The position numbers were made by a program, and so were the translations under genes. Positions 1 through 34,280 of a DNA stretch of 34,280 bases are shown here, in pieces. Source of the DNA: a virus (Duplodnaviria; Heunggongvirae; Uroviricota; Caudoviricetes); the IMG/VR virus record IMGVR_UViG_3300020577_013140, positions 148,381 to 182,660 of that record. One strand, 5' to 3'. The notes beneath the pieces are model-generated. The model ran no database searches and was not told the origin of the DNA. It saw nothing but the letters and a program-made list of their open reading frames with translations. Every line of letters begins with the position of its first letter. Within the stretch, counting starts at the first letter, position 1.

Positions 1-98
1 CGTCGGTCGGGGAGCTCGATAACTCGCCCGACCGGGGTAGAAGTAGTCGAAATAGAAGTAGTAGAATCAGAAGAATCAGAAGTTAGAACAGAACTCAT
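1..98 (-). CDS. Partial hypothetical protein (5' end only; Ser/Thr-rich N-terminus MSSVLTSDSSDSTTSISTTSTPVGRVIELPDR...)
   Basis: ATG at 98-96 on the minus strand, 51 nt after the polymerase stop; the frame stays open to the window edge (translated by hand). Confidence 0.5.
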   Translation of the reverse strand, partial: MSSVLTSDSSDSTTSISTTSTPVGRVIELPDR

Positions 99-149
99 GT
101 TAATTTTGGGCCATTTAGGCCAATCACTCAATAGAACCAATCGCAGAAG

Positions 150-2948
150 TTACTTCCACAACCAGGTCTTTTTCTCGAAATCCCATTTGGTCTCTTTGCT
201 GAAGACAACTTCCTTGCCCTTCCACCGATCAGATACCACCATTTCCATGCCAAGTCGATCGCCCGTTGCGATACGGCAGCCTTCGGTGAAGTAGTATTTC
301 GCGAGCTCAGGGAAATAGTTATCCCGCATCAAGTCCTTATGAACAATCCAGTAAGAAGCATCGTGCACGGAGTTGACTGGGATGACTCGGTTCATCCATA
401 GTCCCTCCTTTTGCAACTGCTTTTTCATGCTGACAGACACGTCCCACAGAAACAAAGCGAGTTCGCTGGCAATGGGATAAGCCAGTGATTCGTTTTGCCA
501 TCCGGCGATAATGCCGAAGCGGTCAGACTGGTCAAACCAGTACTTAATTCCTCGGGCATTTTCGATGTAGCCTCCAGCCACCTGAGCCTTGCATGCTTCT
601 CGATAGCGCATGTACTGTTCGTACCGATGCCAGGTCGATAGTGCATACTCGATATCTTCCATCTTCACATAAATACCTGATTCAGCGAAGATTTCCGATT
701 GGATAGGCAGGGCTGCAGCAGACAACTCGGACGTGTAGGCTACCCGGAATGTGATGGCCTTTGCCGACACATACTTCGAGTAGTCATCCTTTCCGATCTT
801 TGGATCCCGGAAGTATTCCCGGGCCTTTGTAAGATGGAATCCTCCTTGAAGGATATCCGTGATGTAATCTTGGTCCCTCGAAAGAAAAGCAGCAATTGCC
901 AGGTCCGCCCCGGCCACGTCAACCTCCGCCCAATGGAAATCTTCTTTCCCTGGGTAGAAGATGTGCCGGATATTCCTTGGAATAAGGTGGTCGTATTTCT
1001 TTCGATCCTCTTTGGAAAGAGACGCATAACCTGGCACGAAAATGTCAGGAATATGACTCAAGACCTTGGACGCCGGATTCTGTACGTTCGGCTTGGAGCT
1101 GCTTCGGAAATTGTTGAGACATTCGAAGAAATCAGCATGGATGCGCTTGTCGTTACACAAGGCGCCCCAATAGGACTGCTTCAGCGGCTCATCTTCTTCC
1201 TCTTCCTCTGCATCCAGGTTTGCCGGATCTTCCAGGTCCTTGACGAACTCCGTTCCCCGTCGGTCTAGGAACTTGTTTGCAAATACACCCACACGGTTCA
1301 AGCTCAGCAGCACTGATACAATACGTAGCTTTTGCTCCAGTGGGGTGCGCTCTTCTGCAGGCAACTTAGGATGTGCCTCAAGATACTGCAGCAACTCGAA
1401 CTTGATCGTCGCCAGCGACTTGTTGTTCGTGCTCGGTTGGTACTGCTCTTGTACGTCTTTCTTCTGCTTCACATACCACGCTCTGGGCTTTGGTGACTTG
1501 CCTGATTTCGTGTAATAGGCGGGGTTTAGCTTCAGATGGTCGTACAACAACTTCTTCTTGTCAGGAGAAGAAGCCGGATTGAAGTCAGGCATCATCGGAG
1601 TAACCAACTCCAGCAACTGTGCCTTCAGCTCACTAAACTTCGAAGAGAACTTGGTGCTCAAGTCCTCCAGGATTACTGTGTCAATTGGGATGCCGTACAT
1701 CTCCAGGTCGACAAAGTAATTGGATAGAGGCAGGTACGTATCGAAGTAATACGCCTGTACCGGTTTGGGAACATGTTGCCTCATGTACTCCCGCATGTTT
1801 ACGCAGGCCGTACGATGCGCAACCGCATCACCGGCACAGTATCGCCAATACACATCAGGCGCCAGCTGCTTCAACTTGACCAGGTCTTTCGGTGTCAGTT
1901 TATGCTCACGAAGGGCCCGTGTCAGCGGCATGTAGTACGGGTCGTACTTCGTGAACTTCTTGATTCCTGTTTCCAACCCCTTGGGGTAACGCGAATCAAA
2001 GAAAGCCACGGCCTTCATTCCATCGAAGCCCAATGTTTCTTCCCGTGGGCGAATGCCTCGCTGGATTAGGCGTTTGTCGTCAGCACGTACGTTCCAGCCA
2101 ACACGGTCAGCCTTTGGATGCTCCAATATCAGTCGCATCGTGTTCAGCAACTCCTGGTTCTCCTCCACCAGGTCCGGGCTGATGTCCAGGATGATGGCAT
2201 GATGCGGCTCACACGAGTATTGGAAAGTGGTCATGACCTCTTCCCCGTTAGCCATCTTACCTGGTGACCATTCGGCGTCATAACCGATTGTCCATAGCCC
2301 TCGGTTCATGTAGTCGACAAGGATCTCGATATTGCGCTCCGGCGTGTTAACGATCTCCCAGGTAAACGCCTGATAGTCCAGGTCGTCATCGAGGTACCGG
2401 CGTGCCAACACGAATGCGTCCTGGAATTGAGTACGCTTCTTCGGATCCTGGGTGAGAATCATACCTGGGGAGTAATTCGGCAGAATCTTCCCGTAAGGAG
2501 AATCAACAAGTTCACCCAGGTAATCGGACTGCTTCATGTTGGCCTTCATGACCCACTTGAAGACCTCAGCACCCATGGTCATGATCAAGTCAGGCTTGAC
2601 CATGGCGATTTCATATTCCAGCCATGGGGCACACTCGGCGATTTGTTCGGCGGTTGGTTTGGGCTTTTTCCCAATACCATACTTGACCATAGTCGTTACA
2701 TACAGGTCGCCGATGTTGATTCCTGCCGCCGTACAGGCGTTCTGCACCTCGGTGAGGTATTCTCCACTCAGGATACGCTGGGAGTCGAGGTCGTTGAAGT
2801 TAGGGTGGGACAAAATGAGCATGACCTTGGCGTCCCTGTTGCCAGTAGGAGGTAACCACATTTTTGGTCTTCCTCCGTCTTCCGGAGCGACGTATCGCAC
2901 CCGGAATAGATCTGCTTCGTTAATTGCGGGTTGTTCTGTGTCTGCCAT
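150..2948 (-). CDS. polA: Family A DNA polymerase with N-terminal uracil-DNA glycosylase (family 4)-like domain and 3'-5' exonuclease domain
   Basis: 932 aa. UDG-like segment (YVTTMVK...PTAEQIAECAPWLEYEIAMVKPDLIMTMG). Exonuclease motifs (GYDAE, GWNVRAD, YCAGD). PolA motifs: SSSKPNVQN, motif A DVAGADL, motif B AKAITFRVAY, motif C VHD. Confidence 0.9.
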   Translation of the reverse strand: MADTEQPAINEADLFRVRYVAPEDGGRPKMWLPPTGNRDAKVMLILSHPNFNDLDSQRILSGEYLTEVQNACTAAGINIGDLYVTTMVKYGIGKKPKPTAEQIAECAPWLEYEIAMVKPDLIMTMGAEVFKWVMKANMKQSDYLGELVDSPYGKILPNYSPGMILTQDPKKRTQFQDAFVLARRYLDDDLDYQAFTWEIVNTPERNIEILVDYMNRGLWTIGYDAEWSPGKMANGEEVMTTFQYSCEPHHAIILDISPDLVEENQELLNTMRLILEHPKADRVGWNVRADDKRLIQRGIRPREETLGFDGMKAVAFFDSRYPKGLETGIKKFTKYDPYYMPLTRALREHKLTPKDLVKLKQLAPDVYWRYCAGDAVAHRTACVNMREYMRQHVPKPVQAYYFDTYLPLSNYFVDLEMYGIPIDTVILEDLSTKFSSKFSELKAQLLELVTPMMPDFNPASSPDKKKLLYDHLKLNPAYYTKSGKSPKPRAWYVKQKKDVQEQYQPSTNNKSLATIKFELLQYLEAHPKLPAEERTPLEQKLRIVSVLLSLNRVGVFANKFLDRRGTEFVKDLEDPANLDAEEEEEDEPLKQSYWGALCNDKRIHADFFECLNNFRSSSKPNVQNPASKVLSHIPDIFVPGYASLSKEDRKKYDHLIPRNIRHIFYPGKEDFHWAEVDVAGADLAIAAFLSRDQDYITDILQGGFHLTKAREYFRDPKIGKDDYSKYVSAKAITFRVAYTSELSAAALPIQSEIFAESGIYVKMEDIEYALSTWHRYEQYMRYREACKAQVAGGYIENARGIKYWFDQSDRFGIIAGWQNESLAYPIASELALFLWDVSVSMKKQLQKEGLWMNRVIPVNSVHDASYWIVHKDLMRDNYFPELAKYYFTEGCRIATGDRLGMEMVVSDRWKGKEVVFSKETKWDFEKKTWLWK

Positions 2949-2954
2949 ATGAAG

Positions 2955-4448
2955 TTAAATGCCTGCGAGTAATGATGGTGGTACAGGCGGTCCACCCGTT
3001 GAAGGGGGTTGTAACAATTGTCGCATATCCCCTTGATGTTGGAAATTACCTGAGGACATGGCGGTGTGTACTCCGGCCGGTGTGCCTGGCGGCGGAGGTG
3101 TGACTGATCCAATGGACTGCGCGTCCCCAGGACCATCCGCCTTTTCAATGAACTTCATCCACTTCAAGTCGCCATGCAGCGGAAGCCTAAAGTTCTTCGC
3201 ATGCCGGTTCTTGAGGGAGAATATTTCAAAGTTATCGGAAGCAGGATTCTCGCGACCGATGCCCAGTACCGTTTCCGGTTTGTGGACAATACCTTTGAAC
3301 CCAGCGATTTCGTCATTCGAAAAATAGATTTTGACCTTTCCTTTCGCTTGGTGCAAAACCCACATTCCGAAGTGCTTACCTGTGTCGGCGATTGGTTGAT
3401 GGGAAATCTCATCCAACTCCTTTACCACCCGCCCTTCCTTAATCCAGTCCTGCTCCCCAGGCTGTACGCTCTCCGGCTCCATAAACTGAAGCTGATCGAC
3501 GACTAGCAGTTCGAACATGAAGCCGTGCTTGACTGCGTAATCGTCGACAAGCTGTTTTAGCTGCGTGGGCTTCATCGGGGTCATGCCCTTAAGGTCCAAC
3601 AAGACCAGGTTTTCTTGAAGGAGCTTCATACGTGGGGCATCAGTATCGGATGCGATCTTCTGCTCCAGCTCAAGGTATCCGCTGCCATTATGAAGGCTGG
3701 TGTAGTCAACCTCGAATACCGCTGCGTACATACGGTTTGCGATATCTTCCTTTTCTTCCTCCATCGAGCAGTAAATAACCTTGTGACCGGCCAATGCCGC
3801 ACCACGAGCAATCGATGTACCCATCGCTGTTTTACCACCACCAGAGTGCCCTACGATGAGTCCAAACTCTCTGTAGCCGACACCGCCACCAAGGGCCGCA
3901 TTTAGCTTCGCGAACCCCGTAGGGATCATGGAGCAAATAGACTTCTTAAGAATGGTGGCAAATGGGCTTACGAAGCGTTCATCGACCGGGATCTCGGAGT
4001 CGTCCAGCGTGTCGAGTGGGAAGATTACCTTGCGGTATTCCGTAGCCAGTCGCTCCAAATCTCCGCCTGCCTCGGCGACGATCTTGGCAGACCGCCGCGC
4101 CTTGATGAATTTGGGAAGCAACTCAACGACGTAGCTTTCCATCAGTTGAGTGTTCCCGACAAGACGTAGGAGCAGGTGCGGCAGTTGCTCGTAAACAGCA
4201 GGAGATAGCCCTTGGGCGGCCCTCCGGCCGAAATGGATTTTAAGCACATCCAGCAGGATTGGTGCCTCTCCAATTTCCAGAAGAACTTCAGCGACGATTT
4301 TGTAGAGAGGCAGCTGGTACTCTCCAGGAGGCAGGAAATCGTCAGGGGACAGTCCTAACGACTTCGCCTTTTTCATGACCACCGAAGAGTGCATCAAGTG
4401 GCGTAGAACCAGCTCGGACATGTCCTGGCTATTGTAATTTTCGCTCAT
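2955..4448 (-). CDS. dnaB: DnaB/RecA-fold (SF4) replicative DNA helicase
   Basis: TGFAKLNAALGGG, Walker A GHSGGGKT, SMEE, Walker B LLVVDQLQ, HQ motif, KNRH arginine finger; adjacent to the polymerase. Confidence 0.88.
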   Translation of the reverse strand: MSENYNSQDMSELVLRHLMHSSVVMKKAKSLGLSPDDFLPPGEYQLPLYKIVAEVLLEIGEAPILLDVLKIHFGRRAAQGLSPAVYEQLPHLLLRLVGNTQLMESYVVELLPKFIKARRSAKIVAEAGGDLERLATEYRKVIFPLDTLDDSEIPVDERFVSPFATILKKSICSMIPTGFAKLNAALGGGVGYREFGLIVGHSGGGKTAMGTSIARGAALAGHKVIYCSMEEEKEDIANRMYAAVFEVDYTSLHNGSGYLELEQKIASDTDAPRMKLLQENLVLLDLKGMTPMKPTQLKQLVDDYAVKHGFMFELLVVDQLQFMEPESVQPGEQDWIKEGRVVKELDEISHQPIADTGKHFGMWVLHQAKGKVKIYFSNDEIAGFKGIVHKPETVLGIGRENPASDNFEIFSLKNRHAKNFRLPLHGDLKWMKFIEKADGPGDAQSIGSVTPPPPGTPAGVHTAMSSGNFQHQGDMRQLLQPPSTGGPPVPPSLLAGI

Positions 4449-4984
4449 AGGGCTCGTAGTCTTGACACATTTTGAGCAGCCACGCCGGACAAGAATGTCA
4501 GCAACTCCTCAGTTAACTCGCTTTTTGCTTCATCCTTGTATCGATCGATGATTGATTGCACAGGCTTAACTGTAGCAACAATACGGAACCACGCGCTGAA
4601 TGGCAGCACGTGGTCCAGCAGGATGTCTTCAACTGGTCTCTTTGTCCGGTCAATGGCCGTCTTCAGCAAAGCAATCTGGGTGGTCCAAAGTTGCTTCGGA
4701 GAAACGGTTTCGTAGTTGGCGGTAAACCGCTTGGCCACTTCGAGGGCCTTGCTACCTTGAAGCTGATTGGGAAAGAAGTTATCAACCCCATCCTTCACAT
4801 ACGCCTGATACAAGGCGGTGCAGTAGTCTTCCGGGGTGATCTTGGCGGCGATGCAATTCCGTGCCCCAGCGTCAAGAGCCTGCTCGAGGTCGTTGCTCCC
4901 CCGGTAATTAGGCATTTTGCCTCGGCGATACTTGATGTACGCCGCTCGCAATCGATTCTTTATGTCGTCAAATGTCAGCTCCAT
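4445..4984 (-). CDS. Hypothetical protein (replication cluster)
   Basis: 179 aa ORF overlapping both neighbours (ATGA coupling with the helicase); no recognisable motif. Confidence 0.75.
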   Translation of the reverse strand: MELTFDDIKNRLRAAYIKYRRGKMPNYRGSNDLEQALDAGARNCIAAKITPEDYCTALYQAYVKDGVDNFFPNQLQGSKALEVAKRFTANYETVSPKQLWTTQIALLKTAIDRTKRPVEDILLDHVLPFSAWFRIVATVKPVQSIIDRYKDEAKSELTEELLTFLSGVAAQNVSRLRAL

Positions 4985-6119
4985 ATCTTGTCATCCATAG
5001 CTCGACCAAGGCGTGGTAATGTCGATTCAACGCCACATGATCCACAGACCGAGGTAGTTTGGTGGTCTTGTAGGCTTCATCGATTTTCTTGCCCATGGTA
5101 TCGGCGTACTCTACGAGTTGTTCGTATTTCCATCCGCCATTGCGGATTTCAATCAACTCGCCTGCGTCCGGCCGGCGCACCAGTACTTGCCCCGTAGTCA
5201 GGATCTCAAAACCCATGCGCAGTAAGCGCACCAGGTGCATGGAGTGTTTTACATCGTAACCGAACTTAGCTTCAAGAACTTTCCGTTCAGGATTGCGGTT
5301 GGCCTCCCACCGAACGTAGGACTCGTAAGCCCGAAGAGCCTTCTGGTAGTCATGCTCCCTGGAGATCACGGCTGTAAGCTCGTCAGACAAGTTCAACTCG
5401 CTTTGCAGTTTACTGATGGCTGCCTTCCAATGCTCGTCAGGCCAGTTATCCCAGTCGACGACTTTTCCATTTGAAAGGAGGTACACCAGTTCCCAGCAAC
5501 GCTCCTTTAACTCGCTCCGTTCCAGATCGTCGAGACGATATTGATGGAAGTTCCACTCCTCAATCAGCTTGCTAAGCTCACGGGCAATTGTTTCCACCGC
5601 CCTTGGCCTCTCCTCCGGCAACCCGAAATCACTGCGTTTCGGCTTTTCAGTAGTCGGGTCAAGTAGCCACTTCCGATGCCGGTTTATCTTGTTGAGCTGC
5701 GCAATGGCGTATCCAGTAAAAGTAAACTTAGCCTTGCTCGATAAGAATTCCGCACGTCTTCCTTGCAGCTCGTCAAAGAGTGGCACGGTAACAAGGTGGT
5801 CACTGCGGTCAGTGTAGAGTACCTCGATGATGTTCGGGTTAACGTCAGCCGCCAGCTTAAAGAACTTCTTCAGGCTATAGACGTTACTCTCCACCTTTGG
5901 GTTTAGTGGGTTAACGCGAGCTACCACCGGGTCCCAACTATGAATCTCTGGCGCATTCTCGGCTTGCTCGAACCCTTGAAATAAGTGATCACGAACCTGG
6001 ATAGGAGGAATGCACACTCCTTTGACGTCCAAGTCCGATAATGAATGATTAAGACCGTAAGCTTGAGAGCCATGAACGGTCAAAAAGAGAGTGCTGCCGC
6101 GCAGCCAAGAAAAGTCCAT
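4968..6119 (-). CDS. Pol-beta superfamily nucleotidyltransferase (PF10127 / RlaP / YcgL-like)
   Basis: GSQAYGL...SDLDVKGV (GS + DxD signature), NPNIIEVL, and C-terminal YDVKHSMHLVRLL...IRNG typical of this family. Confidence 0.85.
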   Translation of the reverse strand: MDFSWLRGSTLFLTVHGSQAYGLNHSLSDLDVKGVCIPPIQVRDHLFQGFEQAENAPEIHSWDPVVARVNPLNPKVESNVYSLKKFFKLAADVNPNIIEVLYTDRSDHLVTVPLFDELQGRRAEFLSSKAKFTFTGYAIAQLNKINRHRKWLLDPTTEKPKRSDFGLPEERPRAVETIARELSKLIEEWNFHQYRLDDLERSELKERCWELVYLLSNGKVVDWDNWPDEHWKAAISKLQSELNLSDELTAVISREHDYQKALRAYESYVRWEANRNPERKVLEAKFGYDVKHSMHLVRLLRMGFEILTTGQVLVRRPDAGELIEIRNGGWKYEQLVEYADTMGKKIDEAYKTTKLPRSVDHVALNRHYHALVELWMTRYGADI

Positions 6120-6122
6120 AAA

Positions 6123-6617
6123 TCAAAGTTCTATTCTACGTAGTTCTTCACCACCGGCCACAGTGGCACGAGCGATGGCCTCCCGAGCCCGTTGCAGCAA
6201 GAGGTTTGAAAGGTTACGGGTCCCACGACAGGAAGGATACCCAGTGCAGCCTAGAAACGCCTGGCCGTTTAGTCGGTTGTGCCTCACGACCATCGGCTTT
6301 TGACAGACACCACACTTCTCTGACGACGCATCGATCCTGGCTTGTTGACCACAGGTGGGGCAAGAGGTTGTAGTGTGGCGCACAGAGGACTCAGCCGCAG
6401 TAGGGCGGTTCCATATCCCACTATGCTGAGGAGTCGTCGCAGGCGGTTGTGAAAACAAGCTGTTCAAACCAACTTGCGCTCCCAGGTATCCGCGAATTTG
6501 TTCTTTTATCGGGTCAACTTCCGCGGCTAGTTGCGATGGCGGAGTCGAGTTACGCAGGAGCTTTAATATCCACTCTACTGCTTGAGGATATTGCTCATAA
6601 AGGGTCTGTGTGCTCAT
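6123..6617 (-). CDS. Protein with C-terminal topoisomerase-type C4 zinc ribbon
   Basis: CPTCG and CGVCQKPMVVR...FLGCTGYPSCRGT, matching the zf-C4_Topoisom pattern. Confidence 0.8.
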   Translation of the reverse strand: MSTQTLYEQYPQAVEWILKLLRNSTPPSQLAAEVDPIKEQIRGYLGAQVGLNSLFSQPPATTPQHSGIWNRPTAAESSVRHTTTSCPTCGQQARIDASSEKCGVCQKPMVVRHNRLNGQAFLGCTGYPSCRGTRNLSNLLLQRAREAIARATVAGGEELRRIEL

Positions 6618-7554
6618 AGTTTCGCCATTCGTTGTATAGCGTGAAGCTGAGTTGATCCGTCGTCATTTCGTCAGGTGACGGAAAGCCGTATGGCCCAAGG
6701 TCGACATTTAAGGCTCGCAGTCCGTAAGCCCGTAGCGAAGCCGCAACACGGCGACCAATCGCTTGGGCAACGTCCTGAGCGTCAAGACATACGATTATAT
6801 TCTTCCAGTTGGTCAAGAGTTGCACTTGGGCATCCGTCAGGTCCTTGCCGAAGCAAGCCACTGCATTAGGCAGTTTCAATGCCTTCTTGACACCCTCAAC
6901 CAATACGACTGTCTGATACTGCCTGGCCTTGTCGTAGTTGAACAAGTACTGCCCCTTGTTGAACAAGTGGTAGTATTTGACTGCATCTTCTCGATCACCG
7001 TATGTGGTCCCGGGTATAGACCTCATTTGCCAGCCAACCAACTCGTTGTTGAACCGCACCGGGAAGATCAGCCTCTCAGCCGATGAAATAAACGGGCGAC
7101 TGGAGAAGGTCATTCCAGCGTCACAAGGGCAATAGCAAATCCCGTATTCAGTGGCGTACCGATCCAAATCGAACAGATGATCTTTGTGCAGGAACTTGAC
7201 GGCCGGATGGTCCAAAGGCAACTGGTTCACCGGAATAAACCGAAGACCTGGCATCTGCCTCGCCATCGGGTTTTCCTTTTTGGGCTCCAACTCCACAGTG
7301 GACTGTGCTGTGCCAGATACCCTGATAAATTGGTCCCCGACCAGCTCAGCCTCCTGCATAGGCATCTCACAAATGAAGCACCTATTGAACAGTCGATCCA
7401 GGTGTACGTATCGCTTGAACTTCTTTTTGTCCCTTGCGGTACAAGTTGGACAAGCGATACGTACCCATCCGTTCGAGGCCGGTTTTACCGTTCCGAATTT
7501 CTCTCGTAGTTTCGAAAGTACACGGACCTCGTTCTCGTTCATAAGAATTAGCAA
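6595..7554 (-). CDS. dnaG: DnaG-type DNA primase (zinc finger + TOPRIM), divergent
   Basis: N-terminal CPTC...CFIC, RLIFPV...VGWQMR, KYY...LFNYD, TOPRIM-like LVEG, AVACFGK, CLDAQD. Confidence 0.8.
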   Translation of the reverse strand: MLILMNENEVRVLSKLREKFGTVKPASNGWVRIACPTCTARDKKKFKRYVHLDRLFNRCFICEMPMQEAELVGDQFIRVSGTAQSTVELEPKKENPMARQMPGLRFIPVNQLPLDHPAVKFLHKDHLFDLDRYATEYGICYCPCDAGMTFSSRPFISSAERLIFPVRFNNELVGWQMRSIPGTTYGDREDAVKYYHLFNKGQYLFNYDKARQYQTVVLVEGVKKALKLPNAVACFGKDLTDAQVQLLTNWKNIIVCLDAQDVAQAIGRRVAASLRAYGLRALNVDLGPYGFPSPDEMTTDQLSFTLYNEWRNYEHTDPL

Positions 7555-7605
7555 ACAAACTACACCTGCTCGGCCAATTGGTTCAGTCGGGCCACTTCAC
7601 GAGTA

Positions 7606-8256
7606 TCAACCGTTAGTGGGGCCGGGCGACGCCGCCAAAGACGGCCCCAGCAACGCTGGATAAAGTTTTTCAAGTGAGACATCGTTAGATTGATTGATGT
7701 TGAGATCGGGGCGATGCGCGATAACCGCCTCGACAATTGTTTCAATTTGTTCTGGTACTCCTGGGAGTGCCTTGTACGGGATATTTCGCGCTTCCAGTAC
7801 CTTCCTGATCCGGGCGTCCAACTGCTCGGCCTCTGTCTTCGTTTGAAGCCTCCCGATCGGGTTATAACGCTTTCGGCGTTCGATAAAGAAGTTCAGGTTG
7901 TCGTAAGACCAATGCTCTGCGAGCACCATCTCAACAAAGGCAGCACGTGTCTGCTCGCGTTTCTGGGCGTCATAGATAAGGGAGTTGATCAATGGGGAGT
8001 CAGTGATAATGACATCAACCTTACCGTTCAACCGGAAAAGGCGGTTCTGCTGCTTCCCGAATACGTAAAGCTGGTTATTCAGCACATCAAAAGACTGCTG
8101 CCAAACCATGTCTTTCGCGTACTCAAGCGCCATCTCGCAATTCACTCCCAACCATTTCAGTGAGGCAAACACGCCTGCACAGAATGTAGATTTACCTGCA
8201 CCTGGGCCGGCAAATAAGTTTACGACTGTCGTCTTCTTAGAGGGTTCCACCTGCAT
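7606..8256 (-). CDS. P-loop NTPase / kinase-like protein (AAA_28, NadR-like)
   Basis: NLFAGPGAGKST, EYAK, IITDSPL, GRLQT. Start moved to ATG 8256 so that it follows the upstream stop at 8282. Confidence 0.8.
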   Translation of the reverse strand: MQVEPSKKTTVVNLFAGPGAGKSTFCAGVFASLKWLGVNCEMALEYAKDMVWQQSFDVLNNQLYVFGKQQNRLFRLNGKVDVIITDSPLINSLIYDAQKREQTRAAFVEMVLAEHWSYDNLNFFIERRKRYNPIGRLQTKTEAEQLDARIRKVLEARNIPYKALPGVPEQIETIVEAVIAHRPDLNINQSNDVSLEKLYPALLGPSLAASPGPTNG

Positions 8257-8281
8257 CGTCTTTGCTTTCTCCTCAGTCTTC

Positions 8282-8623
8282 TTAGCTGGCTTGGTCAGCC
8301 AAGCGGTCAAACACCGAGATCTGACCAATGAGTATTCCACCCTCTTCCAGTTTATCCCACGACTTGCCAAAGTACTTAGCGATCACCTTAGCGTCACTTT
8401 CTGGGATCTCCTGCACCTTACACTTCTTGACGACCGCCTCACCACTGTCGACAGTTATGTATTCGTTAGTACCAAAGTAAATCTCGACTTCATTCGTGAT
8501 TTTCGTGACGACTCTGGTCTTCCACTCCTCCCACACAGGCTTGCGTACAACCCATGTCGAATTAACATCGAATTCGTCAGCCCAGTTGTCGCCATATTTC
8601 ACCAACACATAGTCTTCAGCCAT
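8282..8623 (-). CDS. Hypothetical protein
   Basis: 113 aa ORF coupled to the helicase stop (1-nt overlap). Confidence 0.7.
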   Translation of the reverse strand: MAEDYVLVKYGDNWADEFDVNSTWVVRKPVWEEWKTRVVTKITNEVEIYFGTNEYITVDSGEAVVKKCKVQEIPESDAKVIAKYFGKSWDKLEEGGILIGQISVFDRLADQAS

Positions 8624-10119
8624 TATTCCTCACCTCGATTGGTCGGAGAATACTTCTTCCAATCTATTTGCGCCGGAGATTCCACCTCGTGGATCGCCCA
8701 GCCCTGTTTGCGATAAATCTCCATGCGCTTCCGTGACATACCTTCAAGGGAAGGGTCATGGAGGTCCAGGAAGTCTATTAGTACCAAATGCGTCTTCGGT
8801 GGAGCGCCGAGTGTGCGCTGCTGCGTTTCTGACAGTGTTCTGGAGCCGCGCAGTGCCTCCTGCAATAACTCGACTTCGCTGGATCCACCACTTGCCTGGA
8901 TAATTACCCGGCAATTTGGGATATCCACACCAGCTCGAAAAGCATCAGTTGCCATCAGGAACTGAAACTCGTTGGCCTGATAGGCGGCGATCGTATCCCG
9001 CTGTTTCTTAGGAGACAGAGCATATTCTCCCAGAGTCTTGGTAGCCTCACGGTGGATGAACCGGGTGCCCGCTGGCAGCTCTTTGTGTAGCGCCCTTAAA
9101 TGGTCGGATATGTGATCCACAAAGATCAAGGTCTGCCAATTGTCTGGCACAGCGCGACAAACCTGGCCGATCAGCTCATTGCGAGGCCTGCACTGTTTGA
9201 TCCCTTGTCTCAGTTTTCCTTCCATCGTGCCGGCCGAAATCATGATATCGGTCGGAGTCTTGATAAACCAAACGCTCACCGGCACAACAGCATTTGACTC
9301 TTCGGCTTCCTTGTAGGGGATGTAAATGAGCCGTTCACCGAAAAGGCCCTTGAGAAGCTTCTCGGCCTTGTTGAACATTCCCTTGTCAGTGGCAGTGTAC
9401 CCGAATACACGAATGGGGTGCATCGAACAGAGAGTTGCGCTGATTTCCTCACCGGCCGTACTCTGCAACTCATCGATAAGCAAGAGCTGGCATTTTTCAA
9501 TGGCGCAGCTTCGTAAGGACTTGAAGGTAGTGATTGTGATGTCTGGGGATATGTCATGAAAACCTCCTCCAACACGACCGATGTGTTTACCAGGAAACAT
9601 CCGGCGAAACTTTTCGAAAGTCTGTGTGAAGACCTCCTTGAGAGGAATCGCGAGGATGGTGTTAAGACTGTTGAACGCAGCGTAAGTTACGCCCTGTACG
9701 ATCGTTTTACCAAACCCACCTGCCGCATTAACGATCCCGGAGGAGCTTTGTGCTTTGGTCAAAAACTCCGCAATAGGATCGAACTGATAAGCCCGCAGCC
9801 CCGTGGAGCCAATGCCGGCCCAATTGATGTCCCGAATAGCCTCCCATGCGACCGGAGGCAAAGCAGTCCGTTGATCGACCACCCGAACCGTATCATGGTT
9901 CGAGTGGCACAGCTCGAGTATTTTATCAAAGAACCCCGGGAAGGTGATCAACGAACCATCAGGTTGAATCTGATGCAACAACCTCTGCTCGAAGTCGTTT
10001 ACTCTTCGATAGTTTACCAGTTTGAACCCTCGGTGATAGTACTGGAGGTACTCCACCAGATAGGGCGGGCTGGGAACAACCGACAAAGCGCCGTCAACTC
10101 TGGTGATTGTGATCTCCAT
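8623..10119 (-). CDS. Superfamily 2 (DExD/H-like) helicase
   Basis: Q-motif-like LRAYQ, AAGGFGKT, LIDELQ, TAT, AGVDIP, motif VI-like QEALRGSR. Confidence 0.88.
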   Translation of the reverse strand: MEITITRVDGALSVVPSPPYLVEYLQYYHRGFKLVNYRRVNDFEQRLLHQIQPDGSLITFPGFFDKILELCHSNHDTVRVVDQRTALPPVAWEAIRDINWAGIGSTGLRAYQFDPIAEFLTKAQSSSGIVNAAGGFGKTIVQGVTYAAFNSLNTILAIPLKEVFTQTFEKFRRMFPGKHIGRVGGGFHDISPDITITTFKSLRSCAIEKCQLLLIDELQSTAGEEISATLCSMHPIRVFGYTATDKGMFNKAEKLLKGLFGERLIYIPYKEAEESNAVVPVSVWFIKTPTDIMISAGTMEGKLRQGIKQCRPRNELIGQVCRAVPDNWQTLIFVDHISDHLRALHKELPAGTRFIHREATKTLGEYALSPKKQRDTIAAYQANEFQFLMATDAFRAGVDIPNCRVIIQASGGSSEVELLQEALRGSRTLSETQQRTLGAPPKTHLVLIDFLDLHDPSLEGMSRKRMEIYRKQGWAIHEVESPAQIDWKKYSPTNRGEE

Positions 10120-10122
10120 ATA

Positions 10123-10317
10123 TTAAGTCGGTGGTACCTCAGTAACCTGCGTTGCCGCAGGCGGAGGGTCAATCGGGGTAGTAGGAATAGGACCCGGGCG
10201 AGCGAACAATGCCTTTACATGCAGTGCCAGGTCGTTGACCCGGTTCCTAAAACTTGCATGAGTAAAATACAATGCCAACAAGGCGCCTGAACCAATTAAA
10301 CAAAGTGCACCAATCAT
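10123..10317 (-). CDS. Small membrane-anchored protein with Pro-rich tail
   Basis: 64 aa; hydrophobic N-terminus MIGALCLIGSGALLALYF; fills the gap between the Rad50-like and helicase genes exactly. Confidence 0.6.
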   Translation of the reverse strand: MIGALCLIGSGALLALYFTHASFRNRVNDLALHVKALFARPGPIPTTPIDPPPAATQVTEVPPT

Positions 10318-10320
10318 ATG

Positions 10321-12378
10321 CTATAGTCGGATGACATGATCCACAGCCTCTGTAAGCAGAGAGCTATGGTCAATGATAATTAACTGCTGGATGATCTTGT
10401 CCGCCTTCAGATCTTTCACGCATTGGAAATACAACTTCTTGTTCTCTTCATCCAAATGCGTTGTGCCTTCATCGATGATCAACATCGGGAAGGCCTGGCT
10501 AAACATGGAGTGCAGCGCAAGGCGAAGGCACAACCCCACGACCATTTCCTGGCCGCCAGATAACCGCGGTACCACGTGTCCATCGCGTGTAACGACGATC
10601 CTGAAGTCTTCGTTGATATTTGCGCGATACGGCAGGTCGAACCTCTGGAGTTGCTGCTGGAGTTCCTCTTCTACAACGGTCCCGTAGGTTTGTACAAGAC
10701 GACGAGGAAACTGAGAGGTATGCAGCACGTCATACGCCATGCGCAATTTATTGCTATACTCCGTCCTCGCCAAGTTCTTCTCGTGGTTTGCCAGTGAAGC
10801 TACACGTCTTTGCTCAAGGATGGTCACCTCAGTGCGGACCTGGGCGACTTCCTTTTCCAACGCGCTGATCTCCTGCATTCTCAACCGGTGACGTTGCAAC
10901 ACCTCATTCATCAAGGTTAACTCTTCAGCCGGAGTGGCGTTGCCTGTATATTCCACCAAGTGCTTTAATTGCTCCTCAAGGACACGAACAGATGCTTCAG
11001 TCTGAATGCGGGCGTTGTCCAGCTGCCTCATTGTGGTAAGGGTGGTCTGTACGTGCTGTCGCAAGGTCATAACAGCCATTAGTCTGGCCTCGTCATACTC
11101 CACATAAGAACCGGTTGCCTGGGCGTTCAATGCCTGTACCTGGGCGTTCAATGCATGCCACTGGGACAGCACGGCCTTGCGCGATTGCAAGATTTCCCTT
11201 TGTGCCTCCAGTTGACTTTGAGCATAAGCACCATCGCTAGTCAGGGAGAGGAGGCGACTCTGGGCATCGGCCAAATGTTGAGCTACGTCGGTTAGCGGCT
11301 GGTGACAGGTCGGACAAGTCGCGGCACCACTAAGGTTTTGAAGCCCGTGTATTTCCTGTCGTACTTTCTGAACTTCCAGTTGGTTGGACATAACTGCCGA
11401 GCGATGCGTGTCACACCGTTGTTGCAGCTCATCAATTTCAGCTTGAAGAGCGACAGGATCGACCTTGAGACTCTGCATTGTCTCACAAGCGGAAGCCAAT
11501 GCACTCTTGGCTTGGAGGTGCTGCCTATACTGCTCTTTCTTAGTTACAAGCTCTGCGTACTGACTTTCAAGGTCTTCGGGTATTGTGCGCAGTTGTTCAC
11601 CCAATGCAGTGAACTGACTGACGAAACTTTCCACATTGGCTTTAGCCTCTGCCAACTGAGCTTCGAGAATCGGACGCTTGCGCGCGTCCTGGATACACCT
11701 GTTGTAATGGTCAGTATATCCAAGCACAGCCATCATCTGCTGCTCACTGAGAACGGAGGTTGACATGAGCAGGAGCTTTTCTTCCTTGGGGGTCAGCTCC
11801 GTACGCAACCTGGCAAGCTGTAAGTCAATAGCGTGTACGTCGTCTTCAGGCAACGGAGGAGGACAAGTCTTGATGTACCCGTCCCAGATCAAGCTGCGTA
11901 ACTTCTCGGTATTTGGCACCATGAAGATACGCTGGAAGGCCTTTTCCCGGACCGCGGTTTCACCCGAGAACAACTCCGGGATTTTCTTCTGCTTGGCCAT
12001 GATGACGTGCTGGAAGATATGGGAATCCACCTGGATCATTTTTGCCCACATATCCCTCACTTCACTGGCTTTCACCAGCTTCTGCCCGTCGTACTCCAAT
12101 ATCACCCTGGAAGTGTCCAGTGCACGCTCAATGACACCCTCTTTTCCATTCAGGGTGAATTTACCACGCACATAAGCCGTACCGCTCGCTCCAGCTGTGA
12201 TGACCTGTTCCTTCGGGTCGTCAGTTTCGCCAGTGAACAAGAAGCCGATAGCCTCGATGATGGAACTCTTTCCAGTACCATTACGACCAACAATACCTGT
12301 GACGCCCGATGAGAACTTGATCGTCAGATTATCGTGAATACGAAACCGTCTGAGCGTCAGTTCATTTAAGATCATCAT
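10321..12378 (-). CDS. sbcC: SbcC/Rad50-like SMC-family ATPase (recombination nuclease subunit)
   Basis: Walker A GRNGTGKS, long coiled coil, central zinc hook CPTC, signature LSGGQ, Walker B IIDE, H-loop IDH. Confidence 0.92.
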   Translation of the reverse strand: MMILNELTLRRFRIHDNLTIKFSSGVTGIVGRNGTGKSSIIEAIGFLFTGETDDPKEQVITAGASGTAYVRGKFTLNGKEGVIERALDTSRVILEYDGQKLVKASEVRDMWAKMIQVDSHIFQHVIMAKQKKIPELFSGETAVREKAFQRIFMVPNTEKLRSLIWDGYIKTCPPPLPEDDVHAIDLQLARLRTELTPKEEKLLLMSTSVLSEQQMMAVLGYTDHYNRCIQDARKRPILEAQLAEAKANVESFVSQFTALGEQLRTIPEDLESQYAELVTKKEQYRQHLQAKSALASACETMQSLKVDPVALQAEIDELQQRCDTHRSAVMSNQLEVQKVRQEIHGLQNLSGAATCPTCHQPLTDVAQHLADAQSRLLSLTSDGAYAQSQLEAQREILQSRKAVLSQWHALNAQVQALNAQATGSYVEYDEARLMAVMTLRQHVQTTLTTMRQLDNARIQTEASVRVLEEQLKHLVEYTGNATPAEELTLMNEVLQRHRLRMQEISALEKEVAQVRTEVTILEQRRVASLANHEKNLARTEYSNKLRMAYDVLHTSQFPRRLVQTYGTVVEEELQQQLQRFDLPYRANINEDFRIVVTRDGHVVPRLSGGQEMVVGLCLRLALHSMFSQAFPMLIIDEGTTHLDEENKKLYFQCVKDLKADKIIQQLIIIDHSSLLTEAVDHVIRL

Positions 12379-12411
12379 AGCTAAAAAGAAACGAACGGAG
12401 TTATGGGTGAA

Positions 12412-12440
12412 GCGAGGGCCGGCTCATCGCCGACCCTCGC
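12412..12440 (-). terminator. GC-rich intergenic stem-loop (possible attenuator or processing site)
   Basis: Minus strand GCGAGGGTCGGC-GATGA-GCCGGCCCTCGC, a 12-bp stem with one G-U pair; no immediate U-tract. Confidence 0.45.
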
Positions 12441-12453
12441 GGTAAAAGTCAAC

Positions 12454-12870
12454 TCACGCGGGCGTCTTGCCACAGCGTGCTTCAAGACTGTCGAGTGCCG
12501 ACAGCTTGGTCTTTTCCGCCCTGGCCCAGTCGATCTCGTGGAACCGATTACCGCGCCTGGTGTACAGGCCGATCGTTGCAGCCAGAAGACAGGTGTCCAT
12601 CGCCTTGAACTGGTCAACAGGGACTTCGGCGGAAGTACTGTCGTTTGACAAACGGCCGTGAGCCTTCGCGACACCGGTCTTCTTCAGGAACACGTCCTTC
12701 TTACTGACCAGGGAGCCCGAGAATCGGATCGTTCCTTTCGGAGTAAAGGTCATGGCGAGAACACCAACCGGGTGGCCACGGTGGTCAGGGGGAACAGGCG
12801 TACCATCCTTGCCGACCAAACCGGCCGTGGAAGTACGAAGATAGAAGTGCTGCACAATAGAGGGAGTCAT
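12454..12870 (-). CDS. Hypothetical protein
   Basis: 138 aa ORF, ATGA-coupled to the upstream ORF. Confidence 0.7.
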   Translation of the reverse strand: MTPSIVQHFYLRTSTAGLVGKDGTPVPPDHRGHPVGVLAMTFTPKGTIRFSGSLVSKKDVFLKKTGVAKAHGRLSNDSTSAEVPVDQFKAMDTCLLAATIGLYTRRGNRFHEIDWARAEKTKLSALDSLEARCGKTPA

Positions 12871-13058
12871 TTAATTGGTTGATTGATTGATTTTGTTGGT
12901 GGAATTACCAGGTGCGACAACGACATTGCCGAAGGATAATCGACCACAGCGATTACCCATACACCTGCTATGATAAGCTTTTGGATGAAATGCGACTCTA
13001 GCTGCGCTCGCGGCCAAATCGGTTCTCCATCGTCAAACCATGTCATTAGTCGGCTCAT
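12867..13058 (-). CDS. Small hypothetical protein
   Basis: 63 aa; 4-nt overlaps with both neighbours. Confidence 0.55.
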   Translation of the reverse strand: MSRLMTWFDDGEPIWPRAQLESHFIQKLIIAGVWVIAVVDYPSAMSLSHLVIPPTKSINQPIK

Positions 13059-14155
13059 ACAAGGTATTTTCCTTTGAAGCCGTCCAGCACCAGCCGGGGG
13101 TCTTCAGTGTCTAGAGCCGAAGTTAATAGTAACCGTACTTCTTCGTCAGGCACCATGTCTTTCAAAACAGCGCCTATCCGAACTTGATTATTCAACTCAT
13201 TACGAATGCTGACTCCCTTGACGACCTCGCCAGAAGAATCTTTCGCACGTATTTGAGTTGTCCTTACGATACCAAGCTGGTACAGCTCGCGAGCTTCAAC
13301 CAACCGGTCTCTCGTAGAGGATGAGTATTCAATCAAAAACACAGGGCGACGCCCTCGGTGTTTCTTGTACTTGTCGATGTAATAGCCGACCTCCAGCCCT
13401 TTCGTGGCCGAAGTCGTCAGGTCCAGCTTGATAAAATCCCGTCCTAATGGATACGGGATACGACTCAAGACGTGGCCGTTGAAATGCAGCATTCCAGTGT
13501 GCACACCAATGTCAGAAGACGAGGTGACACCCAAACTGCCACAATACCCTATGAAGGCTTCACGCCCGTCTGCCTTGATGCTGCCTTCATAGGGTTTATG
13601 AATATCTCCGAGGAGGACGCCGCGGAGACGAGGGTACAATTCGAACAACCGCAACGTGCTTAAGTCCAGCTTCTTACGCTCTTCGCAGAATGGCCACAGA
13701 GCAGGCACCTGCCCATGCAGCACAATCCATTCGGCGGTACTCCGATTTACCGCTGTTTGGAGATGTGCCATTACTTCTGCCGGATTGTCCGAGTAATCAC
13801 AACCAACGAACTGCGGGGCAGTCTCGACAGGAACCACTCCGCTGATTTTAGTCCACGACTCAGTATTTACCGGTTTATCGTGATCCCCGGCGATACCAAT
13901 TACGCGTACGCCAGCCAACCTCGCATTTTCGATTTCATTCCTTACGAAATGGATCAAGTCAGGAGTAGGCTTGTTTGTGTCGAATAGGTCACCTGCGATG
14001 ACCAGATAATCAACATGTAACGCAGCAGCCGTACGACAAGCTTCTGCAAACAAGCGCCGAAGATCAGCGCCGAGCTCTTGCTGGTTGTACAGGTTTAACC
14101 CGATATGAACATCGGAGATTGCAAGGAATGAAGACGACTCAAGCATATGCAGCAA
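13055..14155 (-). CDS. sbcD: SbcD/Mre11-like metallophosphoesterase nuclease
   Basis: SDVHIG, AGDLFD, GDHD, LHG, LGDIH, YCGS; close to the Rad50-like gene. Confidence 0.9.
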   Translation of the reverse strand: MLHMLESSSFLAISDVHIGLNLYNQQELGADLRRLFAEACRTAAALHVDYLVIAGDLFDTNKPTPDLIHFVRNEIENARLAGVRVIGIAGDHDKPVNTESWTKISGVVPVETAPQFVGCDYSDNPAEVMAHLQTAVNRSTAEWIVLHGQVPALWPFCEERKKLDLSTLRLFELYPRLRGVLLGDIHKPYEGSIKADGREAFIGYCGSLGVTSSSDIGVHTGMLHFNGHVLSRIPYPLGRDFIKLDLTTSATKGLEVGYYIDKYKKHRGRRPVFLIEYSSSTRDRLVEARELYQLGIVRTTQIRAKDSSGEVVKGVSIRNELNNQVRIGAVLKDMVPDEEVRLLLTSALDTEDPRLVLDGFKGKYLV

Positions 14156-14393
14156 GGTTGGATTCTATCGCCTTGACTTCCAATTGCAAGGCTCTTTCGC
14201 GGGTGGGTTCTCGTGCGAGGATTTCTCCGGTTTGCCGACTTTTTGCCTCCCAGGCCCCATCCTGCCACTCAACGTCGCTGGCACGGTCGATTGTTTTTTC
14301 ACCAAGCCGGTCAGCCACTGGCAGCAATGCATCGGAATACACTGCTACCATCCTGCCTTCCGGCGTCAGCAGGATTTTCATGGGCTTTTTCAT
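14139..14393 (-). CDS. Small protein of the Ycf46-module type (RASxVE...W...R..AL..E motif)
   Basis: 84 aa. ILLTPEGRMVAVYSD...RASDVEW...TRERALQLE resembles, from recollection only, small proteins next to DUF2997/DUF1257 genes in Planctomycetota. Confidence 0.65.
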   Translation of the reverse strand: MKKPMKILLTPEGRMVAVYSDALLPVADRLGEKTIDRASDVEWQDGAWEAKSRQTGEILAREPTRERALQLEVKAIESNLAAYA

Positions 14394-14587
14394 CCCAACC
14401 CTTGTTGCGCCGTCTGGGTCTCAGGATCGGCGAAGAAGTTTGGCGTCGAGGCCCTGGACGACTCGTCTACCGTTCCGAGGCGCCCTTCAAGCCTTGCGGT
14501 GGCAGCGACACAAGTGCTGCCGTATCCTTCGGCGTCAAGAATCGTAGTGGCGCCGTGTTTGTCGATTTTGAATCGGATGCGTTTCAT
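14390..14587 (-). CDS. DUF2997-like small protein
   Basis: 65 aa: IRFKIDKHG...EGYGSTCVAATARLEGRLG...TPNFF, matching the DUF2997 pattern (G..C...T..LE..LG...T.EF); gene context supports it. Confidence 0.72.
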   Translation of the reverse strand: MKRIRFKIDKHGATTILDAEGYGSTCVAATARLEGRLGTVDESSRASTPNFFADPETQTAQQGLG

Positions 14588-14853
14588 AGATAGCTGATGG
14601 AGGCCGGGATAACCCGCTTTTTCTGGTCGAGGCGGAATCGAATATGTACCGTGTGCTTCTTCGGGCTTCCGGCAATGTGCTCCACCTCAATGGTCACCTT
14701 GGCACAGAAGAATGCCGAATCCGCTTTATCGGCACGTACCGTCTTTGCGTCCACCGTCACGAACTTCGGTGGGGGATCCTCAGCAAAGTAGTGACGCTGA
14801 AGCGCCTGGATAATGTCCGTGGTCAGTTCTCTAGCCAATGGTTTGTTGTTCAT
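14584..14853 (-). CDS. Hypothetical protein
   Basis: About 89 aa from ATG 14853 (MNNKPLARE...), 7 nt after the upstream stop. Confidence 0.6.
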   Translation of the reverse strand: MNNKPLARELTTDIIQALQRHYFAEDPPPKFVTVDAKTVRADKADSAFFCAKVTIEVEHIAGSPKKHTVHIRFRLDQKKRVIPASISYL

Positions 14854-14860
14854 GTGCCTG

Positions 14861-15250
14861 TTAGTTCCACTCGGCGACTTCGACGATAATATTTCCTTGT
14901 TCGTCCCTCTGCCGAGTAATACTGGCGTTAGGGAACTCGTCCTCAATGACAGCGTTGGCGAACTCTTGTTTCAACTTGTAAAACCCTTCGCCAAGCGTTT
15001 TTCCAACCGACCCTCCGTAGAAGTCGGTGTAAAACCCGAGCACTCCACCTTCTGGCTTGATCCCCACGTCATAACCTGACCCCGTCTTATCCGGGTTTAC
15101 CGCCACGTAAGGGTAGCCCATTGAGGTCCCGCCGTATTGACGGGCCTGGCCGTTTTGAACGAGCGTCCAACCAAGGGCCTCCAGGGACCTGGTCAATTGC
15201 GGTAGCTCGGTGACCTTGAACTGCACTGCGACTTTGACTGTATGTGACAT
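14861..15250 (-). CDS. ycf35: DUF1257 / Ycf35-like protein
   Basis: MSH start, L..SLEALGW, YDVG...DFY, LKQEFA, QGNIIVEVAEW; typical Ycf35 size and context. Confidence 0.75.
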   Translation of the reverse strand: MSHTVKVAVQFKVTELPQLTRSLEALGWTLVQNGQARQYGGTSMGYPYVAVNPDKTGSGYDVGIKPEGGVLGFYTDFYGGSVGKTLGEGFYKLKQEFANAVIEDEFPNASITRQRDEQGNIIVEVAEWN

Positions 15251-15651
15251 TAACGTACTCCGTATTGAAGCAGGAATTGATAGACTTCTTTTGTCATCTC
15301 ACGTCCTGCAGGTTGCATTCTGATGTCCTCGATTGGGCCGTAGTCCACTACGTCCTCCTCCGGTGTCGGGCGAAGTTTGCTTTCCAAATAGTGGATCAAA
15401 TCCGCCCTTTTCAAGTGTGTCTTCTCCGGCGAGTCATCCGCGGTTTCTGGGCTGACAATATTTTCCTCAGCTACCGGTACAATTTTCTTCGTTAAGAACA
15501 CCAGCTCGTCTGGCGTGGATTCCTCGGCTACATATATGCCGGAGGCCAACTCAATCCAAACCACCGGGGTGGGATGTTTGAGGTTTGTGAACTTGATCCA
15601 CACCGTATCGAACTTGTATTCGTGAATATCGTCCAATGGACTGTTGCTCAT
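15250..15651 (-). CDS. Acidic hypothetical protein
   Basis: 133 aa, D/E-rich, coupled to neighbours on both sides. Confidence 0.65.
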   Translation of the reverse strand: MSNSPLDDIHEYKFDTVWIKFTNLKHPTPVVWIELASGIYVAEESTPDELVFLTKKIVPVAEENIVSPETADDSPEKTHLKRADLIHYLESKLRPTPEEDVVDYGPIEDIRMQPAGREMTKEVYQFLLQYGVR

Positions 15652-16634
15652 ACCTCGATACGTCGAACGTACTCGCCGGTCAACGCGTCAAGGTCGGAAG
15701 TGTCTTTAGCGACTTGCAGTACCTCACCAACTGCAGCACCGAGGGCCGCAATTGCGTCATAGTCAGTCTTGAGGTCCCGGCCAGAGCCGATAATTCCTCG
15801 GACTGCAGCGAGCTTTTCACGAACAACCTTGTCGTCAAGGAAGTCGAGACCTTCAAAAGCCTCGATAATCCCAGCCATGGTTTTCAGGTTGGTCGTTGAT
15901 ACTACCTCCCGATCCTTGATCTTGCGTGCAATGGTTTCAAACACCTCCACAATACGCTCACGCATGGAGGTGACAGCGTCCTTCAAGAAGCTGTCCACTT
16001 GCTGCATGCTTTGTGCATATTGTCGTTGCCACTCTGCCTCGAATTTACGCTGCATGTCCTCTCGAGCGGTGGCTTCGGCCTGTACAGAGGCCAGGTCAAT
16101 TTCCCGCATTTGTCTTGGGAATGCGACCTCGAACATACCGATATGAAACCCGAACTTGGTGCGAACGTGTTCGCGGCTCGGGTAATAGGGCAGCAATAAC
16201 GCCCGGTGATCCGGGTATTTTGCCAGCATGGCTTCCTTGTGCACCTCGTATTCGCGGAGAAACGTCTCGACGAGCGCGAGGTACTTTGTGCGGAAGTCGT
16301 GAAGCTTCTCGATCACCGTCGTCAAAGTACGGTGTGGCACAAAATGCGCTTGTGCGATCGGGAATGGATGAGCGTGCGCACGGAGATATGCCCGTGCAGC
16401 GTTCTCAAGCGCTGCGAACTTGCGCAGCTGCTCTTCACCGACCAGCATCTTGTTGCCGAGCTTCACGAACTCCGGCAACACGGCGTTTGCAACTAAAGGC
16501 AGATCCTCGCGGTTCAACCTGGTCGCCATCGACCATTTTGATACGTGAAGCTGCACCAATTTTCCATCACGGAACAAGCGTTGAAAACGCTCGTTGAGCG
16601 CGTTCGGAGCTTGCGGTTGTGGGGCTTGACTCAT
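15648..16634 (-). CDS. DUF3150-like alpha-helical protein
   Basis: 328 aa. LVQLHVSKW...L...DL...KLGNKMLV...AHFVP...YPS...KF followed by a long helical region; directly downstream of the AAA+ gene. Confidence 0.6.
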   Translation of the reverse strand: MSQAPQPQAPNALNERFQRLFRDGKLVQLHVSKWSMATRLNREDLPLVANAVLPEFVKLGNKMLVGEEQLRKFAALENAARAYLRAHAHPFPIAQAHFVPHRTLTTVIEKLHDFRTKYLALVETFLREYEVHKEAMLAKYPDHRALLLPYYPSREHVRTKFGFHIGMFEVAFPRQMREIDLASVQAEATAREDMQRKFEAEWQRQYAQSMQQVDSFLKDAVTSMRERIVEVFETIARKIKDREVVSTTNLKTMAGIIEAFEGLDFLDDKVVREKLAAVRGIIGSGRDLKTDYDAIAALGAAVGEVLQVAKDTSDLDALTGEYVRRIEV

Positions 16635-18226
16635 ATGGCAATACTCCGCAGTTCTTCTTTTACGTCGACCACCGTTCCATCGTTACCGGCCATACGCAGC
16701 TTACCTTCAGCCTCGGCGCGCATCCGGACGATATCTGCCTCGTTCGTCTTCGATTGCGGGGTGGTTCCCTGAATTTCCTGGATCAAGTCTGCGTCAGAGA
16801 ACTCGCGTTGACCGTCAGAGAAACACTTGAACATCACGCTGACGATCACTTGTTCAATCTCTGCGCCGGTGAACCCTCGGGACTCCTTCGCCAGGTGTTT
16901 CAAATTGAACTTGCCTGGTTCCCTGCCGTAGCGCTTCAGCAATACGCGGAAGATCGAAGCTCGGTCAGCCTCAGAAGGCAGGTCCAGCCAGAACAACTCG
17001 TCAAACCGTCCCTTACGAATCATCTCCGGGGGAAGGATCGTAAAGTTGTTTGAAGTGCCGATCACAAAGACCGGAGTCTTGTGCTCAGAAAGCCACGTCA
17101 ACAGAGTACCAAAACTTCTGGATGACGTGCCGGTATCGCCCTGGCCTGATACGGCGGAGCGATTCAACGATTTCTCGATCTCGTCGATATAGAGGATACA
17201 GCTGCCGATACCATCCACAGCCTGAATGACGCGCCGGAAGTTCTGTTCGGTTTCGCCAACCAACTTACCGAACAATGAACCGATGTCCAGTTGGAAGGCA
17301 GGTAGTCCGAGTTCCGCCGACGTCGCCTTGGCGAGTAGCGTTTTACCAGATCCCGGGACGCCGCACAGCAGCACACCCCTTGGGTAAGGTAGCCCGTATT
17401 TCCGTGCAGCCGGAAGATACGCCTGTCCACGCTGACGGATCCAGGCTTTCAACCCTTCCAGCCCGCCGACCTCATCAAACGTCACATCAGGCTCCAGGTA
17501 AGTAAGCAGCCCGGACTTCTTCAGGTGCGCAACCTTTTCGGTAAACACAGAATCGACAAAGGTCCGATCGAACTTCTTGCTACCCACGATGGCAAGAGTG
17601 TACGCGTTTTCAGCCTCGCTGTCCGTTAATCCCTTCGCCGCCTCAATGGCCTTGGCCATGATTTCCGGGGAAATGGAAAAGTCGTGGTGTGACCCGGCTG
17701 CCTTGGTGGCCTCGACCCCGCGCTGTACGAAAAGAAGTCGGTCTCGCAACCCTTCGTCACCCGGCAGGGCGAAGTCGAGCACCTGGACGTCCTTGATGAG
17801 CTCCTCAGGTATCGCATAAAGAGGAGTGACGAATAACACGGTTGTACCTTTACTCTTCAACCGTCCGATCACATTTCGAAACGCACGGCGCACCGAAGGG
17901 TCCTGGAAGTACGGATGAAAATCCTTGAGAATGAAAAGCTGCCGGTCAGCCGAATTCTTCTCGATGTACTCCAGCAACTTCTTCACTACTGCCGTATCGT
18001 TAATCGCTGTGCGTGATTTGTTCAACTCCATCTTGGTGAGTCCGCGAATGGCGTCCCATTCGAGGATAGTCCGGGCACGCCGGCCACTCTCAGGAGGAGG
18101 GTTAAGAACCCAGTCCGAGATCTCACTGATTACACGGCCTTCCTCGTGAGTCTGAACCCACAACAACGGATAACTCGAATTGAGATAGGCTTCGAGCCGG
18201 CCCTGGAATGACACCCTGGAACTCAT
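16631..18226 (-). CDS. ycf46: Ycf46-family AAA+ ATPase
   Basis: N-terminal YPLLWVQTHEEGR and LKDFH (degenerate first AAA module), VGGLEGLKAW, GVPGSGKT, YIDEIEK, TSN, PPEMIRKGRFDELFWLDLP, GFTGAEIEQ. Confidence 0.92.
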   Translation of the reverse strand: MSSRVSFQGRLEAYLNSSYPLLWVQTHEEGRVISEISDWVLNPPPESGRRARTILEWDAIRGLTKMELNKSRTAINDTAVVKKLLEYIEKNSADRQLFILKDFHPYFQDPSVRRAFRNVIGRLKSKGTTVLFVTPLYAIPEELIKDVQVLDFALPGDEGLRDRLLFVQRGVEATKAAGSHHDFSISPEIMAKAIEAAKGLTDSEAENAYTLAIVGSKKFDRTFVDSVFTEKVAHLKKSGLLTYLEPDVTFDEVGGLEGLKAWIRQRGQAYLPAARKYGLPYPRGVLLCGVPGSGKTLLAKATSAELGLPAFQLDIGSLFGKLVGETEQNFRRVIQAVDGIGSCILYIDEIEKSLNRSAVSGQGDTGTSSRSFGTLLTWLSEHKTPVFVIGTSNNFTILPPEMIRKGRFDELFWLDLPSEADRASIFRVLLKRYGREPGKFNLKHLAKESRGFTGAEIEQVIVSVMFKCFSDGQREFSDADLIQEIQGTTPQSKTNEADIVRMRAEAEGKLRMAGNDGTVVDVKEELRSIAI

Positions 18227-18232
18227 TGTAGC

Positions 18233-18610
18233 TTAGGTGCTTGAAACTTTACATGTTTCGCCAGTATCAAGGAGAGACTCAAGCAAATTGACCACACGGT
18301 CAACTGCCGCACTGGCGTAATCGTCGCCTCTCCTGCTAGTAAGTAATTGAACTTCCTGCATGACCTCGAGATCCTCCTCCAGCTGAGGCAGGTCAAGGTC
18401 GTCGAAAAAGGTACGGCGGATTTGTGCCCGCCGTGCCTCTGGGGATGCTGCTGGTGCTGAAGGTCGCTCAGAAGGGACCAATACTACGGACCCCTTGAAC
18501 GCCAGTTGCACCAGCTTTTCCACTTCAGCTGCATCGATTGGAAGTCGCGCAGATGAAGGACGCGAGGGTTTAGCCCCCGACTTTTTCGTGACCCGCTTGG
18601 GCTTTGGCAT
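18233..18610 (-). CDS. Hypothetical protein with basic N-terminal tail
   Basis: 125 aa; MPKPKRVTKKSGAKPSRP N-terminus; acidic helical C-terminus. Confidence 0.6.
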   Translation of the reverse strand: MPKPKRVTKKSGAKPSRPSSARLPIDAAEVEKLVQLAFKGSVVLVPSERPSAPAASPEARRAQIRRTFFDDLDLPQLEEDLEVMQEVQLLTSRRGDDYASAAVDRVVNLLESLLDTGETCKVSST

Positions 18611-19214
18611 GTTGGTCGATGAGTTTCAGAACGTCGATTTCGAAAAAGTCCACAAGGACCTTCAACACCGCCAACGGCACAGTCATGCCCGGGCGGACTT
18701 TTCCTTCAAAGAACAGCTTCTGCCGTGGCGAGGCCTGGTCAAAGAATGCCGTCGCATGAGCCTGAAGTTCTTTCAGTGCCGGATGGCGCAGGTCAAGCAC
18801 CGTGTATGCGGCGAGTTTTTCCTGAGAAGCTTCCTGGTCAGGAGCGTCGTCCGTGTCGGTTCGTGTGATCTGCGTCGCTGCTGGAACGGTCGTAGTTACG
18901 ACTGGAGGCAGTGGTGGCGGTGTCACCGCAGGCACCACAACCCTCGGGGTACGCTTCGCTGGCTCTGGTGTAGGAGCGGCGGGCGCAGGAGCGGCGGGTG
19001 CGCCGTCCTTGGGCTTGTTCTTGCTCCCAGGAGGCCGGCCACGACGCTTGGGAACCTCGGCAGTTGCCGGAGGAGCAGGCGGAGGCGGTGGAGGCGTAGC
19101 AGCAACCGCGCGGGCGCGCTTCTGTACAGTAGGCGCCGGGGTAGGTGCAAGAGTACTAGCTGCTGTGACAGCAGGGAGCTTGGGTTTGTTCTTGGATCCT
19201 TTAGGTCTTCCCAT
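18570..19214 (-). CDS. Pro/Ala-rich protein with two AT-hook motifs (putative DNA-binding protein)
   Basis: MGRPKGSKNKPK and KRRGRPPGSKNKPK separated by Pro/Ala linkers; small globular C-terminal region. Confidence 0.75.
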   Translation of the reverse strand: MGRPKGSKNKPKLPAVTAASTLAPTPAPTVQKRARAVAATPPPPPPAPPATAEVPKRRGRPPGSKNKPKDGAPAAPAPAAPTPEPAKRTPRVVVPAVTPPPLPPVVTTTVPAATQITRTDTDDAPDQEASQEKLAAYTVLDLRHPALKELQAHATAFFDQASPRQKLFFEGKVRPGMTVPLAVLKVLVDFFEIDVLKLIDQHAKAQAGHEKVGG

Positions 19215-19216
19215 AA

Positions 19217-19354
19217 TTACTTGTTCTTCTTTGGGTTCTTCACTGCGCTCACGGTACGGCTCTTCGCCTTACCGGTGATATAGGTCGGGGAGGAAGAGGT
19301 TTGTGGGTTAATCGAACCGTCTTTCGCTGTTACCCGCTTGGTTGTTTTGCTCAT
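19217..19354 (-). CDS. 45-aa basic peptide not in the ORF track (MSKTTKRVTAKDGSINPQTSSSPTYITGKAKSRTVSAVKNPKKNK)
   Basis: Translated by hand: ATG at 19354, TAA at 19217-19219, 2 nt before the AT-hook gene ATG. Confidence 0.6.
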   Translation of the reverse strand: MSKTTKRVTAKDGSINPQTSSSPTYITGKAKSRTVSAVKNPKKNK

Positions 19355-19407
19355 TTGGCGTTCGGTTGTTTACTGGCAAAATGGCTTTTACGATGATAAC
19401 TACGCCA

Positions 19408-19436
19408 TTGATCATCATCGAAAAGGAAGTTACAAT
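19408..19436 (+). promoter_or_regulatory. Sigma70-like promoter for the terminase gene
   Basis: TTGATC (19408-13), 17-nt spacer, TACAAT (19431-36), about 40 nt upstream of ATG 19476. Confidence 0.55.
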
Positions 19437-19475
19437 GAGTTCCAGCCAGGTATTAAAAGCTGGTGACTCATTACT

Positions 19476-21209
19476 ATGATATCGAATCTGCATGCTCTGC
19501 TTGCTAAAGCTAAGGAAATATTATCCTCGCCAGCATCCAAGGAGGAAGCCAAAGCCACCGCAAGGCAGCTGCTTTTCTTGTCTGCTCCGCTCTCCACCGT
19601 TGTTGAGACTTATCTCTATGACAACGAAGGGCGTCCACAAAGTCTGGAAAAGTTCCAGATGATGCGGGCAATCTATGATGGTACTCCGCAGAGGCTTTTA
19701 TTAAAGTGCAGCCGTAAGACACTGAAATCAACCCTGTTGAGCAACATGATCGCGCTGAATTTGCTGCGATACCAGCATTACAAGATGCTATATGTGGCTC
19801 CACAAGAACTATCGGCAAAATACTTTAGCAACAACTATCTTAATGTGCGATTCGAAAGCCCACCGTTGAAGCAGGTGCTTCGTGGGTTTAGTAGAAATGA
19901 CGTATTTGAAAAAATCCTGGAAGATACGAATAGTAGCGTAATCCTGCGTTACTGCAAAGAGGACGCCTCGCGTATTCGTGGTCCCGCTACTGACCAGAAC
20001 ATTCATGACGAGGTGCAGGACATGGCGTTTGAAACTCTCCCCATTATCAAAGAGACAATGGCATTGTCTGCGTTCAAACGAGAGATTTTCGCCGGTACTC
20101 CACTGACCACCGACAACACCATCAATGAGCTGTGGAAAACATCCAGCCAATGCGAATGGGTTACCAAGTGCCCCGCGTGCGGGCATTGGAACAGCCTTAC
20201 TCCCGACAACGAGCCATTCAAGATGGTCCGAAAGGAAGGGCTCTCTTGCAGTAAGTGCAGCACCTTGCTCAATACAGGTACAGGCGAGTGGGTGGAGTTT
20301 AACCCTGGTGCCTATGACCTGATCGGTTATCATCTGGCCCAACCAATCCTGACACACTTCAACCAAGACCCGAGGGAATGGGCTGAAATCTACAAGAAGG
20401 TTTGGAACACCGGGCCAAACAAATACTCACCAGCCCAAATCAACAACGAGGTATTCGGCCTCGCTTTCGACACCGGTTCCAAGCCCATCACCGAGGAGCA
20501 GCTAAAGAAGCTGTCGACTCTCGGTGATATGGATGGTGTTTACACCAGAGGGTTGTCGAGGTATCTATATATTACTTGTGGTGTTGACTGGGGCGTCAAC
20601 ATGGATACTTCTCGTACCGCAGTCGTTATGGGAGGTCTTCGTGAAGACGGGGTGTACGAAGTGTTCTTCGCACGCATCCTAAAGGACTTTGACTACGAGA
20701 AGCATATCCATGACATCGCCGAATTTGCCAACCGAGTAAACGCTTTTTGTGCTTGTGACGCGGGCCCAGACCCTGCACGTGGTAAGATGCTGGCGGACCA
20801 GACGTCGTGGCAGCGTACTCAGCTGGTTCGTTACGAGGATGGGTTGCTTATGCAACAATACAAGACACCACCGAACGCGATTCACCCGTCGCAGAATCGC
20901 TGGTGCTTGCATCGCAGTGACACCATGACCTTTGTGTTCAACCAACTAAAGGCCGGGAAGGTGTTGTTCCCAAATTGGGAACAGACGTCGGAGTGTCATA
21001 GTGACATCTTGAACATCTTCGTTGAAGTGAAGGAAGGCGTGCTCCGGCAAGAACTGGTCTACCGCCACCCCGCAGCCAAGCCTGATGACTTCTTCCATGC
21101 ACTAAATTTTGCTGTGTGCCAAGCGCATTTGCTGGCCGGTAATCCTGTGCTCAACGCACCCTCATCCTCTGCTGTTGACGGGGAGTGGCGCGGCGGGGTC
21201 CACGGGTAA
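19476..21209 (+). CDS. terL: Terminase large subunit (GpA-like)
   Basis: Walker A-like SRKTLKST, RIRG, Walker B HDEVQD, GTP coupling motif, CPACGHW/CSKC zinc finger, RNase H-like GVDWG ... DDFFHA. Confidence 0.85.
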   Translation: MISNLHALLAKAKEILSSPASKEEAKATARQLLFLSAPLSTVVETYLYDNEGRPQSLEKFQMMRAIYDGTPQRLLLKCSRKTLKSTLLSNMIALNLLRYQHYKMLYVAPQELSAKYFSNNYLNVRFESPPLKQVLRGFSRNDVFEKILEDTNSSVILRYCKEDASRIRGPATDQNIHDEVQDMAFETLPIIKETMALSAFKREIFAGTPLTTDNTINELWKTSSQCEWVTKCPACGHWNSLTPDNEPFKMVRKEGLSCSKCSTLLNTGTGEWVEFNPGAYDLIGYHLAQPILTHFNQDPREWAEIYKKVWNTGPNKYSPAQINNEVFGLAFDTGSKPITEEQLKKLSTLGDMDGVYTRGLSRYLYITCGVDWGVNMDTSRTAVVMGGLREDGVYEVFFARILKDFDYEKHIHDIAEFANRVNAFCACDAGPDPARGKMLADQTSWQRTQLVRYEDGLLMQQYKTPPNAIHPSQNRWCLHRSDTMTFVFNQLKAGKVLFPNWEQTSECHSDILNIFVEVKEGVLRQELVYRHPAAKPDDFFHALNFAVCQAHLLAGNPVLNAPSSSAVDGEWRGGVHG

Positions 21210-21440
21210 TGCCTGGAAGTTGCTGCAAGATTCCAACCAGACTGGGTCAAAGTTGAAAGGCCAGAAAAACCAACCCTGCGCTACTCCGTGGGAATTTGCG
21301 GTAACCTGCTTAAAGCTCAAAGCTCCAGTACAACGGGAATGACAATCCCCAGGGATGGATCGACGGTGGACACATCGGTAGCATAGCGGGTCTTGTGGGC
21401 TACTTAAGGTCACCGTCGGTGGTGTAACTTGTGTGGGCAT
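21162..21440 (-). CDS. Small Cys/His-rich phage protein
   Basis: CYRCVHRRSIPGDCHSRC...HG...GWFFWPFNFDPVWLESC; 3' end overlaps the convergent terminase by 48 nt. Confidence 0.7.
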   Translation of the reverse strand: MPTQVTPPTVTLSSPQDPLCYRCVHRRSIPGDCHSRCTGALSFKQVTANSHGVAQGWFFWPFNFDPVWLESCSNFQALPVDPAAPLPVNSRG

Positions 21441-21442
21441 AA

Positions 21443-21865
21443 CTAAACAGGCAGTACGAGGGCAAAACGATCCTCACACATGGCGAGGAAAAGTTCCTCG
21501 CCGTCATCACCAAAGCGCCCAGTCACGGCCCGGTACAATTCCACCATGATGTTGGCGAACCCTTGGATGACCTCTGCGTATCGAGGATGGTTGATAAACG
21601 CTTCGGTCACTGCGATCTTCACCCGAGGAAGAAGCTTGGAGACGAGCGGTTTTGAGAGTCCGCCTGCAATGAGGCGGTCACTCAATGCACTATACGCCAC
21701 CAAGGCCGGGAGGGTCGAGAGATCACGAGCGGCCGCAGCCTTCATTCCCTCGACATACTGAGGGAGGACCTCATCGAGCGAAGGAGGACGGGGAGGCATA
21801 GGAGGCCCACCAAGAAGAGGAGCGTTACGGAGTTGGTCAGGAGTCAAGATACGCGGTTGATTCAT
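21443..21865 (-). CDS. Hypothetical protein
   Basis: About 140 aa from ATG 21865 (MNQPRILTPDQ...); the longer ORF-track start overlaps the upstream gene heavily. Confidence 0.6.
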   Translation of the reverse strand: MNQPRILTPDQLRNAPLLGGPPMPPRPPSLDEVLPQYVEGMKAAAARDLSTLPALVAYSALSDRLIAGGLSKPLVSKLLPRVKIAVTEAFINHPRYAEVIQGFANIMVELYRAVTGRFGDDGEELFLAMCEDRFALVLPV

Positions 21866-22556
21866 AGAGTTCAGTACGGAGTTCTTTCTGGGCGGTATCC
21901 TCGGCGAGTTTAGCTCGACGGAGATTGTCACGGCCGTTATAGGCAGAGTGCCCATGCAAGTGGCTGATAAGAGGATAGAAATTGTTGCAATCCATGTGAC
22001 GTTGCAACTGAGCGATTTGGGTGTCCAGGTCGCCGTCACATGCCGGCAACTTGCTGATGTACGCTGGGCGAATGCGCAACTGGAACATCCACGGGGACCG
22101 GAAAGAGTAGTGTGCCGGGCGAAAGCGCCGATCTTTCGGATAGCAACAACAGAAAGGAGCGTTGCATTCGTGGCGATAAAACCACTTCTTCAAAGATTCT
22201 GGTAGGTCCTTAGGCCAACCAATTTCTTCTCCAGTCGAATAATGCGGGCGCACCTCGATAGGGCGAAGCGGAGGCGGATCCAGGGTCACACGCTTTTTCC
22301 GCCCAAAACCCCTAACCAGAAAATCCTGGGTCTTGGACCACTGATGGCAGCCGATGTGGTTCAGGATCTTGCGGAAGTCCGCAGCGTCAGCTCGGGCCGC
22401 CACATCCGGGCGAAGGTCCCAGTCACGGATCCAACCGTATTGAAACGGTTTACACGGTACCCACCTTCCACACCATCGTTGTTGGTGCAACTCGTTCAGC
22501 CGACGGAATGTTGCCAGCGCGTGTTTGTTACGTTGTTGAACTTTATTCAGGAGCAC
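21837..22556 (-). CDS. Basic, aromatic-rich hypothetical protein
   Basis: 239 aa with GTG start; W/R-rich (PFQYGWIRDWDLRPDVAAR...SPWMFQLRIRP); lies downstream of the RNA ligase. Confidence 0.7.
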   Translation of the reverse strand: MLLNKVQQRNKHALATFRRLNELHQQRWCGRWVPCKPFQYGWIRDWDLRPDVAARADAADFRKILNHIGCHQWSKTQDFLVRGFGRKKRVTLDPPPLRPIEVRPHYSTGEEIGWPKDLPESLKKWFYRHECNAPFCCCYPKDRRFRPAHYSFRSPWMFQLRIRPAYISKLPACDGDLDTQIAQLQRHMDCNNFYPLISHLHGHSAYNGRDNLRRAKLAEDTAQKELRTELYESTAYLDS

Positions 22557-22560
22557 AATG

Positions 22561-22584
22561 AAAAAGCCGGCCCATAAGGCCGGC
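22561..22584 (-). terminator. Rho-independent terminator after the RNA ligase
   Basis: Minus strand GCCGGCC-TTATG-GGCCGGC followed by TTTTT, about 20 nt after the ligase stop. Confidence 0.8.
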
Positions 22585-22604
22585 CGATTAGTGACATAGT
22601 TGCT

Positions 22605-23639
22605 CTACTCTCCGTACTTGAGTAGAAATTCGGGGTTGATTACCTTGAAGGACAGACGCCCAAGGTCACAGTCGACTGTTTCGACATGTGGTCGGAAAAC
22701 CCCTCCTTCAATCCACACTTGTGGGTTGAGTAGTGACTTACGCGTGACGAACTCCACCAACGAGTCGACGGTGTGTCCCGCCAGCGTAATACTAGGCTCA
22801 ATGATCGGAACCATCCCAATATTCCAAGTCTGACACCACGAGGCGAGCTCCTCATTGGTAAGGAAGCGATGCCGGTCGATGTCGAACAGGTTGAAAGCAA
22901 AGAACTGGACGGAGGACAGCCCTAGTTTGTTGCTCTGAATGTTCGGACCCGCGAGTTCTCCCTGAACGGCGTAATGCGTCCCATGCGCTTGCCCGTATTG
23001 TTCAAGTGCTTCGTGGATCTGACGTTCTGCGGCCACCTTCCACTGAACGGCGTCTCCTGGGATAAGGTCACGATTTCTGGAACAGGCACCACGCATGGGT
23101 TGACCATCCAATGCCATGGTTGAATAGTAGGTTGTGGACATTCCGTCAATCTTCTCGGTGACGGTGAATTGTATGTTCGGCCACCGCTGTAAGACGGATG
23201 GGCACGCCTGGAGTCTTGTTTCGTCCGTCTTGACGAGGAAGGAAGGAAAGTCTCCACGAGCCAGACCAGCCATAACCGCAGGGAGAGGAGGAGGTTCATA
23301 TTTCGTGATACCTAGGACTCCCGTAACATCGGTGCCTACCTGAAGAAGTTTGACGGCGGCCAGTTGTGGAAGACCTAAACCTAGGACCAACCCTTGGGAG
23401 ATTTGTTTTTTCATCCTCACCGTCTTCAGTCGGAGAGGTTTGTCCGGGATCAGTTCGCCTGTCCACGGGTTAAAAGGAAGCATTGAATCTGGCTCGATAT
23501 AGACGACCAGATCGCCCACCCTGAACTCCCCCTTTCTAACGACACACTTCCAACCGAGCACAGTTGCGCTCTCGATTTTGTCTGCGTCTGGAATAGGTTG
23601 GAGATCAACGATGCGCTGAATACTAGCGAGTTGTCTCAT
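22605..23639 (-). CDS. ATP-dependent RNA ligase, DRB0094/Rnl5 family
   Basis: N-terminal RQLASIQRI...PIPDADKIE...GW...VY.EPDS...SQGL, FPSFLVKTDETRLQ, adenylation motif TEKIDG, SRN, QGEL, EGGV, SFKVINPEFLLK. Confidence 0.92.
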   Translation of the reverse strand: MRQLASIQRIVDLQPIPDADKIESATVLGWKCVVRKGEFRVGDLVVYIEPDSMLPFNPWTGELIPDKPLRLKTVRMKKQISQGLVLGLGLPQLAAVKLLQVGTDVTGVLGITKYEPPPLPAVMAGLARGDFPSFLVKTDETRLQACPSVLQRWPNIQFTVTEKIDGMSTTYYSTMALDGQPMRGACSRNRDLIPGDAVQWKVAAERQIHEALEQYGQAHGTHYAVQGELAGPNIQSNKLGLSSVQFFAFNLFDIDRHRFLTNEELASWCQTWNIGMVPIIEPSITLAGHTVDSLVEFVTRKSLLNPQVWIEGGVFRPHVETVDCDLGRLSFKVINPEFLLKYGE

Positions 23640-24199
23640 TGACGAACGAGTGACTGGACATAATCCGTAAGGGCTTTTGTCCTAGCATCGTAGATTGCGC
23701 TCAAAGCCGCATTCTTCTCTGACGGATCCGCCTTGACCGATGGAGGCATCAAGGCGCCCTTAAAAATAGACGCCGCTTCCGACATACCATAGTGATAGAG
23801 TATCACCCCGACGTAGGCCTTTACTTCATCTGAGAAGGGCGTATCCTCGGCGTCACCGACGAAAAGCCGATAGTGCGCCAGGGCGGCGGCTAATTCTTCA
23901 GCTTCTAGAGGTGTTGGGTCTTCAAAGCTGTCTGGTGTATTGTTGAGAAGGTGACAGACGGTTTTGAATACTTCCCACTGACTTTGGAACAAGTCGGTCT
24001 GGAGAATCGTGAACCCTGCTTGAATCTTGTCAGATTGTAGATCCGAAAGGGTTACGCCGAAATCCGATTCCAATTCTTCCCGTAGGAACTCAGGCTGCCA
24101 AGACATTGCCTCTGTACCATATCGACGCAGCACGACGTCAACCAGAGCGATTGCCGGGGCCTTCTCATCCTTCAACACCTCTAACGAGAATATGGTCAT
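23636..24199 (-). CDS. Hypothetical acidic helical protein
   Basis: 187 aa, ATGA-coupled to the ligase. Confidence 0.75.
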   Translation of the reverse strand: MTIFSLEVLKDEKAPAIALVDVVLRRYGTEAMSWQPEFLREELESDFGVTLSDLQSDKIQAGFTILQTDLFQSQWEVFKTVCHLLNNTPDSFEDPTPLEAEELAAALAHYRLFVGDAEDTPFSDEVKAYVGVILYHYGMSEAASIFKGALMPPSVKADPSEKNAALSAIYDARTKALTDYVQSLVRQ

Positions 24200-24204
24200 G
24201 GGAG

Positions 24205-24435
24205 TTATATCGTAACTTGGTCGGTCTCGTCTCCGGTCATTGGATTATCGAAGAAGCCTTCGTCTTTCAGATACTTAACAAAAGCCTGTTGCTCGGCTGG
24301 CTTCAACGGACGCCCTGAGGAAAGGGTGAATACGTTGTTCCCTGGAAACACCCGTAGAGCAAGAGGTACACCACGCAAGGTTAGCTGGTGGTCAAAATAA
24401 ACAGGAGCAGGTATGGGAGCCATGTTGAGTTGCAT
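24205..24435 (-). CDS. Small hypothetical protein
   Basis: 76 aa, ATG start, packed with neighbours; KYLKDEGFF near the C-terminus. Confidence 0.6.
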   Translation of the reverse strand: MQLNMAPIPAPVYFDHQLTLRGVPLALRVFPGNNVFTLSSGRPLKPAEQQAFVKYLKDEGFFDNPMTGDETDQVTI

Positions 24436-24486
24436 ATGTAAGGCCCGACCGGTACAGGATCAGGGCTTAAAACATGTTGCGGAGAG

Positions 24487-24675
24487 CTACCTCTCGTCAA
24501 CAAGAAGCTTCCCTGTCTCGGCATTCTTAAAGATCCACGCAGTACGTTCAGCGTAGTCCATCTTGTCGAAACCCTTCTGCAGGGTTTCCCTAATCAAACT
24601 AACGTCGAGGTCGAAGGTGGTAGTCACCTCGTCCTGGGTGTTACGGTCAAAGCCCGTGGCTAATGTGAATCTCAT
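24487..24675 (-). CDS. Small hypothetical protein
   Basis: 62 aa; ATG 6 nt after the upstream stop. Confidence 0.6.
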   Translation of the reverse strand: MRFTLATGFDRNTQDEVTTTFDLDVSLIRETLQKGFDKMDYAERTAWIFKNAETGKLLVDER

Positions 24676-24681
24676 TCAGAG

Positions 24682-25737
24682 TCAAACTGGTGTGACTCCC
24701 GTCAATTCCTTAAACAACGATACGTCGCTCATAGGCATGGTCGGGAGAACATCACGAAGTTGTTCTTCGTTGGATGGGTCAATGTCGATTCCGAAAGCTT
24801 CTTTATATCTGTCGGCCGACACCTTCTTCAAAGGCCCAATAGGATACTTCTCTCCCGCCATCTCTACTACATTCAAGATTTCAGCAACCTTTGTAGGAGG
24901 CAGGGTGAAGAACACATCCACTGGGTCTGGTAGTAGTTCCGCCGTCTTAGGGCGATCGTATGCCCCGTCTGCTTGCTCGACGTGATAAACAATCTGTGCG
25001 ATCTTCGTCACATCTTCAATGGAGTCAAACGAGTCAAAGCCGCTGACGGCGTTTGCAAGCTCCAAGAGACGGTCTTTGGCAATCTTTGAAGACATTTTAT
25101 TGGCTCTTCGGGCCACTTCATTTGATACTGACGTAGTATGGTCCGGGAAAAATAGTCCTGCATATTTGCAGACGATGTCAGGTAGTTCATCCACACCTAC
25201 TTCAGCGGCTTTGGAAAGAAACGAACGAGCAATCTGCTCGCGCCATTCAAACGGGTAGTTCCGCATATTGGTGGCGAACACCTCAGCAGACTTGGAAAAT
25301 TCTTCGGCCGTTTTGAATGGAAAAAGGGGCGTATCGCCAAGCTGGTCGTCGTTGACCACGCATACATGCTGCAGCTCCAGGTCGTATGAAGCACGCTTTT
25401 CGTGGGCTTCGTTGTAAGCCTCGATCTCTCTGGAAATACTGAACAACTCAGCTGCTCCCTTGATCTGCTCTTCGACAGCGCGCATGTGCGCCGTGCCGAA
25501 TCGGTTTTCGAACGCAGCCTTCTTGGACTGGAAGAACGCGTTGCTAACGTAAACACGAGCGGGAGTGTTGATCGGATACGCGATATTGACTTGGTCGGCG
25601 TAGGCCGATTTAGCCAAGGCCGCCACCGATTCTTCATCGTCAACAGCGGCGTCTTTCACGAACTCAGGGATGTCGATACCCTGCAGCAAGCGATACAGCT
25701 GCTGGTTTGACGAATCAGAAAGTTGGTCCAATTTCAT
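24682..25737 (-). CDS. Hypothetical protein (possibly virion or head associated)
   Basis: About 351 aa; start most likely ATG 25737 (or 25743) given the promoter position; two loosely similar [YF]P[IF]xT motifs. Confidence 0.7.
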   Translation of the reverse strand: MKLDQLSDSSNQQLYRLLQGIDIPEFVKDAAVDDEESVAALAKSAYADQVNIAYPINTPARVYVSNAFFQSKKAAFENRFGTAHMRAVEEQIKGAAELFSISREIEAYNEAHEKRASYDLELQHVCVVNDDQLGDTPLFPFKTAEEFSKSAEVFATNMRNYPFEWREQIARSFLSKAAEVGVDELPDIVCKYAGLFFPDHTTSVSNEVARRANKMSSKIAKDRLLELANAVSGFDSFDSIEDVTKIAQIVYHVEQADGAYDRPKTAELLPDPVDVFFTLPPTKVAEILNVVEMAGEKYPIGPLKKVSADRYKEAFGIDIDPSNEEQLRDVLPTMPMSDVSLFKELTGVTPV

Positions 25738-25744
25738 ATCCATT

Positions 25745-25773
25745 ATCCTAGCACCGGATATGGTTCGACACAA
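25745..25773 (-). promoter_or_regulatory. Sigma70-like promoter with extended -10
   Basis: Minus strand TTGTGT, 17-nt spacer ending TGC, then TAGGAT; 7 nt upstream of ATG 25737. Confidence 0.5.
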
Positions 25774-25790
25774 TCCAAAAGTATGATACC

Positions 25791-27074
25791 ATGTCCCTCA
25801 TGACGAGTAGTGACTTCAACAGCCGTATTAACCTACAAGCCTTTTGCGACAACAACGGTGTAAAAGACCAAACCTTCATCAAGATGCCTCGATTTGGGTG
25901 GTTCGCAGTGAGCGCGACCGATGGTCAAATACGTACCTTAATTGACTTCTTACCACTGGATGACATCGTGCCATTTTGCACTGACCTCATTCTCGAGAAG
26001 CCTCAGTACCATGAAGGGAAGATCTTTTACAATGAGATCGCAGTAGCGCGGTTGTGCAACGACATCCGTATCCAATTGACGCTCAGGCGGATGCATCAAG
26101 ATCTAATGACGGAGTTCAACGAAGGAGAAGTGCGTACAGATGGCAAGACGGGGAGCTTGGCCAAGATGTTCAAGGAAAACGGTATGGAGGCTTTTGCCGC
26201 TACCGGCGTCGGGTACATGAGCGATTCGATCTTCAATACCTACTACACTCCGCTCACGCTTCCACGGCATGTCCGCGGGAAGCTGATTCTACCGACGTGG
26301 TGCTCGCCTTCACACTTTTGTTCACTGGAGTCTGCCAAAGTGAGTGCGCCGCTTCAACGGCACACCTTCTTCATAAACGGCGAAAAGGGCTGGTACGGAA
26401 AACCAGAGAAAATGATCTATGGTAACCTCTCCAATCTGCTTACTCATCATGGCTGTACATGGGACCGTAAGCTGGACTATTGGGTTAACAAGCCAATCGG
26501 GTTGCACGATAAACTACAGGTAAACCAATGTCTACAGATTTGGACGCAGGCCCAGAATATCCGATTCAAGCAGCATCCGCTCGACATCATCGAAGGAGCA
26601 AAGGAACAGGGTAAGCTAAAAAACAACCTGGGAGGGCTTAATTACGTCCAGCTCTCAGAGCTAGAAAAAAGGTTCGGAATGAAGCTGGAAGGCTCCTGGC
26701 AAGCCCAGAAGCAAGCTTACGTAACGATTGGCCACATAAAGTTCGTGGCCAAAGACATGCGTTACTACGTCGAAGGTCACGATGGACAGCTACAAGAGTT
26801 CACCAACTTCTCGATGGAGATCAACTGCATCAAACGAAACAAAACCAATCAGCAGTTCTACCGGACTGGGGTTATCTACCACGAAGGGAAACAGGAACCG
26901 TTTGAGCTACTTAATGAACACTTCTTGACAGTCAGCGCATTCGTCCGGGCGATCAATAACTTCTTCCTATCCAGAGGGATCGGGATACCTATCATCTCCA
27001 GTTCTTACCGCGGGTATCTCCTAGAGGTAATCAATCGGTTGAACGCAGGGTGTATGATCGACCCGGTAGGGTAG
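25791..27074 (+). CDS. Hypothetical protein (weakly primase-like segments)
   Basis: 427 aa lone plus-strand ORF; VRGKLILPTW resembles the primase R[IL]IFP strand; no intact catalytic motifs seen. Confidence 0.7.
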   Translation: MSLMTSSDFNSRINLQAFCDNNGVKDQTFIKMPRFGWFAVSATDGQIRTLIDFLPLDDIVPFCTDLILEKPQYHEGKIFYNEIAVARLCNDIRIQLTLRRMHQDLMTEFNEGEVRTDGKTGSLAKMFKENGMEAFAATGVGYMSDSIFNTYYTPLTLPRHVRGKLILPTWCSPSHFCSLESAKVSAPLQRHTFFINGEKGWYGKPEKMIYGNLSNLLTHHGCTWDRKLDYWVNKPIGLHDKLQVNQCLQIWTQAQNIRFKQHPLDIIEGAKEQGKLKNNLGGLNYVQLSELEKRFGMKLEGSWQAQKQAYVTIGHIKFVAKDMRYYVEGHDGQLQEFTNFSMEINCIKRNKTNQQFYRTGVIYHEGKQEPFELLNEHFLTVSAFVRAINNFFLSRGIGIPIISSSYRGYLLEVINRLNAGCMIDPVG

Positions 27075-27111
27075 AAATAACCACGGCTTTCAAGTTGTTA
27101 TACCACAAACC

Positions 27112-27133
27112 ACCCCCCTAATACATGGGGGGT
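27112..27133. terminator. Stem-loop between convergent genes
   Basis: ACCCCCC-TAATACAT-GGGGGGT in the 63-nt gap between stops at 27074 and 27138; poor U-tract. Confidence 0.5.
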
Positions 27134-27137
27134 CCGG

Positions 27138-27674
27138 TTAAAAGAGCTGTCCGATGTCGGGGGTATTGGGGCCAGTGATTTCCGCCGGGACGCGTAGCTC
27201 ATCCGCAGTACCCCCCGGGCCAATAGCCGTCGGCTCACCATCCTGTATGCCGAGCTTTGGGTTTGGCGAAGCCGCAGAAAGCTCCAGGCTAAAGCATCCC
27301 CTAAACGGAGGCATGATTCGACCGGTGGTCTTATGCGCCGCTTGGACGACAAAGTAATAAACCCCTGCCGGCAACCTGCTGGATATGGTGGCAGGTATTG
27401 TGACCTCATACACCCCAGCAGGCTTATTTGCCGGGTGAGTCGTTATGTCCTGCTGAAAGATGACATTCTCGGCCATCTCCGATTTCTTGACCACAAAGGT
27501 AAGGCGATAGTCCCCCAACGTAATTGGCTCGTTGTCAGCATCAAGCAGGAACATGGGCAACACAATGTCGCTCCCCTGATAATGTGGCGTTGTAGCTGGT
27601 GGGGTGAACGACCACTCAGTCTGGGCGTAAACCGGGTCACGGACAAAAGTGAAGCTAGGAAGTCGAGTGTGCAT
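27138..27674 (-). CDS. Putative virion protein with BppU N-terminal-like Ig/beta-sandwich domain
   Basis: YQGSD...LLDADNEPITLGDY...FVVKK...GVYEVTIPATIS..LPAGVYYF pattern typical of BppU-like domains. Confidence 0.55.
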   Translation of the reverse strand: MHTRLPSFTFVRDPVYAQTEWSFTPPATTPHYQGSDIVLPMFLLDADNEPITLGDYRLTFVVKKSEMAENVIFQQDITTHPANKPAGVYEVTIPATISSRLPAGVYYFVVQAAHKTTGRIMPPFRGCFSLELSAASPNPKLGIQDGEPTAIGPGGTADELRVPAEITGPNTPDIGQLF

Positions 27675-27675
27675 G

Positions 27676-27969
27676 TTAAAATGTCTGTTGCGCTATCTGG
27701 GTGCCGGTCCTGACAAAGAACGCCACCTCATCTACTCCAAGGATACGTTTCATGTCTTGGCGTTGTCCAGCTGTCATATTGCGAAATGCTCCTTCAAAGG
27801 CCGTGCGATAAGTCGACAAATCAGGCTTCGCACCACAACACCCTTCTGAGTGCAAGTTGCGTTGCAGTAACGGACGAAGAGACTGCAGTGCCGGAAGCGT
27901 CTGCAGCTGTGGGTTTGCCTGCATCAGTGCCACAGCCGACTCAAGTGATGAGATAACAACGCGGTTCAT
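27676..27969 (-). CDS. Hypothetical protein (GCCG motif)
   Basis: About 97 aa from ATG 27969, ATGA-coupled to the upstream stop. Confidence 0.65.
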   Translation of the reverse strand: MNRVVISSLESAVALMQANPQLQTLPALQSLRPLLQRNLHSEGCCGAKPDLSTYRTAFEGAFRNMTAGQRQDMKRILGVDEVAFFVRTGTQIAQQTF

Positions 27970-29024
27970 ATTTGTGTTACAGGTCTTGCCGGGAGTGTCT
28001 TGCAAATGTCTTCCGTACCGAAGGTCAGTCCTACGTAAATACGGTGACGATCTGGGTCCGGATAGACAGCAATACGATTCCCGGGCAGTAAGTTGACAGC
28101 ACCGAAGTCTGTACGCGCAAACGCACTGTTAATGAAAGAGAGGATAGCCCCGCAGTCGGCAGGAGCATCTTCCCCGAAGATACGGTCACAACCTATAGGC
28201 TTACCCTGCCCGCGACCGGCAGTAATCTTCAGTGCGTTCGTAGCTTCGTTCACCGCCAGCGACAACTGGTACCCATCCAAGCAGTCAATGACTCCAGTAA
28301 GTGGAGTGTCACTGTTGAAGGACAAAGAAGTAACGCCGTGCCAGGCGCCATCCAATTGGGTAACCGTCGAGGGCTCAAAATACTGCTCCACAAAGTCCCA
28401 TCTCGATTTTACCCATTTGGCTGAGTTCCCCAACACCAACAAGCTGCCATCAGCGTTCCTCACATAGTAAGGGTATGTCGCAGTTGTATAGTCGGGGATC
28501 GTGAATAACGCCTGTCCTCCAACTGAGACACGTAAAGAGCTACCTTCGGGATAAATAGCTAAAAGCTTGCCCACCAGCTGAGGTTCTTCTGGCAATGTGT
28601 GATACACCAAATTGGCGTCCAGCAACACGCCTTCGAAATTGAAATTTGCTTCAGCCAAGGCATCTCCCGAGAAATTACGTTTTGTAATTGAGTACGAGTA
28701 ACTGGACGAGGAAAAAGGAAAAGCCTGTTTTACGTACAGAGTTGAATCCGTCATATCAGACGGACGAGGAGGGAGAATTACTTCGCTGTAACTTCCTTGG
28801 ATACCGATGAGATCACCGACGCCCACTTGGGTTAAGAACTGGGTTGAAACACCTTGGGCATCTTTACCTCCATTCAGTAAATAACCTCCAACCGACGCAT
28901 TGAATCCGCCCAAAGACACAGTACCAAGGCCTGCTACCTTGACCTCACGGCTCCTGGCAAAGCGAAGCGGATACGAACGAAATTCGTTTTCATTAAGCCA
29001 TTCAACAATGAGGGATTGAGCCAT
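27966..29024 (-). CDS. Putative structural (tail/baseplate) protein, paralog family
   Basis: N-terminal EWLNENEFRSYPL; beta-rich; C-terminal C...ILSFINS. Confidence 0.65.
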   Translation of the reverse strand: MAQSLIVEWLNENEFRSYPLRFARSREVKVAGLGTVSLGGFNASVGGYLLNGGKDAQGVSTQFLTQVGVGDLIGIQGSYSEVILPPRPSDMTDSTLYVKQAFPFSSSSYSYSITKRNFSGDALAEANFNFEGVLLDANLVYHTLPEEPQLVGKLLAIYPEGSSLRVSVGGQALFTIPDYTTATYPYYVRNADGSLLVLGNSAKWVKSRWDFVEQYFEPSTVTQLDGAWHGVTSLSFNSDTPLTGVIDCLDGYQLSLAVNEATNALKITAGRGQGKPIGCDRIFGEDAPADCGAILSFINSAFARTDFGAVNLLPGNRIAVYPDPDRHRIYVGLTFGTEDICKTLPARPVTQI

Positions 29025-29026
29025 GG

Positions 29027-29725
29027 TTATTCGTACTTTGTTACCGGTGAGATTACCTCATCAGACAATGGTACCACCACCGATAGTAAAACGCCATCCC
29101 CTTGAGGTGTCACCTTTACCAAGTCAGAATCTTCAATAAATAATGCGTTACCAATTGGAGTTACTCCATTGAGCGTCTTTAAGGGTGGCTGTTCCACTTG
29201 GTTCCCCAACCAGCCAGCATTCCAAGTTACCTGATTTCCAAGCTGATCGAAGAATATGGTTCGCAGTTGGGGTGTGGCTCCCGTAAAGACATTGACATCG
29301 CCTGAGTAACCCGCCAGGGAATAAAGCCCTCCGCGGCTACTTATTCCACGTACCACCGAAGGTAAGAACGCAATGTTTGGCTTTAAGGCTGCATCAAGGT
29401 GGGTTGAAAATAACGTCACGAGCCCTTGGCCAAAGACTAGCTGTCCCAGGTACCGTCCGCCAGCACGAAGCTCCACACTATAGCCAGGGAAATAATAGGA
29501 CGACGGGCGGGACACAACCACCGACACATCTCCAGCGTCAGTGGTAATTACGAGGGTTGCCTTTCCCTGCTTGATTGTAATCGACTTCAACACCGGCACG
29601 AAGCCATCAAACTGCACGAACGATGCATCCACAATGAAGTCTTGTGGTGTAAAGGCCTTAGCGAGCGGGTAGCTGCTGACGCTATGCTCGTTAGTCCATT
29701 CCAGGATTCCGATGGTGTTGTTCAT
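29027..29725 (-). CDS. Putative structural protein, paralog family
   Basis: N-terminal EWTNEHSVSSYPL; C-terminal LKTLNGVTP. Confidence 0.65.
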   Translation of the reverse strand: MNNTIGILEWTNEHSVSSYPLAKAFTPQDFIVDASFVQFDGFVPVLKSITIKQGKATLVITTDAGDVSVVVSRPSSYYFPGYSVELRAGGRYLGQLVFGQGLVTLFSTHLDAALKPNIAFLPSVVRGISSRGGLYSLAGYSGDVNVFTGATPQLRTIFFDQLGNQVTWNAGWLGNQVEQPPLKTLNGVTPIGNALFIEDSDLVKVTPQGDGVLLSVVVPLSDEVISPVTKYE

Positions 29726-29728
29726 ACT

Positions 29729-30568
29729 TCAAGGTCTGGTGTATTGAGGCCACGTCTTCCATTCGGGCACGACTGCCCTGGTTACGTCTTTCAGGTAAGT
29801 CGATATGGCAACCAATGGAGGGATACGCTTATCTTCAGCGCACAGCTCCTGACGGCTGACGTCCTGTACGTCGAGCGTTAGACCGATGGGCGTGACCCGC
29901 ACCTTAACAGGCGCGATGCCATAGATATCAATATTGCCGTGCTCGTCCGGCAACACACCGTTCATCGAACCGATCGGGTTGGTTGGACAATTGCCAAACT
30001 GTGCGCTTAGGTCGCCAGTCGCCCTTACAGAATCCTTGGAAACAACGTCCAATTGTAAGTCGGTTGGATTTACGATCCTTTGAACGTTTGATAGTTCAAG
30101 CCCAACGCGTCCGGTCAACGTCTTGCTACCTACGAGTAAAGAAGTCACCGCTGGTGGCACCACATAGGTAACCAGGCTATCTTCGAACATCATGTCATCA
30201 ACCCCAAATGTGTGTACTCCCTGAAAAGCGTCTAACGCCTCCAGGCGGCCGATGATCAACTGCCCATACACCCCAGGGTCGATTGGCAAGAAAGGCAGCG
30301 GTTGATAATCCGTTTTGATAAGCCCGTTGAAATACCCCAGATAGACTCTCTGGTTGTCCTTCGTTGCTGACACTAAGATGTTGATGTACTTACCATTAAC
30401 AGCAATACGGTTCATGGCCAGCTTTGAATATACGCTAGCCACGGAAAACTGCGCCGCACAGAACAAAGAAGAAGGGACAGGCGTACCTGCCTGTGACACA
30501 GACGAGGTATCCGCTCTTAGCGGGTAGCTACGCATTGTGTTTTTGTTAAGGAAATCAACGTGCAGCAT
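29729..30568 (-). CDS. Putative structural protein, paralog family
   Basis: N-terminal DFLNKNTMRSYPL; C-terminal CPTNPIGSMNGVLPDEHGNI. Confidence 0.65.
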   Translation of the reverse strand: MLHVDFLNKNTMRSYPLRADTSSVSQAGTPVPSSLFCAAQFSVASVYSKLAMNRIAVNGKYINILVSATKDNQRVYLGYFNGLIKTDYQPLPFLPIDPGVYGQLIIGRLEALDAFQGVHTFGVDDMMFEDSLVTYVVPPAVTSLLVGSKTLTGRVGLELSNVQRIVNPTDLQLDVVSKDSVRATGDLSAQFGNCPTNPIGSMNGVLPDEHGNIDIYGIAPVKVRVTPIGLTLDVQDVSRQELCAEDKRIPPLVAISTYLKDVTRAVVPEWKTWPQYTRP

Positions 30569-30569
30569 A

Positions 30570-32318
30570 TCAAGAGAAAGTAAGATTGTTCAACACCGTC
30601 TGCTGCCCACCAACCGTAAACGTTAACGAAAGGTTCACAGTTGCTGCTGTGGTTGCCTCCAGTTGGAAAGTCAAAACCGCTCGATCCGGATAGTTAATGG
30701 TACGGTTCGTGAATGCAACGGTTTTTCCAGCTGTCGTCAACACGGAGGCAGCCCCATTGTTGATCCGTAACTGCGGAGTCTTTGCGATGTGAACGCTGTT
30801 CACCACTGCCGAAAAGGAGGTTAGGCCAGACCAGCTTGGGTTGGAGTCAAACAGCTCAATCGAAATGGTGTGTACGTAGGTATTTGTGGTGCCGTACCGG
30901 ATGCCTCGCCGTGCACGAAGGTTGAAATAAGGACGAGGTGTAGGCATCAAGGTCTGGTACTTGAACGCAGTACCAACCAGGGCTGCCCCGTCGTAAGCCG
31001 ACAGTACCAACTTAACCCACTGGTCACTAGCAGTTGAAGGGATACTGGCAATGAAGTTCACCAGTGCGCTGCCTCGACAATCCACGCCCCTGGAGATTAA
31101 CAACGGTATCTTGTCATTCGTATTTGGGATAACCGGAGTCAGAGGATAAGCGTTGTTATCTTCATGCAACACCGGTGAGCCAGGGTACAACACCCAATTG
31201 GTCCAGGCAGGGTGGGAATCAAAGTAGCTGGAATCGACGATGCCGTTCGAAAATACAGCATCCAGGTTCATCGACAGTTTCTTTTTGTTTGGATCGTAAA
31301 TGCCTATTCCGATGGACTCGTATGCGCGGTTATTGAAGAGTGTCTTGGCTGTCTGACAATCGATATAAGGCGAAATCACCTGAGAGGTCTTGAGTGCCTC
31401 GTTAGCGGCTACCTGCAGTTTAAGCTCGTCTACTATGGTCTTTACATAGTCTCCCATGCGGTTGAGCCCGTCTTGCACTCGGTTGGCGTAATAGGCAAAC
31501 GCATTGACTTCTGTATTTGTACACTTTGGACGGCAGGTATGCTCGAACTTGAGCATATGGGCGGAGGGGAACGGAAGTGTCCGGTAGCAGTCCCCAGATA
31601 CAAAAACAAAGTCCTCGCCACCGATCCCGTTAATGCTCCTGATCACGTCTGTCGGCAAATCAGCACACGGGTCATAGAGCCCGGTACCTATTCCTTTTCT
31701 GACAATCATCCCAACATCGGAAACATGTGGCTCAAACCCGACGTTAGCCCCAGCCTGCAACGTGATGGCTCCGGAGGCAACTGGCGATATTATCGCTGAA
31801 GACTCTTTGACGTTCTTGAAAGCCACCTGAGATACATGAGGCTGCATCGGTACGATTGTACCGGGGTTCAGTTCAGCTGCAAAAACGCCTGTGGTAGGAT
31901 CTGCCTGGAAGTTCAACACCACACCGTAAGGGCTGCTGAAGAGTTGGGTCATTCCAGCGCCGGGTACAAACTTGATACGGTACTCTCCCACTGTCTCAAA
32001 GACCAGGCTGTAGGGCAGCAGTTGACTGTGATTTTTTGCAAACGTAACTACAGCGGTTGACCAGCTTGAAGTCGCCGGGTCAAAGCGAAACACGGAAAAC
32101 GTGAAACGCAAATTGCTGCCGTAGCCGTCTACGTATGTTTGTAGCCTGGTGAGCGCTACTCGGGATACCAGCTTATCAGTAGTAGTAAACTGAAAGTCAA
32201 GAAATACGTCGTTCGCCAAAGGCAACACCCCACTACCGTTTGGGCGCAACGAGGAGCCGTCCTTGAACGGATACGTTGTAAGAGAATTCTCTGTCAGATA
32301 TCCAAGTGGCGTAGGCAT
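30570..32318 (-). CDS. Putative structural protein, paralog family, with coiled coil and C-terminal beta-sandwich extension
   Basis: N-terminal GYLTENSLTTYPF; C...IRSINGI...DC...TCRPKC, then a heptad segment and about 270 aa of beta-rich extension. Confidence 0.65.
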   Translation of the reverse strand: MPTPLGYLTENSLTTYPFKDGSSLRPNGSGVLPLANDVFLDFQFTTTDKLVSRVALTRLQTYVDGYGSNLRFTFSVFRFDPATSSWSTAVVTFAKNHSQLLPYSLVFETVGEYRIKFVPGAGMTQLFSSPYGVVLNFQADPTTGVFAAELNPGTIVPMQPHVSQVAFKNVKESSAIISPVASGAITLQAGANVGFEPHVSDVGMIVRKGIGTGLYDPCADLPTDVIRSINGIGGEDFVFVSGDCYRTLPFPSAHMLKFEHTCRPKCTNTEVNAFAYYANRVQDGLNRMGDYVKTIVDELKLQVAANEALKTSQVISPYIDCQTAKTLFNNRAYESIGIGIYDPNKKKLSMNLDAVFSNGIVDSSYFDSHPAWTNWVLYPGSPVLHEDNNAYPLTPVIPNTNDKIPLLISRGVDCRGSALVNFIASIPSTASDQWVKLVLSAYDGAALVGTAFKYQTLMPTPRPYFNLRARRGIRYGTTNTYVHTISIELFDSNPSWSGLTSFSAVVNSVHIAKTPQLRINNGAASVLTTAGKTVAFTNRTINYPDRAVLTFQLEATTAATVNLSLTFTVGGQQTVLNNLTFS

Positions 32319-32324
32319 ACATGG

Positions 32325-33224
32325 TTATGTGCATTCGCAGCTGGCGCTGGACAACTGACCGAATTGTTTGGCCAACAAAGACACTTCATTATAATGCTCA
32401 CGCAGGGCCAACAAATCAGATTCCAATTGCATAAGCCGCTGAGTCAAGTCACCAATCTCGTTACAGCTTAAGCAAGGTTTGCAGCACGAGTCGGCTAAGT
32501 TCAGCCCTTTGAGGGTGCCGGCGGTAAGAGCCGAGAACCTTGCGCAGTCTGAAGCTGTTAGTTGGAAATTGCCATTTGCGTCTGGTGCAATACTATTGAT
32601 CGTCTTCAAACAAGGGCGGTCATCGGCGCAAGCTGCATTCAACCCCAAGCCATCCCCAGCGTCGATCGCGACTGTGGTACTGTTAATCTGACGAAACTTC
32701 GTATTTGTCTGTGCTAGGATTGTGACGTCTCCAGTTACTGACACCGAGGTACCATCGGCGTTCTTGAACACGAACCGGGAAATCGTGGCGAGACCTGGTA
32801 CGATCGTGCGCATCTCCAGCTCGGTGCTATCCTGGTCGAACACAAAAGTACCATACGGAAGCGAAAGCATGCTTGATACTTCCGCCACCGTTAATTTGCC
32901 TGTCGCTGCCGTGTAACTGGCAGAAGGTACCATGACATAGGTGTTATACCGCGTATGTGCTTGCGCGGCCACGCTAAACACACCAATGACCGTGCTTGTG
33001 CCATAGGCGGACAACTCGAGTTCGATCTCGTCTGGAGTGTTGATTACCTTCGAGATATAAACGCGCAAAGACGGGTCGGATGTGGCCGACACCAGCAAGT
33101 CAACCAGGAAGTCATCAGGCAGAGTGAACGCGCCTGACTGGTCCTGTCGCGAAGCTCCTTCCTTTATAGGGAAGTTTCTTAACGTGTTGGCGTTAAGAAA
33201 GTCGAAGTTTTCAACAATAGGCAT
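32325..33224 (-). CDS. Putative structural protein, paralog family, Cys-rich with C-terminal coiled coil
   Basis: N-terminal DFLNANTLRNFPI; CLKTINSIAPDANGNF...SCCKPCLSCNE, then a coiled coil ending SCECT. Confidence 0.65.
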   Translation of the reverse strand: MPIVENFDFLNANTLRNFPIKEGASRQDQSGAFTLPDDFLVDLLVSATSDPSLRVYISKVINTPDEIELELSAYGTSTVIGVFSVAAQAHTRYNTYVMVPSASYTAATGKLTVAEVSSMLSLPYGTFVFDQDSTELEMRTIVPGLATISRFVFKNADGTSVSVTGDVTILAQTNTKFRQINSTTVAIDAGDGLGLNAACADDRPCLKTINSIAPDANGNFQLTASDCARFSALTAGTLKGLNLADSCCKPCLSCNEIGDLTQRLMQLESDLLALREHYNEVSLLAKQFGQLSSASCECT

Positions 33225-33227
33225 AAA

Positions 33228-34280
33228 TTAGGTCAGTAGCCAGTGAACGTTTGAAACTCCCACCACACCGGTATAAAGCCCAGATGTGGGGTCGTTACGC
33301 AGTCTGGTAAGACGGAAGTTTACCGTTGCCTTAGGGCTAAGCGCCGAGATCGGGATACGAAACGAGGTCTGAGGTGTCTCGAACATCGTGTATTGCGAAT
33401 AAGCACTACCAGTAATCGGCAAGTCGAAGTTTACTGCTGGAATCGTAGTAATGTCGGAGGTCAGTGACTTGTTAAGATGAGCAACGGAGTACTCGAACTT
33501 AAACCTCACAGTCTTTGAATTCGATGCTGCTCCCGTTTTACCGAAGAGCATCATCATCAAGCTAAGATAGTTGCTTGTCCCGGCGACCAGCTGGTCCGGT
33601 AAGATGAACTTACCAGCAAACCCTGTGGCGGTCGTAGAATAGTCCAACGCTAGGAATGAATTCAATCCATAGTATTCAAAGCGCGATTGCTCGGGCTCGA
33701 GTTCTGTGATGGAATTAGCGTATGCGTTGGCGAATGTTACGGTACAAGTACCATTTACATCAGTCTCGATCTTCAGTCCACCACCGTTACGTATTTCTGA
33801 GATAACTGGACCCAGTGCGAGCTCCACCCGCTCCAGGGCAGGATTGTAGAACAGGCCTTTTACTGCCTGCCCTGTATTCAAACTTGTTGCTTGTCCGTCC
33901 CAACCATTAAGCACAGGCAGTTCGAGCTTAAGCTTCAGATCTCCAGTGATACCTGGTTTATCGGTGGTCAGGGATTTGACCTTGATCGCTGGTGTAGTGA
34001 CGGCGGGGTCAGCCTGCAAAGATGTCACCATACTTTGGCGTACATCAGGGTTCAGTTTTGTAAACTGCAGGTGCATTCGGGGGCGACTCGCTGGGCTACC
34101 TTTTGCAATACGCCAGAAGGCAGGCTTCCATTTCAGATGCCACGGGGCTGTGCCGGCGGTCGCCAATGTCAGTGTGACTGAAGGTGCGGCAGCAGTTGCA
34201 ATCGTGAAATAGTCACCGGAGATCGACTTGATGATATAATCGGTGGTGTCGTTCAACGGGGAAGGGAGTGCTCCGGCTGA
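33228..34280 (-). CDS. Partial (3' part) large beta-rich putative tail/structural protein
   Basis: The frame is open from the window edge (SAGALPSPLNDTTDY...), so the TTG at 34256 is probably not the real start; Thr/Ser/Gly-rich. Confidence 0.7.
   Translation of the reverse strand, partial: SAGALPSPLNDTTDYIIKSISGDYFTIATAAAPSVTLTLATAGTAPWHLKWKPAFWRIAKGSPASRPRMHLQFTKLNPDVRQSMVTSLQADPAVTTPAIKVKSLTTDKPGITGDLKLKLELPVLNGWDGQATSLNTGQAVKGLFYNPALERVELALGPVISEIRNGGGLKIETDVNGTCTVTFANAYANSITELEPEQSRFEYYGLNSFLALDYSTTATGFAGKFILPDQLVAGTSNYLSLMMMLFGKTGAASNSKTVRFKFEYSVAHLNKSLTSDITTIPAVNFDLPITGSAYSQYTMFETPQTSFRIPISALSPKATVNFRLTRLRNDPTSGLYTGVVGVSNVHWLLT

Follow-up and report, generated by a model that had tools for sequence, protein, structure and literature searches.

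A UDG-like/3′-5′ exonuclease/family A DNA polymerase fusion with Asp at the steric gate and a rebuilt nucleotide-contacting shell in an uncultured phage

Here, we describe a DNA polymerase fusion from an uncultured phage, P0001, in which the residue equivalences indicate that the catalytic core of a family A polymerase (PolA) is kept and the residue shell that encloses the incoming nucleotide and the terminal base pair is rebuilt. In this shell the gate Glu is changed to Asp, the triphosphate-binding Arg of motif B to Tyr, and R841/N845/Q849 (numbered, as are all Pol I residues below, on the E. coli enzyme) to Asn/Ala/Ala, and a new invariant Arg (R735) stands beside F734. The combined evidence makes it likely that P0001 is a replicase with this composition and that it represents a new, deep subfamily of UDG-PolA fusions. 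P0001 is a UDG-like/exonuclease/PolA fusion encoded on the minus strand of the window, i.e., the whole stretch of 34,280 nucleotides that was analyzed, with the following layout:

150–2948, minus strand: UDG-like/3′-5′ exonuclease/family A polymerase fusion P0001, 932 aa, stop codon at 150–152
2412–2852, minus strand: family-4 UDG-like domain, residues 33–179 (Pfam PF03167, E 2.7e-12; alignment to family-4 UDGs in the PDB)
1773–2363, minus strand: 3′-5′ exonuclease domain, residues ~196–392 (DEDDy motifs)
153–1751, minus strand: polymerase domain, residues 400–932 (PHROG 17, Klenow alignments, Foldseek)
1104–1112, minus strand: TGR-motif equivalent NFR, with R668 of Pol I kept as R615
897–926, minus strand: motif A EVDVAGADLA, with D677 for D705 and D682 for E710 (codon 903–905, GAC)
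732–773, minus strand: motif B/O-helix YVSAKAITFRVAYT, with Y726 for R754 and K730, F734, and Y738 kept
465–494, minus strand: motif 6 NESLAYPIAS, with N819 for R841, A823 for N845, and A827 for Q849
357–368, minus strand: motif C VHDA, with H862 and the catalytic D863 kept and A864 for E883

The motif strings quoted in the preliminary description of this DNA lie in the open reading frame 150–2948 (minus strand) where it had placed them, and the span 358–920 that it had singled out runs from the D677 codon (918–920) to the A864 codon (357–359). The polymerase domain matched PHROG 17 'DNA polymerase' (E 1e-34), and Pfam PF00476 (DNA_pol_A) matched residues 600–740 only, at 28.9 bits and thus under its gathering cut-off of 34.3. 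An AF2 model of P0001 (pLDDT 87.8, pTM 0.82) retrieved exclusively PolA structures among its top 50 Foldseek matches, the best being Klenow 8oo6_A (E 5.6e-23, target-normalized TM 0.82). In the model, the strand 671–678 terminates at D677, the helix 681–690 begins at D682, and the C-terminal end forms palm strands. Searches against known phages gave little: a megablast search of GenBank phages with 20 kb of the window returned no match, tblastn with the whole of P0001 matched other phage polymerases in the UDG domain only, and the best tblastn match of the polymerase domain alone had an E value of 8e-4.

Equivalences to Pol I residues were obtained by phmmer against PDB Klenow chains, by a 42-sequence profile against the PDB, and by a MAFFT alignment including numbered E. 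coli PolA, T7 gp5, and N4 gp39, and they agree across all three methods. The catalytic Asp residues D705 and D882 correspond to D677 and D863, each found in 167 of 167 clade members, and K758, F762, and Y766 of motif B correspond to K730, F734, and Y738; the Asp pair and the motif B Lys/Phe/Tyr, already described as kept, are invariant in the clade. The central claim of the preliminary description, an Asp at the steric-gate position, is borne out as well, as the three methods agree in placing D682 opposite E710 and the alignments to Klenow, T7 gp5, and N4 gp39 all keep D682 there. A register shift that would place another residue at the gate was rejected because the spacing of five residues from the catalytic Asp to the gate, which is without indel and the same in Klenow (D705/E710) and T7 (D475/E480), is fixed in every alignment. 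The motif B pattern R-x3-K-x3-F/Y-x3-Y is not matched: the Arg reported as lost is indeed replaced, R754 corresponding to Y726 (Tyr in 167 of 167), and G763 and G767 are changed to R735 and T739. In motif 6, the string AYPIAS was found as described, with Ala for both N845 and Q849 (A823, A827), in addition to the change of R841 to N819. Thr-Gly of the TGR motif is replaced by Asn-Phe, and its Arg (R668, here R615) is invariant.

Other parts of the preliminary description were too strong. In motif A the gate Asp is unusual, whereas the Val and Gly resemble DASGLELR of T7 gp5. The HDA of motif C (E883 changed to A864), also presented as non-canonical, is ordinary among phage UDG-PolAs; neighboring UDG-PolA fusions have HDA or HDS in 98 cases and HDE in three (108 of 123 have a residue there), and the Glu is missing from both N4 gp39 (HDA) and an SPO1-like polymerase (HDS).

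At 90% identity, the clade around P0001 divides into at least 190 protein clusters, and its phage contigs reach ~236 kb. One member has been deposited as a 'Candidatus Dependentiae' MAG contig. Full-length representatives score 849–1418 bits, as compared to at most 226 bits for the next proteins, and the stem branch of the clade measures 1.88 substitutions per site. As part of the overall interpretation, these distances make it probable that the clade is a new, deep-branching subfamily of UDG/3′-5′ exonuclease/PolA fusions that stands far from the others. D682, Y726, K730, F734, Y738, N819, and A823 are each present in all 167 members, and R735, A827, and A864 in 166 each. Among 35 genes, synonymous codon variation without amino acid change was observed at D682, R735, A823, A827, and A864, with D682 encoded 27 times by GAC, eight times by GAT, and never by GAA or GAG. 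Against the 90%-identical nearest relative, dN/dS is 0.034 overall, 0.015 over residues 660–880, and 0.023 for the UDG-like domain. The catalytic Asp pair D677 and D863, K730, F734, and Y738 of motif B, the TGR Arg R615, and the proofreading site are under strong purifying selection. Pseudogenization or decay was rejected because of the dN/dS of 0.03, the intact reading frame in 167 members, and the synonymous codon turnover.

Among the 123 neighboring UDG-PolAs, the gate is Glu in 122 of 122, and the motif B Arg, the motif 6 Gln, and the R841 equivalent are found in 116, 107, and 112, respectively. Gate and motif 6 residues occur as pairs, namely Asp with Ala in 166 of the 167 main clade members and in P0150 and P0153, and Glu with Ser in P0149 and P0151; the Glu-bearing side of this co-variation consists of two sequences and is poorly supported in the tree. 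In the rooted tree these two fall within an Asp background with a support of 0.02–0.33, and we therefore claim no direction for the Glu/Asp change. A homologue search seeded with four divergent sister sequences recovered mostly the main clade again and no further Glu-gate members.

The two domains that precede the polymerase differ in their state of preservation. By its motifs, the DEDDy 3′-5′ proofreading exonuclease site is intact, with Exo I DxE as D224-x-E226 (2271–2279, minus strand), Exo II Nx3D as N286-xxx-D290 (2079–2093, minus strand), and Exo III Yx3D as Y370-xxx-D374 (1827–1841, minus strand), and these residues are kept in 165–167 of the 167 clade members. The UDG-like domain is present in all clade members and aligns to family-4 UDGs in the PDB (E ~5e-7). 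Its catalytic loop is degenerate, a loss judged on that loop, in which LSHPN stands opposite the UdgX-type GEQPG. As has been proposed for N4-like enzymes, the domain probably has a structural or DNA-handling role.

With this pocket, P0001 would still synthesize DNA with proofreading and from ordinary dNTPs. In other PolAs, Tyr of motif B, Gln of motif 6, and Arg of the TGR motif are hydrogen-bonding partners of the gate Glu, and E615 of Taq tolerates mainly conservative changes (PMC6158600). Change at both the gate and motif 6 may thus represent a co-adapted re-packing of the hydrogen-bond network, built on Asp and Ala in the main clade and on Glu and Ser in the two rare sister sequences, and not a loss of function. 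Triphosphate contacts could have been taken over by other basic residues, with the nearly invariant K725, K628, or R735 as candidates. Single mutation of R754 or Q849 strongly reduces the activity of Klenow, and the activity of P0001 would therefore depend on compensation for the loss of both.

Altered sugar selectivity or fidelity is plausible from the residues that line the pocket. It is tempting, if rather unlikely, that the pocket serves sugar selection, i.e., that discrimination against rNTPs or 2′-modified nucleotides is weakened through the gate Asp and the missing motif 6 Gln, in which case the enzyme may embed ribonucleotides or extend RNA-containing primers, which could help replication at low dNTP levels. 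At a position next to C2′ of the incoming sugar, the Asp side chain is shorter by one methylene, the codon data point to specific selection of Asp over Glu, and Glu is otherwise near-universal at the gate, both in the neighboring UDG-PolAs and over 19 PolA clusters, in which this position (A2) is marked as highly conserved (PMC10201439). Moreover, engineered NTP-accepting variants of Taq and Pol theta are altered at the gate residue (PMC6158600, PMC7863901). However, the carboxylate is kept, an effective gate requires F734 and Y738, both of which are kept as well, and the phage devotes several genes to dNTP supply (class II RNR, ThyX, dTMP kinase, dCMP deaminase, and dUTPase are encoded in the record). 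RNase HII for ribonucleotide excision was not found in this record and four relatives. Two sister sequences with the same rebuilt background carry Glu, and Asp is therefore not obligatory for the scaffold. A literature search for E615D and E710D returned unrelated papers only. We propose only tentatively that the gate and the minor-groove checking network were replaced in a natural proofreading replicase to give measurably relaxed sugar or shape selectivity. If true, nucleotides rejected by Pol I-type enzymes (rNTPs, or 2′-modified or bulky non-canonical nucleotides) would be accepted, and the relaxed selectivity would either be an adaptation of these large phages or offer polymerase engineers a scaffold ready for use.

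In Pol I, R841, N845, and Q849 probe the minor groove or the template. All three equivalents are replaced in P0001, and the lost minor-groove readers would fit a modified base pair; that the pocket is adapted to some non-canonical base or to a modified genome, a link that had been suggested for this DNA, is nevertheless improbable. UDG-PolA phages with thymine-modified DNA are known (SPO1, SP-15, YerA41; PMC10201439, PMC13697223), and several glycosyltransferases and SAM methyltransferases of unassigned target are encoded in the genome. However, the methyltransferases belong to families other than the usual DNA methyltransferase ones, and the UDG is degenerate, as opposed to the active UDG of the modified-thymine phages. 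The search for nucleotide-modification genes that the preliminary description had recommended yielded no ThyA-type dUMP/dCMP hydroxymethylase, PurZ, or DpdA/TGT, whether in the source record or among near-complete relatives (four or five relatives' records at ≥93% completeness per search), and ThyX, dTMP kinase, dUTPase, and dCMP deaminase indicate ordinary dTTP. ThyX occurs in two of five relatives only, and therefore no nucleotide pathway tracks the polymerase. With a canonical dNTP supply and none of these modification genes found, the evidence does not support a modified genome.

The genomic setting bears on the role of P0001 as a replicase, with two genes on the same strand:

2955–4448, minus strand: DnaB-like replicative helicase (PF03796, E 2.2e-13), directly upstream of the polymerase in an operon-like run
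6595–7554, minus strand: Toprim-like candidate primase, a weak match (PF13155, E 0.0013, under the curated cut-off)

The polymerase gene lies in a run with genes for the DnaB-like helicase, the Toprim-like protein, an SF2 helicase, and Rad50, and the gene order of this replication module is unchanged in the relative L047. Searches of this record and of relatives with ≥93% completeness yielded neither a PolB or DnaE nor a second PolA; the source record is 83% complete, and the more complete relatives show an equal gene-content picture. P0001 is the sole DNA polymerase recognizable in this record and in near-complete relatives, lies in the replication module, and therefore most likely serves as the active replicase in an uncultured phage with a genome of ~180–235 kb. 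The earlier view of a probably active enzyme gains support at the sequence level from the invariant catalytic residues, the intact DEDDy motifs, the dN/dS of ~0.03, and the position in the replication module. It is most improbable that P0001 is a scaffold with little or no catalytic activity, or serves only in repair, in a phage replicated by host enzymes, a reading for which the loss of R754 and Q849, important residues in Klenow, and the Pfam score under threshold could be cited, but against which stand the invariance of the catalytic Asp pair, K730, F734, Y738, and the exonuclease site, the dN/dS of 0.015 in the active-site region, the adjoining helicase gene in a conserved replication module, the absence of another encoded polymerase, and genomes of ~200 kb with their own helicases, Toprim-like candidate primase, ligase, RNase H, and dNTP synthesis.

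PolA enzymes are regarded as carrying, almost universally, a gate Glu, a motif B Arg, and a motif 6 Gln, and polymerase engineering usually targets these residues. A whole clade has replaced all of them under strong purifying selection and thus represents a natural experiment on rebuilding a Pol I-type pocket. Its enzymes are candidates for altered-substrate work, and the polymerase can mark a large group of uncultured phages. If selectivity is ordinary, the 'invariant' residues would be replaceable as a set.

P0001 shares with E. coli Pol I and Klenow the catalytic Asp pair, K758/F762/Y766, the TGR Arg, and the DEDDy exonuclease, yet is only ~18% identical and differs by E710D, R754Y, G763R, G767T, R841N, N845A, Q849A, and E883A; an N-terminal UDG-like domain takes the place of the 5′ nuclease of Pol I. 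In motif A of T7 gp5, the residues aligned with Y706 and Q708 are likewise small, whereas the T7 enzyme keeps E480, R518, N611, Q615, and E655 and is without a UDG domain. The SP15-like UDG-PolAs (YerA41, phiLo) are also replicative phage PolAs fused to a UDG domain. They are described as having an active UDG together with two large inserts and an additional domain of ~80 aa at the C-terminus, and they accompany thymine-hypermodified genomes plus PolX and ligase (PMC13697223); on comparison with that description, rather than by alignment, such features were not seen for P0001. The N4-like PolA (N4 gp39; cluster 17, Czernecki et al. 2023) also combines a UDG with unconserved catalytic residues, an exonuclease, and a PolA, and has the same HDA in motif C and Phe at B3, whereas the gate E593 as well as R650, R743, N747, and Q751 are all kept. 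Its hhalign match (probability 88%, E 3.2e-6) is weaker than that to the SPO1-like polymerase, represented here by the DNA polymerase of Lysinibacillus phage vB_LfM_LysYB1 (WAB25010.1), for which the profile-profile match extends over 717 columns (probability 99.35%, E 6.2e-21). The SPO1-like UDG-PolA has the same order of family-4 UDG, 3′-5′ exonuclease, and PolA and also lacks the motif C Glu. In contrast, its UDG is reported to be active (PMC13697223), whereas the catalytic loop of the P0001 domain is degenerate, and the SPO1-like enzyme retains the residues replaced in P0001, with Glu at the gate, Arg in motif B, and R/N/Q in motif 6.

The polymerase gene of the window encodes P0001, in whose sequence all motif strings quoted in the preliminary description were located.

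Window 150..2948, minus strand: polymerase ORF P0001, 932 aa, containing the noted span (358-920, bounded exactly by the codons of the catalytic Asp in motif A and the Ala in motif C)

In P0001, residues 33-179 are recognised by Pfam as a family-4 UDG domain (E 2.7e-12); the 3'-5' exonuclease is matched weakly and DNA_pol_A below threshold (28.9 bits vs. a cut-off of 34.3); PHROG 17 'DNA polymerase' is matched at E 1e-34. The AlphaFold2 model (42 homologues as input) is confident (pLDDT 87.8, pTM 0.82), and its top structural matches are family A polymerases only, the best being the Klenow fragment 8oo6_A (E 5.6e-23, TM 0.82 on target). Residue equivalences with E. coli Pol I were obtained by three concordant methods, i.e., phmmer against PDB Klenow chains, a family profile against PDB, and a MAFFT alignment including E. 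coli PolA, T7 gp5, N4 gp39, and the SPO1-like polymerase from annotated records, with reference numbering verified.

Residue equivalences between E. coli Pol I and P0001
D705, D677: kept
E710, D682: changed
R754, Y726: changed
K758, K730: kept
F762, F734: kept
G763, R735: changed
Y766, Y738: kept
G767, T739: changed
R841, N819: changed
N845, A823: changed
Q849, A827: changed
H881, H862: kept
D882, D863: kept
E883, A864: changed
R668 (TGR), R615: kept

All three methods place D682, and no other residue, at the steric gate. It follows the catalytic Asp by five residues without an indel, as in Klenow and T7, and the model has a strand ending at D677 and a helix beginning at D682; Asp therefore occupies the gate, as had been claimed from the sequence.

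A word-indexed search returned at least 190 relatives of P0001 at E <= 0.001. The 120 matches listed share 54-92% identity in their polymerase part and lie on contigs that reach up to 236 kb; almost without exception they are 870-970 aa long with the architecture of P0001. Among 167 full-length members of the clade of close relatives sharing the Asp gate and the rebuilt pocket, D682, Y726, K730, F734, Y738, N819, and A823 are each invariant, and R735, A827, and A864 are each found in 166; kept and changed pocket residues are fixed to an equal degree. Motif B departs from the canonical form as first described, with Arg replaced by Tyr (Y726) and Lys/Phe/Tyr kept throughout. The DEDDy exonuclease motifs (D224/E226, N286/D290, Y370/D374) are intact in 165-167 of the 167. 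Codons at pocket sites vary synonymously among 35 clade genes with available DNA: D682 is encoded by GAC (27) or GAT (8) and never by GAA/GAG, R735 by five different codons, and A823, A827, and A864 by all four Ala codons. Comparison with the closest relative, which aligns without gaps at 90% identity, gives a dN/dS of 0.034 for the whole gene and 0.015 for residues 660-880, ratios that are approximate as dS is near saturation in this pair. The pocket pattern is more than chance or decay.

When 1.84 billion representatives were searched exhaustively with a profile, the clade stood out as a tight island, its full-length representatives scoring 849-1418 bits and the next proteins, other UDG-exonuclease-PolA fusions, at most 226 bits. 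In a set of 123 such neighbouring UDG-PolAs the gate is Glu (122/122), and motif B Arg (in 116), motif 6 Gln (in 107), and the R841 equivalent (in 112) prevail. Their motif C reads HDA in 80, HDS in 18, and HDE in only 3; since N4 gp39 also has HDA and the SPO1-like enzyme HDS, lacking the Glu as P0001 does, the motif C listed earlier as anomalous is ordinary for phage enzymes. The reported motif A anomalies divide: the Asp gate is clade-specific, whereas the small residues aligned with Y706 and Q708 are ordinary because T7 gp5 (DASGLELR) has them as well. In these alignments the clade-specific set is E710D, R754Y, G763R, G767T, R841N, N845A, Q849A, and TG to NF in the TGR motif. Across all 19 PolA clusters the gate (position A2) is among the highly conserved positions, and B3 alone is noted as variable (Czernecki et al. 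2023, PMC10201439). In three neighbouring metagenomic UDG-PolAs, motif B is interrupted by an insertion of 319-403 aa, after the Phe in P0247 and P0259 and within the motif in P0248; all three insertions start with Cys, two end in Ser-Asn, and they are probably inteins in the O-helix.

The stem branch of the clade measures 1.88 substitutions per site. Four divergent sister sequences share with the clade its rebuilt forms of motifs B and 6. Two of these, P0149 and P0151, combine a gate Glu with Ser in place of Q849, and P0151 additionally retains the Asn residues equivalent to N761 and N845; the other two have Asp with Ala, as do 166/167 of the main clade. P0149 and P0151 may represent intermediate stages in the rebuilding of the pocket; their placement has very low support (0.02-0.33), and the Glu/Asp change may have run in either direction. 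The gate Glu of other PolAs forms hydrogen bonds with the Tyr of motif B, the Gln of motif 6, and the Arg of the TGR motif, and the substitutions tolerated at this position in Taq are mainly conservative (PMC6158600). The clade retains the Tyr and Arg partners, and its gate and motif 6 partner are altered together, a pairing suggestive of coupled change.

The window is the terminal 34 kb of a linear 182,660-bp IMG/VR virus record (CheckV completeness 83%). The polymerase gene comes directly after a DnaB-like helicase gene, in one minus-strand run with genes for a zinc-ribbon protein, a Toprim-like protein, an AAA ATPase, an SF2 helicase, Rad50, and the following:

Window 4968-6119, minus strand: RlaP-like nucleotidyltransferase of the Pol beta superfamily, with the zinc-ribbon/Toprim genes on one side and the helicase gene on the other

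Gene order of this replication run is identical in L047, a piece from a relative, whose RlaP-like gene (2832-3983) has the same position. Scanning 200 ORFs of 90 aa or longer with Pfam (the polymerase separately) revealed TerL, RecA, DNA ligase, RNase H, class II RNR, ThyX, thymidylate kinase, dUTPase, dCMP deaminase, and several glycosyltransferases and SAM methyltransferases. P0001 is most likely the replicase, because the record itself yielded neither PolB nor a second PolA, PolB was not found in five relatives 93-100% complete (one of them spans 204,454 bp and has direct terminal repeats), and DnaE was not found in the record or in the four relatives searched, which are at least 94% complete.

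The record further contains 33 tRNA genes in an island at about 38.6-61.5 kb of G000, the whole-record coordinates (pieces L003 1253 to L004 4382), one with an odd anticodon loop, a further tRNA-Met (L008 2562-2638), and genes for Thg1, a CCA-adding/poly(A) polymerase head domain, two RNA ligases, PTH2, and a TROVE/Ro60-like protein. This gene set represents a sizeable commitment to translation and RNA repair. A giant ORF of 3175 aa (L002:1-9528, plus strand; G000 17705-27232) lies in a genome part where some ORF, not necessarily the giant one, matches PF04565 RNA_pol_Rpb2_3 (E 3e-05); the region may encode a candidate virion or multisubunit-type RNA polymerase. Clade member P0123 (RTL07782.1) is annotated in NCBI as a hypothetical protein from a 'Candidatus Dependentiae bacterium' MAG; given that its relatives have phage content, its 226,528-bp contig probably represents a phage genome that was mis-binned.

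The rebuilt pocket is a real and robust observation. We consider it likely that P0001-type enzymes are active, proofreading replicative polymerases forming a new UDG-PolA subfamily with a co-adapted nucleotide pocket. Altered sugar selectivity, as the Asp gate had first suggested, is a possible but doubtful reading: RNase HII, which heavy ribonucleotide incorporation might call for, was not found in the record or in four relatives. Adaptation of the pocket to a modified base is improbable. The preliminary description had raised a modified genome, with a genome-wide search for nucleotide-modification genes as a check; ThyA-type hydroxymethylase, PurZ, and DpdA/TGT were found neither in the record nor in the four or five near-complete relatives that each search covered, and the record encodes a canonical dTTP route and dUTPase (ThyX occurs in only 2/5 relatives), so a modified genome is not supported, although many glycosyltransferases have no assigned target and pathways of unknown kind are possible. 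That P0001 is inactive or non-replicative is very improbable.

Among 50,697 GenBank phage records P0001 has no close homologue: matches of the whole protein are confined to the UDG domain of other polymerases, the polymerase domain alone finds nothing better than E 8e-4, and we found no paper describing the clade. The only link found to cultured phages is the large terminase (GpA-type ATPase; window 19476-21209, plus strand), nearest to that of Salmonella phage Arash (180.8 kb, 29.6% identity) and also near those of Vibrio phages of about 187 kb, which, like Arash, lack the clade polymerase. Known fusion polymerases include N4-like enzymes with an inactive UDG and SPO1-like and SP15-like enzymes with an active one (PMC10201439; Missoury et al. 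2026, PMC13697223). The UDG-like domain of P0001 (window 2412-2852, minus strand) combines a degenerate catalytic loop with strong purifying selection (dN/dS 0.023, again an approximate ratio from the comparison with the closest relative), which suggests a conserved non-glycosylase role. In profile-profile comparison the SPO1-like enzyme is closer to the clade (probability 99.35%, E 6e-21, 717 columns) and N4 gp39 more distant (88%, E 3e-6). The clade shares a degenerate UDG catalytic loop with N4-like enzymes, its LSHPN aligning with the GEQPG of UdgX.

Follow-up and report, generated by a model that had tools for sequence, protein, structure and literature searches.

A conserved AAA+ ATPase gene set with a shared C-terminal tail at the head of a phage replication and recombination block

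Which task is served by a compact run of seven genes, headed by an AAA+ ATPase and ending on an Mre11-like gene, is the question raised by this locus of an uncultured phage of ~200 kb (the 183-kb record is 83% complete). The window, i.e., the whole stretch of 34,280 nucleotides that was analysed, carries these overlapping or closely spaced ORFs on the minus strand at 14139-18226, with four 4-nt overlaps, one 1-nt overlap and one 7-nt gap at their junctions (Table 1). A sequence-only reading had described seven packed or overlapping genes at these positions, the last one running into the Mre11-like gene, and its coordinates were reproduced; with the orthologue-supported ATG taken as the Mre11 start, this last overlap is 8 nt long. 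The surroundings are those of DNA metabolism, with an AT-hook protein upstream, as also in L010 and L011 (L labels denote the loci of phage relatives that were compared), and Mre11, Rad50, SF2 helicase, DnaB and PolA downstream. Expression with the replication genes, as proposed earlier, agrees with the module being the first part of the block of replication and recombination genes. The Mre11-like protein is matched by Mre11/SbcD models of NCBIfam, all below their cut-offs, and the Rad50-like protein by Rad50 models at 3e-37, also below cut-offs.

Table 1. Positions of the module genes and of associated genes in the window.
Feature	Coordinates	Strand	Basis or remark
Classical-clade AAA+ ATPase, 531 aa	16631..18226	-	PF00004, AAA_lid_3, phrog_8638
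DUF3150 protein, 328 aa	15648..16634	-	PF11348
Acidic protein, 133 aa, pI 4.7	15250..15651	-	No family; clade-restricted variable member
Diverged DUF1257/Ycf35 protein, 129 aa	14861..15250	-	PF06868 via homologues
Basic protein, 89 aa from ATG, pI 9.6	14584..14853	-	No family; variable member
DUF2997 protein, 65 aa	14390..14587	-	PF11211
84-aa protein, large unnamed family, motif RASxVE...W	14139..14393	-	Deep HMMER search, alignment
Mre11/SbcD-like nuclease	13055..14155	-	Metallophos 5.4e-9; context gene
Rad50/SbcC-like ATPase	10321..12378	-	SMC_N 3.2e-21, AAA_23, SbcC_Walker_B; context gene
Top1-type C4 zinc ribbon protein, 164 aa	6123..6617	-	Zn_ribbon_Top1 2.5e-9
AT-hook protein, head of same strand block	18570..19214	-	Two GRP-type AT-hooks in sequence

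The ATPase matches PF00004 (E 1.7e-27), AAA_lid_3 and phrog_8638 (E 1e-117), and consists of a conserved non-ATPase N-domain (residues ~1-245), one AAA domain (285-415) and a lid. Its motifs are intact, including Walker A (GVPGSGKT at 289), Walker B (ILYIDE at 344) and the Arg fingers R404 and R407. Pore loop 1 reads KLVG, having Leu where threading unfoldases usually carry an aromatic residue, and translocation by this ATPase is therefore not assured. The best solved matches are to the D2 domain of Cdc48/p97 (E 1.5e-55), and the apparent placement of the protein, judged by sequence, is within the SpoVK/Ycf46/Vps4 group and no narrower. Full-length homologues having 35-38% identity over 91-97% of length are found on cyanobacterial plasmids.

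The earlier DUF3150-like and DUF2997-like calls were borne out by Pfam profile matches above cut-offs, to PF11348 (E 4.2e-22, 79 bits, cut-off 24.9) and PF11211 (E 1.7e-5, 25.0 bits, cut-off 24.1), respectively. In the AF2 model of the DUF3150 protein (pLDDT 77), an alpha/beta N-domain is followed by a ~60-residue helix and then by a helical bundle at the C-terminus; a fold search of PDB gave no significant match, and BFVD returned eight phage proteins at E<=1e-6. The 129-aa protein gave no match in a direct Pfam search, and its Ycf35-like identity holds through its family: in an alignment of the window protein with 20 homologues, 17 of the 21 sequences match PF06868/DUF1257, the best at 2.4e-7, and the family profile retrieves proteins that NCBI annotates as DUF1257 (9e-10 and 2e-7). 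Its N-terminal MSHTV is invariant, MSH being present in every orthologue and His3 being its only, invariant, His; the AF2 model has pLDDT 88. Similarly, the sole Cys of the DUF2997 protein, Cys26, is invariant in the alignment of phage and plasmid members, and its tail is variable. The 84-aa gene, overlooked by the sequence-only reading in this respect, is the fifth conserved core component; a deep HMMER search of its family gave 1,403 cluster representatives at E<=1e-3, of which 202 reach <=1e-10, and R37, W48 and E72 are invariant.

The two remaining genes, guessed to be lineage-specific, are indeed the variable and lineage-restricted members. Searches of Pfam, PHROGs, NCBIfam and PADLOC assigned the 133-aa protein to no family; its orthologues occur in L010, L011 and, weakly, L004, and the other phage loci gave no match, L009 and L024 having the DUF1257 gene directly after DUF3150. 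Family searches with the 89-aa protein were likewise negative. A TTG-extended frame of this gene would encode 120 aa, but orthologue alignments start at its residues 30-62, which supports the ATG start. Structure-database searches identified no solved relative and no convincing fold match for the partner proteins, and thus nothing structural links them with DNA or suggests a receptor for the tail.

Linkage of the small ORFs to the ATPase is kept across phages and on bacterial plasmids, in line with the proposed module. Orthologues of all seven genes occur in the same order in L004 (24-51% protein identity), and the five core genes recur in unchanged order in L009, L010, L011, L018/L021, L023, L024 and two further contigs. 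The sole gap is in L024, where the 84-aa match was missed; the core is otherwise present in every sufficiently long phage locus examined. One Ca. Manganitrophus plasmid has all five core families together in a different gene order, the ORF downstream of DUF3150 matching the 84-aa profile at 2e-12, and hence the linkage is not due to chance. AAA and DUF3150 genes lie near each other on two more Manganitrophus plasmids, AAA occurs with DUF1257 and DUF2997 on a Pseudanabaena plasmid, and with DUF2997 on Bacillus and Arthrobacter plasmids. Plasmid neighbours of the ATPase include HHH_3, OGG-like and DnaQ genes. The suggested coupling to Mre11-Rad50 is not supported beyond position: the adjacency is confined to this phage clade, and the plasmid versions are without Mre11-Rad50.

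A second feature overlooked earlier is a C-terminal tail shared by the ATPase and the DUF3150 protein with two DNA-binding proteins. The C-terminal pattern R.I.[ILVM] is found in four of the 1201 genome ORFs (>=50 aa), namely the AAA, DUF3150, Zn-ribbon and WGR proteins, and in no others; the tails read ...EELRSIAI (AAA), ...EYVRRIEV (DUF3150) and ...EELRRIEL (Zn-ribbon protein). For the strict motif, which was defined post hoc, three occurrences were observed vs 0.08 expected (P ~9e-5). In relatives, AAA/DUF3150 tail pairs recur and partly co-vary (RKLGI/RKLDV, RHIAL/RKVEL, RRLDEKFS/RRLDTEGI, RKLNS/RKFNV, RKVKA/RAIKI), and orthologues of the Zn-ribbon protein retain the tail (...TRRIEL, ...MRLIEIN). 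On Bacillus/Arthrobacter plasmids it is carried both by AAA (GRTIDF, GRQIDF) and by the HHH_3 DNA-binding protein encoded next to it (GRMIDF, RRLDL), and it is also present on a distant bacterial homologue (RKIEI) and a Treponema plasmid AAA, and absent from the Manganitrophus and Pseudanabaena ATPases.

The gene content, the families, the intact ATPase motifs, the kept linkage and the shared, conserved tail are here read, with a probability of about one half, as parts of a single tail-docking AAA+ remodelling machine of mobile DNA, which would act on DNA-bound proteins in replication and recombination. The ATPase would be a hexameric classical-clade remodeller with one active ring and the conserved non-ATPase N-domain, working with four dedicated partners (DUF3150, DUF1257/Ycf35, DUF2997 and the unnamed ~80-aa RASxVE-motif protein) and two further small subunits specific to this phage clade, all probably expressed as a translationally coupled operon heading the replication and recombination genes. 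The C-terminal R-x-(I/L/V)-x-hydrophobic peptide would dock the ATPase, DUF3150, Zn-ribbon and WGR proteins to a common receptor in the machine, and DNA-bound protein assemblies would be remodelled or stripped in an ATP-driven manner during phage replication, recombination or end processing. Complex formation, the tail as docking signal and DNA-bound proteins as clients are the steps that this reading would add to the observed features. Counting against it are the post hoc tail motif and its absence from the Manganitrophus and Pseudanabaena ATPases, the lack of structural clues from the partners, the non-aromatic pore loop and the Mre11-Rad50 adjacency limited to the phage clade. In addition, the ATPase or its partners have neighbours in certain bacteria that suggest a different role (Hsp70-GrpE, radical SAM, ferredoxin).

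Several known systems resemble such a machine in part. Cdc48/p97/VAT and PAN-type unfoldases include the nearest ATPase-domain sequence (Cdc48/p97 D2) and share Walker A/B, Arg fingers and the AAA_lid_3 lid, and the phage ATPase, like them, comes with small dedicated partners. HbYX/GQYL tails are shared by several activators for docking on one receptor, and the phage ATPase tail may, by analogy, recall them. Unlike Cdc48-type enzymes, the phage ATPase has a single AAA domain by Pfam (CDC48 subfamily score 109 vs cut-off 803), an N-domain without sequence kinship to known N-domains and a KLVG pore loop without the aromatic residue; its partners are DUFs lacking a solved relative, and no peptidase partner is seen. 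The ycf35 (DUF1257)-DUF2997-fed7 cluster of cyanobacteria and plastids, with Ycf46, is a further partial counterpart: DUF2997 is common to both, the phage DUF1257 protein has the MSH start that is universal in DUF1257 proteins (PMC13060386), and of the full-length ATPase homologues on cyanobacterial plasmids one lies beside DUF1257 and DUF2997. A difference is that the cyanobacterial pair has a ferredoxin as its neighbour, and neither DUF3150 nor the 84-aa protein nor Mre11. In Vps4-MIT/MIM and ClpX-SspB, the AAA+ machine recognises a short C-terminal peptide on partners or clients. The likeness of the phage tails to this tethering would be one of analogy only, whereas sequence kinship is absent and the phage ATPase itself bears the peptide. 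The closest cultured-phage homologue is the AAA-ATPase gp96 of mycobacteriophage Corndog (cluster O), having 32% identity over 86% of length and the tail at its C-terminus (...VRVLDL), but its neighbours are without DUF1257, DUF2997, DUF3150 or 84-aa family matches. The product of the next gene downstream, gp95, has the C-terminal end ...ALDFEEVV, and its possible counterpart in the cluster O phage Dylan, 275 aa long, resembles DUF3150 weakly in fold (E 0.025).

Alternatively, the ATPase and its adaptors could, at an early stage of infection, capture and unfold host proteins such as defence factors or those of the nucleoid; the proteins with the tail would then be adaptors rather than clients. 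The carriage of the module by phages, plasmids and other mobile DNA, the early-type gene block with the AT-hook protein, and plasmids on which DUF3150 also adjoins ssb, lambda-exonuclease and MoxR-type AAA/VWA genes are consistent with such host takeover or counter-defence, as is the match of the ATPase domain to IetA, an anti-phage ATPase of the Iet (IetA-IetS)/SGI1 sgiAT type (E 4e-25 and 1.3e-20). Compared with Iet itself, the match is confined to the ATPase domain (residues 275-495) and scores 74 vs a cut-off of 510, no IetS-like subtilase partner is present, and the module belongs to a phage and not to a defence locus of a host. Against host takeover or counter-defence, PADLOC models match none of the partners, and the DUF2997-ycf35 pair of cyanobacteria lies on the chromosome and resembles housekeeping genes. 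Strong conservation of the set, and the intervening sequences that have invaded the ATPase gene in relatives, fit a core function better than an accessory counter-defence gene. Host takeover or counter-defence is therefore regarded as unlikely.

The same cyanobacterial pair raises the improbable alternative of a metal-, Fe-S- or redox-linked chaperone, in which DUF1257 and DUF2997 would handle a cofactor and the ATPase would mature or repair a metallo-enzyme, a role shared with the cyanobacterial ycf35-DUF2997-fed7 cluster. In cyanobacteria, DUF2997, ycf35 and fed7, a 4Fe-4S ferredoxin gene, form a conserved cluster (PMC4284462). In a metagenomic bacterial locus, and on plasmids of Bacillus, Treponema and Arthrobacter, the ATPase gene has radical SAM/Fer4_12 genes as neighbours, and the invariant His3 and Cys26 would suit such a role. 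But one Cys and one His alone are insufficient to hold a cluster, the 183-kb record contains no radical SAM or Fer4_12 gene, and the phage genes around the module belong to DNA metabolism.

Somewhat less probable still, the tails may be sliding-clamp or SSB-type hub-binding peptides, recruiting the ATPase and the DNA-binding proteins each to a host replication hub and not to one another. Their hydrophobic-acidic-hydrophobic ends (such as LDF, IDF and LDL) do look like short C-terminal hub binders. The bacterial clamp-binding consensus is QL[SD]LF, with Gln where the first conserved residue of the tails is Arg; in addition, searches for a beta-clamp domain in this phage were negative, and its PolA-type replicase is not known to require a clamp. 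That the genes sit side by side with no common function, the small ORFs being unrelated fillers of a crowded early operon, is least probable: the 133-aa and 89-aa genes are present in some relatives and absent from others, and a further phage has the 84-aa family with no AAA or DUF3150 close by, but there its homologue is still two genes from a DUF2997-like ORF, and the five families co-travel across 25-70% identity, differing gene orders, phages and plasmids.

The five-gene set, for which a literature search found no published description, is widespread but unstudied, and an intact copy is present in this phage. For the remodelling machine proposed here, the tail that the ATPase and the DUF3150 protein, its largest partner, have in common with two DNA-binding proteins would give a direct handle on what the machine acts on.

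A five-gene module that is conserved and uncharacterised, comprising an AAA+ ATPase and proteins of the DUF3150, DUF1257/Ycf35, DUF2997 and RASxVE-motif (84-aa) families, lies in the final 34 kb of a 182,660-bp IMG/VR record (CheckV completeness 83%). A literature search found no paper describing this gene set; DUF3150 is mentioned in one paper and DUF1257 or DUF2997 in five, none of which is a study of function. The ORF coordinates agree with the seven packed or overlapping minus-strand genes seen at 14139-18226 by the sequence-only reading, and the six junctions comprise four 4-nt overlaps, one 1-nt overlap and one 7-nt gap; the earlier description of the layout is therefore correct. The last gene of the module runs into an Mre11/SbcD-like gene (Metallophos, E 5.4e-9), and a Rad50/SbcC-like product matches the Pfam families SMC_N, AAA_23 and SbcC_Walker_B. 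The pair fits the Mre11-Rad50/SbcCD pattern of a metallophosphoesterase nuclease alongside an SMC-like ABC ATPase with a coiled coil, with equivalog models matching below their cut-offs. Counts in a promoter and terminator scan were no higher than chance.

Genes of the module and its surroundings, with the C-terminal tails shared by four of their products (window positions unless stated)
Feature	Position	Strand	Size and remarks	Tail
AAA+ ATPase	16631-18226	-	531 aa	...EELRSIAI
DUF3150 protein	15648-16634	-	328 aa	...EYVRRIEV
Acidic protein	15250-15651	-	133 aa, pI 4.7	
DUF1257/Ycf35-type protein	14861-15250	-	129 aa	
Variable small protein	14584-14853	-	89 aa from ATG; orthologue alignments begin near ATG	
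DUF2997 protein	14390-14587	-	65 aa	
RASxVE-motif protein	14139-14393	-	84 aa	
Top1-type C4 zinc-ribbon protein	6123-6617	-	164 aa	...EELRRIEL
WGR protein	G000:C1:137567-137989 (whole record) = L030:1068-1490	-	140 aa	...APRRISL
AT-hook protein	18570-19214	-		
RlaP-like nucleotidyltransferase	4968-6119	-	on one flank of the region	
RNA ligase	22605-23639	-	PHA02142 OB-fold + RNA_ligase; on the other flank	

The RlaP-like and RNA ligase genes, together with the RtcB and Thg1 genes present in relatives, indicate a phage clade with a rich RNA-repair toolkit.

Two of the partner families proposed from the sequence are borne out directly. The DUF3150 protein matches PF11348 over residues 26-178 with 79.1 bits against a gathering threshold of 24.9 (E 4.2e-22), and the family is found in all 35 near-full-length homologues. 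The 65-aa protein matches PF11211 with 25.0 bits against a threshold of 24.1 (E 1.7e-5; profile positions 1-46 of 47), contains the G..G..C...T...E..LG core, and shares invariant G12, G23, C26 and L37 with annotated plasmid DUF2997 proteins. The Ycf35-like assignment stands for the family but not for a direct match of the window protein, as the 129-aa protein has no HMM match to PF06868 even at E<=10, and 17 of the 21 aligned family members match it (best E 2.4e-7). A profile of the family (A1) finds NCBI-annotated DUF1257 proteins at E 9e-10 and 2e-7. All 21 aligned sequences begin with MSHTV and the plasmid DUF1257 proteins also with MSH; every member starts MSH(T/F/V), and an MSH N-terminus has been reported in essentially all Ycf35 proteins (PMC13060386, a recent preprint). 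The 84-aa protein matches no library family; its deep profile search gathers 1,403 cluster representatives that have an RASxVE...W motif in common, and 202 of these match at E<=1e-10. No family could be assigned to the 133-aa and 89-aa proteins. A ubiquitin- or Pup-like nature of DUF2997, prompted by its C-terminal ...QQGLG, was dropped because this end is not conserved.

Structure was modelled for two of the partners. The model of DUF1257, confident at pLDDT 88, has no convincing fold relative: a Foldseek search of the PDB returned nothing at E<=1e-3, and KA1 domains, the best VIA match, lie in the noise range (Z 5.9, rmsd 3.9 over 87 residues). The DUF3150 model (pLDDT 77) comprises an N-domain of alpha/beta type, a roughly 60-residue helix and a bundle of helices. 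Its PDB fold matches are generic four-helix bundles only, with the N-domain barely tested; a ClyA-type four-helix bundle (Z 11.1, rmsd 3.0 over 131 residues) falls under the trust level for helical proteins and was rejected. In BFVD this model matches eight phage proteins, all uncharacterised, at E<=1e-6. PDB sequence searches with the DUF1257, DUF3150, DUF2997 and 84-aa families found no solved relative. A predicted DUF1257-DUF2997 complex scored 0.55 and one control 0.39, a result that speaks neither for binding nor against it.

The 531-aa protein is, by its sequence, a classical-clade AAA+ ATPase (PF00004, E 1.7e-27; phrog_8638, E 1e-117; AAA_lid_3 at 25.5 bits, slightly below the 27.2 cut-off), with Walker A GVPGSGKT at 289, Walker B ILYIDE at 344, and R404 and R407 in RKGRFD. 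Its N-terminal part of about 245 residues forms a domain that is conserved and for which searches, including one of PDB sequences, found no known relative. One homologue bears the JGI name 'SpoVK/Ycf46/Vps4 family', and cyanobacterial plasmid ATPases match the window protein along its full length. Among solved structures, D2 domains of Cdc48/p97 are the closest; whereas Cdc48/p97 has tandem D1-D2 domains, Pfam finds a single AAA domain here, and the score with the Cdc48 subfamily model TIGR01243 is 108.7, its cut-off being 802.65. By analogy, the protein may work like a Cdc48/PAN-type motor, yet its single AAA domain and low subfamily scores place it outside those families. Threading unfoldases usually carry an aromatic residue in pore loop 1; the loop here is K-L-V-G (320-323), with Leu at the aromatic position, and departs from the aromatic-hydrophobic-Gly pattern.

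In several relatives the ATPase gene is interrupted: at Walker A by an insert of 306 nt separating residue 289 from residue 290 (phage relative L018:4543-6441), by a 270-nt insert at Walker B (related locus L002:2435-4312), and by an 877-nt insert with two small ORFs close to the pore loop (related locus L009:5491-7941), and in the JGI 3300075153 contig LAGLIDADG ORFs separate its pieces. These interruptions at catalytic motifs look like introns or inteins, elements usually aimed at conserved, important phage genes.

The linkage of these genes extends to phages and plasmids. In a 196,657-bp relative, with proteins 24-51% identical, the order of all seven genes is unchanged and Mre11 comes next. 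As far as they reach, another eight phage loci and two more contigs keep the AAA, DUF3150, DUF1257, DUF2997 and 84-aa genes (the 84-aa match being missed in one phage locus, L024) and then Mre11, and Rad50 follows in those extending further. The 133-aa and 89-aa genes are often absent or replaced; in L004, a relative with all seven genes, two DUF6197 genes lie between the 88-aa gene and DUF2997 (L004:10664-11283), with further DUF6197 copies elsewhere. A Ca. Manganitrophus plasmid carries AAA, DUF1257, DUF2997 and DUF3150 genes and an 84-aa ORF (84-aa profile, E 2e-12), AAA and DUF3150 genes are near each other on two more Manganitrophus plasmids, and a Pseudanabaena plasmid links a full-length ATPase homologue with DUF1257 and DUF2997. 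As the five families occur together on phages and plasmids in differing orders, the core of the module is five genes, mobile and without fixed order. The coupling to Mre11-Rad50 suggested earlier holds as adjacency within this phage clade and does not hold outside it.

Partial and variant assemblies are also found. Bacillus and Arthrobacter plasmids place the ATPase with DUF2997, HHH_3 DNA-binding, small membrane and radical-SAM-type proteins. The variant cassette of a B. cereus plasmid (L015), an Arthrobacter plasmid (L016) and a metagenomic bacterium (L031) is without DUF1257 or DUF3150 and comprises a tailed ATPase, a small membrane protein whose sequence opens with MS[LIT]..., and a protein of the radical SAM/Fer4_12 type; L015 and L016 additionally have DUF2997 and an HHH_3 protein that ends in this tail as well. 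On other plasmids, DUF3150 stands beside MoxR-type AAA and VWA genes without the other core families. On an unrelated, roughly 89-kb phage contig (L026:6640-7258), an 84-aa family member lies two genes past a DUF2997-like ORF (E 2e-5), with no AAA or DUF3150 within 7 kb; the 84-aa and DUF2997 proteins may thus make up a separate sub-module. Cultured phages gave no match by megablast of the region or tblastn of DUF3150, and the neighbours of mycobacteriophage Corndog gp96 did not match the partner families. A genome-collection scan with DUF3150 found two contigs only, both phage-like and filed in MAGs. The phage-like contigs L011 (RXKB01000001.1, 226,528 bp) and L012 (CAYMQQ010000001.1, 211,238 bp), which belong to this clade, sit in MAGs bearing the names Candidatus Dependentiae and Sediminibacterium. 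This placement is probably a binning artefact, and possibly a clue to the host.

A short C-terminal tail ties the ATPase and DUF3150 to other proteins of the phage. In the whole record, R.I.[ILVM] ends four of the 1201 ORFs of at least 50 aa (Table), among them a WGR protein (PF05406, E 7e-7) with an Arg/Pro-rich linker, encoded about 10.4 kb ahead of the window start. A stricter motif is observed three times against 0.08 expected, a figure for a motif defined post hoc, so weight is placed on conservation. AAA/DUF3150 tail pairs in relatives are RKLGI/RKLDV, RHIAL/RKVEL, RRLDEKFS/RRLDTEGI, RALDPFN/RRLDFDEL, RELDIS/RRLDLEL, RKLNS/RKFNV and RKVKA/RAIKI. Zinc-ribbon orthologues of two related phages retain the tail (L029 ...TRRIEL, L028 ...MRLIEIN), and on the Bacillus and Arthrobacter plasmids it is common to the ATPase (GRTIDF, GRQIDF) and the adjacent HHH_3 protein (GRMIDF, RRLDL). 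Further carriers are the ATPase of a Treponema plasmid (RKLEM), gp96 of Corndog (RVLDL) and a bacterial homologue that is distant (RKIEI); the Manganitrophus and Pseudanabaena ATPases lack the tail.

The most economical reading is that the module encodes a single AAA+ remodelling machine, in which the ATPase and four dedicated partners make up a putative complex; it would then belong among AAA+ motors with dedicated cofactors. Through the C-terminal peptide, several DNA-binding proteins as well as the ATPase and DUF3150 would be tethered to one shared receptor. DNA-bound protein assemblies would be the substrate, because the extra tail carriers (zinc-ribbon, WGR and HHH_3 proteins) bind DNA and because in the phage an AT-hook protein is encoded upstream of the module, with genes for Mre11, Rad50, helicases and a polymerase lying downstream. 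The AT-hook gene is directly upstream in phage relatives L010 and L011 too. In its fullest form, given about one chance in four, the module may be a tail-docking 'segregase' of mobile DNA: the peptide would mark the ATPase, DUF3150 as the scaffold, and DNA-binding proteins that vary from case to case, while DUF1257, DUF2997 and the RASxVE protein would provide the receptor, and the machine would load these proteins onto DNA or strip them from it.

The module could instead serve counter-defence or host takeover. A PADLOC search of it matched the ATPase domain only, and the likeness to IetA is restricted to this domain (model NF042959, 73.9 against a cut-off of 510); the Iet system has the IetS protease alongside, whereas the window operon has no protease gene. 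A metal- or Fe-S-linked chaperone would fit the cyanobacterial fed7 link (PMC4284462) and the radical SAM genes adjoining the ATPase on plasmids, but radical SAM and Fer4_12 genes were sought in the phage record and none was found. As a further alternative, the tail may recruit its carriers to a hub of the host, for example the clamp; bacterial beta-clamp-binding peptides follow a QL[SD]LF-type pentapeptide consensus, the tails begin with Arg in place of Gln, and a search of the phage record for beta-clamp domains found none. That the genes are merely co-located has to be set against the AAA-DUF linkage, which is kept across the phage loci examined and on bacterial plasmids.

An AAA+ motor with four function-unassigned partner families of no recognisable fold thus recurs on large phages and plasmids. 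The window's own addition is an intact copy, four tail-bearing proteins and a conserved place beside Mre11-Rad50. The shared tail makes an opaque gene cluster testable, with the tail-bearing DNA-binding proteins as candidate clients, and if its logic is true, it would define a way of recruiting to AAA+ machines on mobile DNA that is a new code. The cyanobacterial ycf35 cluster is tied to the module through its DUF1257 and DUF2997 genes. ycf35 and DUF2997, and perhaps ycf46, are long-standing cyanobacterial orphans, ycf35 (perhaps ycf46) occurring also in algal plastids. If the segregase reading is true, it would give the orphan ycf35, and ycf46 too if orthologous, a first biochemical function in cyanobacteria and algal plastids.
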